Source: a virus
Taxonomy: Duplodnaviria > Caudoviricetes
IMG/VR virus record: IMGVR_UViG_3300037313_000574
Location: 8,291-72,290 of that record
Strand: one strand, 5' to 3'
DNA length: 64,000 bases
Of the stretch, positions 1-64,000 are shown piece by piece. Both the position numbers and the translations under genes were made by a program. The notes below the pieces were generated by a model. It was not told the origin of the DNA and did no database searches. It saw only the letters and a list, made by a program, of their open reading frames with translations. Positions within the stretch are counted from its first letter, which is position 1, and each line of letters opens with the position of its first letter.

Positions 1-44
1 GGACAGAGAAGTGCGGCGGCAAGTGCGGCTTGATTGAATTTCAA
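1..44 (-). CDS. Partial gene downstream of cI with a signal-peptide-like N-terminus (runs off window edge)
   Basis: On the - strand, GGAGA RBS then TTG at 44, reading MKFNQAALAAALLC...; only 14 codons visible. Confidence 0.35.
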   Translation of the reverse strand, partial: MKFNQAALAAALLC

Positions 45-84
45 TTGAATTCTCCCTGGCCGGCAAGGTGGCGCCGGCATGCCA

Positions 85-816
85 TTAGAATTTAGGTCTT
101 CTGCTGCGCTTTCTGTGCTCGGCCATCACGCCAATGATCTCCAGGGATTCCCGGTCGCTGCGTAATGTCGGGTAATCCTCGTTGAGTGGCACCAGCTCGA
201 ATATCTGGCTACCATCTTCGGCCGTACCGCGTGGGCGGTATTTTTTGAAGGTGGCTTCGTTCCTGCTGTTTTTCGCCACAACAAACTCCCCTGGCCGCGG
301 GCTCCACTCCGGCTCAATGATGACGCGATCGCCCTGCTTGAACTCGGGCAGCATCGCGTCGCCTTCAATTTCCAGCGCAAATGCCCAGCGCGACAAATCC
401 GTGTCGGCATAGACGATATCCAGGCCGGCGCCCGGTGGATAGGGTTCGCTCAAGTCTTTCATGCGCCCAGCCTGAGCCATGGAGATGACCGGGAGGGGCT
501 GTTTTCCTGATGCCGATGGCGCCACGGCGGCCGCCCGATTGCTCCCCTGCCCTTCAAATTGAGGCACCGGCCAGCGTGACCGGATCTCGTCAAGGCTTAG
601 GTCAGTCATGTTTTCATCGAGCAAGGCGCGCAGCGATACCTGAAAAACCTCCGCCAGCGCGGTCGCATATTCAGACCGCACGCTATCCCTAGTTTCCAGC
701 GCGTAAATCGCTTGCGCCAACTGGACCGCGTTATCCGGGTCAATGCGACGCGCCAGGTCCGGACGCCCTAGCCCGGCCTGTGTTCTTAAGTGCTCGATGT
801 TCTTTCCTAGTGCCAT
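85..816 (-). CDS. cI: CI-type phage repressor (N-terminal XRE HTH + C-terminal S24 peptidase)
   Basis: HTH LGKNIEHLRTQAGLGRPDLARRI; S24 region FALEIEGDAMLPEFKQGDRVII...ATFKKY...LVPLNEDYP; divergent from cro. ORF track starts at 852 but ATG 816 fits the -10 box better. Confidence 0.9.
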   Translation of the reverse strand: MALGKNIEHLRTQAGLGRPDLARRIDPDNAVQLAQAIYALETRDSVRSEYATALAEVFQVSLRALLDENMTDLSLDEIRSRWPVPQFEGQGSNRAAAVAPSASGKQPLPVISMAQAGRMKDLSEPYPPGAGLDIVYADTDLSRWAFALEIEGDAMLPEFKQGDRVIIEPEWSPRPGEFVVAKNSRNEATFKKYRPRGTAEDGSQIFELVPLNEDYPTLRSDRESLEIIGVMAEHRKRSRRPKF

Positions 817-899
817 AAACACCACTATATAAACATTTGTGGATACCCACAATAGACAAGTGTTGACTTGCCAGCAAACATGAGTTTATTATCTGAAAC
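817..899. promoter_or_regulatory. Divergent PR/PRM-like promoter and operator region
   Basis: + strand TTGACT(863-868)-18 nt-TATTAT(887-892); - strand TTGTGG(852-847)-17 nt-TATAGT(829-824); imperfect palindrome AAACATGAGTTT (876-887) plus related AAACA/AGACA half-sites. Confidence 0.6.
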
Positions 900-1139
900 A
901 TGAACACAAACAATCATGCTTTACAGACACTTCTCTTCGCCATCGGCCGTTTTGACAGCCAGGCGGAATTCGCACGTCAGGTAAAACGGCGTCCGCAGGA
1001 GGTTTGGAACTGGATCAACCGCGACAAGAAGGCGCCGGTCGAGGCATGTCCATTTATTGAAGCGGCGTGCAATCACCCTCGCGTGACGTGCGAAAAACTG
1101 CGCCCGGATTACGAAGGCTGGAAATTGATGCGCAAGTAA
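900..1139 (+). CDS. cro: Cro-like (YdaS-type) HTH repressor
   Basis: 79 aa, SQAEFARQVKRRPQEVWNWINR HTH and VTCEKLRPD motif; divergent from cI. Confidence 0.8.
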   Translation: MNTNNHALQTLLFAIGRFDSQAEFARQVKRRPQEVWNWINRDKKAPVEACPFIEAACNHPRVTCEKLRPDYEGWKLMRK

Positions 1140-1205
1140 AAAAACATCGCCGCCTCGTCCTGAGCGGATGGCCCTACTCCACTTGTATAGAAAAGGTACT
1201 TAACC

Positions 1206-1439
1206 ATGTCACTCGACCTCAAAGACTTTCGCGGAAAAATCACCGTCGAAACTGATGCGGCACTTGAAGCAATGAACTGTGTCACCGGCAAAGAGAAGTC
1301 CGAAATCGTGCGCGAGATTCTGCACAAGTGGGCGACGGACAAGATCAATGAGGCAAGGTTACTCGATTCAGCCCTGGTTGGACAGGGACTATCGGGGATC
1401 GGCAGGGCGCCGCAGGGCAGCGCGGGCAAGTCTCGATAA
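1206..1439 (+). CDS. CII-position small DNA-binding protein (ribbon-helix-helix-like)
   Basis: Follows cro; DFRGKITVETDAALEAMNCVTGKEKSEIVREILHKWA pattern. Confidence 0.5.
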   Translation: MSLDLKDFRGKITVETDAALEAMNCVTGKEKSEIVREILHKWATDKINEARLLDSALVGQGLSGIGRAPQGSAGKSR

Positions 1440-1612
1440 ATATCAAACTAATCGGGGCCGACCATGCGCGATTTTCTCACAAAGCTCTTGCACGGAAAAA
1501 TCACATTTTCCCGCACAGCCGATGCCATGATCGGCTATGACCGTTGCTGTTATGGCGCCTGGGATTATTACGTTTTTTATCTCGTGTTCTTCAAGGTCAT
1601 GGTGTCGAAGTG

Positions 1613-2029
1613 ATGGCAAACGATAGCGCATCCGATACCGCAGCCATCAAGGCAATGATCCTTGAAGTGCTGGAGGCCCATGAGCATGGCTTGATGCTGG
1701 TACCGCTGCGCGAGGCCGTCAATGCGCAACTGGTTAATCAGCAGATATTGCCGCAAGGCTGCAGCCATGATCAGGTGCGCTATGCGCTACGTTGGCTGAT
1801 CGAGCATACGTTTGTTTGCGCAAAGCCGTCAGATGGCCAACAAGGCAATCACTATACCTACTACTTCATCAAGGGTAGTGAATTACTGCGCAACGACGCC
1901 CCCAAAAAGCCCGCCGGAAAAACCGTTGAGATGCCGACGCGCCGCTTGTCACCCATGGCGTCGATTATCCACTCCCTATCGCAAATCCCAACGACTTGGG
2001 ATCCCACTCAAGATATCGCAAAGGACTAG
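1613..2029 (+). CDS. Hypothetical early protein (possible winged helix)
   Basis: ORF 1544..2029; ATG 1613 (MANDSASD) is the more plausible start. Confidence 0.55.
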   Translation: MANDSASDTAAIKAMILEVLEAHEHGLMLVPLREAVNAQLVNQQILPQGCSHDQVRYALRWLIEHTFVCAKPSDGQQGNHYTYYFIKGSELLRNDAPKKPAGKTVEMPTRRLSPMASIIHSLSQIPTTWDPTQDIAKD

Positions 2030-2030
2030 C

Positions 2031-2204
2031 ATGAATGATCCCGTCGCCAGCATTGCGCAGATCAAGCGCCAAGCCGAGCATGCCGCTGACAACAATCACG
2101 GCTCCTGCGCCTGCCAATACCCGGTTGAATCGGAAGCCTTCAGGGTGTGGGTGGAAGCCTATTACGCCCGCGTGAAGTTCAATGCCGAGCAGGTGGCGGC
2201 ATGA
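2031..2204 (+). CDS. Hypothetical protein
   Basis: ATG 2031 just after the upstream stop; ATGA overlap with the next gene. Confidence 0.5.
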   Translation: MNDPVASIAQIKRQAEHAADNNHGSCACQYPVESEAFRVWVEAYYARVKFNAEQVAA

Positions 2205-2464
2205 ATGAAAGTATTCTCGGGTTGCGGCAGGTCGCTCCAAACGGAACCACGGTCAGCGCCGCAGAAACTCCATTCGGCTACATGATCACCTTTGATACGC
2301 CAGAGGACGAGTCGGGACCAGGACTGATCACCGCGTTCAATATCACGCATGACACGCTTGCCACTCTACTTGCCGTCCTGATGAAGCTGCCAGGAGGACT
2401 GCGCGTTCCATGTATCGGCGCAATTCACGTCACCGACAAACCGGAAATTGAGGTGGCGGCATGA
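2201..2464 (+). CDS. Hypothetical protein
   Basis: ATGA overlaps at both ends; bounded by identical AGGTGGCGGCATGAA 15-mers. Confidence 0.55.
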   Translation: MNESILGLRQVAPNGTTVSAAETPFGYMITFDTPEDESGPGLITAFNITHDTLATLLAVLMKLPGGLRVPCIGAIHVTDKPEIEVAA

Positions 2465-2568
2465 AAATTATAACCCTGCTTCTGGCGGTGCTCGTCTACC
2501 TTGGATTCATTTTTCTAATTGCTCGGGTCTTTGGATTCAATAACCAGGGGCGCGTCGATGAATCGTAA
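2461..2568 (+). CDS. Small single-pass membrane protein (35 aa; not in ORF track)
   Basis: MKIITLLLAVLVYLGFIFLIARVFGFNNQGRVDES; ATGA-coupled to the upstream gene. Confidence 0.5.
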   Translation: MKIITLLLAVLVYLGFIFLIARVFGFNNQGRVDES

Positions 2569-2905
2569 CTTTGCCGAATACGCCACTAGCACGGCGTTCT
2601 CCATCCAGCTATCGAAGAATCAATGCAATGCGCTGCTGCGTTGCGAATCGTTCGATCCCAAAAAGCACAAAGGCGCTGAGTGGCGTGACGGCCCGATGTA
2701 TCTGCTGCAAGTCGGCACACTGAAGCCGCTGGAAGCGCGCGGGCTCGTATTCTGGCACCGCGATAGCCAAGGCCGCGCAAATGGTTTCGGCGGATTGACG
2801 GGAGCCGGCATGCTGATGGTCGGCCTGCTGAAAGAAGCCGGACTCACTGTCGAGAACACGAACACGATCAGCATGTTGCGCCGCATGCAACGGGAGGTCG
2901 AATGA
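2558..2905 (+). CDS. Hypothetical protein (winged-helix-like)
   Basis: MNRNFAEY...LKPLEARGLVFW; ATGA overlap with the next gene. Confidence 0.55.
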   Translation: MNRNFAEYATSTAFSIQLSKNQCNALLRCESFDPKKHKGAEWRDGPMYLLQVGTLKPLEARGLVFWHRDSQGRANGFGGLTGAGMLMVGLLKEAGLTVENTNTISMLRRMQREVE

Positions 2906-3126
2906 TCAGCATCATCCTGGAATGGCGGGCGCGCGCCGTTAAAAGGCAGGCCGCGAAGATGGTATTGAATGCGTTCGATGGCGTCGATTGGCAAAAGCAG
3001 TGCTTCACCATCAACGGCGGGACACTTCTCCATGACGGCAGTGGCGAAACGCACTTCTACCGTGCCGATGAGATTGACCGCGCGATCGCCCGCCTCAATG
3101 AGGTCTTGATGGAGTTGCAGGCATGA
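2902..3126 (+). CDS. Hypothetical protein
   Basis: Translationally coupled ORF in the early operon. Confidence 0.5.
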   Translation: MISIILEWRARAVKRQAAKMVLNAFDGVDWQKQCFTINGGTLLHDGSGETHFYRADEIDRAIARLNEVLMELQA

Positions 3127-3455
3127 CTCAATCCGCATTCGACCTGGCCGAGCATGGCGCGAACTTGGCTGCAGCCAAAGCTAACCGGCTACATGAGGAC
3201 TGGACAGAAAAGGCGCTGGAGGCATTCCGCCTGCATGCGCTGAAAAACCGGGAATTCACTACCGAGGATGTGGTTCTGGCCAATCCCGGCCTGCCGGAAA
3301 TTCCGGAAAAGCGCGCATGGGGTGCCGTGACCAACAAAGCAAAGCGCTTAGGTTACGTGCGCCCTACTGACAAGGTGGCGCGCTCAAAACTCCCGAACTC
3401 GCATAAGCGCGTGCTACTGGTATGGCGCTCGACCTTTTTGCCGCTGACATTCTGA
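3123..3455 (+). CDS. Conserved phage hypothetical protein (winged-helix-like)
   Basis: DWTEKALEAF...EFTTEDV...RAWGAV...GYVRPT pattern; coupled start. Confidence 0.6.
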   Translation: MTQSAFDLAEHGANLAAAKANRLHEDWTEKALEAFRLHALKNREFTTEDVVLANPGLPEIPEKRAWGAVTNKAKRLGYVRPTDKVARSKLPNSHKRVLLVWRSTFLPLTF

Positions 3456-3478
3456 TAGACATAAAAAATAACTAGATC

Positions 3479-3913
3479 ATGAAAAAACAACCGCCCAATT
3501 CCACACAAGCCACTGCTGACCAAGAGCGCACTCAATTCTCCGAACGCTTGCGCCAAGCGCTGTGCGATGCCAACTACAACGATAACAGCCCAACCGACTT
3601 GTCGCGGCAATTCAATGCGCGGTTCTCTGGACGCCCGATCACTGTACACGCCGCCCGCAAATGGCTGGTTGCCGAAGCGATCCCTGCCCAGGAGAAGTTG
3701 CGCGTACTTTCGGACATGCTTGGCGTGACGGCTGAATGGCTCCGATTTGGTGGCAAGGCAGAGAAGCCGGCCGCTCACGGCGGCGATGCCATGCTGGCCG
3801 CGGCGGATGCGCGCTTGGTATCCGATATCCGCCACTTGTCCAAGCGTGACCATGCGATTGTCCGCGAACTGATCCGTACATTGGTCAGGACTTCAGTTAA
3901 AGAAGCCGCATGA
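3479..3913 (+). CDS. XRE-like HTH transcriptional regulator
   Basis: FSERLRQAL...ITVHAARKWLVAEAIPAQEKLRVLSDMLGVTAEWLRFG is an XRE/Cro-C1 HTH signature. Confidence 0.75.
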   Translation: MKKQPPNSTQATADQERTQFSERLRQALCDANYNDNSPTDLSRQFNARFSGRPITVHAARKWLVAEAIPAQEKLRVLSDMLGVTAEWLRFGGKAEKPAAHGGDAMLAAADARLVSDIRHLSKRDHAIVRELIRTLVRTSVKEAA

Positions 3914-3929
3914 AATAGCGGCCGATTTT

Positions 3930-5033
3930 TTGTTCGGCCGGCAAATAACAAAAACCTCCAAAACGGAAAAACAGGAGCAGATCGTGATCATTCCCAAGCA
4001 GGCATTCCGAGACGCCATCAACGCCGTAGCGCCCTTCTCGCCACCGCGCAGCACATTGCCGATCCTGACGAATATTCGTGTGGAATCTACTGGCGAGCAG
4101 CTAACCTTTGTTGCATCGAATTTGGATTCGCAAATTGAATATTGGATCGACGCCCCAGGTGAGCCGTTTGCCTTTTGCGTGGATGCTACCGCCTTGAAGC
4201 GCATCGCGCAGTTTGCTGACGATGATGTCGATCTGTCTTGCAAAAACGGGAAAGCCGTTATCGGCATCGGGAAAGCCAAAACCCGCCTAGCATCTTTGCC
4301 GGCAAAAGACTTCCCGAAGTTGGAACGCGCAGAATCTGCGTTAGTGGAACTGGAATGGGCGCCCCTGGAAGAACAATTTCAGTTTGCCGCGCAGTTTTGT
4401 GCCACGAACATGGTTCGACCACACCTGAATTGCGTTCATATCAAATCGACGAGTACCGAAATTAATGTTTTCGGCACCAATGGCATCAATCTCGGTTTCG
4501 TTTCTGTTCCACATATTGCGGCCGAGTTCGGCATTTGCATTCAGGTTGATGTCGCGCGCCGCATGGCTGGAGATTTTAAGACCGTGACGATTCGTGACAA
4601 CCAGGTGGAATTGCGCGGCGATAGAGCCATAGCGCTGTTCAAGACGGCCGCCAGCAAGCCATTGGATATGCGTCGAATCATCGGGCTCGAACTGCCAGAT
4701 TCCGGCGAGGTCGAGCGCAAAAGTCTTCTGGAAGCCATTTCCTTTGTTGGCAGCTTCCCCGATCAAGGGAAGGCTCGCCCGATGGTGAAGATTGAAGCCG
4801 GGGAGTCGAATCACGTTGCCCTGGTTGGTCGAGACAATGAGGCAACAGCGCCCTTCGAATACGAAGGAAGCCCCGTGATGTTCGGTGCGTATGTCTCCGA
4901 CTTTTCCGGGTTCCTCAAATCTCTGCAAGGCGACAAGCTGAAACTGCAATTCAAAGCTGCAGACACAAGCAATACGCAAATTCGCATCCTGGATGGCAAT
5001 CGGATCATTTGCACAATGCCGGCAAGGTTCTGA
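3930..5033 (+). CDS. dnaN: DNA polymerase III beta sliding clamp homolog (divergent)
   Basis: N-terminal RSTLPILTNIRVE...LTFVASNLD, central RPHLNCVHI...FGTNGINL, C-terminal MPARF; ~360 aa like DnaN. Confidence 0.85.
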   Translation: MFGRQITKTSKTEKQEQIVIIPKQAFRDAINAVAPFSPPRSTLPILTNIRVESTGEQLTFVASNLDSQIEYWIDAPGEPFAFCVDATALKRIAQFADDDVDLSCKNGKAVIGIGKAKTRLASLPAKDFPKLERAESALVELEWAPLEEQFQFAAQFCATNMVRPHLNCVHIKSTSTEINVFGTNGINLGFVSVPHIAAEFGICIQVDVARRMAGDFKTVTIRDNQVELRGDRAIALFKTAASKPLDMRRIIGLELPDSGEVERKSLLEAISFVGSFPDQGKARPMVKIEAGESNHVALVGRDNEATAPFEYEGSPVMFGAYVSDFSGFLKSLQGDKLKLQFKAADTSNTQIRILDGNRIICTMPARF

Positions 5034-5034
5034 C

Positions 5035-5316
5035 ATGAGCAACTATATCCCAGCTAATTTCTCGATCCAAGAGATCGCCCACATGATCGACATGGATCCG
5101 AATGCAACATCACGCGAGCGAATATTGGTCGCGCGTTTGGGCGAGCTTTCTGCCGAGGTCGCTGAGAAGGAAGGCGAACTCTCTTCAGCGGAAAGCAAAA
5201 ATGAAGAACTTCAGGTTGACATCAATGAGATGGAGTCTAAAAACCAAGAATTGAAAGGCAAGGTCCAAAACTTGAAAGACAAGATCGCTGCGATTGCGAA
5301 GGCATGCGAAGCATGA
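5035..5316 (+). CDS. Coiled-coil hypothetical protein
   Basis: Heptad-rich E/K C-terminal half. Confidence 0.55.
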   Translation: MSNYIPANFSIQEIAHMIDMDPNATSRERILVARLGELSAEVAEKEGELSSAESKNEELQVDINEMESKNQELKGKVQNLKDKIAAIAKACEA

Positions 5317-5480
5317 ACGCCCAGCACCCTTTGGCGGCGAACTATCAAGCCCGCTACCGCGCCGAGAGCGACAGGCCGGCCCCGGTCCTGCGCCGGAAGA
5401 AATGCGCTTGCGGCGCCACGGTGACAGCCAAGCAGCTGCAGCAGTTCGGATGCTGTGTTAAGTGCGCGAGGGCGGCATGA
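5313..5480 (+). CDS. Small Cys-rich (zinc-ribbon-like) protein, 55 aa (not in ORF track)
   Basis: ...RRKKCACGATVTAKQLQQFGCCVKCARAA; ATGA overlaps both sides. Confidence 0.5.
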   Translation: MNAQHPLAANYQARYRAESDRPAPVLRRKKCACGATVTAKQLQQFGCCVKCARAA

Positions 5481-6292
5481 TTATCCAGGCTAGCTTAATT
5501 AAACAGCAAGAAGCAAAGCCCCCTGTATGCCTGAACACAGCGCATGCACGCGACATGCTGCATAAGCGCTATGCGGCGCCAGAATGGGCATTGCTTGAGG
5601 AAGTCGCGCCCAAGACAGGTGGCGGAACCAGATATGCCGATGCGGTCGCGGTGAACCTTTGGAGCAGCCGCGGACATGCCGTGCACGGATTTGAGATCAA
5701 GGTAAGCCGTTCCGATTGGTTACGCGAGTTGAAGCAGCCGGAAAAAGCCGAGGACGTTTATCAATACTGTGATTACTGGTGGATCGTCGCCCCAAAGGGA
5801 ATTGTTAAGGACGGTGAATTGCCGCCGACATGGGGGTTACTCGAATTAAGGGAATCCGGGTTGGTGCAATCCGTGGCAGCACCAAAGTTGTCGCCGAAGC
5901 CAATTACACGCGGGTTCTTTGCATCGCTGATGCGGCGCGGGCATGAGCAGGTAACGTCAATTGCCGAGCGCATGCAGCGAAATGCCATTAACGCGGCCCA
6001 CGCTGAAATCAATGAGCGCGTGAAAAGAGAGGTCGAGTACGGCACAAAGCATTTGCGAGAGTTGGAGGCGAAGCTCGCAGAGTTGAAGGAAAAGACCGGC
6101 ATCGACATCCAGCGTTACGGCGGCACATCTGCCGAGACAATCAAGCTCGCTCACAAACTCGAATCCTTATCAGGTTGGCGCGGTGATGGTGCACTTTCAA
6201 AGCTGACAGAACTTGCCGCTGATCTTGAGAGTGCTGCAGCTAAGGTTCGCAAAGCCGTCGAAGAAACCGGATTGAACGAAGGTGCAGCATGA
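5477..6292 (+). CDS. MmcB-like PD-(D/E)XK nuclease-fold protein with coiled-coil tail
   Basis: YADAVAV...HGFEIKVSRSDWLRELKQPEK...YCDYWWIVAP...WGLL motifs. Confidence 0.7.
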   Translation: MIIQASLIKQQEAKPPVCLNTAHARDMLHKRYAAPEWALLEEVAPKTGGGTRYADAVAVNLWSSRGHAVHGFEIKVSRSDWLRELKQPEKAEDVYQYCDYWWIVAPKGIVKDGELPPTWGLLELRESGLVQSVAAPKLSPKPITRGFFASLMRRGHEQVTSIAERMQRNAINAAHAEINERVKREVEYGTKHLRELEAKLAELKEKTGIDIQRYGGTSAETIKLAHKLESLSGWRGDGALSKLTELAADLESAAAKVRKAVEETGLNEGAA

Positions 6293-6789
6293 CCGGCATC
6301 GGATCACATCAAAGCGCTAGTATGAAAAATGACGAATGGCTGACGCCGCCTGAAATTATCCGGGCGCTTGGACGTTTTGACCTGGACCCATGCAGTCCGA
6401 TTAATCGGCCATGGGATACTGCGGAGGACCATTACTCAGTGCTTGATAACGGCCTGGAGCAGCCGTGGCACGGCAGGGTGTGGCTTAACCCACCATACGG
6501 CCTTGAAGCGGCACAATGGTTGAATCGCCTAGCGCAACACGGCACCGGAACTGCGCTGATCTTCGCGCGTACCGAAACAGCCATGTTCTTCGATCATGTA
6601 TGGAGCCGCGCTAGCGCACTGCTATTCATTCGCGGCCGGCTGCACTTTCATTTCGTGGATGGTACGCGGGCCAGGGCCAACGGCGGCGCCCCAAGCGTGC
6701 TAGTGGCTTACGGCAGCGAGGATGCAGGCATCCTACGCAACTGCCTTATTGAAGGGCACTTCGTTGGCCTAAGCGGGGTGAGTAATTGA
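6289..6789 (+). CDS. dam: Phage DNA N6-adenine methyltransferase (phage Dam family)
   Basis: DEWLTP, FDLDPC, WLNPPYG catalytic motif, LIFARTET, IRGRLHF. Confidence 0.9.
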   Translation: MTGIGSHQSASMKNDEWLTPPEIIRALGRFDLDPCSPINRPWDTAEDHYSVLDNGLEQPWHGRVWLNPPYGLEAAQWLNRLAQHGTGTALIFARTETAMFFDHVWSRASALLFIRGRLHFHFVDGTRARANGGAPSVLVAYGSEDAGILRNCLIEGHFVGLSGVSN

Positions 6790-7187
6790 CCTACTCCACC
6801 CTCAAGCCCAGCACCAAGCCCATGGCGCGCACGCCAATGAAGCGCGGCACCAAGCGCATGAAGTCGCGCGGCCCGAAGATGACGCCAATCCGCAAGAGCG
6901 CCAGGGATCAGGAATGCACGATCCGGCTGCCGGGCGTGTGCAACTTTGACACATCGACCACTGTGCTCTGCCATTCCAATGAATCGACGGATGGAAAAGG
7001 CATGGGATTGAAGGCATCGGATGAATGCGCCGCCTACGGCTGCAGCGCATGTCATGACGTTGTAGACGGTCGCCGGCCGCGCCCGGAAGGCATGAGCCTT
7101 GAATTGATGCTGTCGATTTTCCGTGAAGCGATCGCGCAGACCCGGCGGATATTGAAGCGCAAGGGATTGCTGGAGACTGCCGAGTGA
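6786..7187 (+). CDS. DUF1364/YbcO-family HNH-like zinc-binding nuclease
   Basis: IRKSARDQECTIRLPGVCNFDTSTTVLCH...GMGLKASD...AYGCSACHDVVDGR. Confidence 0.85.
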   Translation: MTYSTLKPSTKPMARTPMKRGTKRMKSRGPKMTPIRKSARDQECTIRLPGVCNFDTSTTVLCHSNESTDGKGMGLKASDECAAYGCSACHDVVDGRRPRPEGMSLELMLSIFREAIAQTRRILKRKGLLETAE

Positions 7188-8302
7188 ACGAATTACCAAC
7201 ACCGCTGACCCCATCTGAATGCGACTTGAGGGATTTTCCCTTCATGCCGCTGGACGTTGTGCGTCTGCGGGATAGCGATATCAGCGCATTGTCGAACGGC
7301 GATGAATTCCGTTGCGCTGTGCTGCTTTGGTGCGCGTCATGGCACCAAGTGCCCGCAGCTAGTTTGCCGGACGACGACAAGATTCTTTGTCAGCTCGCAG
7401 GCTTCGGCCGCGTGGTCAAGGAATGGCAGAAGGTGCGTGAAGGATCTTTGCGCGGCTGGGTGAAATGTTCCGATAGCCGGCTGTATCACCCGGTTGTCGC
7501 CGAGAAGGCGATCGAAGCCTGGAATAGCCGCGTCAAATACAGGGAAGCCAAAGAGCAAGACAGGCAGCGAAAAGCCGAGGAGCGGGCACGCAGAAAAGCA
7601 GAGGAACAAGCAAGACATGAAGCGGAAATGCGCAAGCTGTCCGGCGGACAAGATGCAAATGTCCAGCGGACAAATGCCGAAAATCCGCAGGAAAACGCTC
7701 TGATAGGGACAGTGGACAGGGACAGTGGACAGGGACAGGGAGAATTAAATACTTCCGTTCCTATCGGAACGGGCGCCGAGGCGCCGGGCGCACAAGCTGA
7801 AAAGCCTGCCGACGACATGACGAAGGTAGAGCTTTGGCGTGCAGGGAAATCCCTGCTTAAAGAGCAAGGCATGCCAGCCGCCCAATGCGGCACGTTCGTC
7901 GGGAAGCTCTGCAAGGACTATACCGACGAGATTGTTATTGAAGCAGTGCGCGCTGCTGTCGTTGCACAACCGGCTGACGCTGCCTCATTCCTGAAGGCTG
8001 CTTGCATGGCACGGAAAAATGAGGGCGGAAAGACGCTGATCCCCTGGCATGCAACTGATGCCGGCGTGATTGCCAAGGGTGCGGAATTGGTGCCGCCATT
8101 GTCGCCCATACCCGGCGAAAAGATGATCGTGTTTAAGGCGCGTGTGATCGCGGCAATCGACAAAGTGAACAAGCCGCCCGAGCCAATGCCTGCGCCATCC
8201 ATCGTGCCGGCTGAGCCAGTAGCACCGGCACGGCAATTGGCCACGCCGGAAGTTAAGGCAGCGCGCAGCGCGGCATTGCGCGCAGCGGCGGCGCCGAAAT
8301 GA
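7184..8302 (+). CDS. Replication initiator, DUF1376 (YdaU/O-like) family
   Basis: DFPFMPLDVVRLRDSD...LLWCASWHQVPAASLPDDDKIL...RLYHPVVAEKA; internal iteron-like repeats. Confidence 0.8.
   Translation: MNELPTPLTPSECDLRDFPFMPLDVVRLRDSDISALSNGDEFRCAVLLWCASWHQVPAASLPDDDKILCQLAGFGRVVKEWQKVREGSLRGWVKCSDSRLYHPVVAEKAIEAWNSRVKYREAKEQDRQRKAEERARRKAEEQARHEAEMRKLSGGQDANVQRTNAENPQENALIGTVDRDSGQGQGELNTSVPIGTGAEAPGAQAEKPADDMTKVELWRAGKSLLKEQGMPAAQCGTFVGKLCKDYTDEIVIEAVRAAVVAQPADAASFLKAACMARKNEGGKTLIPWHATDAGVIAKGAELVPPLSPIPGEKMIVFKARVIAAIDKVNKPPEPMPAPSIVPAEPVAPARQLATPEVKAARSAALRAAAAPK
7638..7740. repeat. Putative replication-origin iterons inside the initiator gene
   Basis: Palindromes TGTCCggcGGACA (7638-7650) and TGTCCagcGGACA (7660-7672), 22 bp apart; tandem GGGACAGTGGACA x2 (7706-7731) + GGGACAGGG. 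Confidence 0.55.
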
Positions 8303-8619
8303 AAACCTGCCCTGCCTGCGGCATCACCGGCGGTCGTATGGCGTTCGAGTGCATGGAGTGCGTACAGAACTGGTTGAGCAAGATGGACCGGCCAACGATG
8401 GCAATCAATGCCCCGGTCATCGAAAAAGTGATGGGGGCGGTTTACCTGAACAAGGTCCGCGAAGAGTGGAAAGCAAGGCAATTAACGAAGGCTAACCAAG
8501 GAAGGAGAAGTGATGGAAACGAACGAAAGCAGGATCATGAAACTGATCGAAAGCCAATCCGGCATCAGCGAGCAGGACATCAAGCCCGAATCCCGACTGG
8601 CCGACGATCTCGGCTTTGA
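8299..8619 (+). CDS. Hypothetical protein with CxxC motifs
   Basis: MKTCPAC...FECMEC; 3' end overlaps the ACP gene by ~110 nt, so the true end is uncertain. Confidence 0.4.
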   Translation: MKTCPACGITGGRMAFECMECVQNWLSKMDRPTMAINAPVIEKVMGAVYLNKVREEWKARQLTKANQGRRSDGNERKQDHETDRKPIRHQRAGHQARIPTGRRSRL

Positions 8620-8761
8620 CAGCCTGGATGACCTTGAACTGGTCATGGCGATCGAGGATGAATTCGAGATCGATCTGCCGGATGAAGAAATCGAGGCAGC
8701 CAAGACCGTGCAGGACGTGTTCAACGTGGTAGCCAAGCACGCCGGCCAAAAGGCGGCGTGA
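8510..8761 (+). CDS. acpP: Acyl carrier protein
   Basis: Acidic 83 aa; [31 protein letters not shown]...TVQD with intact DSL phosphopantetheine serine; RBS AGGAGAAG. Confidence 0.9.
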   Translation: [83 protein letters not shown]

Positions 8762-8961
8762 TGCTGAAAAAGCTATTGGGGTTAGCCGTGCTGGGCGCCT
8801 TTGGTGCCGGTGGAAATTTTGCGATACAGGGCATGCGTGCTGGCGCATCCCTGCTTAGCGAAAGCCAGGCTCCTGCAAGGCGTCGCTCGCGCGGCACAGT
8901 GGCGCAGGCCAAGCGCGCCGCAATCAAGGCCCGTAACCGCGCGAGCAACAAGCGCAAGTAA
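8758..8961 (+). CDS. Small protein: hydrophobic N-terminus, basic C-terminus
   Basis: KKLLGLAVLGAFGAG...KRAAIKARNRASNKRK. Confidence 0.5.
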   Translation: MMLKKLLGLAVLGAFGAGGNFAIQGMRAGASLLSESQAPARRRSRGTVAQAKRAAIKARNRASNKRK

Positions 8962-8996
8962 CGATTTTTAACGCAGCACCAGACAAGGAGAAAGAA

Positions 8997-9287
8997 ATGT
9001 TTGACAAAGTATCTGCAGCGCAGCCCAAAACAACCGTGACCGCAGAAAGCAGCATGAGCGCCGCAATCTCTTTGCTCTCGTCGAAGATTGGCGAAGCGGA
9101 ATCGCAATTTGAATCGCTGGCAAATCGCTTGGAGCCGGTCCTGTCGCCCAGAGGGGGTGAGGAAGGGAGCGAGAGTCCATCGATCATTCCGAGTTGCGAA
9201 ATTGAAGGGCGGATTCTCTCGCTCGCACATCGCATTGATGTGCTGACGAACTTTATCCGGTCGAACCACCATCGCCTGTGCGTCTGA
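8997..9287 (+). CDS. Hypothetical protein
   Basis: RBS AGGAG; coiled-coil character. Confidence 0.55.
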   Translation: MFDKVSAAQPKTTVTAESSMSAAISLLSSKIGEAESQFESLANRLEPVLSPRGGEEGSESPSIIPSCEIEGRILSLAHRIDVLTNFIRSNHHRLCV

Positions 9288-9345
9288 ATATTCGATAAAC
9301 CCCGTGCCAGCCTTCTGGCTGACAAACCAACCAAAGGAAGAAATC

Positions 9346-9621
9346 ATGACCACTAAAAAATCGCAAACAACGAAGCTCAATCCCAACAACCTGCTGGATG
9401 CGCTGATCAAGAAGCTGCACCTGAAAAACGATGCTGCCCTGTCGCGCACGCTGGAAGTGGCGCCGCCCGTGGTGAGTAAGATCCGCCACGGCCGCTTGCC
9501 GGTAGGCGCATCGATGCTGATCCGTATGCACGAGCTCACCGAGCTGAGCATCCGCGAATTACGCGCGCTGATGGGCGACACCAAAGAAAAATTCCATCAC
9601 CGAAACGAGCTGGCGGCGTAA
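9346..9621 (+). CDS. Small HTH-like DNA-binding protein
   Basis: NPNNLLDALIKKLHLKNDAALSRTLEVAPPVVSKIRHGRLPVGASMLIRMHE; RBS AAGGAAG. Confidence 0.7.
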   Translation: MTTKKSQTTKLNPNNLLDALIKKLHLKNDAALSRTLEVAPPVVSKIRHGRLPVGASMLIRMHELTELSIRELRALMGDTKEKFHHRNELAA

Positions 9622-9876
9622 ATGCCGCGCAAGGGCCAATTCAAACCGCCCGTCCTGCCGCTGACTGAATCATGCGACATGGCCGTGCGGTCCATCGAGC
9701 GGCACGTCGAAGGCGTGGCCATTTTTATGGTTGGCGGGGAAGTGAAGGCGGTGAGAAAGTCGGCGCCATCGTTTGATAGCACGGTGGACCGACTGGCTTC
9801 CCACTTGGTTGGCATCTACAACCTGGGATTCGATCATCGCAACTTGCGTGCAGATATGGAGACTTTTTACCGATGA
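9622..9876 (+). CDS. Hypothetical protein
   Basis: Starts directly after the upstream TAA; ATGA overlap downstream. Confidence 0.5.
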   Translation: MPRKGQFKPPVLPLTESCDMAVRSIERHVEGVAIFMVGGEVKAVRKSAPSFDSTVDRLASHLVGIYNLGFDHRNLRADMETFYR

Positions 9877-10178
9877 CGGCTTGCACAAAAGTTGTACCGC
9901 TGTCCGGATGCTTGGCTATTCCGATGGTTGTGTTTGAGGACGAGCGGTATCAATTGCTCAGGCGATCGGAAAAACTTCTGCTGCTGGAGTTGTACGTGCA
10001 GTTCTTCGATACCATGCTGTTCACTGCAGAATTTCCGGATTCGGTCAGGAGCGTGCAATTGGCGAGATTAAAGCGACTCACGGAGATCGGCTTCCTGGTG
10101 GTGGACCATGAAATCAAGGCCCGGCGTGGTTACGGCCGGCGCGTATTCCGGTTCGCCTATGCGGCCGAAACGGATTGA
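9873..10178 (+). CDS. Hypothetical protein (winged-helix-like)
   Basis: LLLLELY...LARLKRLTEIGFLVV pattern. Confidence 0.5.
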   Translation: MTACTKVVPLSGCLAIPMVVFEDERYQLLRRSEKLLLLELYVQFFDTMLFTAEFPDSVRSVQLARLKRLTEIGFLVVDHEIKARRGYGRRVFRFAYAAETD

Positions 10179-10250
10179 ATCAAGAATTTAACGCAGGACT
10201 GGCCAGGCTGCACCAGACAAAGCAGCCACAAAACCAAGGGAATCAAAATC

Positions 10251-10631
10251 ATGAAAAAACAACTTTATTTCGTAGTGTCTGCAATCCTGATGGCTTTTGC
10301 ACTGGCCGGCTGCGGCAGCAAATCGGCAGAAGAAAAGATTCAAGCGCAAATCAAGGATAAGGTGCATGCCTTGACCGCCGATGAACGTCCGCGCGCAGTT
10401 GCCAATGCCAAGTCTTACTTTGAAAAGGAATTCCCGGTCATCGTCAATGGCCAGCGCGGAACCGATCGCGGCGTGTTCCTCGAATGCCGACCCTCGGACA
10501 GCAACTTCAACGGCTTGGTGACATGCAAGGGTCAGGTTCCCCAGCTGCAGGGTGGATTCAGGGAGGTGACACGCTATTGCGGCTACACGCCGGAACTCGT
10601 GGGATGTTCTGACGAGGACACGGTGAAATGA
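10251..10631 (+). CDS. Lipoprotein (signal peptidase II), possible superinfection-exclusion protein
   Basis: MKK-hydrophobic-LAGC lipobox; four further Cys in the mature domain. Confidence 0.75.
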   Translation: MKKQLYFVVSAILMAFALAGCGSKSAEEKIQAQIKDKVHALTADERPRAVANAKSYFEKEFPVIVNGQRGTDRGVFLECRPSDSNFNGLVTCKGQVPQLQGGFREVTRYCGYTPELVGCSDEDTVK

Positions 10632-10726
10632 CGGTCCTGAACATCCTGATCGGTGTCGGGGTGTTCGCTCTGCTGGCGGTCAGCTTCATTGCCGGCCGCC
10701 GCTTTGAGCGAACTTTTTGCAAATAG
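10628..10726 (+). CDS. Small membrane protein, 32 aa (not in ORF track)
   Basis: MTVLNILIGVGVFALLAVSFIAGRRFERTFCK; ATGA-coupled to the lipoprotein. Confidence 0.5.
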   Translation: MTVLNILIGVGVFALLAVSFIAGRRFERTFCK

Positions 10727-10741
10727 CAGATAGAGGCAGCC

Positions 10742-10951
10742 ATGAAATTTTCACTCAAATTGGCAGCGCTGGCCTTGAGTGGCCTGATCGCCGGCGCTGT
10801 ACAGCCGTTCACCTTGAACACGCATAACTGCATTGCCCCAGGCGGACGAAAGACCGGCCCGTTGACTCGGGAAGACCGGCGCGCGCTGGAGCGAGCCCAG
10901 CAAAAGCGCGAGCGCAAGGCAGCCAAGCGCCGCCGGGACATGGGCTTATAA
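10742..10951 (+). CDS. Small protein: signal-like N-terminus, basic tail
   Basis: MKFSLKLAALALSGLIAGAV...RRALERAQQKRERKAAKRRR; RBS GAGG. Confidence 0.55.
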   Translation: MKFSLKLAALALSGLIAGAVQPFTLNTHNCIAPGGRKTGPLTREDRRALERAQQKRERKAAKRRRDMGL

Positions 10952-10996
10952 CTTTTAACTACCCGGCCTTCGGGCCGACTCTTTTGGAGAACCCGC

Positions 10997-12052
10997 ATGA
11001 GCAATGAACAAGCCGCCGTCATGCAGCAGGACGTTATTGCGAAGATCGACGCATTGCTCGACGAAGCGCAGGAATATAACAAGTACGGTGGCAGCGAGGA
11101 TGCTGATGGCGGGCTTAATCCTGGCGTTGTCGATTGGGAGACGTTGCGCGCAGATATTCTGAGCGCGCTGCAATCCGCATTTGCGCCAGCAGTCGCACCA
11201 ACTCAATTAGCCGAGCCGATGACCAAATCCATGCAAGTCTTAATGGCAAGGCTTGCCAACCTGCTGGACGAGGATCAGTTTTCCGAGTGCGAACGGATCG
11301 TGACCGGGGCGGGAGCCGTGCAGCCTGTCAGCAGCAAAGTAGATTATGGGGCAACCATTACCCTTCCTTATTGTGAGGAATGCTGCAGGTTTGGTGGTGG
11401 GCACTGGAATTTTTGCAGTAAGGTGAAAGCCAGCAGCGCTGCACCGGCACAGTTCACACTATGCGCCCCATTTCTCGAAATGGATCAGCCGTGGACCGAG
11501 GAAACGAAAGCTGAGTTCGATGCTGCGCTTAGTGCCTATGAAACCACTTCTGCACCGGCACAGCCACAAGAGCCGCTGTATAGGAAAGTGAAAAAGCCTT
11601 ACTGCTACTGCTACCCAGCCGACCCATTGACAGGGAAAGGGCTGAGATACTGGCCTGTGGAAATCAATCCGGGCAGAACACCGCCAGAAGGGTGGAGCCA
11701 CATCGTCTACACAGAAATGTATGAACCTGTTGAATCTTCCCCTATCGCCCAGTCAGTCGCCCAGCCGGATGATGTGATCGAAGCCATGCGCGACGGCATA
11801 CCGCTAACAGAGCCAGTCCATATCGCTAAAGCTTTGCTGGCCCATTGTGAAGCAAGGGCGGTGCTCGCCGGCGGGACGGGGCCACTCGCCTGCGTAATGC
11901 TGGTGAATATCCAGATGACGCCTTGGATTCTCAACGAGGAGACAGCCAAAGCCTTTGCCCAAGGCTACAACAAAGCGCTGAAACAGCTTCGCGCCGCGCT
12001 GCTGGATTTTGCCACCAAAGGGAAGACCGCACCAGAAGCGGCGAAAAGCTGA
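10997..12052 (+). CDS. Modular Ea22-like early protein
   Basis: Patchwork of short domains joined by APAQ/AQP linkers; CEEC...HWNFC zinc-like motif; RBS GGAGA. Confidence 0.6.
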   Translation: MSNEQAAVMQQDVIAKIDALLDEAQEYNKYGGSEDADGGLNPGVVDWETLRADILSALQSAFAPAVAPTQLAEPMTKSMQVLMARLANLLDEDQFSECERIVTGAGAVQPVSSKVDYGATITLPYCEECCRFGGGHWNFCSKVKASSAAPAQFTLCAPFLEMDQPWTEETKAEFDAALSAYETTSAPAQPQEPLYRKVKKPYCYCYPADPLTGKGLRYWPVEINPGRTPPEGWSHIVYTEMYEPVESSPIAQSVAQPDDVIEAMRDGIPLTEPVHIAKALLAHCEARAVLAGGTGPLACVMLVNIQMTPWILNEETAKAFAQGYNKALKQLRAALLDFATKGKTAPEAAKS

Positions 12053-12159
12053 CGTCGGTAATACCGATGGCAGGTCGAAGCGCGCCGGAGGCAGACGCAT
12101 TACCAAGCAATAAATAGTAGTCCCCGGCAGTATTTATCCACCAACCAGAAGGAAAGACA

Positions 12160-12507
12160 ATGAGCACTGAACAAATCACCAACGACGAAATCAATGGTCA
12201 CGACAGCGCGGACCTGATCGCGGTAGCACCGGCCAGCGGCGACCAGCAGCCGGAATTGCAGGCGGCGGATCCTGATGCGCGGCAGATCGCCAACCTAGCA
12301 GCCGTGGCGCAGATGGCCGATGACTTCGCCAAGAAGGTCAAGGAAACTCGCGCGCAGGCATTCATGGCCATTATCCTGACAGCAGACGGCCAGCTTGCCA
12401 CGATGGAAACGCACCCGCGCGGCTCGGTGGCACCGTTCGATGACATCGATGCCCTGCTGGACAGCAAATGCACGCCGGCGGACAGCGCCGCGCCGACGGA
12501 GCATTGA
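12160..12507 (+). CDS. Hypothetical protein
   Basis: RBS GAAGGA; TGATG overlap with the next gene. Confidence 0.55.
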   Translation: MSTEQITNDEINGHDSADLIAVAPASGDQQPELQAADPDARQIANLAAVAQMADDFAKKVKETRAQAFMAIILTADGQLATMETHPRGSVAPFDDIDALLDSKCTPADSAAPTEH

Positions 12508-12791
12508 TGCGCGCTCCCTGGCTGCAGTCGCTGCACCTGGCCGCCCTGCTATCAGGCGGGGTGGCTTCCTGGCTGGTGCAAGCGCTCATCTTCATTTCCG
12601 GTGCTGCGGCGATCTGGATGACGCAATCGGATAGCGCGGTGCTGCGCCAGTGGGCGCCGGTTATTGGTCTGGCTGGCCAGCCGTTCTGGCTGTACACGAC
12701 CATCAAGGCCCAGCAGTTCGGCATGACGTTGCTGACCCTGATCTATACGGCAGCCTGGATCAAGGGCGTGTTTGCGTTGCTGGCAGGGTGA
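12507..12791 (+). CDS. Small multi-pass membrane protein
   Basis: Three hydrophobic segments; WAPVIGLAGQPFWLY motif. Confidence 0.6.
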   Translation: MRAPWLQSLHLAALLSGGVASWLVQALIFISGAAAIWMTQSDSAVLRQWAPVIGLAGQPFWLYTTIKAQQFGMTLLTLIYTAAWIKGVFALLAG

Positions 12792-12794
12792 GCG

Positions 12795-13298
12795 GTGACA
12801 AAGGCGGCACGATGGAGCCCGGCGCAGCTTGCCAACTTCGAGGCGAAGAAGGCAGCCGTCGCCGCGCTGCGCAGTAGCGCCGCCGCCCAATTAGCCGAGC
12901 AGAAGGCCAAGCGGCACGCAGACCCCGCCATCAATGACCAGCTGCGGGAAAGCGCCATTCAGTGCGCGTTCATCGACTGGGTGCATGCGCAAGAGGTGCT
13001 GGACTGGCGCCTGCGCCTGCTGTTCGCCGTTCCCAATGGCGGCAAGCGCGGTATCAAGACGGCGATCACGATGAAGGCCGAGGGCCAGCGCGCCGGGGTG
13101 TGCGACATCCTGCTGCCCTACCCTGCCGGCGGCTTCGCTGGGCTTGCCATGGAGTTCAAGAGCAAGGACGGCACGACCAGCGACGCGCAGGACCAGTACA
13201 TGGAAGATCTGCAGCGGGCAGGCTGGCGCGTCGAGGTAGTGCGATCGACCTTGGGCGCAATTGAGATCGTTAAAGAATACCTGGCGGCGGATACATGA
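12795..13298 (+). CDS. VRR-NUC domain nuclease (Holliday-junction-resolvase-like)
   Basis: ESAIQ...FAVPNGGKR...KAEGQRAGVCDI...LAMEFKSKDGTTSDAQ...GWRVEVVRS. Confidence 0.85.
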   Translation: MTKAARWSPAQLANFEAKKAAVAALRSSAAAQLAEQKAKRHADPAINDQLRESAIQCAFIDWVHAQEVLDWRLRLLFAVPNGGKRGIKTAITMKAEGQRAGVCDILLPYPAGGFAGLAMEFKSKDGTTSDAQDQYMEDLQRAGWRVEVVRSTLGAIEIVKEYLAADT

Positions 13299-13301
13299 AA
13301 A

Positions 13302-13335
13302 ATTGCCGGGGTGATGCAAAAGTCTCCATTAGTAT
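13302..13335 (+). promoter_or_regulatory. Candidate activator-dependent promoter, copy 1
   Basis: ATTGCCGGGGTGAT, identical to 40073-40086; TAGTAT lies 21 nt after TTGCCG. Confidence 0.4.
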
Positions 13336-13369
13336 GCAAAAAACCAATCGCACAGGGGCGATTTAAAAA

Positions 13370-13924
13370 ATGGCAATTTTTAAAACGTCAGGCCAGGCTA
13401 TCCATTTTTCGTATGTCATCCAGGCATACGACGCATCCCCGCAATCGCAGATGGCCATCATTATGCGCAACGGCGTGCGGCAGATGGACCGCAGTGACGC
13501 CAGCAGCGGCCCAAAAATCAATTTCGGTGGCCTGACCCCGCTGGAGGTACGCGGCCAGTGCGCCATGATCCGCGCATGCGTGCAGGATCACCTGCAGCCC
13601 AGGGAGGCATGGGCACTGGAGGCACGCTATTCCCGCGACCGCGACACCAAACGCTTCGCCATCCGCGAGCTGGCCAATTACTACGGCCCGGTGCTGGGTA
13701 TCAGCGCCGACCTGGTGCTGGCCCTGATGTGGCGCCAGCATGTGGAAAAAAGCCGGCAAAAGGATTTTTCGCTGCGGGCGATCGCCAGTGACTATTCGGT
13801 GCCCTACTCCACCGTGCAGCGCGCCGCCAAGGCGCTGGATGAACACTTGCACGCGCTGGAAGGCATGGCGCTGTCGAATCTACATGGCCGGTTCGTTGAG
13901 GCTGGCGTGATCGAGCAGGGGTGA
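13370..13924 (+). CDS. Putative late-gene regulator (Q/late-activator position; C-terminal HTH)
   Basis: C-terminal SLRAIASDYSVPYSTVQRA HTH; lies after VRR-NUC and before the late promoter. Confidence 0.55.
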   Translation: MAIFKTSGQAIHFSYVIQAYDASPQSQMAIIMRNGVRQMDRSDASSGPKINFGGLTPLEVRGQCAMIRACVQDHLQPREAWALEARYSRDRDTKRFAIRELANYYGPVLGISADLVLALMWRQHVEKSRQKDFSLRAIASDYSVPYSTVQRAAKALDEHLHALEGMALSNLHGRFVEAGVIEQG

Positions 13925-13926
13925 GT

Positions 13927-14268
13927 ATGAAAAAAGAATTGCTAGAGCTGGCTGCAAAGGCGGCCGGAATCGTGATCGTCAAGCACCCTACTGGAGGCTT
14001 CGAGCATAGTGATAGCGGATACCTGACAATTCAAACACCTGGCTATCGCGGTCTGAAAGGCTGGAACCCACTCACCGATGACGGCGACGCGCTGCGGCTG
14101 GCTGCAACGCTTCTGATCAATGTGAACCAAGATGGCAACATCGTTGAGGCTTATGGCGCGTCACGGGGGCGGGACCACTTCTGCACAGAGCAAGCGTCCC
14201 CCGATAGGCTGGCCGCCACCCGTCGCGCTATCGTTCGAGCGGCCGCAGAGATTGGTAAAAGCAAATAA
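13927..14268 (+). CDS. Conserved phage hypothetical protein
   Basis: ELLELAAKAAG...WNPLTDDGDALRLA...ATRRAIVRAAAEIG. Confidence 0.65.
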   Translation: MKKELLELAAKAAGIVIVKHPTGGFEHSDSGYLTIQTPGYRGLKGWNPLTDDGDALRLAATLLINVNQDGNIVEAYGASRGRDHFCTEQASPDRLAATRRAIVRAAAEIGKSK

Positions 14269-14273
14269 GGAGC

Positions 14274-14690
14274 ATGATGGACCATTTCGGCATCGGCGCA
14301 GCAATGCGTGGCATCACACAAATCTACATCCAGTCGGCGCGCAGGACCGGCCGCACCACATCACTGGTGGAAAGCGTTAAGAACGGCGACCGCATCATTT
14401 TCGTTGACAACAACGAAGCGGAACGCGTGAAGCGCCTATGTTTGGAACGTGGCGTGAAGGTGGAATGCATTGTTATTGACCCGAAGAAGCCTGGGGATGT
14501 GTTCAAGCGCGGAACGCCGGAGGGGCGCACGCTGTTCGATCATTCATGGGTTGAGCAATACTACGTGAACGCCATTGAGTTTGCCAAGAATGATATTGAC
14601 CGCCTTCAGCAGCAGACATCCTGCTATGGCGAGGCGCACCGCGAAACACGCCGGCGCGCAGAAGAAGAATTAGCGAAGTGGAATATATGA
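14274..14690 (+). CDS. Small P-loop-like protein
   Basis: ARRTGRTTSL Walker-A-like; LFDHSW Walker-B-like; RBS AGGAG. Confidence 0.6.
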   Translation: MMDHFGIGAAMRGITQIYIQSARRTGRTTSLVESVKNGDRIIFVDNNEAERVKRLCLERGVKVECIVIDPKKPGDVFKRGTPEGRTLFDHSWVEQYYVNAIEFAKNDIDRLQQQTSCYGEAHRETRRRAEEELAKWNI

Positions 14691-14953
14691 AGGAGTCTAT
14701 TGTGCGCGAGTACCATCTTGACGATGCTGCGGCCCTGCTCGACGCTGAACTGCCGGATTGGGCCTGGGAGTTCGCCAGGATTCGGAACCCGCGACACATG
14801 AGCCACCCGATGGGGGAAGGTGTATGTCTGACACTGATCAGCCAGGACGGCAAGCTGCGCGTGTTTGAAAAGCATGGCTCATCAGCACTTGAGTCTGCCA
14901 GAAAGGCAATTCCGCGCGCTCGCGCTCGCATGGCTGGGGATAGTGGCGCATGA
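14687..14953 (+). CDS. Hypothetical protein
   Basis: ATGA overlaps both sides. Confidence 0.5.
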   Translation: MKESIVREYHLDDAAALLDAELPDWAWEFARIRNPRHMSHPMGEGVCLTLISQDGKLRVFEKHGSSALESARKAIPRARARMAGDSGA

Positions 14954-15285
14954 ATATCAATTACAAGGTCGACACCAATATCCTGGAAAATGGCGACATT
15001 GAGCAAATCACATCAATGCAAGCGCTCATTAACGACAAGGCGGAAATAATCACTCGCCAGTTGGTCCATATGCGGGATGCTGGTGTGCGCGATGCGCTGA
15101 TCCAGCTGGGATGGGCGCCGCCGGAAGTCGCCAGTGATATCGAGCACCTGCGTAAGCGTGTTGCCGATCTCGAAGGCGGATTGCGCTACGCAATCAAGGA
15201 AGCGGACGACTGGTATGACTATGGCAATGGCGGCAAGATTAAAACCGCAGAAATGGACTCCGCTCGTAAGCTTGTTGAGTGGTAA
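14950..15285 (+). CDS. Hypothetical protein
   Basis: Last ORF before the late promoter. Confidence 0.5.
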   Translation: MNINYKVDTNILENGDIEQITSMQALINDKAEIITRQLVHMRDAGVRDALIQLGWAPPEVASDIEHLRKRVADLEGGLRYAIKEADDWYDYGNGGKIKTAEMDSARKLVEW

Positions 15286-15315
15286 GGGCGCGTTGCAACA
15301 CCACCGGAAAATAAT

Positions 15316-15344
15316 TTGCACCCCTGAATCAGAATGTGCATAAT
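15316..15344 (+). promoter_or_regulatory. Sigma70-type late promoter (pR'-like)
   Basis: TTGCAC(15316-21)-17 nt-CATAAT(15339-44) in the intergenic gap before the structural genes. Confidence 0.6.
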
Positions 15345-15388
15345 TTTCCCATCCTAGCAGTTCTGCCCCCGTAAGAATTGCACAGGCG

Positions 15389-15411
15389 GCCCGCTCATAA
15401 GGCGGGCTTTT
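15389..15411 (+). terminator. Intrinsic terminator/attenuator just after the late promoter (tR'-like)
   Basis: GCCCGC-tcataag-GCGGGC then TTTTAATTT. Confidence 0.55.
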
Positions 15412-15419
15412 AATTTCCG

Positions 15420-15790
15420 CGCCAAGCCTAGAACACCGGGGGTTCTCGGCAGTGCTGGCACGACAGTGCGATGCTTAAACAGGCGCGGTCCATCTGATAG
15501 GTCGGGCTTACGCCGGATGTGGCAATGTTGCAGGCGGTAGCTTGGGGCTGGCAATCCCTTAATCGAGTCAATTAGCCTTATACGATACGCGCAAGATACA
15601 GCGGCGAGTGAACCTAGGCTCGCTCAGCTTCAGTGAGCGCCGAATAGCAGACGTACAGCCTAACGTCGCCGGACGCTGTAACCGGCACAATTTCTGGAGA
15701 TCAGCTATGGGCGGCGACGCAAGCATTGAAGGCTGGGATTTGTGACTGACGCCGAATACTGGCGCAGGATCGGGCCAATACCAAAGGTGA
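15420..15790 (+). ncRNA. Candidate structured non-coding RNA / late leader
   Basis: No credible + ORF for ~500 nt; AGCCTAG(15425-31)/CTAGGCT(15614-20); hairpins CGCTCA/TGAGCG (15621-39) and GCCGG/CCGGC (15668-86). Confidence 0.4.
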
Positions 15791-15793
15791 CAC

Positions 15794-16000
15794 ATGCTTG
15801 ATGCAGAAGAAGCGCGGCTGACCGAGTTCGGTACGGTAACGATTCGCCCAGACGGAATTGTCGTTGAAGGATTCAGCGCTGAAAATGGCACATGCCGCGA
15901 TGTTGCTGCGCTCGCCACTCTATGGGCGATCGGGAGGCTGCAAGAAGAACTGATGAAAACGCTTGAGCGACCGGGTGGCGGCAATATCTGCGTTGGGTAG
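15794..16000 (+). CDS. Hypothetical protein
   Basis: RBS AAAGGTG; first late ORF. Confidence 0.55.
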   Translation: MLDAEEARLTEFGTVTIRPDGIVVEGFSAENGTCRDVAALATLWAIGRLQEELMKTLERPGGGNICVG

Positions 16001-16098
16001 ATTGAGTCGATTCCGAAGATGTGATTTGTGGGGCGCAAGACTGCAAGACAAAACCCCTATTCCGGCCCGCAAGGGTGCTTTTAACTTATAGGTGAAAT

Positions 16099-16359
16099 AT
16101 GTCTGTAGTCGCAAAAATGCAGTGCCACATGAATGAATCCCGCCCACAGAGTGATCCGGAGCAGCCGCATCTGTCACAAATCCGCTTGGGTGGTGTATGG
16201 GAAGGGTCAACCGAAAAGCAGCGGGCAAGTGAGAATGCGATTTTCGGCCATTGGACGCCGAGTGCATCCGTAGATATGAGTATCCGTAACCCGGAAGCGG
16301 CGGATTTTTTCAAGCCCGGCAAGAAGTATTACGTGACCTTCACCGAAGCGCCTGATTAA
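16099..16359 (+). CDS. Conserved phage hypothetical protein
   Basis: MSVVAKMQC...WTPSASVDMSIRNPEAADFFKPGKKYYVTFTEA. Confidence 0.65.
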   Translation: MSVVAKMQCHMNESRPQSDPEQPHLSQIRLGGVWEGSTEKQRASENAIFGHWTPSASVDMSIRNPEAADFFKPGKKYYVTFTEAPD

Positions 16360-16501
16360 TTAATAAGAAGGCGGCGCCGGCCGCTATCAACAATCAAAGC
16401 CCGATACGGTTAATCCCGGTCGGGCTATTTCGTTTGGCCGATCGTATCGGCACGGCGGCCATCGCAGCAATGCGCTTGGCCGTTATTTATTTGAGGACGC
16501 A

Positions 16502-16933
16502 ATGACGGTTATCGCATGGGATGGCAAGACGCTTGCGGCCGACAAACAGAGCACCAACGAAGGTCATGCGCGCACAGTGACGAAGATCCACCAGGTGCCC
16601 GGCGGCATTTTGGGATTGACTGGCGACGCGCCGGCAGCCATGGCTTTGCTTGATTGGTGTGCCGGCGGGCGGGATGCGGACAAGTGGCCGAAAGCCATGC
16701 CTAACCTTGTCTGTCATGCCATTTTCATCGACCGCGAGCGCAAGATTCACCTGTATTCCAGTGACGCAGGACCGTATCCGGAAATCCTGGAGGATAAGTT
16801 TTACGCTGCCGGCCATGGGCGAGACTTCGCGCTGGCTGCAATGTACTTAGGTAAGGATGCCGCAGATGCCGTGAAGGTTGCCTGCGCCCTGGATAAGTTT
16901 TGCGGAATGGGCGTGGATACGCTGGCGCCATAA
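16502..16933 (+). CDS. Ntn-hydrolase (HslV/proteasome beta-like) fold protein
   Basis: N-terminal MT, TLAAD, TKI, GLTG, YAAGHG.DFALAAM, ACALD..CG align by eye with HslV motifs. Confidence 0.65.
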   Translation: MTVIAWDGKTLAADKQSTNEGHARTVTKIHQVPGGILGLTGDAPAAMALLDWCAGGRDADKWPKAMPNLVCHAIFIDRERKIHLYSSDAGPYPEILEDKFYAAGHGRDFALAAMYLGKDAADAVKVACALDKFCGMGVDTLAP

Positions 16934-17005
16934 AAACCGGGATCGCCACAGCGGCGCTCGCGCGCTCCCCGCGGACAAGGATTCTCAACCCGAAAGGAGG
17001 TGATC

Positions 17006-17098
17006 GTGCATCTGATAACGATTTGGCTACTCTTGTTCGGGAGAGCACTGAGAAAGCCTGACCGTCCGAAAGTTTCAAGGAATTGGCCCTACCGATAA
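17006..17098 (+). CDS. 30-aa micro-ORF with extended Shine-Dalgarno (not in ORF track)
   Basis: GAAAGGAGGTGATC (16992-17005), then GTG start: MHLITIWLLLFGRALRKPDRPKVSRNWPYR. Confidence 0.45.
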   Translation: MHLITIWLLLFGRALRKPDRPKVSRNWPYR

Positions 17099-17123
17099 CC
17101 AGGTAAGGCAGTAAGGCGGGTTT

Positions 17124-17156
17124 GCCCTGCAGCGGAAGCGTTGCGGGGCTTTTTTT
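17124..17156 (+). terminator. Intrinsic terminator before terS
   Basis: GCCCTGCAGCG-gaag-CGTTGCGGGGC + T-run. Confidence 0.75.
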
Positions 17157-17200
17157 ATGGTGCAGCGGACACCGGGCATCATACGAAAAGGTAATTAATC

Positions 17201-17821
17201 ATGGCGAAGAAGAAAGAGGTCAACTGGACAGCGCTCGAAATTGACTACCGCGCGGGCGTTAAATCGTTGCGCATACTTGCATCGGAATATGGGATATCAA
17301 CTGCCCGCATCGGGCAAGTCGCAGAGGACCGAGGCTGGACGCGCGACATATCCGCGAAGATCAAAGCACAGGCGCAAGCCAGACTGGACAGAGCCGCACT
17401 GGACAGCGGACTGGACACGGAAAAGAAGATTACCGAAAAACAGGTAATCGACGCCAATGCGCAGATCCAGACCGACATCATCCTGTCGCATCGCACCGAT
17501 GTAACCCGCACCCGCAAGCTCACGATGATCCTGCTGGAAGAAGCGGAGATCGCCACAGGGAATAACGAGTTGCTGCGCGACTTGGCCAATCTGATGTACT
17601 TGCCGGACAAGAATGGCGTGGACAAGCTCAACGAGGCATATCAAAAGGTTATCTCCATGCCTGGCCGCGTGGACGCAGTGAAGAAGTTGGCCGAAACGCT
17701 GAAAACCCTGATCGCCCTGGAGCGTCAGGCATTCGGAATGGACGACACCGACCGCGGCGCCGGCGGCCCCGAAGAATTCTTGAAGCGCCTGGCGGCATCC
17801 GGCCATGTCGATCTCAGCTGA
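17201..17821 (+). CDS. terS: Terminase small subunit
   Basis: N-terminal HTH (WTALEIDYRAG..SLRILASEYGIS...WTR); overlaps terL. Confidence 0.8.
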   Translation: MAKKKEVNWTALEIDYRAGVKSLRILASEYGISTARIGQVAEDRGWTRDISAKIKAQAQARLDRAALDSGLDTEKKITEKQVIDANAQIQTDIILSHRTDVTRTRKLTMILLEEAEIATGNNELLRDLANLMYLPDKNGVDKLNEAYQKVISMPGRVDAVKKLAETLKTLIALERQAFGMDDTDRGAGGPEEFLKRLAASGHVDLS

Positions 17822-19322
17822 TGAGGTCTATGCCGGGCTCAAGCGCAAGTTCGAGCTGTACGCGGCACATTGCCTGTTCATCCTGGACAAAGGCGGCCAG
17901 CGGCTGCCGTTCCTGCTGAATCGAGCGCAAAAGTATGTCGACGCAAAGCTCAACGAGCAGCTAGAAAAGACTGGCAAGGTCCGGGCGCTGATCCTCAAAG
18001 GGCGTCAGCAAGGGATTTCGACTTACGTTGGCGGCCGCTATTACTGGCGGACGTCGATGTCGATGGGCTTGTCGGCGTTTATCGTCGCGCATGAGCAGAA
18101 GGCGACGGATAACCTGTTCACGATGGTCAAGCGCTATCACGAACATAATCCGTTGGCGCCGTCGACCAGTGCGACGAACGCCAAGGAACTGGTTTTCAAC
18201 ATCCTGGATGGCGGCTACAAGCTGGCCACGGCGGGATCGAAAGATGTCGGGCGCTCGAACACGGCGCAGCTGCTGCACGGCTCGGAATTCGGCTTTTGGG
18301 ATAACGCCGCCCTGCACCTAGCCGGCCTGGGCAACACGATTGCCGACCGCGATGGCACCGAGATCATTCTGGAGTCGACGGCAAACGGCATCGGCAACAA
18401 GTTCCACCAGATGTGGCAGGACGCCGAGGCCGGGATTGGTGAATACATCGCCATTTTCGTTCCGTGGTTCTGGCAGGACGAGTACCGCTCGCCGGTGCCG
18501 GCTGACTTTGTGCTGACGTCGGACGAGATCAAGTACAAAGAGGCGTACAAGCTCGATAACGAGCAGATGGTGTGGCGCCGCAACAAGATCATCACCTACG
18601 GCCAGGGCTTTGAATGGCTGTTTGATCAGGAATACCCGGCCACCCCTGCCCTAGCGTTCAAATCGGCGACGACGGACCCGCTGATTAACCCGACTACCGT
18701 GATGGCGGCCGTGAATAGCGGCTACCGGGAAATGTACGGGCCGCTGGTCATTGGCTGCGACCCGGCCGAATACGGTCCGGACCGAACGACGATTGCTTTC
18801 CGGCGCGGCCGCGTGGTGTATCGGATCGAGAAGCACGAAAAGAAGGGGCCGATGGAGGTTGCCGGCATCCTGGCGTCGTATTGGAATGAATTCCAGCCGG
18901 ACGGCATGCTGATCGACAAAATCGGCATTGGTTCGGGCATCGTGGACCGCTTGAAGGAACTGAACATCCCTTGCATTGGCGTCAATAGCGCCGCCAAGGC
19001 CGAGGACAGCGAGACATACGCGAATAAGCGCGCGGAGATGTGGTACCGCATGAAGCACTGGATGGAGGATATGCCCGCCAGGCTGCCCAACAATGCGGAA
19101 ATGATCGCGGATATCTCGGCGCCGAAGTTCAAGACCAGTAGCAACGGCCGCAAGCTGGTCGAATCGAAGGATGAAATGAAGAAGCGGCAAATCCGCTCGC
19201 CTGACTTTGCCGATGCTATCGCGCTGACCTTTGCCGAGAACATTGCGCCCAAACCGGCAGCGCTGGAAGGCCGCGGCGGGATCGCGGCGGAACACCGGCC
19301 GGCGACCACGGCTGGATATTAA
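17805..19322 (+). CDS. terL: Terminase large subunit
   Basis: LKGRQQGIST Walker A, LLHGSE Walker B, ESTANG motif III; RNase-H domain IGCDPA, DKIGIGSG, SPDFADAIALTFA. Confidence 0.93.
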   Translation: MSISADEVYAGLKRKFELYAAHCLFILDKGGQRLPFLLNRAQKYVDAKLNEQLEKTGKVRALILKGRQQGISTYVGGRYYWRTSMSMGLSAFIVAHEQKATDNLFTMVKRYHEHNPLAPSTSATNAKELVFNILDGGYKLATAGSKDVGRSNTAQLLHGSEFGFWDNAALHLAGLGNTIADRDGTEIILESTANGIGNKFHQMWQDAEAGIGEYIAIFVPWFWQDEYRSPVPADFVLTSDEIKYKEAYKLDNEQMVWRRNKIITYGQGFEWLFDQEYPATPALAFKSATTDPLINPTTVMAAVNSGYREMYGPLVIGCDPAEYGPDRTTIAFRRGRVVYRIEKHEKKGPMEVAGILASYWNEFQPDGMLIDKIGIGSGIVDRLKELNIPCIGVNSAAKAEDSETYANKRAEMWYRMKHWMEDMPARLPNNAEMIADISAPKFKTSSNGRKLVESKDEMKKRQIRSPDFADAIALTFAENIAPKPAALEGRGGIAAEHRPATTAGY

Positions 19323-19341
19323 TAGGCCAACACTAATTCAC

Positions 19342-19366
19342 AAGCTCGCTTAGGCGGGCTTTTTTT
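19342..19366 (+). terminator. Terminator-like hairpin between terL and portal
   Basis: AAGCTCGC-ttag-GCGGGCTT + T-run. Confidence 0.6.
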
Positions 19367-21742
19367 ATGAGCGAAACATCGATGACCAACGCACCAGACG
19401 ACGATAGCCAGCTGAGTGCAATGGCACATGCCATGCTCACCGCCAAGGCTGAAGCCGCCCGCAAGGACGCCGAGCGCGAATACGCGCAGGCTTCTGCCGA
19501 GGTCATGCGCGCCGACGAGGAAGGTGCCGAGCCCGCATTTGCCACCCTGGCCGGGCTGGGCTCGATCTTCCTGAGTGAATTCGCGCAGGCCGAGTCTGAT
19601 CGCCGCTCGACTGAACTGCGCTGGCTGAAGGATTTGCGCCAGTATCGCGGCCAGTACGACGAAGAAGTCGAAGCGCTGATGGACAAGAATCGGTCTAAGG
19701 CATTCGTGCGTAAGACCCGCGTGAAGGTAAAAACGGTCGACTCGCGCGTGTTCGACCTGCTGTTCCCGGCCAATTCCGACCGCAACTGGGCACTGGAAGC
19801 AACGCCGGTGCCGACCGTGGCGCCGGAAATCAAGGACAAGCTCAAGCGCGACCTGACTGCCGCCTTGCAGCGCGCGCCGGAAGAAAACGAGATCCAGCAG
19901 GCCGTCAAGCATCTGGTCGACACTGCCGCCAAGGGTATGGCCAAGGCGATCGATGACCAGTTGACGGAATCCCGCTACAAGAAGGCCGCGCGCCAGGTGA
20001 TGCACTCCGGTCACCTGTACGGCACCGGCATCCTGAAAGCGCCGCTGATCGAGCGGAAGATTCGTACCCGCTTTGTCAATGAAGATGGCAAGTGGGTGAT
20101 GAAAACGGAATCCTACGTGGTGCCGTTTGTCGATTTCGTGCCGATCTGGCGCTTTTTCCCGGATATGTCGGCGACCGAGCTGGAGAATTGCCGCTACGTG
20201 TACGAGCGCCATGTGATGAGCAAGTCGGCCGTGCTGGCACTGGCTGAGCGCAAGAGCTTCGACACGCAGAAGTTGCGTGATTACGTGACCTCGCACCCGA
20301 ACGGTGCCAGAACGCGCAAGCCCTACGACGATGAAATCCGCCAGGTGGGCGACCGCACCACCGCGCACAATGACGACGGCCAGTACGAGATCCTGGAGCG
20401 CTGGGGCTGGGTCGATGCGGCGCAGTTGCACCAGTGCGGCGTGACCGTGCCGGAAAACCGCATGCACGAGACGTTTTTCGCCAACGTGTGGCTGCTGCCA
20501 TCGGGCGAAATCGTCAAGGCCGCGCTGCAGCCGATCAATGGCGTGACCTGGCCGTATCACCTGTATTACTTCGACAAGGACGAAACCAGCATTTTCGGTG
20601 AAGGCTTGGCAACGATCATGCGCGACGACCAGACCATGCTCAACGCCGGCACTCGCATGATCCTCGATAACGCTGCCATCACCGCTGGGCCGCAGTTCGA
20701 GGTCAACATGGACCTGATGTCGCCCACCGAGAAGGCGGATGCGATGTTCCCGTTCAAAATTTGGGGGCGCAACGGCCGGAATCCGGAATCGCCCGCTGTC
20801 CGCGTGCTCAACATCCCCGGCAATCTGGAAGATCTGCTTCCGATCATTTCCATGTTCGAGGCGAACGCCGACGAAGTGACGGCCGTGCCGCGCTTCATGT
20901 CGGGCGAGAACGCCACCCAAGGCGCTGCCGGTACCGCATCGGGCTTGTCCATGCTTATGGGCAACACGTCGATCGTCATGAAAGACCTGATCGCCGGCTA
21001 CGACGAGGGCATTACAGCGCCTTTCATCAACGCGCTGTATCGCTGGAACATGCAGTTCAATCCAGACAACGCGGTCAAGGGCGATTTCAACGTCAAGGCC
21101 AGCGGCACCGCGTCGCTGGTGGCGAAGGAAATCCGCGCCCAGCAGCTGGATAACTTTGCCGCGCAGACCAGCAACCCGATGGATGCGCCATTCATCAAGC
21201 GCGAAAAGCTCTTGCGCCAGCGCGCCGAAGCGCACGACCTGGTGGATGTGGTGAAGACCGAAGAGGAAGTATTGGCCGAGCAAAGCAACGACTTGGCCAA
21301 GAAGCAGCAGGAGCTGGCGCAGCAGCAGCAGGAGCTGACCTTGAAGCTGCAAATGGCCACGCTCGACAAGCTGACGGCCGAGGTGCAGAAGGTGCTGGCC
21401 GAGGCGCGACTGAAAACGGCCGATGCCGTGGCCAAGAACGTGGGCTCGGTCTACGCGGCGACACAGGCGGGCGGCGTGGCGGCAACCAATCCCGCCATTG
21501 CACCGGCGACCGACGAGATTCTGCGTTCCGCGGGCTTCGAGTCTTCCGGTGCGCCGGTCGGTATGCCCCAGGCACCGCAGGGCACGCTGCCTGAACAAGC
21601 TGGCGCGGCGAACGACTTGCCGATGCCGCAGGAGGCCGATCCGCAAGCGCCGGGAGCAGGTCATCCTGCGCCCGTCCCGCCGATGCAAGGACCGGGGCAA
21701 GGACTGCGCGCCGGTATTGAGACAACGAGGATTGAGCAATGA
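19367..21742 (+). CDS. Portal protein (P22-like, with coiled-coil barrel)
   Basis: Follows terL; WLKDLRQYRGQY, TASGLSMLMG motifs; Q/A-rich C-terminal coil. Confidence 0.85.
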   Translation: MSETSMTNAPDDDSQLSAMAHAMLTAKAEAARKDAEREYAQASAEVMRADEEGAEPAFATLAGLGSIFLSEFAQAESDRRSTELRWLKDLRQYRGQYDEEVEALMDKNRSKAFVRKTRVKVKTVDSRVFDLLFPANSDRNWALEATPVPTVAPEIKDKLKRDLTAALQRAPEENEIQQAVKHLVDTAAKGMAKAIDDQLTESRYKKAARQVMHSGHLYGTGILKAPLIERKIRTRFVNEDGKWVMKTESYVVPFVDFVPIWRFFPDMSATELENCRYVYERHVMSKSAVLALAERKSFDTQKLRDYVTSHPNGARTRKPYDDEIRQVGDRTTAHNDDGQYEILERWGWVDAAQLHQCGVTVPENRMHETFFANVWLLPSGEIVKAALQPINGVTWPYHLYYFDKDETSIFGEGLATIMRDDQTMLNAGTRMILDNAAITAGPQFEVNMDLMSPTEKADAMFPFKIWGRNGRNPESPAVRVLNIPGNLEDLLPIISMFEANADEVTAVPRFMSGENATQGAAGTASGLSMLMGNTSIVMKDLIAGYDEGITAPFINALYRWNMQFNPDNAVKGDFNVKASGTASLVAKEIRAQQLDNFAAQTSNPMDAPFIKREKLLRQRAEAHDLVDVVKTEEEVLAEQSNDLAKKQQELAQQQQELTLKLQMATLDKLTAEVQKVLAEARLKTADAVAKNVGSVYAATQAGGVAATNPAIAPATDEILRSAGFESSGAPVGMPQAPQGTLPEQAGAANDLPMPQEADPQAPGAGHPAPVPPMQGPGQGLRAGIETTRIEQ

Positions 21743-21984
21743 AGCCGCCCGAAGTCATCCGCGCCGAGTTGATCGAAACGCTGGCGACTGCACGCGCCTA
21801 CAAGAGCAGCGATGCCTATGCCGCGATCGTGAAGCTGCTGGACGCGATCGATGAAGTTCACCGCGAGAGCTTGCTGACGGCCAGCATCGACGGCGTAGCA
21901 CGGATTCAGGGCGCAGCTGCCCAGGTGCGCCAGCTGCGCAATGCGCTGGTCAGCGACAGCATTCACGCATCGCCCGTTTTATAG
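21739..21984 (+). CDS. Small head-assembly-region protein
   Basis: Coupled to portal; helical, RIQGAAAQ motif typical of post-portal genes. Confidence 0.6.
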   Translation: MKPPEVIRAELIETLATARAYKSSDAYAAIVKLLDAIDEVHRESLLTASIDGVARIQGAAAQVRQLRNALVSDSIHASPVL

Positions 21985-21999
21985 ATCGGATAGGACAGC

Positions 22000-22632
22000 A
22001 TGAACACAGTTATCTTGAAAAACGGCCGCAAGGCATATCAAGTAACGCGCATAAGGATATTTGATTCCCCGGTGCAGAGCGTGTTCGGGTCGCCTGTGGC
22101 GGCGTGCGCATACACCGACTTGGGCGAGATTCCAATCCCAGCAGGAGCGTTACAGCCGCAATTGGGCGATTACTACCAGCCGTCAGAGCGCGCCGGCGAA
22201 ATGGGAATGTTCATGACTGCAGGCGAGGTGGCTTTGGACTATGCGGAGCGGGCATTGTCCATGTCAGAGCGGTTTGCAGCCGCTGCCGCTGATTATGCTG
22301 CATTCATGGATGAGCAAGCCAAGATCCATGCGGCGGGCTGCGCGTCGCACACCATGGACTTCGGCGATGCGCTCAAGGCTTTGAAAAATGGCAAGCGCAT
22401 CGCGCGCGCCGGCTGGAACGGCAAAGGCATGTGGCTATGTCTCGGCCAAGGCCATGCTGGGCTGGAAGCCGAGAAGTTTTGGAACCCGCACACCCGCGCC
22501 TTCGCTGAACAGAACGGCGGCACCGCGCCGGTCCTGCCCTACATCATCATGAAAACCGCTGCCGGCGAAATTCTCATGGGCTGGCTCGCAAGCCAAACCG
22601 ACATGCTGGCCGAAGACTGGCAAATCCTGTAA
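22000..22632 (+). CDS. tad2: DUF2829 / Tad2-family protein (C-terminal domain) with an unknown N-terminal domain
   Basis: From 22354: MDFGDALKALKNGKRIARAGWNGKGMWL...PYIIMKTAAGE...GWLASQTDMLAEDWQI. Confidence 0.8.
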   Translation: MNTVILKNGRKAYQVTRIRIFDSPVQSVFGSPVAACAYTDLGEIPIPAGALQPQLGDYYQPSERAGEMGMFMTAGEVALDYAERALSMSERFAAAAADYAAFMDEQAKIHAAGCASHTMDFGDALKALKNGKRIARAGWNGKGMWLCLGQGHAGLEAEKFWNPHTRAFAEQNGGTAPVLPYIIMKTAAGEILMGWLASQTDMLAEDWQIL

Positions 22633-22664
22633 CGCCGCCCTACTTTTGAAACCTGGAGAAAAAC

Positions 22665-23132
22665 ATGACACATGAATACATCGGTACCAAGATTGTCACG
22701 GCTTGGCCGCAGGAGAGCGCCGCCAAGGCTCGTGTTTGCGGAGTGGACTGCCATCCTGGCGCCGGATCCTGCAACGGCTATTGCACCGGTAAAGCCGATC
22801 GGCCGCCAGCCCTGCCAGCCCAACCAGGCTATGCCGTGAAATATGCGGACGGCTACACCAGCTGGAGCCCGAAAGACGTTTTCGAGGCTGCATACATCGA
22901 CATCGGCCATGTATCGCACCTGCCACCGCACCAGCAGCGCCTGATTGGCGAAAGGGCTGAACTGGGCGACAAGCTGGGCAAGCTGCGCGCCTTCATGGCT
23001 GGCGAAGCATTCCTCGCCTTGCCGGAACCGGAGCGCTTTCGTATGGCCGAGCAGGCCGTCGTCATGGATCAGTATCACAAGATCCTTGCCGCCCGCATCG
23101 CTGCCTTTGTCGGCGACCAGCCCACCACGTAA
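22665..23132 (+). CDS. Two-domain small phage protein (YIGTK...GY.SWSPK.VFE domain + crAss001_48-like helical domain)
   Basis: YIGTKIVTAWP...PGYAVKYADGYTSWSPKDVFEAAY, then PPHQQRLIGERAELGDKLGKLRAF...QAVVMDQYHKILAARI. Confidence 0.7.
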   Translation: MTHEYIGTKIVTAWPQESAAKARVCGVDCHPGAGSCNGYCTGKADRPPALPAQPGYAVKYADGYTSWSPKDVFEAAYIDIGHVSHLPPHQQRLIGERAELGDKLGKLRAFMAGEAFLALPEPERFRMAEQAVVMDQYHKILAARIAAFVGDQPTT

Positions 23133-23165
23133 CGATTCTTTGACCCCTGCGCAAGCAGGACAGCC

Positions 23166-23194
23166 AAAGCCACTCCGCAAGGGTGGCTTTTTTT
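23166..23194 (+). terminator. Intrinsic terminator
   Basis: AAAGCCAC/GTGGCTTT stem around tccgcaagg + T-run. Confidence 0.65.
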
Positions 23195-23219
23195 ATAAGC
23201 CAACCACCTGGAGGAACAC

Positions 23220-24140
23220 ATGGCGAGCACTACCGAAGACGGCAACAAAAAAGCAGCCGAGGATTTTGAATCCGGCTTCAACGAAGAAATCACCAAGCCG
23301 GAGCAGACCGAGGACGAGGCTTTTGGCCTGACCCCGGACGAAGCGCCGGGCACTGAATCGACGGAAGGCAGCGCGCCGGCCGTGGCGATCGTCGTCACAG
23401 GCGACAAGGATGCGCCGCACGGCGAAATGCCGACCGGCGGCGACGAAACCGCTGCTGCAACGAACGAAGAAGCGCCTGCCGCCACCGAAGCCGAACCTGC
23501 CCTGGATATCGAGAAGGAAAAGCAACGCCTGAAGTCGTGGGAAGGCCGCTTGCGCGCCAAGGAAGCTGAGTTGGCCGCGCGCCAGGCTGAAGAAGCCACC
23601 GAAACGCCGGCCGCAGAAGCCGCTGAACAGGCTGCCGGCGAAGTGCCTGACGAAGACGACGCCGATATCAAGGCGCTGTCGGAAGACTTCGGCCCGGAAT
23701 TCGTCACCCTGCTCACTTCCCTGATCGCCAAGATCGCGCGCAAGACCGCCGCGGAAACCGCCAGCGAGCATACCGCGCCGTTCCGCAAGGATATCGACGA
23801 TGTGATTGCTGAAATGACCAACGAAAAGCAGCGCTTGCACTTCGAGAAGATTTCGGACGCCTTCCCCGACTTCATGGAAATCGCCGAATCGGATGCCTTC
23901 AAGGCATGGGGCGATGCCATGGCGCCGGAAGACAAGGCGGAATTCGATCGCATCGTCGCCTCCGGCAGCGCCCGCGAAATCATCGGGCTGCTCAAGCGAT
24001 ACAAGGCTGCCAGCACCACCGATTCGGGCATTGACGAGGACGCGCTGGACAACGCTGAAGGCGTGCGCTCGACCGGCTTGAAGCTGCCCGAGTCCCCATC
24101 CAGCAAGGATGACTTCGCCTCGGCGTGGAACGAACACTGA
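23220..24140 (+). CDS. Capsid scaffolding protein
   Basis: Highly acidic, coiled-coil (KSWEGRLRA); directly upstream of the major capsid gene. Confidence 0.75.
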   Translation: MASTTEDGNKKAAEDFESGFNEEITKPEQTEDEAFGLTPDEAPGTESTEGSAPAVAIVVTGDKDAPHGEMPTGGDETAAATNEEAPAATEAEPALDIEKEKQRLKSWEGRLRAKEAELAARQAEEATETPAAEAAEQAAGEVPDEDDADIKALSEDFGPEFVTLLTSLIAKIARKTAAETASEHTAPFRKDIDDVIAEMTNEKQRLHFEKISDAFPDFMEIAESDAFKAWGDAMAPEDKAEFDRIVASGSAREIIGLLKRYKAASTTDSGIDEDALDNAEGVRSTGLKLPESPSSKDDFASAWNEH

Positions 24141-24413
24141 TCCTTCATTAACCACTGGTCCCGGCGCAGTCAGCCGGGCGCCCACCGCCAGCGAAATGGC
24201 CGAACACCGCAGGACTGAAACCATAGCGCAGATCCGCGCAGCACCGCGTTACGCCACAAGCGCCGCACCGCTTCGCGCTATCTGCATACGACTGGTTCCC
24301 GAATTTCATGGTGAGAACGGACAGGCTTTACGCCCCCGATCCCGCGCTGAATCGACTGTTGGCGACTTCATTTTTTATTCGATTTTGCATCCATTTCTTT
24401 TAGAGGAAACACT

Positions 24414-25391
24414 ATGTCTGTCTATGGCGATATCTCCCCCCGTACCGCGGCTTATGCTGAAAAAGAACTGCTCAAGCGCGGCCTACCCTACCTGATCCTG
24501 GAAAAGTTCGGCCAGTCCAAACCGCTGCCGGGCAATTCCAGCAAGGTCATGAAGTTCCGCCGCTACAACGCGCTGGACGCCACCCCGACCGCGCTGACCG
24601 AAGGCGTGACCCCGAGCGCGCAGACCCTGACTGTGACCGACGTAACGGCCACCCTGACCCAGTACGGCAGCCGCATCCAGATCACCGACGTCATCATCGA
24701 CACCCATGAAGACCCGGTACTGAATGAATCGATCACCCTGCTTGGCGAACAAGCCGCGCAGATGATCGAGAAGATGCGCTTTGGCGTGCTGAAGGCCGGT
24801 ACCAACGTCCTGTATGGCAACGGCGCCGCACGCACCGATGTCAATACCGCGCTGACCCTGGCCAACCAGCGCAAGGCAACCCGCTCGCTGAAGCGCCAGA
24901 ACGCCCGCCCCATCACCACCATTGTCAAGTCGACGCCGGCATACGGCACCGAGGCGGTCGCCCCCGGCTTCATCGGCCTGGCCCATCCGGACCTGGAAAG
25001 CGACATCCGCAGCCTGGCTGGCTTCGTGCCGGCCGAGAAATACGGTTCGATGACGCCGTTCGAGAACGAAATCGGCAAGGTGGAAGACGTGCGTTACCTG
25101 ACGTCGACCATCTTTGCGCCGTTCGCCGACGCCGGCGGCGCCAAGGGCACGATGATCTCGACCACCGGCACCAACGCCGACGTCTACCCGGTCCTGTACC
25201 TGGGCGCCAATGCTTACGGCATCGTCGCCTTGAAGGGTATGTACGCCTGCACCCCGATGGTCGTCAATCCGAAGCCTTCGGACAGCGATCCGCTGGGCCA
25301 GCGCGGCCACTGCGCATGGAAGTCCATGCAAACCGCCGTCATCCTGAACGACGCCTTCATGGCTCGCCTGGAAGTCGCTGCTACCGCCTAA
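24414..25391 (+). CDS. Major capsid protein, N4-gp56 family
   Basis: YGDISPRTAAYA...LEKFGQSKPLP...KFRRY...QYG...ENEIGKVEDVRY...SDSDPLGQRG..WK; strongly biased codons. Confidence 0.92.
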   Translation: MSVYGDISPRTAAYAEKELLKRGLPYLILEKFGQSKPLPGNSSKVMKFRRYNALDATPTALTEGVTPSAQTLTVTDVTATLTQYGSRIQITDVIIDTHEDPVLNESITLLGEQAAQMIEKMRFGVLKAGTNVLYGNGAARTDVNTALTLANQRKATRSLKRQNARPITTIVKSTPAYGTEAVAPGFIGLAHPDLESDIRSLAGFVPAEKYGSMTPFENEIGKVEDVRYLTSTIFAPFADAGGAKGTMISTTGTNADVYPVLYLGANAYGIVALKGMYACTPMVVNPKPSDSDPLGQRGHCAWKSMQTAVILNDAFMARLEVAATA

Positions 25392-25410
25392 TCAGCCGGT
25401 AGCAACCACT

Positions 25411-25438
25411 AAAGGCCCGCTTCACTGCGGGCCTTTTT
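25411..25438 (+). terminator. Intrinsic terminator after the capsid gene
   Basis: AAAGGCCCGC-ttcact-GCGGGCCTTTTT. Confidence 0.8.
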
Positions 25439-25472
25439 CATTCCCGCATCTCATATTCAAGGAAACCGCACC

Positions 25473-25862
25473 ATGAACGCTCCCACCAAAAACAAAGATA
25501 AATCGGAAACCACCCAAATCACCACCCTGGACGATGGTGCCAATGTGGCGCAAGTCGTTGATGCCTTCACTGGCGAGGCTGTTGTCGGCACCAGCCACGA
25601 CGCCGCCCTGAGCGGCGAGCGCGTCAGCCTGACCATTTACGAACAAGAAGGCGATGCCGGCCGCGAAGCCGTGTTCGTCGGCATCAACGGCGTCGGCTAC
25701 CAGATCCCGCGCGGCAAGCCGTTCAACGTGCCGGTCGAGGTCGTGCATGTGCTGGAAAACGCCGTGCAGACCATCTACGAGCCGGTCGAAGGCGGCGAAA
25801 CGCGCGAGCGCACCCTGAAGCGATTCAACTTCACGGTCCACGGTCCAGCTGCCAAGCAGTAA
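25473..25862 (+). CDS. Virion-associated hypothetical protein
   Basis: VFVGINGVGYQIPRGKPFNVPVEVVHVLENA motif seen after N4-type capsid genes; RBS AAGGA. Confidence 0.65.
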   Translation: MNAPTKNKDKSETTQITTLDDGANVAQVVDAFTGEAVVGTSHDAALSGERVSLTIYEQEGDAGREAVFVGINGVGYQIPRGKPFNVPVEVVHVLENAVQTIYEPVEGGETRERTLKRFNFTVHGPAAKQ

Positions 25863-25942
25863 CCAGCCAACAGAGCGCCCTTCGGGGCGCCAGCAGAAAC
25901 CCGCTTCGGCGGGTTGGAGATCACCAGACCGAGAGCAGATAC

Positions 25943-28921
25943 ATGATCACCCTTAGCCCCGCCCTGCAGAGCATCGCCGCCGCCGCCGTCAACAATGCGG
26001 AATACTGGTCCTTGGTGATCGGCACATTAGGCGCCAACCGCCGCGTGATCGCTTCAAAGGGCGGCACGCCGTTCCGCGACTGCGCCCTGACAGGCGCCAT
26101 GACGACCTCTGGCGGCACACTAACCGGAATCGGCGTCGCCTCTGATACGGTGGTGTACGAGGCCGCCGATCTGGCTACGCCCGGCACGCTGCGCGTCACA
26201 CACGCCACTGATGCCACGCTGTACCTGGAAGGCACGCTCGGCCTGTCCGGGCAGGATTTCAACCTGACGGAAAACCCGACCACCAGCAATGGATTCGGCA
26301 TCGGCACAATCGCCATTCAAGCGCCGGCGGCATTACCAGATGCAGGCGGCGGCGGGGAAAGTCCGCCGATTGGCACGGCGCTGGCTACGCTTTCTCTCGT
26401 CAATACTTCCGGGTCGATCGTTGCTGCAGACTTCATTCCTCCGATGTTTGGGCATCCATTCCGAAAGGGCGATGTGCCGGCGGGAGCTTACCCGCGGTTT
26501 GAACTGGCCGACACGACCGAAGTGCCTTACACCATGTTCAATAAGGCGACCTGGAGCGACGGCTCGCTGAAATTTGCCTCGTTCCTGTTGCGCGTGCCGA
26601 GCACAGTAGCGGGGAGCGGGTCGCTTGCGGTGACGGTCAAGGCATCAGAATCTGCGCCGGCAACGTCATCCTCGCGCAGCTTGGCTGATCTATCATCCGG
26701 CAGCGCCGACTTGAAGGTGGAGGTAGTCGGCCTGGATAACTTGTCCGGCACCTGGACATCCAGCCTGAACCAGGGCGTCACCGACAACGATGACGTGATT
26801 ACCTTCGGCGATGGCGTAGTGGGTAAGGTCTGGCGCATCCGCCAGCAGTTCATGCAATCCGCCGCTAACCACGGCCAGCTCGAATGTTACTGGTATGTTG
26901 CGGCCTTGCAGGATGCGTCGGGCAACTTGTACGGCCTGCGCTACCTCGGTCGTGTGTCGCAGCCCTGGTTTGACGTGGATACGCCCGCGAAGGCATACCG
27001 CTCGTTCAGTAGCGTCTTGGTCAAGAATGGCGCATCCACCTTGCGCGACGTGTGGGCAAGCCATGCCTCGCCTAAGCCAATGACGTATTCGGGCGGCATC
27101 AACCTCGGCGTCGCCGCGCACGGCTTCCGCACGTATAGCCTGTTCCGGGCGTCCGGCACCACCCTTCCTACGCCGCTCTCGGCCAATACATCGTATCGGG
27201 TGAGCTACAACAACACCAACGCCAACGTGTTCGGCGTGATCCCGGTGAATAGCAGCAGTGACGTTTCCCTGAGCGGCACGGCGTCCGGCGATGCGCAAGT
27301 GCAGGCGTACCCCTACCTGCCGCACTTCTGTTCGATATTCACAGCCGGCCCGGAAGGCATGTGGGATTACCTGCAAGCAGGCGGCTCGGTGGCAGACGAG
27401 GCAACGGTGCGCGTGCAGCACGATGCCGCCTACTGGCAAACGACCGGCGTGGTGCCGACTTATGAGTCGGTGGTGCCGACCGCGCAAGCCAGCTTCGACT
27501 ACGAACCCAATTACATGGGGCCGTCGCGTTCCGCCATCAACGGCACTGGCGAAGACCCAAGTTTGGGCGTCATGCCGGATTGGCACGTCAAGCACTTGCT
27601 GCTGCAAAGCGCCGCGGCCGAGCGCACCTCGCGCGCCAGCGGCCTGTCGGCGGGCAACTGGCCGGGGCAGCTTTACCATTCCACCAACAAGACCTTGAAG
27701 CCTGCCAACGGCGGCACCTACACAGGCATGCCAAGCGGCTCTAGCAGCTTCCGCTGGGCACCAGGGATCGCCACGGCTGGGTTCACCGAACCGGCCTCAG
27801 GGCCGTACCTGTCGGGGGTGGATGAAGCCGATCACAGCCATAAGCCAGCCTGGGCTTATTACCCGTACCTGATGACGGGTGAGCCGCAATACCTCGACCT
27901 AGTGCTGGAATCGGCTAACTACGCCCTGTCGTACGAATACTCCGTGCCATTCACCGCCAACGCGGCCGGCTCCGTCGGGCGTAATTCCACCGTCAACGGC
28001 ACCACCTACAACGGCTCGACGCTGTTGCACCCGTCGCTGCGCTCTGCCGCGTGGGCAACCCGTGAGCTGGCGTGCGCGGCAGGCATCGTGCCGGACATCG
28101 CCCCGCAGTGCGCGGCGTACAAGACCTACTTTACCGACGCGGTGAACACGACTTTTGCTGCCATCACCGATTTCGTCGCTAATGTCGCACCACCCTTCCT
28201 GCGCACGGCCGGCTTCATCTGCTTCGAGAATATGCCCTTCACCCAGCCGTGGATGCACGGCTACCAAATGCAGGCCATCGCCCTGGCAGCCAAGATGACG
28301 GAAAACGCCAATGCGATGACCTACCTGAATCACTTGGTCAAGTGGCCGGCGTATATCCGCAGCACCTTCGGCACCTACTACGTGCCAGCGTTCGAGGTCA
28401 TGGTGCGCAGCGGGCAGACCGGTGCCGACCCCTACGTCACCAGCAGCGCTGGCATGTCCTTCTACGGTATTGCCTTGAGCTGGGATAACGCGACCGACAC
28501 CTTCACGGCAGGTGCCAACAATGCCAACTACACCCCCAACAATGGAGATGTGGTGGCCTTCGACGGCATCGGCTACAACGGATCGGTACCGCCTGGCCTT
28601 ACCGCCGTGACACAGTATTACATCGTGAATGCCTCGGGCAATAACTTCCAGCTTGCGCTGGCGCCGGGTGGCGCGCCGGTCTCGGTGACGGGAACCGGCT
28701 CGGGCACGGGCATGTTCTTCTACCAGAACCCGCCGCCTTCCGGGTCGATCCAGGGCACGCCCAACGCCGATGGCTATGCGGCCAATATCCTGGGCGGGCT
28801 GAAACTGGCGAAAGCCGCTGGCGCGACGGTAGATCAAGCGACCATCAACGCGCTGGAATCCCTGTGCGCGTCGGTGAATTTCACCACCCTGCCGAAGTAC
28901 CGCTTTGCGGATGCCTTTTAG
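25943..28921 (+). CDS. Large virion protein; putative glycan lyase/depolymerase (RIFT-barrel-like + alpha/alpha toroid)
   Basis: MFGHPFRKGDVPAG...ATWSDGSLKFA RIFT-like start; DHSHKPAWAYYPYLMTGEPQYLD and RSAAWATREL helical catalytic-type motifs. Confidence 0.6.
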   Translation: MITLSPALQSIAAAAVNNAEYWSLVIGTLGANRRVIASKGGTPFRDCALTGAMTTSGGTLTGIGVASDTVVYEAADLATPGTLRVTHATDATLYLEGTLGLSGQDFNLTENPTTSNGFGIGTIAIQAPAALPDAGGGGESPPIGTALATLSLVNTSGSIVAADFIPPMFGHPFRKGDVPAGAYPRFELADTTEVPYTMFNKATWSDGSLKFASFLLRVPSTVAGSGSLAVTVKASESAPATSSSRSLADLSSGSADLKVEVVGLDNLSGTWTSSLNQGVTDNDDVITFGDGVVGKVWRIRQQFMQSAANHGQLECYWYVAALQDASGNLYGLRYLGRVSQPWFDVDTPAKAYRSFSSVLVKNGASTLRDVWASHASPKPMTYSGGINLGVAAHGFRTYSLFRASGTTLPTPLSANTSYRVSYNNTNANVFGVIPVNSSSDVSLSGTASGDAQVQAYPYLPHFCSIFTAGPEGMWDYLQAGGSVADEATVRVQHDAAYWQTTGVVPTYESVVPTAQASFDYEPNYMGPSRSAINGTGEDPSLGVMPDWHVKHLLLQSAAAERTSRASGLSAGNWPGQLYHSTNKTLKPANGGTYTGMPSGSSSFRWAPGIATAGFTEPASGPYLSGVDEADHSHKPAWAYYPYLMTGEPQYLDLVLESANYALSYEYSVPFTANAAGSVGRNSTVNGTTYNGSTLLHPSLRSAAWATRELACAAGIVPDIAPQCAAYKTYFTDAVNTTFAAITDFVANVAPPFLRTAGFICFENMPFTQPWMHGYQMQAIALAAKMTENANAMTYLNHLVKWPAYIRSTFGTYYVPAFEVMVRSGQTGADPYVTSSAGMSFYGIALSWDNATDTFTAGANNANYTPNNGDVVAFDGIGYNGSVPPGLTAVTQYYIVNASGNNFQLALAPGGAPVSVTGTGSGTGMFFYQNPPPSGSIQGTPNADGYAANILGGLKLAKAAGATVDQATINALESLCASVNFTTLPKYRFADAF

Positions 28922-28930
28922 GAGCTAGTC

Positions 28931-31018
28931 ATGGCACTTAAATACCTTGTTGCCAGCGGCGCGAACGGCACCACCAGCTTCGCGTCTATCACCGACTGGT
29001 GGACGTCGCTGCCGGCGACCTTCACCGAGCCGGAAGAACTGGCGTGTGATGACTTTGCCCTAGTGGAAACTGGCGGCGTTGCCTTGTCAGGCAAAACCAC
29101 CAGCGCGGCGAACTACGCTCGTATCTATGCGACTGCCGCGAATCGCCATGACGGCCGACCGCGCGCGGCGAGCGGTAAAGGCCTCCGTGTCAGCGATTCG
29201 TCCGGCGGCGGAACGATCCGTGTCGGTGTCAACCACCTGCGCCTGGAGGGGCTGGAGATCGAGCAGACGGGCGGCAACGAGGCGCTACGGCTAAGCTCTG
29301 CCTTTGCGGTGGGGTCGGACATTCGCGTGGATGGCTGCATGATCCACGACGTTGCTACTGGGGCGGGCCACACCATCATGGCGATGGGCGCGAACCTGAA
29401 CCTGAACCTGACAAATAACATCGTGTACGGCTCGCAGCGGTCGATCGACACCCGCGGAGCCAATTCTGTCACTGGAGAGAATAATGTCTTTTGGCGGCAC
29501 GCCGACCAGCTGGGCGTCGTCTCGGGGTCGGAACTCAGCCTCAAGGATAGCTACTCCGGGCGCGGGGCCGGATCGACGGAATGCTTCTGGTCGGGCGGTG
29601 CGCCCACCGGCAACAACAATGCCTCGTCGGATGCCACGGCGACGGCGCGATTCACCAGCAGCCTGGCCAACATCGCCGGCAGCGACGTGTTTGTGTCGGT
29701 GACGCCGGGCGCGGAAGACTTCAACCTGAAAGCCGGCGCCAATGCACTGGTGGATGCGGGCGGCGCGGTGACCGTGACCACTGATGCCCTTGGCAACCCG
29801 CGATCCTATGGCGGTGGGGTGGATATCGGGGCAATCGAGCGCGATGCCGGCGCCCCGCCCCCCGACGCGCCCACCGGCGTCGCCACGCAAGACGCGCCAG
29901 ACGGCCAATCCATCCGATTCCATGGAACTACCACTGATGCCACCAGCGGCACATATACGCTGACAGGCTCTAACGGCGGCGTGACTGTCGGGCCGCTGTC
30001 ATTCGCCGTCAGCGGCGACGCATTCGATTTCACCGTGGCGGGTCTGGTGCCAGGCGATTACACACCGACGCTGACCGTGACCGGCTCCGGCGGAACGGCA
30101 GGGGTAACGGGCACCAGCACATTTTCGATCATGGGCGTATCTGGTGCCGGCGAGGTGTCGGAGCCGACTGACACGACAGCACCGACTTTGACGGGTTCCA
30201 TCACCCCAAGCAGCATAACCACTACCGGCTTTACTATCAGCTGGCCAGCAGGTACGGACAACGTGGCGGTGACGGGGTATGAGTTCAGCACCGACGGCGG
30301 CGCAACCTGGTCCGACGCTGGAAATGTGCTCACCAAGGCGATTTCTGGGCTGACGGCTGGCACGGCCTATCAGGTGCGCGTGCGCGCCTATGATGCTGCC
30401 GGAAACAGGTCGACACCGGCGCTTTCCGCCACGATCACGACGAGCGCCTCCGGCGATACGACTGCGCCAACGTTGGCCGGATCAATCACGCCAAGTAATA
30501 TTGCGCAAACATCGTTCACCATCTCTTGGCCAGCGGGCGCGGATAATGTTGGCGTTACAGGGTATGAATACCGACTGAACGCAGGTACTTGGGTCAACGC
30601 CGGGAATGTCCAGACAGCCAATGTCACAGGGCTGACTGCCAATACCCTGTATAACGTCGATGTCCGAGCCTATGACGCCGCTGGGAATCGTTCAACACCT
30701 GCCATTACTGCCGGCATCACCACGCTGGCGGTAGCACAGAAGTCCGTCACGCTCACGCTGGTCAATGCAGCGGGCGCGGCAAGCGCCAACTTGGCCAATC
30801 TGAAATGGGCCTGGTTCGATGCAGCCACCCCCAGCGGGTTCGCTGCACCAACGGACAAGGGGGCGATTGAGACAACGGACGCTTCCGGGGTGGTGACTAT
30901 CCCGTTGCCGAACACCACGCTGGCATCCGGGCAGATTGGCTGGCTGATTATTACCGATAGCGACGGCAATCCAGCGACGAATCACAAGGCATTCTCCGGC
31001 CCGGCACAGGTGAACTAA
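28931..31018 (+). CDS. Virion fibre/spike: parallel beta-helix (pectin-lyase-like) + Ig-like + two fibronectin type III domains
   Basis: LRLEGLEI, IRVDGCMIHD, LTNNIVYG strands; DFNL...VDAG...DIGAIE tail; two WPAGxDNVxVTGYE...VRAYDAAGN FN3 units. Confidence 0.75.
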   Translation: MALKYLVASGANGTTSFASITDWWTSLPATFTEPEELACDDFALVETGGVALSGKTTSAANYARIYATAANRHDGRPRAASGKGLRVSDSSGGGTIRVGVNHLRLEGLEIEQTGGNEALRLSSAFAVGSDIRVDGCMIHDVATGAGHTIMAMGANLNLNLTNNIVYGSQRSIDTRGANSVTGENNVFWRHADQLGVVSGSELSLKDSYSGRGAGSTECFWSGGAPTGNNNASSDATATARFTSSLANIAGSDVFVSVTPGAEDFNLKAGANALVDAGGAVTVTTDALGNPRSYGGGVDIGAIERDAGAPPPDAPTGVATQDAPDGQSIRFHGTTTDATSGTYTLTGSNGGVTVGPLSFAVSGDAFDFTVAGLVPGDYTPTLTVTGSGGTAGVTGTSTFSIMGVSGAGEVSEPTDTTAPTLTGSITPSSITTTGFTISWPAGTDNVAVTGYEFSTDGGATWSDAGNVLTKAISGLTAGTAYQVRVRAYDAAGNRSTPALSATITTSASGDTTAPTLAGSITPSNIAQTSFTISWPAGADNVGVTGYEYRLNAGTWVNAGNVQTANVTGLTANTLYNVDVRAYDAAGNRSTPAITAGITTLAVAQKSVTLTLVNAAGAASANLANLKWAWFDAATPSGFAAPTDKGAIETTDASGVVTIPLPNTTLASGQIGWLIITDSDGNPATNHKAFSGPAQVN

Positions 31019-31370
31019 ATGAATCTTTTTCTGCCACAACGCCAAGGCGGAAATGCCGTTTTCGGCGCGCAGCTTTACGCCGCCGCCCAGGCAGACGCCA
31101 CGCCACCGGTACTGACCGGCGCTATTACTGCCAGCGGCATCTCAACCGCGGGCTTTACAATCTCCTGGCCGGCTGCGACTGACAATGTGGGTGTCACCGG
31201 GTATGAATATAGCGTCGACGGTGGCAGTTCATGGAATGACGCTGGCAATGTGCTCACCAAGGCGATCGCAGGCTTATCCGCGAGCACTGCATACGGCGTG
31301 CGCGTCCGGGCCTACGACGCAGCGGGTAACAAATCAACGCCAGCCCTCGCGGCGACCATCACGACTGCGG
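30170..31370 (+). repeat. Three FN3-encoding repeats (~30170-30440, ~30460-30730, ~31090-31370) spanning two genes
   Basis: Near-identical peptides; AATGTGCTCACCAAGGCGAT identical at 30323-30342 and 31247-31266. Confidence 0.8.
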
Positions 31371-32188
31371 CGATTTCTATTCCGCCAGTCCTGTCAGCTG
31401 GAAATTCGGCCAAAGTAAAGGACATCCTGTTTCGCGTTTGCACGCAACTGCAGGACATTTCGCCGCAGTTCAGGTCATGGACCGAGCGCGAGCTGGTGGA
31501 CTGGCTCAACGATGGCCAAAAGGCGATCGCCAAATATATCCCGTTCGCCTGCTCGCGCGTCGATGCGGTCAAGCTCAATCCCGGCACGCGGCAGTCGATC
31601 GATATGATCGATGCCGATAACCTTCTGCCTGGCGACGGCACGACCGCCATCACCGTCTATGGCAATTTCCTGAATGATGTCGTGCGCAACATGGGCACGG
31701 ATGGCATGACGCCGGGCCGGGTCATTCAAGTGGTATCCCGCGAAATGCTCGATTACAGCAATCCCGACTGGCACACCGCGCCGGCGACTGGACGGGTGGA
31801 TGAATACACCTTCGATATCCGCACGCCGAAGGTTTTCTATGTCTCGCCGCCGGTTGGCACCACGCCGGTATGGGTGGAAATCTCGTTCATGGCCGATCCG
31901 GACGTCATCCCCAACACGGGCACCCCGCAAGCGCCGCTGTACGGCATGGATGGTGACAGCGAGGCGGCAATTACGATTGACGATAAATACATCGATGATC
32001 TGGTGAACTATGTGCTAGCGCGCGCCCAATTCAAGGATGCCGACTATGCCATGGCGCCGGGCAGCGCGGCATCGTACATGCAGTTATTCGTTAGCTCGAT
32101 CAATTCCCAGGTGCAGGCGATCACCGGCAACAATCCGAACTTGAAGACTCTCCCCTTCACCCCGCAACTTCCTGCCGCAGCGAGCTAA
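31019..32188 (+). CDS. Head-tail adaptor (DUF6682-like) with an N-terminal FN3 domain
   Basis: FN3 at aa ~25-115, then VKDILFRV..QLQD...WTERELVDWLNDGQ..I...LVNYVLARA..KD. Confidence 0.7.
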   Translation: MNLFLPQRQGGNAVFGAQLYAAAQADATPPVLTGAITASGISTAGFTISWPAATDNVGVTGYEYSVDGGSSWNDAGNVLTKAIAGLSASTAYGVRVRAYDAAGNKSTPALAATITTAAISIPPVLSAGNSAKVKDILFRVCTQLQDISPQFRSWTERELVDWLNDGQKAIAKYIPFACSRVDAVKLNPGTRQSIDMIDADNLLPGDGTTAITVYGNFLNDVVRNMGTDGMTPGRVIQVVSREMLDYSNPDWHTAPATGRVDEYTFDIRTPKVFYVSPPVGTTPVWVEISFMADPDVIPNTGTPQAPLYGMDGDSEAAITIDDKYIDDLVNYVLARAQFKDADYAMAPGSAASYMQLFVSSINSQVQAITGNNPNLKTLPFTPQLPAAAS

Positions 32189-32191
32189 TCC

Positions 32192-32830
32192 ATGACCGTC
32201 AGCATCGATACCTTCTTGCCGCACATCCTGCCGGATGTTGCCGGCTGCCCGCGCTTCACGGCGCTGCAGGCCGTCATCGAGTCCGCGATTGCCTTTTGCG
32301 AGGAATCGCACGCCTGGAAAGAAACCCTGCCGCTGATCGCGCTGGTCGATGATCAGCATTCGTACGCGCCGGTCCTGCCGGCTGGTTCGCGCGTGATCCT
32401 GGTCACGGAAGTATGGGCGGCGGACAGGGAATTGCACCCGGCGACCATGAGCGAGATCACCGACCTCTATCCGGACTGGCAAACCGCGCAGGGAACGCCG
32501 CGCCACTATAACCAGCAGGATTGGCAGCAATTCCGTGTGTATCCCATCCCGAAGGACCAGGTATCGGCCAGCCTGACGGTACGCGCAGCCCTGGCACCGA
32601 CTCGCGCGGCGACCACGCTTCCCGACTTCATGGCGGATCGGCATTTTCAGGGGATTGTCTCGGGCGCCTTGAAGCGACTCATGCTCAAACCCGGCCAGGC
32701 ATGGAGCAATCCAACCTTGGCCGCATATTACGAAAACGAGTTCAGGCTGGCGTGCGCCAACGCCAAGACTGCGATTTTCCATGACCGCGTGCAGGGTAGC
32801 GCCCGCGTGCGTCCACGCCGGTTCGGATGA
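32192..32830 (+). CDS. Tail adaptor / tail tubular protein A-like
   Basis: FLPHILPDVAGCP...AIAFCEES..W...GALKRLMLKPGQAWSNP pattern of podoviral adaptors. Confidence 0.7.
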   Translation: MTVSIDTFLPHILPDVAGCPRFTALQAVIESAIAFCEESHAWKETLPLIALVDDQHSYAPVLPAGSRVILVTEVWAADRELHPATMSEITDLYPDWQTAQGTPRHYNQQDWQQFRVYPIPKDQVSASLTVRAALAPTRAATTLPDFMADRHFQGIVSGALKRLMLKPGQAWSNPTLAAYYENEFRLACANAKTAIFHDRVQGSARVRPRRFG

Positions 32831-32896
32831 TGAATTTGCAGTAAGCAGCGCAACTAACCCGCTTCGGTGGGTTTTTATTACCTCAATAAGAAAGCC

Positions 32897-33277
32897 ATGA
32901 AAATGAACGACGGATTGTCTGGAAGCGCTGTATTTGGATTCTTCAAGCTGTACGGCGTGAAGGTGGGGCTCGGCATGATTGGCGCCGCGCTGCTGTATTT
33001 AGTGCTCCCGCCTGTGACGAAAGACGGGAAGTTTGATCGACATGAGTTCGTCATGCGCCTTGCGGTTGCCGGGTTCTTTTCTGTCATGTTCGGGGATTGG
33101 GCGGTGGCCATCCTTGGAAACTGGCAATTCCTGCATGCTGCCGATAACAAGGCACCGATTTACCTGCTAGTTGGCGCGCCGGGGTGGTGGCTATCGCGGG
33201 CGGTTGCGCTCTGGTTCCAGAAGCGCAAGGATAAGGATGCTGGCGAGCTGGTGAAAGATGCGAAGGAAGTGCTATGA
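32897..33277 (+). CDS. Holin (three TM segments; Met-Lys-Met dual start)
   Basis: ATG AAA ATG at 32897/32903; three hydrophobic segments, charged C-tail; overlaps the endolysin start. Confidence 0.75.
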   Translation: MKMNDGLSGSAVFGFFKLYGVKVGLGMIGAALLYLVLPPVTKDGKFDRHEFVMRLAVAGFFSVMFGDWAVAILGNWQFLHAADNKAPIYLLVGAPGWWLSRAVALWFQKRKDKDAGELVKDAKEVL

Positions 33278-33756
33278 CGCCGCAGCAAAAAGCCTTCCTC
33301 GATATGCTGGCCGTGTCGGAGGGGACCAGCACAAGCCCGGCGACCAAGTGCGACGGCTACGATGTGATCGTGACGGGAATCGACAAAAAGCCGGAGATCT
33401 TCACTGATTTCAGCAATCACCCGTTCGCCAATGGCCGCAAGTCAAAAACGATCAATCGCAACGGCTTGACCTCGAACGCCTCCGGCCGCTACCAGTTCAT
33501 GCTGCGCGACTGGGCGCATTACCGCTCACTGCTTGGCTTGCAGAATTTTGGCCCGGACTGCCAGGATAAATGGGCGCTGCAACTGATCAAAGAGCGCCGC
33601 GCGCTGATCGACATCGAGACAGGCCATTTCGCCTTGGCTGTCTCGAAATGCCGGAACATTTGGGCATCGCTGCCTGGCGCTGGATACGGCCAGCCAGAGC
33701 ATGACATTGCCAAGTTGACGCTCGCATTTGTCAAGGCCGGAGGGAAACTGGCATGA
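33274..33756 (+). CDS. R: Endolysin, lambda R-type lytic transglycosylase
   Basis: AFLDMLAVSEGT (catalytic E), YDVIV, ASGRYQF, FGPDCQD, IWASLPGAGYGQ. Confidence 0.92.
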   Translation: MTPQQKAFLDMLAVSEGTSTSPATKCDGYDVIVTGIDKKPEIFTDFSNHPFANGRKSKTINRNGLTSNASGRYQFMLRDWAHYRSLLGLQNFGPDCQDKWALQLIKERRALIDIETGHFALAVSKCRNIWASLPGAGYGQPEHDIAKLTLAFVKAGGKLA

Positions 33757-34136
33757 ATCCGCTTTCCATCAACCCATTGGCCGGCTTGGCTAGCCTGGCC
33801 GTCGCCGCGGCGCTCGGATTTGGCTCGGGCTGGACCGTCAACGGCTGGCGGCTGAACGGCGAGATCCAGACCATCAAGGCGGAACACGCAAATGACCGCG
33901 CCACCCTGGCAACCGCCGCGATCAGCGACATAACGCAGGCCGCCCATCTAATCAAGGAAGCGGCTGATCGTGCGCAGGTCGATGTTTCTTCTCTTGATGT
34001 CCAGTTGACTGCGATACGAAAGGATTTCAAAAATGCGAATGCCAAGCCTTTGCCTGCTGATTGCCGCCCTGATTCTCCAAGGGTGCGCAAGCTCGCAAAC
34101 TCTGCCGCCGCCGTTGACAAAGCCATCGCTCGATAG
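33753..34136 (+). CDS. Rz: Inner-membrane spanin
   Basis: N-terminal TM (LAVAAALGFGSGWTVNGWR), coiled coil, DCRPD near the C-terminus. Confidence 0.85.
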   Translation: MNPLSINPLAGLASLAVAAALGFGSGWTVNGWRLNGEIQTIKAEHANDRATLATAAISDITQAAHLIKEAADRAQVDVSSLDVQLTAIRKDFKNANAKPLPADCRPDSPRVRKLANSAAAVDKAIAR

Positions 34137-34287
34137 CGCCTTGTCGGCGGATTGCAAGCCTGTTGGTCAGCCCGAAAACCCGGATGACTACGATTCCTGG
34201 CTGGCCTGGGTAACGGACGTAGTTCTACCGAATTACGGCGACTGCGCGATCCGGCATCGCAAGACCGTTGACGCCTGGCCGAAATAG
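34039..34287 (+). CDS. Rz1: Outer-membrane lipoprotein spanin (overlaps Rz)
   Basis: Lipobox LILQGC, Pro-rich linker, YGDCAIRH. Confidence 0.85.
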   Translation: MPSLCLLIAALILQGCASSQTLPPPLTKPSLDSALSADCKPVGQPENPDDYDSWLAWVTDVVLPNYGDCAIRHRKTVDAWPK

Positions 34288-34322
34288 AAGACCGCCACAA
34301 ACAAAGCACTCCAGCCACCACG

Positions 34323-34347
34323 AAGCCCGCCATCCGCGGGCTTTTTT
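34323..34347 (+). terminator. Intrinsic terminator after the lysis cassette
   Basis: AAGCCCGC-catcc-GCGGGCTT + T-run. Confidence 0.75.
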
Positions 34348-34361
34348 CATTTCAGGGCGCC

Positions 34362-35960
34362 ATGATCTCCATTACCAACTTCGCCGGCATGATGCCGCGG
34401 CGGAATGCTGCGCTGCTGCCGGATAACGCTGCGCAGAACGCACAGAACTGCACGCTTTGGCATGGCGACTTGCGCCCGCTGAAAAGCCCGCTGACGGTCA
34501 TCACACCAACCGCGCTGGGCGGGGCGATCCGGAGCATTTACCGCATCGGCATGTCGCTGCCGGAGACGCAATTCTGGATGGCCTGGACCGCCGATGTCGA
34601 TGTCGTGCGCGGCATGATCGCCAATGACACCTCCGAGCGCACCTACTTTACCGGCGACGGCGTGCCGAAGGTCACGAACCTGCAGATGGCGACGCAGGGC
34701 GGCACCAGCTACCCGGTCAATGCCTATGCGCTGGGCGTGCCGGCGCCGACCGTTGCACCGACCTGCTTGGCCAGCGACACCACCGCGCCGAATGAAACGC
34801 GCGCCTACATTTATACCTACGTCACCGCCTGGGGCGAGGAAGGCATGCCCTCCCCTCCAACGCGCGTCGTCGTCAGCAGCACCGCCGCCGTGGCGCTTTC
34901 CGGCATGGCCACCGCGCCGACTGGCAATTACAACATCACATCCAAGCGGATTTACCGCAGCCAGCAAACAGCAGGCGGCACGGCGATTTATGAATTTGTC
35001 GCCGAGATTGCCGACGCCGGCATAACCTTCAATGACACGCTGACCGGCACCCAGCTGGGCGAAGAACTCACGACGCTCACCTATGCGATGCCGCCGGCCG
35101 ATCTGGCGGGCCTGGTCGCGCTGCCGAACGGGATCATGGCCGGGTTTTCCGGGTATGACCTGTATTTTTGCGAGCCGTTCTTGCCTTACGCCTGGCCGGA
35201 GGCATACCGGCTTACCGCCGACTACCCGATTGTCGGCCTGGGCGTGTTCGGCTCAAGCCTGCTGGTCTGCACCAAAGGATCGCCCTATCTGGTCAGCGGC
35301 GTGCATCCGGACAGCATGAGCATGGAGCGCATCGAACTGGATCAGGCATGCGTGGCCAAGCGATCAATCATTTCCATTGGCGGCGGCGTGATGTATGCGT
35401 CACCGGATGGCCTGGTGTATGTCGGCGCCGGCGGCTCCCGCGTCGTCACCCAGGAACTCTACACCCGCGAAGAATGGCAGGCACTGAACCCGGCCACGAT
35501 CGAGGCGTATTTCCATGACGGGAAATACATCGGCATGTTTTCCAGTGGTGGCGGTTTCATCCTGAATTCACTAGAGGATGCCAGTCTGACCTTCTTTGAC
35601 GAGGCGGTGACGGCCGGCTATGCCGACAAGATCAATGATGCGCTGTACCTCTGTATCGGAGGCGTGATCAAGAAGTTCAATGCGGGCACGGACAAATCCT
35701 ATACCTGGCGCTCGAAGAAGTTCCAGGTGGCGCAAAGCCCGGCACCAGCCTGCGTGCGCGTGGATGCCGACACCTACCCGGTGACTCTCAAGCTGTATGC
35801 CGATGGCGTCCTGAAACACACGGAAACCGTCGCCAATGAGCGTGTTTTCCGTCTCCCCAAGGGCTACCGACCGCGCGAGATCGAGATGGAACTGAGCGGC
35901 ACGGCGCGCGTGCGCCTGCTGGCGGTCGCCAACAAACCGATGGAGCTGAAAATTGGCTAA
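34362..35960 (+). CDS. Tail nozzle / tail tubular protein B-like (beta-propeller)
   Basis: ITNFAGMMPR N-terminus; beta-rich repeats, YTYVTAWGEEG, YTWRSKKF; typical position in podoviral tail modules. Confidence 0.75.
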   Translation: MISITNFAGMMPRRNAALLPDNAAQNAQNCTLWHGDLRPLKSPLTVITPTALGGAIRSIYRIGMSLPETQFWMAWTADVDVVRGMIANDTSERTYFTGDGVPKVTNLQMATQGGTSYPVNAYALGVPAPTVAPTCLASDTTAPNETRAYIYTYVTAWGEEGMPSPPTRVVVSSTAAVALSGMATAPTGNYNITSKRIYRSQQTAGGTAIYEFVAEIADAGITFNDTLTGTQLGEELTTLTYAMPPADLAGLVALPNGIMAGFSGYDLYFCEPFLPYAWPEAYRLTADYPIVGLGVFGSSLLVCTKGSPYLVSGVHPDSMSMERIELDQACVAKRSIISIGGGVMYASPDGLVYVGAGGSRVVTQELYTREEWQALNPATIEAYFHDGKYIGMFSSGGGFILNSLEDASLTFFDEAVTAGYADKINDALYLCIGGVIKKFNAGTDKSYTWRSKKFQVAQSPAPACVRVDADTYPVTLKLYADGVLKHTETVANERVFRLPKGYRPREIEMELSGTARVRLLAVANKPMELKIG

Positions 35961-38900
35961 GTTACCCGCCATCCCCTCGGTATCGTCGCGCGTACCGACT
36001 GAAATCAGCGCCTTGCTGCGCCCGATGCGCGAGATTTTGACGGCCTTCACCACGGGCGACAGCCAAGTAGTCAGCATTGGCAGCCTGCGTCGTGCCGGCA
36101 TTATCGGCGGCACCGATGGCGATGGCGTTCTGATCCCGCCAGGCGGATTTGATATTCCGCCCGCGCCTACTGGATTGGCCGCTGGCGGCGCCCTGGCAAG
36201 CATCATTCTGACCTGGGATAGCATCGGCTATGGCCGGGTATCCCATACGGAAATCTGGCGCGCGCAAACGGATGACTTTAGCCTTGCGCAGTTGGTCGGG
36301 CGCAGCGATGGCTTTATCTATGTCGATCCAGTGGGCGGCGCGGCCGTCCGGTATTACTGGATTCGCTACGTTTCCTACTCCAATAATCCGGGTCCATTCA
36401 ATGCCCAATCCGGGACGATGGGCGAAACCGGGCAAGATCCTGCCTACCTGCTCGACCTGCTGACTGGTCAAATCACGGAAACCCAGTTGTATGCTGACTT
36501 GGGCGCGCGCATCAACTTGATCGATGCCGAGGGGACCGGGCTGGTGGACCGAGTAGATGCCTTGGTTGCCACGTATGGCGATACGGCCAGCGCTGCGGAA
36601 TCCGCTGCCGAGGCGGCGCAATCCGCGGCGGATGCCGTTGCCGCTGAAGCGGCGGCATTAGGCGCAAGCACGGATGCGATTGCAGCGAAGGCTGCGGCAT
36701 TGCTTGCACAGGGATCAGCCGAAAGTGCGGCATTGGCGTCGGAATCTTCCAGGATTTCCGCCGAGTCGGCCAAGGCTGGCGCCGATACATCAGCCGCAGC
36801 GGCAGCCACGTCAGAAACCAATGCCGCCAGCTATGCGACTAGCGCCGAGGCGGCGTCGACGGCGGCAAACAATTCCAAGTTGGCAGCCGAAGCGGCCAAG
36901 ACTGATTCGGCAACCAGTGCAACAGCGGCAGCAACGTCAGCCACGAGCGCCGCAACTTCGGCAACGAACGCAGCCGCATCAGCAACTGCGTCCGATAGTG
37001 CCAAGCTGTCAGCCGAGGCCGCAAAAGCAGATGCCGCCACCAGTGCCAGCGCCTCCGCCACTTCGGCCACCAACGCATCCAGCTACGCAACTGCCGCCGA
37101 GTCGGCAGCATCGGCGGCGAACACGTACAAACTGGCAGCAGAATCGGCAAAGGGATCGGCTGAATCTGCTGCCACGGCGGCGGTGACGGCGAAAGATACT
37201 GCCGTCACTAAAGCATCGGAAGCCAGCACTTCCGCCGCTGCTGCATCGACCAGTGCCACCACCGCCGCAACCAAAGCGGGCGAAGCGTCGACCTCAGCCA
37301 CAAATGCGGCCACATCGGAAACGAATGCAGCCGGCAGCGCATCGAGCGCGTCGACCAGCGCCAGCAACGCGGCCGGGTCCGCCACGGCGGCGGGCGGCAG
37401 TGCCACGGCTGCTGCAGGATCGGCATCAACCGCCGCTACCCATGCGACCAATGCCGGCAATTCAGCGTCCGCCGCGTCCGCCGCGCAAGTCGCGGCCGAG
37501 AGCGCACGCGACACCGCCGCAGGCCACGCTAGCGCCGCCAGCACCAGCGCCAGCACCGCCAACACGCGCGCCAACGATGCGCAGTCTTATGCCAATGCCG
37601 CCAGCAGCAGCGCCAATACTGCCAGCACGGCAGCCAGCAATGCCCTGACGTACAGAGACAGCGCGGCCAGCAGCGCCACCACGGCAGAGGGTTACGCCAC
37701 GGCGGCGGCGACGGATTACACGGCCGTCAATGCCCGGCTCGACAATGCCGGCGGCACCGGCGTCACGGTTGAGCAGAAACTGACGGCGAATGCCGATTCC
37801 ATTACCGGGCTGAATGCGCAATACACCGTCAAGATCAGCACGGACAACGTGTCCGGCGGCTTTGGGCTGGCCACTACCGGGCCGACCGACGCGCCGACCC
37901 TGGATTTCGGCGTGCGCTCCAACAGGTTCTACGTCGCCCCGCCAAGCAACTTCATCCAGGAATCGACGCCATCCGCCACCGCAGTCGGGCAAGTCTGGTA
38001 CAAGCCATCGACCAAGGAAACCTTCTATTCCACGGCGACGGGCACGGCTGGATGGTCATTGGTCAACCCAACCATCCCGTTTGTGGTGCAGACCACGGAT
38101 CAGGTCGTTAACGGCGTGACGATCCCCAAGGGCGTCTACATGGATGCCGCGTACATCAAGAACTTAACGGCTTTGGTTGCACGACTTGGCAATGCCTGGA
38201 TTGACAATGCCATGATCGCCGATCTTTCGGCGGAAAAGATCAATGCCGGCGACATTGCCGCCACCCGAATGAGCGCCAATATCGTCACGGCATTGAGCGG
38301 CAAGTTTTCTTCCCTGTCGGCGATTACCGCGAATCTTGGCACCGCGACGATCAGCAGCACGGGATTCCTGAATACCACCGATGCCGTCGCTTATGGCACC
38401 GGCGTCGGTATCTGGATGGGCTATTCAGGTGGTGCGTATAAATTCCGCGTGGGTGATCCGAACGGCCAATACATCAAGTGGGATGGAGCCATCCTGAAAA
38501 TGTCCGGCTCCCTGATGTCCGGCGCATACACCAGTTACGCATGGCCGTCTGCCGGGCAGACAGGCTACTACCTTGGCGCTGAAGGTCTGCTGATTGGCAA
38601 CTATAACAACGGCAAATACGTCCAGATCGACATCGATGGCAATCTGTACATGCCGCAATTCAGTGTAGTGAATGGTAACGCAACATTTAGTGGCGCCCTG
38701 AGCGCGGCAACGGGTACGTTTTCCGGATCGCTTTCTGCTGCCACAGGGACGTTTTCTGGAACGCTTACGGCAAGTGCGATCAACGCCATTAATACCATCA
38801 ACCTAGCAGGCAATGCCGTTACGCAGATGATTGCGGGGAGTGGGACAAGCAGCATTAGTTTCCCAACGATGACTACTTATGGCGGGTCAGTACAGATTTT

Positions 38901-39144
38901 AGTGCAATCCTTTTTCACAGTTGGTGCGGGTAGCTCCGGAGGCATCGTCGTGAAACGGGATGGCGTAACCATCACAGGCAATACAAGAACCAATGCCAGC
39001 GAAAGTTCTATGGAGTTCGACCTCTCTGTACTGTACGTGGACACGCCCAGCGGGTCGCTTGCAAGCCCTGGTTCGCACACGTACACCGTTACGGTAGTGG
39101 GAGGGGTTAGCGTGTATGCCACATTATTTGAGGCGAAACGATGA
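35953..39144 (+). CDS. Tail fibre / receptor-binding protein
   Basis: TTG start; long Ala/Ser/Thr coiled coil (aa ~210-590); DUF1983-like GFGL...DFGVRSNRFYV...PFVVQT...GVYMDAAYI; FSGxLSAATGT repeats. Confidence 0.85.
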   Translation: MAKLPAIPSVSSRVPTEISALLRPMREILTAFTTGDSQVVSIGSLRRAGIIGGTDGDGVLIPPGGFDIPPAPTGLAAGGALASIILTWDSIGYGRVSHTEIWRAQTDDFSLAQLVGRSDGFIYVDPVGGAAVRYYWIRYVSYSNNPGPFNAQSGTMGETGQDPAYLLDLLTGQITETQLYADLGARINLIDAEGTGLVDRVDALVATYGDTASAAESAAEAAQSAADAVAAEAAALGASTDAIAAKAAALLAQGSAESAALASESSRISAESAKAGADTSAAAAATSETNAASYATSAEAASTAANNSKLAAEAAKTDSATSATAAATSATSAATSATNAAASATASDSAKLSAEAAKADAATSASASATSATNASSYATAAESAASAANTYKLAAESAKGSAESAATAAVTAKDTAVTKASEASTSAAAASTSATTAATKAGEASTSATNAATSETNAAGSASSASTSASNAAGSATAAGGSATAAAGSASTAATHATNAGNSASAASAAQVAAESARDTAAGHASAASTSASTANTRANDAQSYANAASSSANTASTAASNALTYRDSAASSATTAEGYATAAATDYTAVNARLDNAGGTGVTVEQKLTANADSITGLNAQYTVKISTDNVSGGFGLATTGPTDAPTLDFGVRSNRFYVAPPSNFIQESTPSATAVGQVWYKPSTKETFYSTATGTAGWSLVNPTIPFVVQTTDQVVNGVTIPKGVYMDAAYIKNLTALVARLGNAWIDNAMIADLSAEKINAGDIAATRMSANIVTALSGKFSSLSAITANLGTATISSTGFLNTTDAVAYGTGVGIWMGYSGGAYKFRVGDPNGQYIKWDGAILKMSGSLMSGAYTSYAWPSAGQTGYYLGAEGLLIGNYNNGKYVQIDIDGNLYMPQFSVVNGNATFSGALSAATGTFSGSLSAATGTFSGTLTASAINAINTINLAGNAVTQMIAGSGTSSISFPTMTTYGGSVQILVQSFFTVGAGSSGGIVVKRDGVTITGNTRTNASESSMEFDLSVLYVDTPSGSLASPGSHTYTVTVVGGVSVYATLFEAKR

Positions 39145-39737
39145 AAAATTACGTGCTTTATAACGCCGATGGGGTGATTGTCCAGCATGGCACCTGCCCT
39201 GACGAGATGATCTTATCTAATTGGGGGGATGGTTTGTATGTCATGGAGGGTTCGGCAAACCACGAGCAGCATTACATCTCGAATGGCGAAATCTGCGCCT
39301 ATACCGAATCGGAGCTGCTGGCAAAAAATAACCTGCCGCAAGGATGGGCGTGGCAAATGCCGGAGCGGATCGCCGTCGATCTGCGTGCGCTCGACGATGC
39401 CAAGGTGCAGGCGTGGCAGCGCATCAAGAAAGCCCGCCTGGCTGCCGAGGCGGCCAATTTTGCCTGTGACGGCGCCTTGTACCAGCCGGACAAGGAACGT
39501 ATCGGCGGCGCGGTGCAGATGGCCTTGATGGCGCAACTGGCAGGCCAGCCGTTCAGCATCGACTGGACGCTGGCCGACAATTCCGTCAAGACCCTTGATG
39601 CGGCTGGCATGATCGCCGTGGGCACAGCCTTGGGCATGAAAGTAAGCGCCGCATTTGACACTGCGCGCGCCCTGCGTGACCAGATTGCCAATGCCGCAAC
39701 CATTGCCGAAGTCGACGCAATCGGGTGGCCAGCATGA
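39141..39737 (+). CDS. Tail fibre assembly/chaperone protein (DUF4376-like C-terminus)
   Basis: AWQRIKKARLAAE...WTLADNS..TLDAAGMIAVG...ARALRDQI. Confidence 0.75.
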   Translation: MKNYVLYNADGVIVQHGTCPDEMILSNWGDGLYVMEGSANHEQHYISNGEICAYTESELLAKNNLPQGWAWQMPERIAVDLRALDDAKVQAWQRIKKARLAAEAANFACDGALYQPDKERIGGAVQMALMAQLAGQPFSIDWTLADNSVKTLDAAGMIAVGTALGMKVSAAFDTARALRDQIANAATIAEVDAIGWPA

Positions 39738-40012
39738 ACCGCCTGATTCTGCTGGCGTTCTGGCTCTTGTGTCAGTTCGCCCATCTGGTGGCGTCGGCAT
39801 GGATGCTGGCCGCCATCCTCGGCGGCAGCCGGCGCGCACTGGATATTGCCCTGGCCTATGACCGGGTTGCAAACGTGGCAACGGGCGGAAACGGGCTCGA
39901 AACCATCAGCCGGCGCGCTGCGCGCGGGGCCAGCGCGGGTGTGCGGAAGTGGTGTCTGCTGTGCCGGCTGCTGAACTTTCTCGATAAGGACCACTGCAAG
40001 TATTCACCCTGA
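39734..40012 (+). CDS. Small conserved protein commonly following tail fibre genes
   Basis: Hydrophobic N-terminus; D..ANV.TGG...ETISRRA...LCRLL..LDKDHC. Confidence 0.65.
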   Translation: MNRLILLAFWLLCQFAHLVASAWMLAAILGGSRRALDIALAYDRVANVATGGNGLETISRRAARGASAGVRKWCLLCRLLNFLDKDHCKYSP

Positions 40013-40030
40013 TTTACCTGGCACTTCCAT

Positions 40031-40053
40031 AACCGCCTGCGGGCGGTTTTTTT
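40031..40053 (+). terminator. Intrinsic terminator
   Basis: AACCGCC-tgc-GGGCGGTT + T-run. Confidence 0.65.
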
Positions 40054-40072
40054 ATGCCCAAACGCTAAAAAT

Positions 40073-40106
40073 ATTGCCGGGGTGATCGAGAAATTATGGC
40101 TAACAT
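40073..40106 (+). promoter_or_regulatory. Candidate activator-dependent promoter, copy 2
   Basis: ATTGCCGGGGTGAT, identical to 13302-13315; TAACAT lies 21 nt after TTGCCG. Confidence 0.4.
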
Positions 40107-40142
40107 TTTTACGCTCGCGCGCACGCACATGAGGATACCAAA

Positions 40143-40712
40143 TTGAAAAACTTCCAGCTTATCGCCCTGAACATGGACATTACTCCCCTCCTGCTGTCGG
40201 TCAAGCGCCGGCCGGATTTGTGGCGAGAAGACACCTACCTACGCGACTACCCGCAGGGACCGTTCGGCCAGGTAGAAACGATCATGCTGCGGTTCCCGGA
40301 GAAGCGCGTGTTCGAGTTGGAAGCTGACTTGGAACGCTACAAGGGCAGCGTGGAGCAGCATTTTTGCATCGATTATCCGGCATACAAGATTCTGACGGAT
40401 GCGCGCCCGCTGGTCATGTGGCTAGCTGCGCGCGTCGGTGCTGAACAAATCGGCCGATGCTTTATCAACAAGGTCGGGCCTGGCGGTCGTATCTTCCCGC
40501 ATATCGACACGCCGGCGCATACCGCCTTCTATTCGCGCTTCCATATCGTTCTCGAATCCAACGACGATGCACTGTTCCGCGCGGGCGATGAAATGATCAA
40601 CATGCGCGCCGGTGAAGTCTACTGGTTCGACAACAAGCAGGAGCACGAAGTCAACAACAATGGCACAACGGATCGCATCCACCTGGTCTGCGACATGCGG
40701 TGCGCCCAATGA
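40143..40712 (+). CDS. Aspartyl/asparaginyl beta-hydroxylase-like Fe(II)/2OG dioxygenase
   Basis: IFPHID (HxD), RFHIVL, GEVYWFDNKQEHEV (distal H), DRIHLVCD (2OG-binding R); TTG start, RBS GAGG. Confidence 0.85.
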   Translation: MKNFQLIALNMDITPLLLSVKRRPDLWREDTYLRDYPQGPFGQVETIMLRFPEKRVFELEADLERYKGSVEQHFCIDYPAYKILTDARPLVMWLAARVGAEQIGRCFINKVGPGGRIFPHIDTPAHTAFYSRFHIVLESNDDALFRAGDEMINMRAGEVYWFDNKQEHEVNNNGTTDRIHLVCDMRCAQ

Positions 40713-41164
40713 TCACCTTCCAGACAGAAAAATGGCGTGATGCGCTGCCGGAAATGGAGCCGATCCTGGTCAAGCACTGGCGCGAAATCGCCCTTGGCCA
40801 TGACAAGGTGCCGCTGGATATCGCCCGCGACAAGTATCAGGCGCTATGCGATGCCGGCGTGCTGCATATTGTCACGGCGCGTGATAACGGCGTGCTGGTC
40901 GGCTACCACGTCGCCATTGTTTCCGGCCACCTGCACTACCTGAGCACGCTTCACGCAATTACCGACGTGTATTTCATCTTGCCGGGCTATCGCCGCGGCT
41001 TTACCGGCATCCGCCTGTTCAAGCAGGTCGAGGTTTTCATGCGTGCGCTGGGCGTCAAGAAGTTGATCACCGCAACAAAACTACATCTGGATATGGGCAA
41101 GATCCTGATCCGCCTCGGCTACACCCCGACTGAAACGACTTACACAAAGTATATAGGTGCTTAA
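40709..41164 (+). CDS. GNAT-family acyltransferase
   Basis: VTARDNGVLVGY, DVYFILPGYRRGFTGIRL (motif A), LIRLGY; ATGA-coupled to the hydroxylase. Confidence 0.85.
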   Translation: MITFQTEKWRDALPEMEPILVKHWREIALGHDKVPLDIARDKYQALCDAGVLHIVTARDNGVLVGYHVAIVSGHLHYLSTLHAITDVYFILPGYRRGFTGIRLFKQVEVFMRALGVKKLITATKLHLDMGKILIRLGYTPTETTYTKYIGA

Positions 41165-42179
41165 CATGAAATTGCTTCGTGGTGAACGCAAACAGATTGC
41201 CGTCATGGACGGCGACATGCGCTATTGCGGCGTCGCCGCTGCCATGATTGGGGCGGCTGTTATCGGCGGCGTTGCGACATCCTCGGCAGCAGATAGCGCA
41301 GCAGACTCTGCATCCGCTTCAGCCGCGAATTCTACTAATGCGCAGGAGCGCATAGCGGCTCGCGAACTTGATTTCGCCAAGGAGCAAGATGCTGCGAACC
41401 GCATTCGATTCGCCAAAGCCGATGAGTTGACTGAAAAAGTCACGAATAAACAGCTTGCGTCCATGGATCAGAACATGGCGCTGGCGGCGGATTACGACAA
41501 TTACAACAAGACCACGTTCAGGCCGCTTGAACAAGGCATCATTGACGAGGCCAAGAAATACGATTCGCCGGCAGAGCAAGAGCGCGCTGCAAGCGAAGCC
41601 TCGGCATCTGTCAAACAAAACATTGCGCAGGCAACCGAGGCGAACAATCGCAATCTGGCGCGGATGGGTGTGAACCCGAGTTCTGGCCGCTCGCAGGTCA
41701 CGGCCAGCCAAACCGCCATCACCGGCGCGCTGGGCGAAGCCAGCGCCGAGAATACCGCGCGCCAGAACGTCAAGACCCTGGGCGCAGCCAAGCGCATGGA
41801 TGCGGCCAGCCTGGGCCGCAACCTGCCAAGCGCACAAGCGACCAGTGCCAGTGTTGGCATCAATGCAGGCAACGCTGCAATCAATGGGACTGCAACGACC
41901 AACAACAGCGTCACCAACGGTAATAACTCGGTAGGCGGCCTATACGGAGCAGCCGGAAATCAGTTTAGCAGTGCAGCATCAAACTATTCCAACATTGCTG
42001 GCGCGGCTAATGCTGCAGCAGCAAGGAGTGGAGCTGCATGGGGACAGATTGGCGGGATGGCGATGAATTACGCGATGAATAGGCCGCCCGCATCCTTTAC
42101 GCCGAATTCGGGCGGGGTCGGTGCTGATCCCTATGCTGGCTTTGACGCCGCATCGGCTGGCGGATGGGGAATTGAATAA
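41157..42179 (+). CDS. DNA ejection / pilot protein (P22 gp7-like role)
   Basis: Basic leader, then GVAAAMIGAAVIGG; Ala/Gly/Ser/Asn-rich helical body. Confidence 0.7.
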   Translation: MLNMKLLRGERKQIAVMDGDMRYCGVAAAMIGAAVIGGVATSSAADSAADSASASAANSTNAQERIAARELDFAKEQDAANRIRFAKADELTEKVTNKQLASMDQNMALAADYDNYNKTTFRPLEQGIIDEAKKYDSPAEQERAASEASASVKQNIAQATEANNRNLARMGVNPSSGRSQVTASQTAITGALGEASAENTARQNVKTLGAAKRMDAASLGRNLPSAQATSASVGINAGNAAINGTATTNNSVTNGNNSVGGLYGAAGNQFSSAASNYSNIAGAANAAAARSGAAWGQIGGMAMNYAMNRPPASFTPNSGGVGADPYAGFDAASAGGWGIE

Positions 42180-42229
42180 TGATGACGCCCACGTTGGCGG
42201 CGCTTGCTGAATAATCAAAAAGGAAAATC

Positions 42230-44062
42230 ATGAACGGTTCCGCATTGTCTGGATTTGTCGGTGGTCTGCAGCAGGGCTACGATTGGGTGCGAGATCAAAA
42301 ACGTAAGGGCGAAGATGATGACTTCGCAAAAAAAGAGCGTGGTCGCGTCGAGAAAAAATGGGACCGCGAGGATGCCCACCAGGCTGAGATTGATGAGCTG
42401 AACAAAACTTTTTTCCCCAGTGAAGCGAAGACGGCGCCGGCACCGGCGATCGGCGTGAAGCCGCCGGACGCAGGGGGCGCTGCCATGACCGAGCTCGTAC
42501 CGGAGCAAGCAGCGCCGGAAGTCAGATCGCTGAATGCGCCGCCGCAGGCGAAGGCGACACAGGCAAGCGCGACAGTGGCGGGCCCGCAATCTCCGGCACC
42601 TGCCATACCCGCGCAAGGTCAAGCCGTTGCGGTGCCGGTTGTTGCCACCCAGGAAAGCCGCCCTGTTGCCCTGACTGGCGGCATGCGCCCGCCAGCAGCG
42701 CAGGATCAACCCGGCCAGGCCCAGCCGCAAGGCATGCCGATCCAGCCGAACCAGATGACCAGCATGAATAATTCGCTGGAATACATGATCCAGCGCGCGG
42801 CGATCAATCTCAAACATGGTGTCGATGACGGCAAGACGCTGATGTCGCTGTACAAATTCCGGGATACGAGCCAAAAGGAAGGACTGGACGACGCAATCCG
42901 CCTGTTGAACATGGGCGACAATGAAGGCGCCATGCGCAAGTACAACAGCACCGGACAGTCCACCGGCTGGACTGTGAAATCATCGGTCGACGGCGTATTC
43001 AAGTATGGTGGCGCCGACATTCCAACGAAGCTGGTCACGGTGCAGGATGCCAATGGCACGGTACGCACGATCAATACCGCGCAGGCGATGGTGCAGAATC
43101 AGACGATCGACAAGCTAATTACCCAGGCGCAGAAAGGCGTGGAGCAAGACGATAAGCGCGCCGACAATGAAGCCAATCGCCGCATCCAGCAGCAGAATGC
43201 CGATACGCAGGAGAACTATCGGCGTGACGTGGCTGCGGCCAAGACTGCCGCAAGCCAGCCGCAAGCCGCCCCAGTATGGGATGACAAGGCCGACACCTTC
43301 CTCAAGCAACGCTATACCGTCACCGATCCCGTATCGGGCGCCGTGACGGTGGATGGCGATGGCCTGCAGTTCGGCAAGGCCGTTGCCTTGTCGCGCGCCC
43401 GCACCAATGGCGGCGATGCCACCAGCGGATTGGGCTATGCCTTCGACGTTGATAACCGATTGAAGCAGAGCGCCGGCGACGACCCGGCTAAATTGCGCCA
43501 ACTGCGCAATGACTATCTGCGCAGCATTGCGCCACCACGCACGGCACCAGCCGCAGCGGCAAGTCAAAGCCCGGAATTTTCCAGGGTGCAGGCGGCGTAT
43601 GACGCTGGCCAAGCCGGCCGCAATGCAGACCAAAGAGCCATTCTTGAGCGGGAATTAGCTGCTGAAACGAATCCAGATAACCGGGCCGCGCTTGAGCGTG
43701 AGATTGCCAGGCTCCCGGCAGCAGCGCCCGTCACGGCACGGGAAAAACTTGCGCCGGCAGGCGGCATACCAAAATCGCCCGCCGCACCCGCCGCAACAAA
43801 TGGCCGATCAACAGCCGAACGCGATCAGCGCATCGCTGAAATGAACAGGTTGAGCGGGAATTCCATGGAGGCGCGCAGGAGCGCCATCGCGATGCGTGAA
43901 ACCGACGCCAAAGAGAACTTTGACAGCCAATTGGCCCAACTCAGGCCCAACATGCCGCGCGCCGAAAAATTCAAACTCATGGAGTGGTTCGATGCCCATG
44001 AGGATTCATTGAGCAACGAGCAGCGCAAGAGATTGCGCGAAGCCAAGGCAAAAGTCGGCTAA
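42230..44062 (+). CDS. Internal virion (ejection) protein
   Basis: GFVGGLQQGY N-terminus; Q/A/P-rich; between pilot and giant protein. Confidence 0.65.
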   Translation: MNGSALSGFVGGLQQGYDWVRDQKRKGEDDDFAKKERGRVEKKWDREDAHQAEIDELNKTFFPSEAKTAPAPAIGVKPPDAGGAAMTELVPEQAAPEVRSLNAPPQAKATQASATVAGPQSPAPAIPAQGQAVAVPVVATQESRPVALTGGMRPPAAQDQPGQAQPQGMPIQPNQMTSMNNSLEYMIQRAAINLKHGVDDGKTLMSLYKFRDTSQKEGLDDAIRLLNMGDNEGAMRKYNSTGQSTGWTVKSSVDGVFKYGGADIPTKLVTVQDANGTVRTINTAQAMVQNQTIDKLITQAQKGVEQDDKRADNEANRRIQQQNADTQENYRRDVAAAKTAASQPQAAPVWDDKADTFLKQRYTVTDPVSGAVTVDGDGLQFGKAVALSRARTNGGDATSGLGYAFDVDNRLKQSAGDDPAKLRQLRNDYLRSIAPPRTAPAAAASQSPEFSRVQAAYDAGQAGRNADQRAILERELAAETNPDNRAALEREIARLPAAAPVTAREKLAPAGGIPKSPAAPAATNGRSTAERDQRIAEMNRLSGNSMEARRSAIAMRETDAKENFDSQLAQLRPNMPRAEKFKLMEWFDAHEDSLSNEQRKRLREAKAKVG

Positions 44063-44130
44063 TCACCCTGCCAGACCATTGCTGCGCCAAGACTGAACGC
44101 CACCATCAAAACACCAAGGATTCCACCGCC

Positions 44131-47100
44131 ATGGCAACAAAGAAGCCCCAGCCGCAATACCTGCAAAACGAAGAAGCGCAGCCGAATTGGGATGCGGGCG
44201 AAGATTTCCTAAAAAATCTTGAAGCCAATGGCAATCAGGACAAGCCGCAGGAAGGCGCGGGCATCTTGCGCACTGCGGGCGACATGGCCATCAAGGGCGC
44301 GCAGGGCGTGGTCGGGCTGGGCCAGTCAGCAGTGGGCCTGGGAAGCCTGGCGACGGGGGGGCTGGTTGGCGAAGGCATGCGCGCTATTGGCTATGATCCC
44401 AAGCGCACGAACGACATGCTGGGCGAATATCTCAGCGATGCGCAAAAGGCTTCCGATGCTGCAGTACAAAAGGAAGATACGTTCCTCGGCGCGGTCGGCG
44501 CTGCCGTAGCCAATCCGCGCGCCATAGTCGGCAGCGTCGTGCAATCCCTGCCGGCCATGATCGCCGGCATGGGCGCGGCCGGCGCGGCAGCACGCGCGAT
44601 TGGTGCCAGGGCGGCGGCGGCTTATGGTGGCATGGGCACGGAAGCCGGCGCAGTGGCGGCCAAGGCAGCGATCGAGCAAGCCAGCGGCAAACTGCTGGCG
44701 ACCAGTGCAGGTATCGAGGGCGCGCAGACAGCCGGGCAGATTGCCGATGATGCGCAGGCAGCCGGACGCGCCTATAGCGATTATGCGCCGGCGGCGCTGG
44801 CGGCCGGCGCCGGCACGGCTGCAATCGGCTTCGGGGCGGGCAAGCTGGTGGGCGACGCCGCAACGGATATCGCCACCGGCGCGCATACGCTCAAGGGCAG
44901 CAAACTTGCCAAAATCGGCAAGGAGTTTCTGAGCGAGGGCGCGCTGGAGGAAATGCCGCAGTCGGCGCAGGAACAATACTTTACCAATATCGCCAATGGC
45001 GAAGCGGACCCGATGAAGGGCGTGGCCAATGCTGCCGGCATGGGCTTGGTCACTGGCGGCGTCATGGGCGCTGGCATGGGCGCGCTGCATGGGCACCCGC
45101 AACCGGAATCGCAGCCGGTGCCGCTGGCCGATACTGGCCCCCTCTCCCGCGCCGCCAATGCCGTCGCTGCCGCACAGGCAGCCGCGCAAGCCGCGCGCAC
45201 TGGCCCCATCGATTACCAGCGCTATGACCCGCCCATGCTGCAGCCGCAGCAGCAATCACAGGAACTGGCATTACAAACGCCGGCCGAGAATGGCATTGAT
45301 TTCGAGCCGCAGCCGGACGCCCGCGGCGCGCTGGCCCGCCAGCCGATCCCGGAACTACGCGAAGCCACGATTACCACGGAAGCGCCGGCCGGCTATGACA
45401 ATGGCGTCGATTTCCTGTCGTCCAACAGCGAAGAACCGGCACTGCCGCGCGACGCCGCCAGCGTCGAGGCGCAGACCTTCAAGAGCAAGGGCTTGGCGAA
45501 AATCGCCATGAACCAGAGCAAAACGACCGAATCGCATGAAGTCGTGCCGGCCGATGACGGCAATGGTTTCGTCGTGCGGCCGAAATTCGCCGCCGCGCCG
45601 GACCAGGGCATTGCTGGCGCCGGTACCAAGATCCTGCGCGATGGCTTGGCCGCCATTTCGACGCTGTACCAGGAAGGTGCGGCCGACAAACAGCACGCCG
45701 ACGAGGCGCAAGCCATCCTGGCAGGGCTGGATGACAATTCGATCAGCGTCAACGAGGCGCAAGCGCGTTTCGATGCCATTTACGACGAGATCAATACGCC
45801 GGCGGCAGTGCCGGGCGAAGACGACTTGCTCACGGCAACACCAGACGAAACGCCGGCACTAACCGAGGCGACGCCAGACGCGCCCAGCGTTGACGAAATA
45901 GATCTCGAAGAGACGCGCATCGGCCTGGAGGTTGACCAGGCGGATCTGGAGGCGCTGGGCGAAGCACTTGCCAACGACATGGACCCGGCCACCGGCAAGA
46001 AAATCGCTTCGCAAGGCATCCGCGACCAGTACCAAAGCGAGTATGAAAACCTGCAAGCCTCCGTTGCCGCCGCAACCGAGTACCTGCGCCAGAAGAATGC
46101 GTTGATTGCACCGCCACCGGCCCCGCGTGCGGATGCCGCGCCTGCCACGATCGACCCGATTGCCGAGGCTGCCAACGAAGCCGCCACCTCCCCGCTGAAT
46201 GATCTCCCCGAGCCGACGCAGGCACAGAAGGAGGCCGGCAACTACAAGAAGGCCCATGTGCGCGTGCATGGCCTGGATATCACCATTGAAAACCCGGTCG
46301 GCTCCTTCCGCCGCGGTGTCGACAAGGACGGCACGCCGTGGGAAACCGAGATGCAGCACCACTATGGCTACATCAAGGGCACGGTGGGGATGGACAAGGA
46401 CCATATCGATGTTTTCATTGGCCCGAACCATGAAAGCAACAAGGTTTTTATCGTCGACCAGATCGACCCGAGCACCGGCAAGCCGGATGAACACAAGGTC
46501 ATGCTCGGTTTTGACAGCATGGAGCAGGCGCGCGCCGCCTACCAGGCAAATTACGCCGATGACTGGACCGGCGGCAAGGCCATCACTGAAACCACCGTGC
46601 AGGGCTTCAAGGATTGGCTGGAGAACGGCAATACCAAGAAGCCGTTTGCCCAGCAGGCCAAGAAATACCCGCCAGCAGCACAAGTAGAACCTCAGGAGAT
46701 TACCACCAATGCTACCCAACCTGAACAAGTGGCTGAAAAAGCGCAAGAAGCGGCAGGAACGCAAGCTGCGCAGGAAGATGCGCCGGTAGCAGCCGTACCG
46801 GCAGCCGAACCAGTCCTGTCCAAGCAAGACTTGAACAAGTTGACAGTCAAGGACATGACGGATGCCCAGTTGCTGCAGGCCCGCGACGTGTTCGACGGCG
46901 GCCCGCGCGCGCCGAAGATCGAGAAGGAAATCAAGAAGCGCGGGCTGGATGCCGCCCCTGAGGCCGCGCCAGCAGCACCGGCACAAGAAGGGAACGCGAA
47001 TAATCCTGGCACTGGCAATGCCAAAGCCGCGCCGGGGGAAAAGCCAACCATCGAAACGGCGATGCAAGAAGGTAGCGAATTGCGCGCCGTGATGGAAAAG

Positions 47101-50100
47101 GATACCTATGCCTTGCCGCTGATTATTCGGCACCCGCTTGAGGCTGACGCGCAAGGCGTCATCATTGGCGCAAAAACCAGTACCGATCGCGTCGTAGAAG
47201 AAGGCGGCGATGAATACAAGGAGCTATATGACGGCTTCAACAATACCCGCGATTATTTGCGCAATACATTTGGCGACACGGTAACGCTGTACCGCGCCGA
47301 CGCCACCCAGGATGAGAAGCGGGTAGAGAACAAGCCGACCCTGTATTTCGGAACCAAGAAGGTTGCATCCAACTTTGAGAGCAAGGGCCGTAAGGTCAAG
47401 GCTTACGATATAAAAGTGGATGACATCATTGCGGCGCCGCTGTTCCACAATGGCTATTTTGATTTTGTGGTGCGCAATCCTGAGTATGTCGAAAAAGGCC
47501 AGGATAAAGGCCCGCAGCGCGCCACCACAATGGACGAAGCCAAGGCCGCCGTGCGCGCCTACTTCGATTGGTACTTGCGCGAAAGCCCCAACGCCAAGGA
47601 GCCGATGCCTGGCATCCATGGCGGGAATGCCTTCACGATGGACGCCGGCGGCGCACCCTTCACCAAGGCTGGGGAAATCCTGGTCAATGGTCCGACTGGC
47701 GATTTGAAGTTCAAGTATGCCGATTTGTGGAAGGAGGCCAAGGAGGCCGCCAAGCCGGCGCCCCGTGGCGTACTGGTCAAGCCGGCCGAGAGCAAAGGTG
47801 AGACTTTGCAGGAACCGGCACCGGCGAAGAAGAAGCCGACCGCCAAGCAAAAGCAAGCCGCCGCAGAAGAAGCCATGCGCAAGATGCTGGGCGCTGAAGT
47901 TGGTGACACGATCACCATGACTTTCAAAGGCAGTTTCGGCTACCTGACCAGCGGCAAGCCTATGGTCATTGAAAGCATTAATAGCGACAAGAGCATTTAT
48001 TTCCGTGATCCAGTCAACGGTTCTGGCACGTTTGAATCGCTGTCGTCGATGCAGGCCGCAGCCAGGAATTCATTCGTCAAATTGACTTGGGAAGTTCAGC
48101 CAAAGGCCGAGTCGAAGCTGGCACCGGCTGAATCAGCGCCGGCACCAACAGCCGCGCCCGTCGACACCCGTCCCACCCTGGCCGACGAAGCCGCCAAGGC
48201 TAAGGCGCAAGCCGACCTGATGGACGGCCTTGCCGATCTGGCCAATATCTTCGGCAAGAATGCCAAGCTCAACATCACCCCCGAGCAAGAGCAAAAGCTC
48301 TTGCCGGTCTTGACCAAAGTGATGGATGCCGCCTTCCGACTGGGCTATTATCAATTTAAGGATGCCGCGCGCTTCGTGCTGACCACGATCCGCGAGAAAA
48401 TCGGCGCCGACGTGGCCGAGCAAATCACCCTGGACCATGTACAGGGTGCCTATATCGGCATGGCCGGCAAGTACAAGGACCAAGGCGCGTCGACCAAGAA
48501 GGAGGTCATTGGCGTGGAAAGCCTGGTCGAATTGGCCGATGTTGCTGAAAATCAAGATGACAATTCCGCCGAACCGTATAAACTGGAAGAAACAACCCCG
48601 CAAGAGGAAGCCGATAATGATTCCACCGCTTCAACCGATTCGCCTCCGGTCGATTTCGACTTGGTTGCGGAACAACGCCCCGAAGGCAGCGCTGCACCCG
48701 TCCGAGGAGCTAAACCGCCGCGCGCTCGATCTGGACGAGCAAATGATCGAAGCGTTCGAGGACCGCGAGGACGCGCTGAAAAATCAAATGATGGCCAACT
48801 CGACTTGGGGGACGGAGCAGGGAATAACCCAGTTTCCGCTGGACAGAATGACGCTGTGGCAGGAAGTGTGCAGCGAGTTTCTGCCGACTTCCGCCCTGCA
48901 ATCGGAGGACTGACGCGCGAAGGTTCCTGGTTCGATACGGCTGGACGCAATATCGACCTGATTGAATTGGCGATCACCATTGAAAAAGAAGGTCGCGCCG
49001 CCACCCCGGAAGAACAAGCCAAGCTGTCGAAATACGTAGGTTTTGGCGCCTCCGCCATCCGTAACCCGCTATTTCCTATCCCGCCGTCTTACGCCAAGCA
49101 GCAAGACCCGAACCGCCTGATCTGGCCGCAGTATGTCGAACCGCGCTGGAAGCCATTGGCCGAACGGCTGGATGCCTTGCCGCGCGAGTGGCAGAAATCC
49201 ATCCTGCAATCGTCCCAGTACGCCCATTACACCAGTGAAGGCATGATCCGCTCGATTTGGTCGGCCATGCAGCGCCTTGGCTTCACCGGCGGCAAGATCA
49301 TGGAACCGGGCATGGGGATTGGCTCGTTCTCGATGCTGATGCCGGACGCTGTGCGACTGGGCTCGACCTATACCGGGATTGAGTTCGATGGCCCGACCGC
49401 CTTGATTGCTAAGTTGCTCTCCCCGGACCAGAACATGATCCATGGCGACTTCATCAAGCGCAAATTGCCGCGCGATTTCTTTGATGCTGCCATCGGCAAC
49501 CCGCCGTTCTCGCAAACCAAAGTCTTGGCGGACCCGGATTACGAAAAGCATGGCTTCATGCTGCATGATTTCTTCTTTGCTAAATCCATCGATCGCGTGC
49601 GCCCTGGCGGCCTGCTGGCCTTTGTGACCAGCAAGGGAACGATGGACAAGCAAGCCGACAAGGCCCGCAAGTACCTGGCCGAGCGCGCCGACCTGATCGG
49701 CGCCATCCGCCTGCCATCGACCGCCTTTGAAGATAATGCCGGTACCAGCGTGGTTACGGATGTGATTTTCTTGCGCAAGCGCGCACCGGGCGCCGCGCCG
49801 GCGGGCGCAGCCTGGCAGAACGTGGCGGCCGTGGAAACCAAGGATGGCCCGGCCGTCATCAATGAGTATTTCGCCGCGCACCCCGAGATGGTGCTGGGCC
49901 AAAACCGGATTTCCGGCAACGTCGATGACGAGGGCCGCCGCATCAATAGCAACGGCATGGGCGGCGAGAAATATACCGTTGTGTCGTATGACAAGACGCC
50001 GGCCGAGCTGGAAGCCAAATTCGCCGCGGCGATCGAGCGCTTGCCGGAAAACGTCTATTCCGTCATGAATATGAGCCCTGAGGCCATCAAGGCGGAAACC

Positions 50101-53100
50101 GCCAAGGTGGACTTTGACCCGCGTATCAAGCGCGATGGCGTGGTCTATGTGGGCGACGATGGCACGCTGATGCGCGTCGAGCATGGCGTCGGCAAGCCGC
50201 TGGGCGACTCCGTGAAATTCACGGAAAAAGACCACCAGTGGATGAAAAGCTATGTCGGCTTGCGCGACCTGGTGCAAGCCGCACGCGCGACGCAGGCGCA
50301 GGACGGCGATTGGGAAAAGCCGCTCAAGGCACTCAACAAGGCTTACGACAAGTTCCGCAAGGAGCATGGTCCGATCAATGCCTTCCGCACGCAGGTCCGC
50401 AAATCCACCGATGAAGATGGCAACCCGGTGGAAACTGAAATTCGCATCTTCACCAACCGGCGCCGCTTCCGCGAGGATTACGACGCTGCCATCGTGACCC
50501 AACTGGAAACCATCAACGAAGCCGGCGAAGTCGTCAAGGCGCCGTTCCTGTTGGGCCGCACCATCGGCAAGCCCGTTACTCGCACCATCCAAAGCATTGG
50601 CGACGCCCTGGCTGTGTCGCTGGACGCACTGGGCAAGCTCAATCTTGCCGATGTGGCCAAGCGCATCAACCTGTCGGAAGAAGAAGCGATCGCCGCACTG
50701 GGCGACCAGGTATATAAAACTCCATCCGGGCAATGGCAATTGTCGGATGAATACCTGTCCGGCGATGTGGTCACGAAGCTGGAAGAAGCCGAGGAAGCCG
50801 CGCGCCTGGACCCGAGCTTGAAGCGCAACGTCGAAGCCCTGAAGAAGGCCCAGCCGGAAAAGCTGGGGCCGTCGCAGATTTCCGTCAAGCTGGGCGCTTC
50901 CTGGATTCCGGCCGAGCATGTCAACGCCTTTGCCAAGGAAATCGAAGCAGGCGCCGTGACGTTCGACTCGAAAACGGAGACTTGGCAAGTAGCTGGCGGC
51001 AATGAGCGTTCCGGCCGCCGCGCTGGCGCCGAATACGGCACTGCCGCCCGCTCTCCTTCGGAATTGCTGGAGGCGGCCTTGAATAGCCGCAGTGTCAAGG
51101 TCACGACTAAAGACGCCGACAAGAAAACGGTCGTGGATACCGAAGCCACCACCGCCGCCAATGAAGCCTTAAAGAAGATCAAGGATAAGTTCAAGGGCTG
51201 GGTATGGACCGATTCGAGCCGCGCCGCCGAACTGGTGGAAAGCTACAACAAGCGTTACAACAATATCGCACCGCGCCTGTTTGATGGCTCGCACCTGACA
51301 CTGCCTGGCGTGTCGCTGCGCTTCAAGCTCCACCCGCACCAGTTGCGCGCGATCTGGCGCGTCATCCAGACAGGCAACACTTATCTGGCGCATGCTGTCG
51401 GCGCCGGCAAGACGATTGAAATGATCGCCGCCGGCATGGAGCAAAAGCGCTTGGGACTGATCAAAAAGCCCATGTACGTGGTGCCGAACCACATGCTGGA
51501 GCAATTTTCCAACGAGTTCATGGAGCTCTACCCGCTGGCCAATATCATGGTGGCGGACGATGAAAACTTTTCGCCGGAGCGCCGCCGCGCCTTTATCGCC
51601 TCGGCTACGCTGAACAACCCGGACGCCATCATCATCACGCACGATGCCTTCCAGCGTATCGGCGTCAAGGAAGAATCGATCGCGCCGATCCGCGACGAGA
51701 TCCTGTCCGACCTGGAGATTGAGCTGGAAAGCATGGCCAAGGACTCGGGTGCCCGCGTGCGCCGGGGCCAGTTGGAGCAGCAAATCGAGGCCGTGACACA
51801 GCGTTTCGACCGCATCATCGCGGCCGGCGGCAAGGATTCCACCATCAAGTTTGAGGATATCGGGGCCGACTTCATCTTTGCCGATGAGGCGCATGTATAC
51901 CGCAAGCTGGACTTCCATACCGCCCAGCAGATCAAGGGCATCGACCCGAACGGCTCCAAGCGGGCGCTCGATATGTACGTCAAGACCCGCTACCTGGAAA
52001 AGCAGCGGCCGGGCCGCTCGATGGGCTTTGCCTCGGGTACGCCCGTCACCAATACCATGGGCGAGTTGTACACCATCATGCGTTTCTTTGCCGCTGACGA
52101 GCTCGACCGCGCCGGTATTTCCAGCTTTGATGCCTGGGCGCGCATGTTTGGCGAAGTCGTGCCGGCACTGGAGCCAAACGCCGCCGGCAAGTACGAGATT
52201 GTCGAGCGCTTCGCCCGCTTCGATAACGTGCCGGAATTGATGAGCCGCGTGCGGCAATTCATGGATGTGCTGACCTCGGAACACTTGGGCGCACTGGTCA
52301 AGCGCCCGGATCTGAAGGGCGGTAAGCCGAGCCTGAATATCGTGGCGCCGACTGCCGCGCTGGACGCCTACATGAAGGGCGAACTGGCACGCCGCATCGA
52401 GGCTTCCAAAAAGTGGAAGCCGAGTAAGGATGAACCGAGCAACCCGGACCCGATTGTGGCCATCATCACCGATGGGCGCTTTGCCGCGATCGATCCGCGC
52501 TTCTTTGGCGGTGACTTGGAAGAAGGCGACACGTCTATCATCCATGAAATGGCCGACAAGGTAGCGGCGGAATACCACGCCACGGCCGATAACGTCTATC
52601 TCGACAAGCAGCAGAAGCCGGAACCGATCAAGGGCGGCACTCAGATCGTATTCTATAACCTCGGCTTTGGCGCTGCCTCGCAAGCCAACCGGGGATTCAA
52701 TGCCCGCGCCGCCTTCACCAAGCGATTAACCGATGGCGGCGTCAAGCGCAGCGAAATCGCCTGGTTTGACGATGCCAACACCGACGCCAAGAAGGAAGCA
52801 ATCTTCAAGGCCATGCGCGCCGGCCAGATCCGCGTCTTGATTGGTTCGGCCAAGAAGATGGGCACCGGCGTCAACGTGCAAAAGCGCCTGACCAAGCTGC
52901 ATTACCAAGATCCGCCCTGGTTCCCGGCCGATGTGGAGCAGCCGCACGGCCGCATCATCCGACAGGGCAACCAAAATGGCGAAGTGGGAATCGACTGGTA
53001 CACCACCAAGGGCACCTATCAATCAACCATGTGGCAGATGGTGGCGCGCAAGCAGCGCTTTATCGACCAGGCTTTCACCGGCGATAAGAACATGCGCTCG

Positions 53101-56100
53101 ATGGATGACATGGGCGAAGCCTCGCTATTCGAGCAAGCCGCCGCCGTGGCCTCGGGCGATCCGCGCGCCATCCAGCTGGCCGGCTTGAAACAGGATGTGG
53201 AGCGCTTCGAGCGCCTGCAAGCCGCGCACGCCAATGAGCAAATCGCCGTGCGCAGTGCCTTAAAGAGCGCCGAATGGCAAAAACAGGATACCACTTCTAA
53301 CATTGCCGCCCTGACCAAAGCCTATCAAGCCATCGGCGAAAAGTATTTTGCCTTCACCGCCGGCACGGTCGACGGCCGCGCCTATGACAAGGTGGGCGAG
53401 TTTGGCCAAGCCTTGAAAGATGCATTCAACAAGATCGCCAAGGAAGCCAAGGAATTTGCGCCAGCCGGCAATGACCGCGAAATCGGCAAGATTGGCGACA
53501 AGATCACCATTCGCATGGTCGGCACCTTGGACAGCAAGGAAAAGCCGACCGGCAAGTTCAAGATTTACCTGTCCGTGGGCGGTATGAACTTGGACAGCCT
53601 GGTCTACAGCGATGTGCTGGGCGAGGAAGTGGATGCCGTGGGCCTGGGCCGGCGCGTGGGCAACCAGTTGAATGGCATCGAGCCAGAATTGAACAAGTCC
53701 AAGCGCAGCCTGACGCAAGCCGAAACCGATATCGTGCGCCTGACCAAGAAGATGGGCGCGCCGTTCGAGTATCAGCAAGAAATGCTGGACAAGTATGGGG
53801 AATTGAAGCGCCTGGAAGAAGAATTGCGGCAAGAAGGCTTGGCCGCTGCCCAGCAAGCCGCCGCGCAGCCGGAAGCGCCCGCCGTTATCAATGCGGACGG
53901 TGCCGCGCCAGGCGAAGCGGCGCAGGATGGCGACGTGCTGGCCTATTCCCGCGGCCCCAGCCCCGCCGCCGGCATGACACTGGAAGCCGCGCAAGCCGAA
54001 GTGGACCGCCTGAAAGCCGGCTGGGAGAATGCCCCGCGCATTACGGTGGTAGAGTCGGTTTCCAGCTTGCGCACCCTTCTGGCAGACCCGAACATTAAGG
54101 CGGATGCGCGCGGCATCTACTTGGACGGCCGTATCTGGATTGTGGCCGAAAACAACGGCTCGCCGCTGGACATGCAGACGACGCTATTCCATGAAGTCCA
54201 TGGTCACGCTGGCTTGAGCGGGCTGTTTGGTGACGACTTGCGCAACCAGTTAATTGCGCTGTCCATGAAAAACGAGAATATCCGCGCGGCGGCTGCCCAG
54301 TGGCGCGCGGCCAATCAGGATATCCGCGATAACCTCGACGATGCAGCCTGGCTGTCGCTCTCGATCGAGGAGGCGCTGGCGGACATGGCAGGCGAAGGCC
54401 GTCAGCTCAATGGCTTTGCCAAGTTCATGAACGCGCTCCAGTCAGCCCTGCGTGCGATCGGCTTCACGGAATTTGCCAACTGGCTGGGGAAACGCACCGA
54501 TGCCGAGGCGCTGGCGATGCTTGCCAATGCCCGCCAATTCATCGAGCGCGGCGACCAGGCGCATGTATTCAGTGCGCAGGAGGCGCAGGAGTATGCCAAT
54601 CCCGCAGACAAGATCAACAGCGCTGCATTCCGCAAGTGGTTTGGCGACTCTAAGGTGGTGGATGCCGATGGCAAGCCGCTTGTTGTATATCACGGTACGA
54701 CCAGAGATTTCTCGCAGTTCGACCCGGAACGCGCTGAAACCGACTTCGGCTCATTCTTCACTGATCAAGCTGATCACGCACAGGAGTACAGCCAAGGCAA
54801 CGGCGGGAACATGATGCCAGTATATTTGAGCATCAAAAATCCGTATGAAGTGACGAGCAGCCAATGGGCGTTAGCAGAAGGGTTATCACCAGAGCAAGCG
54901 CGTGATGCCGGGTATGACGGGTACAAAATAACCAGTCTGAATGGTAGCGCAGAGACTACTTGGGTCGCTTTCAGGCCGGAGCAAATTAAATCCGCCATCA
55001 GTAACAACGGCGATTTTGATCCTGCCAACCAGGATATCCGCTATTCCACCATCGGCAGCAAGGGTGCAGGCGCACAAATGGCGCTGGATTTTGCCGCCAG
55101 CGACAACATCCTGGAAGAACTGTCGCGGCACGATGAACTGTTCCGGCTGCCGAAATCCAACAAGGATACCGTCGCCGGCATCGCTGCCGATAACGATACT
55201 GGCATCACCGTGCGGGAATTCTTCAATATTCCCGGCGAGACGCGCTACAACTTCACCACACCGGACGGACAAGTGGCGCGCATGACCGTGCGCAAGTTCA
55301 ATCCGCGCGCCAATCAACTCTACAGCTTTGATCTGGTCGATGGCGAAATGGTTGGCCAGGTCGATGAGCGCCCCGGCCGCAATGCCGAGGAAGTCGAAGG
55401 CAAGGATGACCTGTGGCTGGATGTTTCCGGACTCAAGCCGGGTTCAGGGTACGGCGCCAAAATCTACAACATCGCCGCCACCTACGCGCACAATACCGGC
55501 AAGGTATTCATCGGCGACCCGGCCGGTCTGTCGGACGATGCGATGCGGCGCCGGCCGGAGCAAATGCTGTCGTCTGCCCTGAAGTTCGGCACTACCGAGC
55601 ACTTGGCCCCGCACCCCTGGCAAGTCGCCGGCGATCCGAAGATTGGCGTTCCGCGCCTGGATTGGGTGTATGGTGACCACATCGGCAATATCCAAAAACT
55701 CATCAAGTTGAATCAAGCTATCATCGAAAATGCTGGTGGTAATGGAAATATTGCCTATAATGCAGAAAAAGGACAATTTGAAGACGTCGATGGAAACCCT
55801 CTCTCCCGAGCAGATATTAGCGAAATGGCAGAGCTTGGCCTGGGCCGAGCGGCAGGCGCTGGTGGCGCAACACTTGCGCGACACGCACTATTCCAATCCC
55901 TGCTACAAGGCGAAGGCGGACGCGGACGAGAAGGTGTCGGGCGATCCCATGACGTACTGGAATCTCTTGGCCAGCAGTTGCGCAACCATGATTCCACCCG
56001 ACTGGATAGCCCACTGCGGCGCATCCTATACTCCCGCGGAAATCTACGCAGCAGAGAAGAAAGCGGCGTAAGCGGCGCGCTAAACGGCTTCAAGAATAGC

Positions 56101-58758
56101 TCGGTCGGCCAGGCGGTCGATATCCTGCGCGACGCCCGGACGCTGGGCGAGGCCACCACCAGCATCAAGGATATGCTGGCATCGAGCCAGACATTCAGCC
56201 TGCTCAACCGCACCGTGGGCACGCAATTCCACAAGGCCACCAAGGACGCCGATTTCAAGCGCGTCTTCACGGCCTACAACCAGCAGACCGACGACACTGC
56301 CCACTATGCCATCGAGGCGGAAAAACTCGCCCCCGAAGTGCTGCAGCGCCTGGATGGCTTCGCCGATGTCGGCCGCGCCCTGATCAACAGCGGCGCCAAG
56401 TACAAGGCGGACCTGGAGGCGGTTGCCAAGCCGCTGTTTGCCAACATCGAGGGCGAAAGCGGCGTGCAGCAGCAGGTTTTCACGCCGGCCGAGCTGGCGC
56501 GCGACTTTGGCTTGAACGACAAGCAGATCGGCATGTACCAGCAGGTGCGCGCTTCGGTCGACGCTTCGCTCGAACGCCTGGCGCAGACCACCATCATGTC
56601 GATGGCCGAGGCGGCGCAGATGGATATCTCCCCGCTGAAAAACCTGAGTTTGGCTGAAACCGCCCGGCTGGTGAAGGATGGCACGCATGATGGCGCGATC
56701 GGCAAGAACATTGCCGGCATGACCAAGCAAAGCGAGCTCCACGAGCGCATCGATGAGATCGTGGCGCAGACCCACAAGCTGCAGGAGGCTGGCTACATGC
56801 CCGCCATGCGCTTCGGGAGCCATGCCGTCACGGTCACCGACCCGAATGCACCGGGCAGCGATCCCCTGCACTTTGAAATGTTCGAGTCGGAAATGGCGCG
56901 CAATGTCGCCGCCAAGCGGCTGGCGCAACAGTACCCCGGCATGCAGGTTTCCCGCTCGACCATGAATCAGGACCGTTTCAAGATGTTCAAGGGCGTGAGC
57001 CCGGAGACGGTCGAGTTGTTCGCCAAGTTCAGCGGCATGGGCAAGGATGAGGCTTACCGGGATTACATCGCCCTGGCCAAGTCGGGCCGCTCGACCACCA
57101 AGCGCATGCTGGGCCGCAAGGGGATTGCCGGGTTTAGCGAGGATGTGACGCGCGTGCTGGCGTCGTTTATCACGTCCAATGCCCGCCAGTCGGCCATGAA
57201 CGTCAACACCGGCGAGATCAATTCGGCGCTGGCGTCGAAATCGCTGGCACGCAAGGGGGATGTGCAACGCGAGGCGCAATTGCTGCATGAGTACATGAGC
57301 AATCCGCAGGAAGAGGCGCAGCGCCTGCGCGGCTTCATGTTCCTGCACTTCATCGGAGGCTCGATCGCCTCGGCCGCGGTCAACCTGACGCAGCCGGTCT
57401 TGCAGACCGCACCTTACCTGTCGCAGTATGCCGGCGCCAAGACGGCCGGCATAATGACGGCGGCCGGGCGCATGGCGGCTACCGGCAAGATCACCAATGC
57501 CGAGCTGAATCAGGCCATGGCGCGCGCCAGGGCCGATGGCATCGTGGATCCACATGAAATCCACAACCTGATGGCCGATGCCTCGGGCGCCACGCTGGGC
57601 AGCAGCTTGCGCATGCGCGCGATCACCAAGGCATGGGGGAGCTTCTTCTCGGTGTCGGAAGCCTTTAACCGCCGCCTGACCTTCCTGGCCGCCTACCAGA
57701 CCGCCATGAGCATGGGGCCGGAACAATTACGGGCCAAAGGCTTCAAGGATGCCTACGAGTTTTCCCGGCAGGCGATTATCGAGACGCAAGGGCTGTATAG
57801 CAAGACCAACCGGCCGAACTGGGCGCGCGGCGCGGTCGGCGCCACATTGTTCACCTTCAAGCAGTTCAGTATCAGCTATATCGAATTCCTGAGCCGCTTG
57901 CCGACCAAACAGAAGATGCTGGCGCTGGGCATCCTGGTGCTGGCGGCCGGCTTGCAGGGGTTGCCGTTCGCCGAAGACGTGGAAGACTTGATCGATACCA
58001 TTGGCCAGTCGATGGGCTATAACACCAATACCAAGCGGGCCTTGCGGCGGGCCGCCGTTGCGGCGCTGGGTGAAGACCTGGGCGAGATCCTGGTGCATGG
58101 CCTGTCGTCGCAAAGCAATATCGACTTGCAGGGCCGCCTGGGTATGGGGAATATGCTGCCGGGCACGGCGATGTTCAAAATGTCCGAAAAAGACAAGTCG
58201 CGCGCACTGGCTGAGTTGGCCGGACCACTGGGCGGCGTGCTGATGTCCATGCAAGATTCCGTCGCCAAGGTCCAGGCTGGCGAAATCTTGGGCAAGACCG
58301 GCGCGCTGGCAACCATGACGCCGGTAGCGGTACGCAACCTGCTGCAAGGGGCGGAGACGGCCACGACCGGCGTCTACACCGATACCCGAGGACGCAAGGT
58401 GCAGGACGTCGGCGTGATCGCTTCGGTGGCGAAGATGCTGGGCTTCCAGCCGATCGAGATTGCGCAGGAATCCCGCAAGATGACTGAAATGTATCAAGAC
58501 AAGGGCATGCTGACGGCGGTATCGTCGGCGATTGCCGGACGCTGGGCGAGCGCGGCGGCGGCCGGGGATAACGAGGGCGTCAAGGCGGCCATGGAAACCC
58601 TGCGTGCCTGGAACCTGAACAACCCGGACACCCCGATCCGTATCAATCCTGCTAATATCCGGCGACGAGTGCAGGAAATCCGCGCCACCAGGGCGGAACG
58701 TTTCATTAAGTCAACGCCAAAATCAATGCGGGCGCATGCCGTGGAGGAACTTGGATGA
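44131..58758 (+). CDS. darB: Giant (4875 aa) DarB-like polyvalent ejection protein
   Basis: InPase-like GNYKKAH...HYGYIKGT.GMDKDHID; N6-MTase EPGMGIG/NPPF; SF2 helicase HAVGAGKT/DEAH/SGTP/GRIIRQGN; zincin FHEVHGH; ART-like VVYHGT..FFTD; PLxRFG-like MPAMRFG. Confidence 0.9.
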   Translation: MATKKPQPQYLQNEEAQPNWDAGEDFLKNLEANGNQDKPQEGAGILRTAGDMAIKGAQGVVGLGQSAVGLGSLATGGLVGEGMRAIGYDPKRTNDMLGEYLSDAQKASDAAVQKEDTFLGAVGAAVANPRAIVGSVVQSLPAMIAGMGAAGAAARAIGARAAAAYGGMGTEAGAVAAKAAIEQASGKLLATSAGIEGAQTAGQIADDAQAAGRAYSDYAPAALAAGAGTAAIGFGAGKLVGDAATDIATGAHTLKGSKLAKIGKEFLSEGALEEMPQSAQEQYFTNIANGEADPMKGVANAAGMGLVTGGVMGAGMGALHGHPQPESQPVPLADTGPLSRAANAVAAAQAAAQAARTGPIDYQRYDPPMLQPQQQSQELALQTPAENGIDFEPQPDARGALARQPIPELREATITTEAPAGYDNGVDFLSSNSEEPALPRDAASVEAQTFKSKGLAKIAMNQSKTTESHEVVPADDGNGFVVRPKFAAAPDQGIAGAGTKILRDGLAAISTLYQEGAADKQHADEAQAILAGLDDNSISVNEAQARFDAIYDEINTPAAVPGEDDLLTATPDETPALTEATPDAPSVDEIDLEETRIGLEVDQADLEALGEALANDMDPATGKKIASQGIRDQYQSEYENLQASVAAATEYLRQKNALIAPPPAPRADAAPATIDPIAEAANEAATSPLNDLPEPTQAQKEAGNYKKAHVRVHGLDITIENPVGSFRRGVDKDGTPWETEMQHHYGYIKGTVGMDKDHIDVFIGPNHESNKVFIVDQIDPSTGKPDEHKVMLGFDSMEQARAAYQANYADDWTGGKAITETTVQGFKDWLENGNTKKPFAQQAKKYPPAAQVEPQEITTNATQPEQVAEKAQEAAGTQAAQEDAPVAAVPAAEPVLSKQDLNKLTVKDMTDAQLLQARDVFDGGPRAPKIEKEIKKRGLDAAPEAAPAAPAQEGNANNPGTGNAKAAPGEKPTIETAMQEGSELRAVMEKDTYALPLIIRHPLEADAQGVIIGAKTSTDRVVEEGGDEYKELYDGFNNTRDYLRNTFGDTVTLYRADATQDEKRVENKPTLYFGTKKVASNFESKGRKVKAYDIKVDDIIAAPLFHNGYFDFVVRNPEYVEKGQDKGPQRATTMDEAKAAVRAYFDWYLRESPNAKEPMPGIHGGNAFTMDAGGAPFTKAGEILVNGPTGDLKFKYADLWKEAKEAAKPAPRGVLVKPAESKGETLQEPAPAKKKPTAKQKQAAAEEAMRKMLGAEVGDTITMTFKGSFGYLTSGKPMVIESINSDKSIYFRDPVNGSGTFESLSSMQAAARNSFVKLTWEVQPKAESKLAPAESAPAPTAAPVDTRPTLADEAAKAKAQADLMDGLADLANIFGKNAKLNITPEQEQKLLPVLTKVMDAAFRLGYYQFKDAARFVLTTIREKIGADVAEQITLDHVQGAYIGMAGKYKDQGASTKKEVIGVESLVELADVAENQDDNSAEPYKLEETTPQEEADNDSTASTDSPPVDFDLVAEQRPEGSAAPVRGAKPPRARSGRANDRSVRGPRGRAEKSNDGQLDLGDGAGNNPVSAGQNDAVAGSVQRVSADFRPAIGGLTREGSWFDTAGRNIDLIELAITIEKEGRAATPEEQAKLSKYVGFGASAIRNPLFPIPPSYAKQQDPNRLIWPQYVEPRWKPLAERLDALPREWQKSILQSSQYAHYTSEGMIRSIWSAMQRLGFTGGKIMEPGMGIGSFSMLMPDAVRLGSTYTGIEFDGPTALIAKLLSPDQNMIHGDFIKRKLPRDFFDAAIGNPPFSQTKVLADPDYEKHGFMLHDFFFAKSIDRVRPGGLLAFVTSKGTMDKQADKARKYLAERADLIGAIRLPSTAFEDNAGTSVVTDVIFLRKRAPGAAPAGAAWQNVAAVETKDGPAVINEYFAAHPEMVLGQNRISGNVDDEGRRINSNGMGGEKYTVVSYDKTPAELEAKFAAAIERLPENVYSVMNMSPEAIKAETAKVDFDPRIKRDGVVYVGDDGTLMRVEHGVGKPLGDSVKFTEKDHQWMKSYVGLRDLVQAARATQAQDGDWEKPLKALNKAYDKFRKEHGPINAFRTQVRKSTDEDGNPVETEIRIFTNRRRFREDYDAAIVTQLETINEAGEVVKAPFLLGRTIGKPVTRTIQSIGDALAVSLDALGKLNLADVAKRINLSEEEAIAALGDQVYKTPSGQWQLSDEYLSGDVVTKLEEAEEAARLDPSLKRNVEALKKAQPEKLGPSQISVKLGASWIPAEHVNAFAKEIEAGAVTFDSKTETWQVAGGNERSGRRAGAEYGTAARSPSELLEAALNSRSVKVTTKDADKKTVVDTEATTAANEALKKIKDKFKGWVWTDSSRAAELVESYNKRYNNIAPRLFDGSHLTLPGVSLRFKLHPHQLRAIWRVIQTGNTYLAHAVGAGKTIEMIAAGMEQKRLGLIKKPMYVVPNHMLEQFSNEFMELYPLANIMVADDENFSPERRRAFIASATLNNPDAIIITHDAFQRIGVKEESIAPIRDEILSDLEIELESMAKDSGARVRRGQLEQQIEAVTQRFDRIIAAGGKDSTIKFEDIGADFIFADEAHVYRKLDFHTAQQIKGIDPNGSKRALDMYVKTRYLEKQRPGRSMGFASGTPVTNTMGELYTIMRFFAADELDRAGISSFDAWARMFGEVVPALEPNAAGKYEIVERFARFDNVPELMSRVRQFMDVLTSEHLGALVKRPDLKGGKPSLNIVAPTAALDAYMKGELARRIEASKKWKPSKDEPSNPDPIVAIITDGRFAAIDPRFFGGDLEEGDTSIIHEMADKVAAEYHATADNVYLDKQQKPEPIKGGTQIVFYNLGFGAASQANRGFNARAAFTKRLTDGGVKRSEIAWFDDANTDAKKEAIFKAMRAGQIRVLIGSAKKMGTGVNVQKRLTKLHYQDPPWFPADVEQPHGRIIRQGNQNGEVGIDWYTTKGTYQSTMWQMVARKQRFIDQAFTGDKNMRSMDDMGEASLFEQAAAVASGDPRAIQLAGLKQDVERFERLQAAHANEQIAVRSALKSAEWQKQDTTSNIAALTKAYQAIGEKYFAFTAGTVDGRAYDKVGEFGQALKDAFNKIAKEAKEFAPAGNDREIGKIGDKITIRMVGTLDSKEKPTGKFKIYLSVGGMNLDSLVYSDVLGEEVDAVGLGRRVGNQLNGIEPELNKSKRSLTQAETDIVRLTKKMGAPFEYQQEMLDKYGELKRLEEELRQEGLAAAQQAAAQPEAPAVINADGAAPGEAAQDGDVLAYSRGPSPAAGMTLEAAQAEVDRLKAGWENAPRITVVESVSSLRTLLADPNIKADARGIYLDGRIWIVAENNGSPLDMQTTLFHEVHGHAGLSGLFGDDLRNQLIALSMKNENIRAAAAQWRAANQDIRDNLDDAAWLSLSIEEALADMAGEGRQLNGFAKFMNALQSALRAIGFTEFANWLGKRTDAEALAMLANARQFIERGDQAHVFSAQEAQEYANPADKINSAAFRKWFGDSKVVDADGKPLVVYHGTTRDFSQFDPERAETDFGSFFTDQADHAQEYSQGNGGNMMPVYLSIKNPYEVTSSQWALAEGLSPEQARDAGYDGYKITSLNGSAETTWVAFRPEQIKSAISNNGDFDPANQDIRYSTIGSKGAGAQMALDFAASDNILEELSRHDELFRLPKSNKDTVAGIAADNDTGITVREFFNIPGETRYNFTTPDGQVARMTVRKFNPRANQLYSFDLVDGEMVGQVDERPGRNAEEVEGKDDLWLDVSGLKPGSGYGAKIYNIAATYAHNTGKVFIGDPAGLSDDAMRRRPEQMLSSALKFGTTEHLAPHPWQVAGDPKIGVPRLDWVYGDHIGNIQKLIKLNQAIIENAGGNGNIAYNAEKGQFEDVDGNPLSRADISEMAELGLGRAAGAGGATLARHALFQSLLQGEGGRGREGVGRSHDVLESLGQQLRNHDSTRLDSPLRRILYSRGNLRSREESGVSGALNGFKNSSVGQAVDILRDARTLGEATTSIKDMLASSQTFSLLNRTVGTQFHKATKDADFKRVFTAYNQQTDDTAHYAIEAEKLAPEVLQRLDGFADVGRALINSGAKYKADLEAVAKPLFANIEGESGVQQQVFTPAELARDFGLNDKQIGMYQQVRASVDASLERLAQTTIMSMAEAAQMDISPLKNLSLAETARLVKDGTHDGAIGKNIAGMTKQSELHERIDEIVAQTHKLQEAGYMPAMRFGSHAVTVTDPNAPGSDPLHFEMFESEMARNVAAKRLAQQYPGMQVSRSTMNQDRFKMFKGVSPETVELFAKFSGMGKDEAYRDYIALAKSGRSTTKRMLGRKGIAGFSEDVTRVLASFITSNARQSAMNVNTGEINSALASKSLARKGDVQREAQLLHEYMSNPQEEAQRLRGFMFLHFIGGSIASAAVNLTQPVLQTAPYLSQYAGAKTAGIMTAAGRMAATGKITNAELNQAMARARADGIVDPHEIHNLMADASGATLGSSLRMRAITKAWGSFFSVSEAFNRRLTFLAAYQTAMSMGPEQLRAKGFKDAYEFSRQAIIETQGLYSKTNRPNWARGAVGATLFTFKQFSISYIEFLSRLPTKQKMLALGILVLAAGLQGLPFAEDVEDLIDTIGQSMGYNTNTKRALRRAAVAALGEDLGEILVHGLSSQSNIDLQGRLGMGNMLPGTAMFKMSEKDKSRALAELAGPLGGVLMSMQDSVAKVQAGEILGKTGALATMTPVAVRNLLQGAETATTGVYTDTRGRKVQDVGVIASVAKMLGFQPIEIAQESRKMTEMYQDKGMLTAVSSAIAGRWASAAAAGDNEGVKAAMETLRAWNLNNPDTPIRINPANIRRRVQEIRATRAERFIKSTPKSMRAHAVEELG

Positions 58759-58934
58759 ATCTTGTGGCAATAGCTCTTGTGGCGCCGGTAGTGATCTTGG
58801 CGCTGTTCGAGCCATCCATCATTCCGTGGCTGGCCGGCTTCGTGCTGGCCTACCTGCTGGCGTGGTGGCTGCTGGACAAAACGATCGGGAAAAAGCCGAT
58901 TACGAGCGGAAATGATGGCAAAAAACCACGTTAA
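58755..58934 (+). CDS. Small membrane protein, 59 aa (not in ORF track)
   Basis: MNLVAIALVAPVVILALFEPSIIPWLAGFVLAYLLAWWLLDKTIGKK...; ATGA overlap with the giant gene's stop. Confidence 0.55.
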   Translation: MNLVAIALVAPVVILALFEPSIIPWLAGFVLAYLLAWWLLDKTIGKKPITSGNDGKKPR

Positions 58935-59090
58935 AGGCGGTTTTTTCGTGCCATTGGGACATAGAATCTGCGCGACTTCTGCGCGACTTTTGCGCGAACC
59001 TCATCAACACTCATAGGCACCCATCAACAAAACTCGCGCAACGGGCGTTCGCAAGTCATTGATTTATAAAGCATACGGCTTAAATGGCAA

Positions 59091-59137
59091 GGCTACGAAC
59101 CAAGGGGTCGTGGGTTCGATTCCTGCCAGCCGCACCA
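59091..59137 (+). other. 3' half of tRNA-Arg(ACG) = att core (not a complete tRNA)
   Basis: GGCTACGAACCAAGGGGTCGTGGGTTCGATTCCTGCCAGCCGCACCA: ACG anticodon loop, T-loop, CCA; no 5' acceptor strand or D-arm upstream. Confidence 0.9.
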
Positions 59138-59155
59138 GTTTTACCTAGTAATATC

Positions 59156-59194
59156 AACGGGTTAGCGCCACAATCGCTAACCCGTTTTTCTTTT
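59156..59194. terminator. Terminator hairpin downstream of the tRNA half (also faces int)
   Basis: AACGGGTTAGCG-ccacaat-CGCTAACCCGTT + T-run. Confidence 0.8.
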
Positions 59195-59216
59195 GCTGCG
59201 CGACTTCTGCGCGACT

Positions 59217-60308
59217 TTATCCATTAACAACTCTTAGGATGGTCGGCGTATCCCTGGTCGCCTGCACCAGATTTGCCATTTCTACCAGTCGCGCAATCGT
59301 CGGGGTCGCATAATGGGCCGACATATTTTCCGTCGCGTGCCCCATCAATGTTGCCCGGTCTTCATTTGAAACACCCGCTTCCCGCAGTCGCTGCCCAAAC
59401 GTGTGCCGCAAGTCATGTACCCGAACGTGCGCGAGTTTTGCGCGCTTCCGGGCCTTCTGCCACGCCGTGTTGTTGATCGTGTCCACGCGGTCCGGGTCGA
59501 GATCCTTCTTTTCGTTCCGGTAGGTAAAAACATATTCCTTGTGGATGCCACGGCATTGCTCGATCACACTCATTGCCACATCATTTAAAATGGCAACATG
59601 ATCCCGCTTGCTCTTGAACTCCCTGGCCGGGATGATGAAGACGCTGCGGTCCAGTTCAGGGATGCGCCTTTCCCACTCCCAGCGCAGACCGCACACGTTT
59701 TCATCCCGCAACCCGGTATTCACGGCAAACAGAGCCATGCGCGCCAAGTGCTGCGGCAGCTCGGCAAATAACCGCTTCTGCTCGTCCCATGTCATCGGGC
59801 ACGGCTGCCGCGGCGATTCGTCCAGCATTTCGATTAGCGGTGCCGACGCCAACCAAGGCTTGCCATCATCATCCCGCCACACCCTGGCAGCGCGGGACAG
59901 TACCGATCGGACCACTTCAAGCGTCCGATTGACCGTGATGGCGGATACCTTGTCCTCCTTCAATCGCTTGTCGAAGAACGATTGAAACGATCCGGAGTGG
60001 ATCGATTCGAGCGGCTTGGTTCCGATGTAGGGCAAGATCAGCGTAATGTGGTAGCTGATCAGGTCCAGCGTTCTTACGCCGCGCCGTTCGCACTCATCAA
60101 GGTAGCGCCCAGCAGCATGTCCGAAATTGCGTTGCGCGCCTTGTTTAAGTTCGACATCGATTTTTGCTTGCTCTTCGCGGAGCCAGGCTTCGGCATAGTC
60201 TTGGCTGACTTTTCCGAGCCGTTCAAAGATCCTCCTTCCTTTGTATTGCTTGTTGACAATTTTTGCGCCATCGTCTTCGGCGGTGATACCTTTTGTCCGA
60301 GTTCGCAT
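59217..60308 (-). CDS. int: Tyrosine integrase
   Basis: TGLRDENV (R), HDLRHTFG (HxxR), LMGHATENMSAHY (H, Y); adjacent to attP. Confidence 0.95.
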   Translation of the reverse strand: MRTRTKGITAEDDGAKIVNKQYKGRRIFERLGKVSQDYAEAWLREEQAKIDVELKQGAQRNFGHAAGRYLDECERRGVRTLDLISYHITLILPYIGTKPLESIHSGSFQSFFDKRLKEDKVSAITVNRTLEVVRSVLSRAARVWRDDDGKPWLASAPLIEMLDESPRQPCPMTWDEQKRLFAELPQHLARMALFAVNTGLRDENVCGLRWEWERRIPELDRSVFIIPAREFKSKRDHVAILNDVAMSVIEQCRGIHKEYVFTYRNEKKDLDPDRVDTINNTAWQKARKRAKLAHVRVHDLRHTFGQRLREAGVSNEDRATLMGHATENMSAHYATPTIARLVEMANLVQATRDTPTILRVVNG

Positions 60309-60511
60309 AATTCCCTTTCCTTGCGACCTGGACGCCCGTTGCGAACTTTATAATCATCCGCCCATGCGTCCAAGTCAAGTCTGTCGAAGGCGATGCCGCG
60401 CTCGCCGATTGGTATTTCCGTCAGGCCCGGCCGCACTTCGCTGTCGAACTTGGACCTGTCCATGCCGAGATAGCCGGGGGCGTCGCGGTAGCGGATGTAG
60501 CGGGGAATCAT
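60074..60511 (-). CDS. xis: Excisionase-like DNA-binding protein overlapping int
   Basis: PRYIRYRDAPGYLGMDRSKFD.EVRP...IAFDRLDLDAWAD; directly upstream of int. Confidence 0.65.
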   Translation of the reverse strand: MIPRYIRYRDAPGYLGMDRSKFDSEVRPGLTEIPIGERGIAFDRLDLDAWADDYKVRNGRPGRKERELCELGQKVSPPKTMAQKLSTSNTKEGGSLNGSEKSAKTMPKPGSAKSKQKSMSNLNKARNAISDMLLGATLMSANGAA

Positions 60512-60669
60512 GGCTCGCCCTTATCTGATGTCTCCGGCACGCTCAATATTTCCTTGAAAACAATGTCATGCACTTGATGTACAAGAAGAATAAATGCCGC
60601 CGGGAAAATCCATACTGGGAGCGTAATTAATGCCAACGCGACGGCAGCTATCTGGAGCGCTGTTTTCAT
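60508..60669 (-). CDS. Small membrane protein, 53 aa (not in ORF track)
   Basis: MKTALQIAAVALALITLPVWIFPAAFILLVHQ...; ATGA overlaps both sides. Confidence 0.5.
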   Translation of the reverse strand: MKTALQIAAVALALITLPVWIFPAAFILLVHQVHDIVFKEILSVPETSDKGEP

Positions 60670-60887
60670 GCCGCCCTCCCTCCCAAATTGCGGTTGGCAA
60701 TTTCATCGCGCCGCGCCTGGATGGCAGCCTCGCGCATCTTCCTGATTTCAAATTCCCGCTGGTTAGCGGTCATGCCCAAGCCTTCAAGCGCGATATCGTA
60801 GATGCGCTCAATACGATTGGTCGGTATTCTCGATTTAGCACATAGGGTAACGATCTTCTCCAGCGCGACTTTCCATTCGTGGCTCAT
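60666..60887 (-). CDS. Hypothetical protein
   Basis: MSHEWKVALEKI...; coupled to the upstream stop. Confidence 0.5.
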   Translation of the reverse strand: MSHEWKVALEKIVTLCAKSRIPTNRIERIYDIALEGLGMTANQREFEIRKMREAAIQARRDEIANRNLGGRAA

Positions 60888-61414
60888 GCTGCGTTCTCCA
60901 TCAATTCCTGAATTTCCTGGGCTTGGATGCACGATTCGATTTCCCGCGGCGTCAGCGGCATCATGACCTCGATCACGTCGGCAATTGACTTTCGCGCCGC
61001 ATCGAGATCGGACTGGCATAGTTCCACGCCTGCTTCCAGCTTCTTTGCTGCATGGCGCATGCCTTCGCTGACCAGCGGCACGCCGCGATGCCGGCAAACG
61101 ATGTCGAAGGTCTTGCACGATAGGAGCAAGCTGGGCGCCAACGGGTAATACACGCCTTCATGTTGCGCCGGCATATAGACGACTTCATTATTTTGGTTGA
61201 CCAATGATTCGCCGGTTTCCTCCATATCCTGGAATGCCTTCAGGATTGGCGCGAAACGGGCTTCGAGACGGCCTGCATTGATCTTGCTGTTCATCGGCGC
61301 ATCATTCGCCGACAGCCACTTGGCCTGCTTCGACTGGCGGATGCGTGCGACCTTTTGATCGAGTGGCACACGCTGCTTATTGCGTTTTTTTGTAGCCATC
61401 ACTTCACTCCCCAT
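60884..61414 (-). CDS. Hypothetical early-left protein
   Basis: MATKKRNKQR basic N-terminus; coupled overlap. Confidence 0.6.
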   Translation of the reverse strand: MGSEVMATKKRNKQRVPLDQKVARIRQSKQAKWLSANDAPMNSKINAGRLEARFAPILKAFQDMEETGESLVNQNNEVVYMPAQHEGVYYPLAPSLLLSCKTFDIVCRHRGVPLVSEGMRHAAKKLEAGVELCQSDLDAARKSIADVIEVMMPLTPREIESCIQAQEIQELMENAA

Positions 61415-61478
61415 GCTTCCTTAGTCTTTCGATAATTCTCAATACAACGTCCTGCATTGCTACTCTCTCTAGACGGCG

Positions 61479-61679
61479 CTACCAGTGAACGCCTGTGTCA
61501 TCGTCATCGTTGCGCTTGTCGTCAATGGTCTTGATTACGGCAACGGGGCCAATGTGGTTTCCTATGTTGCATGTCGTTACGCCGTCTATGGACTCGTCAT
61601 ATCGACGGCCAACATCGCACAGAATTGGCAGATAGGGCGGCAGCTTCTGGAGCCTATCGATCAGTTCAGCGACAGTCAT
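61479..61679 (-). CDS. Hypothetical protein
   Basis: MTVAELIDRLQKLP start common in phage small proteins. Confidence 0.55.
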   Translation of the reverse strand: MTVAELIDRLQKLPPYLPILCDVGRRYDESIDGVTTCNIGNHIGPVAVIKTIDDKRNDDDDTGVHW

Positions 61680-62158
61680 CCTTCCCCTCCCGTTGATTGA
61701 GCACCCGCATCGACCAATGCGAACACGATGCCACGGCAATACGGCTCGCCGTCTTCGGTGATCTCGAATGTGACGTGTGGGATGTTGGCCGTGAATGTCC
61801 AGGAATAGCCAGGCTCCGCGCACCACAGAGCCTGAATGAGCTTTGCGCTCGGCTTACGGACGAAATAATCGGCAAGCGCATCATCGTCATCGTCGATTGA
61901 ATCCCGATCCGGCAAAAGCCCAGCACCATCCACATAGGCATCGCCGCCGTTGTAGCATCCGATTTCATCATGGATTGCGCCGCGAAACTCCATCAGGTCA
62001 TCGCTGGCCCCGAACACGACCACCAGACCGTGGTTCTTCGCTTCGGCTTCGATCAATAACCCCGTTTTTGCCTCGATCTGTTTGATAAGGTCATAGCTGC
62101 GCACGAAGTTGTCGTATGTTGCGCCGGCCATCATTGCAGCTAATTCTTCTTTGGTCAT
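61676..62158 (-). CDS. Conserved phage hypothetical protein
   Basis: GLVVVFGASDDLMEFRGAIHDE...IQALWC...SWTF...IPHVTFEITEDGEPYCRGIVF. Confidence 0.7.
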   Translation of the reverse strand: MTKEELAAMMAGATYDNFVRSYDLIKQIEAKTGLLIEAEAKNHGLVVVFGASDDLMEFRGAIHDEIGCYNGGDAYVDGAGLLPDRDSIDDDDDALADYFVRKPSAKLIQALWCAEPGYSWTFTANIPHVTFEITEDGEPYCRGIVFALVDAGAQSTGGEG

Positions 62159-62163
62159 GATAT

Positions 62164-62619
62164 TTATCCTTGTTTGTCCGTTGATTGAGCACTAGGGGCG
62201 GGGACTCGCTTGCGGTATTCGTAGATGGCGACGTTAAGGCTGTTCCTCGCCTCGCTCATATCAATCACGGCATTGGTGTGTCGAATATCAGCGGCGGTTT
62301 CTTCTTCATCGGTTTCTGCATCAAGTCCTGAGTTGTAAGCCTCATCGGCGGCATTAACGGCAGCTTTAAATTCTTCGGCGCAATCGGCCATGTGATTTGC
62401 GTATTCGATTGCACTGCGCTTGACAAGTACAAACCCTTCCGGCACTTGCTGAGTGGCCAATTGCGCCTTGAGCGTAGCAACCTCTCGCTCCAGCTCGCGG
62501 CAGAGCGGTGCAATCTCTTGATGCACGGCCTCGTAGTATTTCGCCAACTCCTTTGGGCTTTCGCCTGGATATTCCGCCATTACTTTGACGATCACGGCCT
62601 CTGTTCGTGGCGTTGTCAT
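62164..62619 (-). CDS. Hypothetical protein (Ea22-like module)
   Basis: MTTPRTEA...CRELERE...VPEGFVLV. Confidence 0.6.
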   Translation of the reverse strand: MTTPRTEAVIVKVMAEYPGESPKELAKYYEAVHQEIAPLCRELEREVATLKAQLATQQVPEGFVLVKRSAIEYANHMADCAEEFKAAVNAADEAYNSGLDAETDEEETAADIRHTNAVIDMSEARNSLNVAIYEYRKRVPAPSAQSTDKQG

Positions 62620-62837
62620 TACTTACTCCCTTGATCTGCTGATGGTTGGGCGGCTGGCCTGTCCATAGCGTTAAGTCGTTCTGTCTCGGCGCGACCGGCA
62701 GGGGATGCCCACCATGCTTCTACCCAGCCGTTTGCCCATGAATAGTGCGGCGTCCCAAAGCGATACGGGTTCTTGCTTGCTTTTTCGCCGCGCTCGAATG
62801 CCCTGCGACCTTCGCCTTCGTAGTCGCGTTGCGTCAT
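62619..62837 (-). CDS. Hypothetical protein (ribosome-modulation-factor-like motif)
   Basis: YEGEGRRAFERG...NPY...WANGW. Confidence 0.5.
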   Translation of the reverse strand: MTQRDYEGEGRRAFERGEKASKNPYRFGTPHYSWANGWVEAWWASPAGRAETERLNAMDRPAAQPSADQGSK

Positions 62838-63433
62838 GCTGCCTCCCCATTCTTTGCGCTCCCTGCGATAATCCCAGCGCATCCGCAGTCAGCTATGATC
62901 GTGTAGCCAAAGTCTTCTGCAAGTCCGCTCAAGCTGAACATTTCATAGTGGTTCGGCATAACGCCGTCATCGTCATGCCAGCGGAATGGTTCGCGCCAAA
63001 TGACTTTCTGGCCTGTGCCGAGGAAGGGGCGCAGGGCATCAGCTACGGATGCGGACAGCGATTTCTGAATCGGCGCGGCTTCCTGAGCGGGTGCGGTGGT
63101 GGCGGATTGCTCTGCAACCTGTAATGCCTTGACTAGCTTTGGGTGCAAGTCAATGGTGTCCGAGTCGGGGTCAACGATCTCGTTTTTGTCCCACATGATG
63201 ACGTAGCACATGCCGCCGATCACGCGGCCCTGGTAACCAGGTGCGCGGTCGAGAGTTGCTTTTACTTTGTCGTAAAAGGCCCGGAGGTGCTCAGGGTCTT
63301 CCTCATCGAAAAACGTCGGTGCGTTCTCTTGATCTTCATCTGCTGGGTAGTATCCCCGGTCGAGGGTATTTAGCAGAGCCATCAGGTCGCCAGCGGCATC
63401 AATGTCCTGTTCGGATGGTTTTGCCATCTTCAT
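62834..63433 (-). CDS. Hypothetical early-left protein
   Basis: Coupled overlaps; acidic central region. Confidence 0.6.
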   Translation of the reverse strand: MKMAKPSEQDIDAAGDLMALLNTLDRGYYPADEDQENAPTFFDEEDPEHLRAFYDKVKATLDRAPGYQGRVIGGMCYVIMWDKNEIVDPDSDTIDLHPKLVKALQVAEQSATTAPAQEAAPIQKSLSASVADALRPFLGTGQKVIWREPFRWHDDDGVMPNHYEMFSLSGLAEDFGYTIIADCGCAGIIAGSAKNGEAA

Positions 63434-64000
63434 GCTGCACCTCCTTCCTGCCCGCCTGCTTCCGGTGCGGTCTTGCCTGCAATAACCCGCTTGCGCATGG
63501 CGTAGATGACTTCATAGGCGCTGCCTTCGCCTGCCGTGTTCAAGGCGTCTAACACTTCCTCTAATGTTGATTCGATGATGGCGTTACGCTGTGCGGCTGG
63601 TTCCCATGACTCCAGCTTGCGCGCAATCTCGCCAAGAATGGTTCCTGCTGCCTCTGCAACTTGCTCATGCGAGCTGAATGGCATGGAGTAACCAACCAGC
63701 TTTGCCACGCGAGCAAGGCGCTTTGACAGGAATTCGGCGTCTGGTAGCTGTGCGGCTGGCTGGGTGATAACTGCGCGAGCTTCTTCGATTACACGATAGC
63801 GGCAGGCATAAGCATGCTGCCGGTGAAGTGGAGTGTTCGCACCGCAATTGCACGCTCCAACTGATGCCTTCGCCAATTCGCGCAGCAATCCCACGTTATG
63901 ACTTGCTGATCCTACCGGCTCTTGTGGCTGTGCCGGTGCAGCGATGCCGAACTGCGCCAATAATGCTTCGCGCTGCTGCTGTGGCGTTCCATACTCCAGC
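63430..64000 (-). CDS. Modular Ea22-like protein (5' end probably outside the window)
   Basis: Frame open to the window edge; APAQPQEP and GKTAPEA linkers shared with 10997..12052. Confidence 0.55.
   Translation of the reverse strand, partial: LEYGTPQQQREALLAQFGIAAPAQPQEPVGSASHNVGLLRELAKASVGACNCGANTPLHRQHAYACRYRVIEEARAVITQPAAQLPDAEFLSKRLARVAKLVGYSMPFSSHEQVAEAAGTILGEIARKLESWEPAAQRNAIIESTLEEVLDALNTAGEGSAYEVIYAMRKRVIAGKTAPEAGGQEGGAA

Follow-up and report, generated by a model that had tools for sequence, protein, structure and literature searches.

A 2-oxoglutarate hydroxylase gene and a GNAT gene stand directly ahead of the first DNA-ejection protein gene in a Bcep22-like short-tailed phage

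The closest described counterparts of the genes reported here are the IVP-A genes, assembly genes for proteins with an acetyltransferase fold that are located ahead of the first ejection protein, as is the case for T7 gp13 and P22 gp14; according to the published description, IVP-A serves in assembly and is not kept in virions (Hardies 2016, PMC4819975). For the F116 subgroup, which includes the Bcep22-like phages, that study reported candidates for neither IVP-A nor IVP-B, and it entered BcepMigl gp69, located in a position that corresponds to the giant protein of the locus analysed here, as IVP-D in its Table 2 (PMC4819975). The Pfam description of T7 Gp13 reads "probable scaffold protein", and the matches listed for T7 gp13 and P22 gp14 are confined to the family of each protein (PF11090 and PF11039/DUF2824, respectively), with no canonical GNAT family among them; comparison of P22 gp14 with the PDB sequences returned only a chance-level match to a glyoxalase. 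The leader of the P22 ejection protein gp7 is cut by the host OpdA, Edman sequencing of virion gp7 gave Lys-Gly-Gly-Lys-Gly, and deletion of the leader was found to cost only about 40% of the burst (PMC8402733). In the best-studied IVP-A/IVP-B pair, the alpha-amine is therefore free and the first lysines look unmodified. The GNAT of Bcep22 is not annotated among the virion-associated proteins of that phage.

The window, namely, the whole stretch of 64,000 nucleotides analysed, contains a locus of a Bcep22-like short-tailed phage in which the genes for a hydroxylase and a GNAT are found directly 5' of the first DNA-ejection protein gene (Table 1). A blastn search of the phage collection with the window region gave no match. 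The terminator that the first-pass annotation had placed upstream of the hydroxylase gene was confirmed as an intrinsic one, but its candidate promoter was not confirmed, as no sigma-70-like promoter was found on the + strand between the terminator and position 40143. The hydroxylase gene starts at this position with TTG, preceded by GAGGA at 40131-40135, 7 nt 5', and its homologues all open with MKNF. The GNAT gene is real and starts with ATG at 40709. The three genes had been described as overlapping in series: the ATGA overlap between hydroxylase and GNAT (40709-40712) stands, whereas that between GNAT and ejection protein (41157-41164) would need the GTG start at 41157; both homology and the Shine-Dalgarno-like (SD-like) motif point to the ATG at 41166, one base past the GNAT stop, so that these two genes do not overlap. 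The GC content of the gene block is the same as that of its flanks.

Table 1. Features of the locus, with positions in the window
Feature	Position	Strand	Evidence or remark
Acyl carrier protein (ACP; GFDSLD), early region	8513..8761 (also given as 8510-8761)	+	PP-binding 1.7e-12
Intrinsic terminator	40031..40055	+	Stem at 40031-40048: 7-bp GC-rich stem, 4-nt loop, then T-run; closes tail-fibre block
Fe(II)/2-oxoglutarate hydroxylase, 189 aa, soluble	40143..40712	+	PF05118 6.7e-16; Asp/Asn beta-hydroxylase superfamily
GNAT acetyltransferase, 151 aa, IVP-A slot	40709..41164	+	phrog_1249 at 1e-11; ATGA overlap
First ejection-protein gene, whole (IVP-B position), 337 aa	41166..42179	+	ORF, phrog_8003 profile match, alignment
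Ejection-protein leader, 22 aa, MKLLRGERKQ to RYCG	41166..41231	+	Synonymous third-position changes; SD-like motif
VAAA...GG Gly/Ala hydrophobic segment (glycine-zipper-like), residues 23-40	41232..41285	+	Alignment of loci
Ejection-protein body, residues 63-292	41352..42041	+	Homologous to Bcep22 gp70 / JC1 gp64 virion protein
Second virion/ejection-protein candidate, 610 aa	42230..44062	+	Homologues come after the ejection protein in L010-L016; no family match in Pfam and PHROG profile searches
Giant DarB-like virion protein, 4875 aa, IVP-D position of F116/Bcep22-type phages	44131..58758	+	Weak likeness to Bcep22 gp75 N-terminus

The reading of the first gene as a soluble Fe/2OG hydroxylase with an intact HxD...H...R motif was borne out. 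The protein scores 59 bits against the Pfam model Asp_Arg_Hydrox, for which the cut-off is 22.6, and H120, D122, H168, and R178, which represent the iron triad and the 2OG-binding Arg, are invariant among 24 aligned sequences that share 31-67% identity. Its predicted model (pLDDT 89) has a DSBH fold, and the nearest solved folds are those of Pro cis-4-hydroxylase, a nucleoside-antibiotic beta-hydroxylase, and AspH (the matches include 4p7w and 7v4f), whereas the conserved N-terminal 100 amino acids are unique to the phage family. The suggestion of an LpxO-type acyl-chain hydroxylase was rejected on the basis of a score of 20.6 bits against the NCBIfam LpxO model, the cut-off of which is 500; reading the sequence by eye also revealed no hydrophobic anchor.

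The AlphaFold2 model of the GNAT (pLDDT 94.8) has the canonical GNAT fold, with a mixed beta-sheet and a beta4-alpha3 CoA-binding loop, and matches more than 300 GNAT chains in the PDB at E<=1e-3, the best being RimI (7n1l; TM 0.73-0.77). One of the best structural matches was the VpV262 acetyltransferase (TM 0.87), and AAC, GNA1-type, and SSAT proteins represent further near folds; all of the nearest are acetyl-CoA enzymes. At the sequence level, the window GNAT scores 20.6 bits against the curated Pfam GNAT model, just under the cut-off of 20.7, and Acetyltransf_1 is matched by 23 of the 23 aligned family members (best E value, 1.5e-11). Its CoA motif is imperfect (R-x-G-x-x-G rather than Q/R-x-x-G-x-G/A). 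The consensus of the family in the pyrophosphate-motif region is Y-R-x-G-x-T-G-x-R-L-F, with an invariant R95 and with Gly positions that are displaced by one and do not occur in all members; the family also has invariant His, Tyr, Asp, Arg, and Lys positions. A total of 84 homologues were identified in a large protein collection, and IMG/VR yielded 496 loci. The use of a long-chain acyl donor, which had been proposed, finds no echo in these data, since no HlyC/TAAT or NMT family appeared among the Pfam matches of the 23 members at E<=10 or among the Foldseek matches listed. The family has no match to PF11039 or PF11090 even at E<=10 and gave no signal with P22 gp14 and Bcep22 gp69 (blastp and hhalign); for the gp69 family and P22 gp14, a weak alignment of 107 columns was all that was obtained (E value, 0.0023; probability, 13%).

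The protein encoded downstream of the GNAT belongs to phrog_8003, the Bcep22 gp70 family of virion structural proteins (4.2e-44), and its residues 63-292 share 43.5% identity with Bcep22 gp70 over 230 amino acids. Its homologue JC1 gp64 was found to be virion associated by mass spectrometry (PMC9144972). The first-pass annotation had called it the pilot protein: its place in a virion-protein family is clear, but profile searches gave no match to PF25688 (P22_gp7) or phrog_598, and "pilot" can be kept only as a putative name. The leader ending in R-Y-C-G and the VAAA and Gly/Ala hydrophobic stretch that follow are present as described. The leader is translated, as the differences from the related loci L010 and L012 are mostly third-position and synonymous and an SD-like motif lies upstream; such a purine-rich motif (GGAG or close variants) precedes the leader ATG in eight of eight sequences (the window and seven relatives). 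Removal of the leader is plausible, as leaderless orthologues (L048 and L019) open exactly at M-VAAA and P22 gp7 loses a 20-residue leader with a similar KLRGE motif; L023, L048, and L080 were scored as leaderless by eye. The residues before VAAA differ among relatives (YC-x, TT, SH, and KQ), and there is thus no single cleavage signal. A Cys or Gly acceptor, as envisaged earlier, does not fit the alignment, in which the conserved residue past the leader is the Val of VAAA, and the Cys, absent from many relatives, lies on the leader side. Processing as a bacterial lipoprotein (Lgt/Lsp) was rejected for want of a lipobox L-[AS]-[GA]-C; the Cys of R-Y-C-G comes after a charged leader, and the hydrophobic stretch comes after this Cys. 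Of gp70-type and gp7-type ejection proteins, only the 24 N-terminal columns that form the VAAA segment align (hhalign; E value, 5.9e-5), and the L004 protein has only the first 56 amino acids in common with the window ejection protein. The gp7-type family gave no signal with T7 gp14; the start of T7 gp14, MCWAAAIPIAISG, is similar by eye only.

Links emerge between the two enzyme genes when other phages are considered. A hydroxylase gene is found directly 5' of a window-type GNAT in 33 of 39 non-redundant phage loci (GNAT clusters), including those of PfAn1, DC33, and IMG/VR contigs of several phage types, and four natural hydroxylase-GNAT fusion proteins were identified (P0086, P0091, P0124, and P0173). 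These sequence comparisons support a functional tie between hydroxylase and GNAT. A similar link involves the gene after the GNAT: wherever the N-terminus of its product was readable, it was of the Gly/Ala hydrophobic kind. In hydroxylase-bearing loci, this segment is VAAA...GG, regardless of whether a leader is present or absent; DC33 has the hydroxylase, yet the next protein opens with MGVTAAV. In the cultured phage PfAn1, the same cassette precedes a true P22 gp7 homologue (phrog_598, 2e-38; Pfam P22_gp7, 7e-7), and many IMG/VR loci have it ahead of true gp7 homologues as well. Eight F116/Bcep22-type phages have a gp69-type GNAT and an MGGKGG or KKGGSS-APxPDP N-terminus on the same protein body, and no hydroxylase was found in any of the five whole genomes of this type that were searched. 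Since the window genome lacks a gp69-type GNAT, its own GNAT is a replacement; and since ordinary Bcep22-like phages possess another GNAT, no hydroxylase, and another N-terminus, enzymes and N-terminus swap together. At least four unrelated genome types have the GNAT slot directly ahead of their first ejection protein, and the IVP-A-like arrangement was seen in the 39 non-redundant loci as well as in P22, T7, and VpV262. A tie of the enzyme pair to the segment at the N-terminus of the next protein, which is a different one when the enzymes differ, is thus also supported by these comparisons. Two features limit this link: less than 100 bp separate the GNAT from the N-terminal segment, and their co-inheritance may therefore reflect plain linkage rather than function, and the hydroxylase-free loci also have the most distant GNATs, so the association of hydroxylase and VAAA is confounded by phylogeny.

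We lean towards the reading that, in this Bcep22/F116-type podophage, the ejection-protein operon begins with the three genes and that the enzyme pair and its target form one module, in which the enzymes would modify the N-terminal segment. The pair probably works on the first ejection protein because it travels with one kind of N-terminus. The window GNAT would then be the local IVP-A, a small and presumably non-structural assembly factor, with the hydroxylase as an obligate-looking partner of this GNAT subfamily. The N-terminus would be freed by Met excision or, in the window, by loss of the leader of about 22 residues, as in P22 gp7, and both soluble enzymes may bind and modify the N-terminal segment before packaging, the candidate substrate peptide being VAAAMIGAAVIGG. 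In this scheme, the new alpha-amine would be acetylated by the GNAT with acetyl-CoA as the donor, and a nearby side chain would be hydroxylated by the oxygenase. Such a modification may keep the membrane-inserting end soluble or assembly competent and tune how it enters the host envelope when DNA is ejected. Points against this reading are the free alpha-amine of P22 gp7 and the limited cost of deleting its leader, the heterogeneous junctions before VAAA, the imperfect CoA motif, and the composition of the VAAA segment, which lacks Asp, Asn, and Pro, the residues that the nearest hydroxylases of solved structure usually target. A more specific version, which we regard as possible rather than probable, would be a dedicated two-enzyme system that places a hydroxyl and an N-acetyl or short acyl group on a membrane-inserting N-terminus after RiPP-like loss of a leader, with each IVP-A GNAT class (gp13, gp14, gp69, and that of the window) matched to its own motif (VAAA versus GGKGG).

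A non-catalytic role is the next reading, which we consider unlikely: the GNAT-fold protein may act only as a chaperone of the T7 gp13/P22 gp14 type that binds the hydrophobic N-terminus and shields it until it is packed, with the hydroxylase acting elsewhere or merely binding. This would agree with the status of IVP-A as an assembly protein not kept in virions (Hardies 2016, PMC4819975) and of T7 Gp13 as a probable scaffold protein in Pfam, with the free and unmodified N-terminus of P22 gp7 as determined by Edman sequencing (PMC8402733), with the restriction of T7 gp13 and P22 gp14 to their own families, no canonical GNAT family being listed, and with the imperfect CoA motif of the window GNAT. 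However, the window-type GNATs match canonical Pfam GNAT models family-wide and have the invariant residues listed above, and the hydroxylase relatives, which are fused to the GNAT in some phages, have kept all 2OG oxygenase catalytic residues in 24 diverse sequences. Kept catalytic residues together with fusions are hard to explain without chemistry. That chemistry may be directed elsewhere if the pair represents moron or auxiliary genes in an incidental position that act on a host target or small molecule, such as a ribosomal protein, a polyamine, an amino acid, or an envelope component. In favour of this, the JC1 paper classes the Lessievirus GNAT as a moron that has a RimL domain (PMC9144972), enzymes for free amino acids are found among the nearest solved hydroxylases, the nearest GNAT folds include RimI, SSAT, and AAC, and the block stands behind a terminator. 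We nevertheless judge this improbable, given the conservation of this slot, just 5' of the first ejection-protein gene, across at least four unrelated genome types, the change of the next protein's N-terminus with enzyme class, the GC content, which does not differ from that of the flanks, and the tight spacing of the three genes, with an ATGA overlap between the first two and a single base between the GNAT stop and the next start.

The first-pass annotation had put forward lipidation, in which the leader is cut and the new Cys or Gly N-terminus receives a long, possibly hydroxylated acyl chain from the phage's own ACP. The ACP with an intact DSL serine is indeed encoded in the window genome, LpxO and OlsC, which hydroxylate acyl chains, belong to the hydroxylase superfamily and are both weak NCBIfam matches, and a leader and a hydrophobic segment are present. 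However, the ACP gene is located 31 kb from the cassette, among early genes (Dam, YbcO, and DUF1376), and in the co-occurrence check named beforehand as refuting, a profile search for PF00550, none of the 10 other cassette-bearing phage records had an ACP; seven of these records are complete genomes (five by CheckV and two as deposited), including two complete close relatives. In our reading, the phage ACP plays no part in the hydroxylase-GNAT system. Lipidation is also opposed by the LpxO score, by the nearest GNAT folds, all of acetyl-CoA enzymes, with no HlyC/TAAT or NMT match at E up to 10, by the missing lipobox, with nothing hydrophobic ahead of R-Y-C-G, and by the conserved Val, rather than Cys or Gly, past the leader; the free N-terminus of P22 gp7 likewise counts against N-terminal acylation. 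We therefore consider lipidation very improbable.

To our knowledge, the role of the acetyltransferase-fold IVP-A proteins T7 gp13 and P22 gp14 has remained unexplained since their genetic definition. The present data show one GNAT subfamily of the IVP-A slot to be coupled, and at times fused, to an intact oxygenase, and these enzymes to co-vary with the initial 20-60 residues of the first ejection protein. The Bcep22/F116 group, for which neither IVP-A nor IVP-B had been recognised and whose GNAT was published as a "moron", follows the same logic, with a GNAT of a second class and another N-terminal motif. If true, a two-enzyme modification system would provide an enzymatic function for the T7 gp13 and P22 gp14 genes, and the modification, should it exist, would be the first known enzymatic maturation step of a phage ejectosome component. 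No relevant description of a hydroxylase partner of an IVP-A GNAT or of acetylation of ejection proteins was found in the literature searched, relative to which the hydroxylase partner, the VAAA-type N-terminus, and the joint swap of enzymes and N-terminus are new.

Among enzymes of known function, AspH, LpxO, OlsC, and proline hydroxylases share with the window hydroxylase the double-stranded beta-helix core, HxD...H, and the C-terminal Arg, whereas the latter is a minimal, soluble protein of 189 residues that has neither TPR nor membrane anchor and scores far under the LpxO and OlsC equivalog cut-offs of NCBIfam. For the GNAT, the best solved match is a RimI, and the logic of RimI/RimJ/RimL, acetylation of a specific protein N-terminus after Met removal, would apply to it as well, but identity with RimI is only 13-15%, and aminoglycoside and sugar acetyltransferases score as well. 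The IVP-A genes (T7 gp13, P22 gp14, and the VpV262 pfam00583 ORFs) encode proteins of about 140-160 amino acids with an acetyltransferase fold directly 5' of IVP-B, which also applies to the window GNAT; P22 gene 14, directly before gene 7, encodes 151 amino acids. However, the window GNAT has no detectable sequence similarity to P22 gp14 or Bcep22 gp69, and its subfamily has a 2OG hydroxylase as a partner. P22 gp7 is, like the window ejection protein, the first in the ejection operon after a GNAT-fold gene and has a leader of about 20 residues with K-L-R-G-E (K-L-L-R-G-E in the window) and Gly-zipper hydrophobic segments; in gp7, the Gly-zipper is located at the C-terminus and the mature protein begins with KGGKGG, whereas the window segment is N-terminal. 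Bcep22, with gp69 (acyl-CoA N-acyltransferase) and gp70, and GP4, JC1, LASTA, Skulduggery, PBC5, and PEp14, with their homologues, are of the same genome type as the window, and the order of GNAT, virion protein, further virion proteins, and giant DarB-like protein is the same. These phages differ from the window in that their GNAT belongs to another, unalignable subfamily, they have no hydroxylase, a PAPS reductase gene that is missing in the window follows gp70, and gp70 begins with MGGKGG, or with a 57-residue TM leader and then KKxG...APAPDP, in place of the leader and VAAA of the window protein.

The source record (72,290 b) is complete by CheckV, and the window represents almost the entire genome of a podophage of the Bcep22/F116 type, the features of which are compiled in the table. 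The first-pass annotation had placed a terminator and a candidate promoter ahead of the hydroxylase gene; the terminator is present and clear, but no sigma-70-type promoter was found 3' of it. The overlap between the hydroxylase and GNAT genes was confirmed, the stop and start codons sharing an ATGA. The second overlap proposed, between the GNAT and ejection protein genes (41157-41164), is absent, since the ejection protein starts at ATG 41166 and not at GTG 41157. An SD-like purine-rich motif precedes the equivalent ATG in 8/8 sequences (the window and seven relatives), and the leader differences between the window and the related loci L010 and L012 are mostly synonymous third-position changes, which together indicate that the leader is translated.

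Features of the window phage genome (window positions)
Feature	Position	Strand	Remarks
ACP gene	8510-8761		PP-binding 1.7e-12; motif GFDSLD
ACP gene with overlapping 106-aa ORF	8299-8761	+	ORF without Pfam match
Bcep22 gp67 homologue	34362-35960		40% identity; tail-fibre genes next
Tail-fibre protein	35953-39144	+	1063 aa; middle about 450 aa low-complexity, Ala/Ser/Thr-rich
DUF4376 tail-fibre-assembly-like gene	39141-39737		ATGA-coupled to next ORF
92-aa ORF	39734-40012	+	directly 5' of terminator
Intrinsic terminator	40031-40048		5' of hydroxylase, GNAT and ejection protein genes
Hydroxylase	40143-40712		Pfam Asp_Arg_Hydrox 6.7e-16
GNAT	40709-41164		start ATG 40709
First ejection protein (third gene)	41166-42179		337 aa; phrog_8003 (Bcep22 gp70 family), 4e-44
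DarB-like giant virion protein	44131-58758	+	single 4875-aa ORF, about 20% of genome

The third gene is followed by those for a 610-aa protein and the DarB-like giant, whose weak similarity to Bcep22 gp75 is N-terminal only. The low-complexity middle of the tail-fibre protein gives rise to many spurious ORFs on both strands. The product of the 92-aa ORF is hydrophobic over its N-terminal half, contains several Cys, and had no family match in NCBIfam, the sole library scanned for it. The closest named GNAT homologues, the library proteins P0006 and P0008 (81-82% identity), belong to Janthinobacterium sp. CG3 and to a bacterium of the Oxalobacteraceae, so that the host is probably an Oxalobacteraceae betaproteobacterium, with relatives occurring as prophages.

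The hydroxylase gene lies directly 5' of a homologous GNAT gene in several phage types: in Pseudomonas phage PfAn1 (identities of 50% and 38%), in Limnohabitans phage DC33, in relatives of the window phage of about 70 kb, and in numerous IMG/VR contigs close to 40 kb in length. A profile scan identified 496 viral loci with a window-type GNAT, and the best 80, plus those found earlier, were analyzed. After GNATs more than 90% alike had been collapsed into 39 clusters, the hydroxylase was found immediately upstream in 33 of them. Library-wide, the hydroxylase profile retrieved 313 representatives at E<=1e-30, several of 340-380 aa; among those of this size that were checked, four (P0086, P0091, P0124, and P0173) are true hydroxylase-GNAT fusions. 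Given this adjacency and fusion, a functional link between both enzymes is very likely.

A Gly/Ala-rich hydrophobic segment opens the gene after the GNAT in all readable loci (79/85; the others end at a contig edge). At hydroxylase-bearing loci it is almost always V-A-A-A-[VI]-x-G...V-G-G, and the six hydroxylase-free clusters have different starts (MAESTAAAA, MAVVSAIAAVAG, MPISSGVGLL, and others). At least two unrelated families supply the body that follows the VAAA segment: it is of the gp70 type in the window, and PfAn1 and many 40-kb phages have a true homologue of P22 gp7 (phrog_598, 2e-38; Pfam P22_gp7, 7e-7). When profiles of both sets were compared, only the 24-column VAAA segment aligned (E 5.9e-5), and the 52% identity between the window protein and its counterpart in locus L004 is confined to the first 56 residues. 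The segment directly follows the initiator Met in 13 clusters (e.g., PfAn1, L019, and L048, whose protein lacks a leader and is orthologous to the body of the window protein at 37% identity) and elsewhere follows a leader, with the consensus M-K-x-L-R-[GS]-E-R-K ... R-[YF]-C-x before VAAA in close relatives of the window phage. The P22 gp7 precedent, together with leaderless orthologues that begin at the same Val, makes removal of the leader plausible, but the leader/VAAA junctions vary between lineages. JC1 gp64, a phrog_8003 member, was found to be virion-associated by mass spectrometry (PMC9144972).

The reciprocal case is provided by eight Bcep22/F116-group phages (Bcep22, GP4, POI1126, LASTA, Skulduggery, Mwe-JY25, PBC5, and PEp14), in which the gene 5' of the gp70 homologue encodes a GNAT of a different class, termed gp69-type. 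These GNATs share 34-69% identity, do not align to that of the window, and as a family align weakly with P22 gp14 (107 columns, E 0.0023). In Sinorhizobium phage PBC5 (L096:1917-2369) and Erwinia phage PEp14 (L097:1792-2253) the gene is an unannotated open frame, the PEp14 record annotating an opposite-strand ORF instead; public records thus conceal a conserved GNAT-then-virion-protein order. The gp70 homologues of these eight phages start with MGGKGG, MGGKGKSK, MGKGSSK, and the like before A-P-x-P-D-P, or carry a membrane leader of about 57 aa, then KKDAGD, KKGGSS, or KKGSSK and A-P-x-P-D-P. Such N-termini resemble the mature P22 gp7 N-terminus, KGGKGG, which arises when host OpdA removes 20 residues (PMC8402733). 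The hydroxylase is absent from 5/5 whole genomes of gp69-class phages searched, and a gp69-type GNAT is missing from the window genome. Within one structural-protein family, therefore, the swap of GNAT class and gain of the hydroxylase coincide with a swap of the first about 60 residues.

The oxygenase motif HxD...H...R reported for the hydroxylase is intact: H120, D122, H168, and R178 do not vary across 24 aligned hydroxylases (31-67% identity). The model (pLDDT 89) is a minimal double-stranded beta-helix, and its nearest solved relatives, L-proline cis-4-hydroxylase, a nucleoside-antibiotic beta-hydroxylase, and human AspH, are so mixed that the fold does not discriminate between protein, lipid, and small-molecule substrates. 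Library proteins P0132, P0148, P0194, and P0214 contain two tandem copies of this domain, some reaching 582-965 aa through additional C-terminal regions, and look cellular rather than phage-derived. In Podoviridae sp. ctXG1253 (L008, MW202665; 5983-7175), a distant hydroxylase (24% identity) lies directly 5' of a protein starting MPWAAAAIVVSALIAK, and the genome has no window-type GNAT; a hydroxylase can thus accompany such an N-terminus without this GNAT.

The GNAT model (pLDDT 94.8) is compact, with one GNAT domain. Its best solved match is the N-terminal acetyltransferase RimI (TM 0.73-0.77), followed by AAC(3), AAC(6'), GNA1, and SSAT; near the top among viral models is the pfam00583 acetyltransferase of Vibrio phage VpV262 (TM 0.87). 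Pfam Acetyltransf_1 was matched by 23/23 aligned family members, and no long-chain or acyl-ACP acyltransferase family was among their matches.

The first-pass annotation had proposed that the leader is cut and the new Cys/Gly N-terminus acylated, perhaps with a hydroxylated chain and possibly from the phage's own ACP. This ACP with its DSL serine is real, but it is not part of the hydroxylase-GNAT system: PF00550 was found in 0/10 other cassette-bearing phage records, seven of which are complete genomes (five by CheckV, two deposited), including two direct-terminal-repeat relatives of the window phage. It sits 31 kb from the cassette in an early-gene region (Dam, YbcO nuclease, DUF1376 replication genes), and a Pfam scan of ten neighboring ORFs (window 5462-10178) revealed no acyl-handling enzyme. 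Neither the GNAT folds nor the Pfam matches point to a long acyl chain, and an LpxO identity was rejected for the hydroxylase (20.6 bits, cut-off 500). The conserved post-leader position is Val rather than Cys or Gly, and there is no lipobox, on which ground a lipoprotein reading was rejected.

On the best reading, both soluble enzymes would modify the first ejection protein at its N-terminal membrane segment, prior to packaging, most likely by N-terminal acetylation plus a hydroxylation. Four points count against such a modification. Edman sequencing of virion P22 gp7 gave Lys-Gly-Gly-Lys-Gly (PMC8402733), so that the N-terminus is free in the classical IVP-A/IVP-B pair of internal virion protein genes; the GNAT physically adjoins the N-terminal segment, so that linkage alone could cause co-inheritance; loci without the hydroxylase are at the same time the most divergent ones; and the residues usually targeted by related hydroxylases do not occur in the VAAA segment. 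The main rival is that the GNAT fold serves as a non-catalytic chaperone, but the strictly conserved oxygenase active site and the hydroxylase-GNAT fusions argue for some chemistry.

Hardies et al. (2016) defined IVP-A as a non-structural assembly gene of an acetyltransferase family that precedes IVP-B, the position of the first ejection protein, in T7 (gp13, gp14), P22 (gp14, gp7), epsilon15, and VpV262-like phages, with no identifiable candidates in the F116 subgroup, including BcepMigl (PMC4819975). P22 gene 14 (151 aa) lies directly 5' of gene 7, and in VpV262 the protein encoded after the GNAT ORFS has a Gly-zipper N-terminus. T7 gp14 (L090:3729-4319) starts MCWAAAIPIAISG / MCWAAAIPIAISGAQAISG, the latter by eye resembling the C-x-VAAA...G segment of the window, but profile comparison gave no significant score. 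The Lessievirus GNAT was called a moron in the JC1 paper (PMC9144972). No mention of a hydroxylase partner or of co-variation with the N-terminus was found in the literature accessible to search. The GNAT slot itself is already known from T7, P22, epsilon15, and VpV262-like phages.
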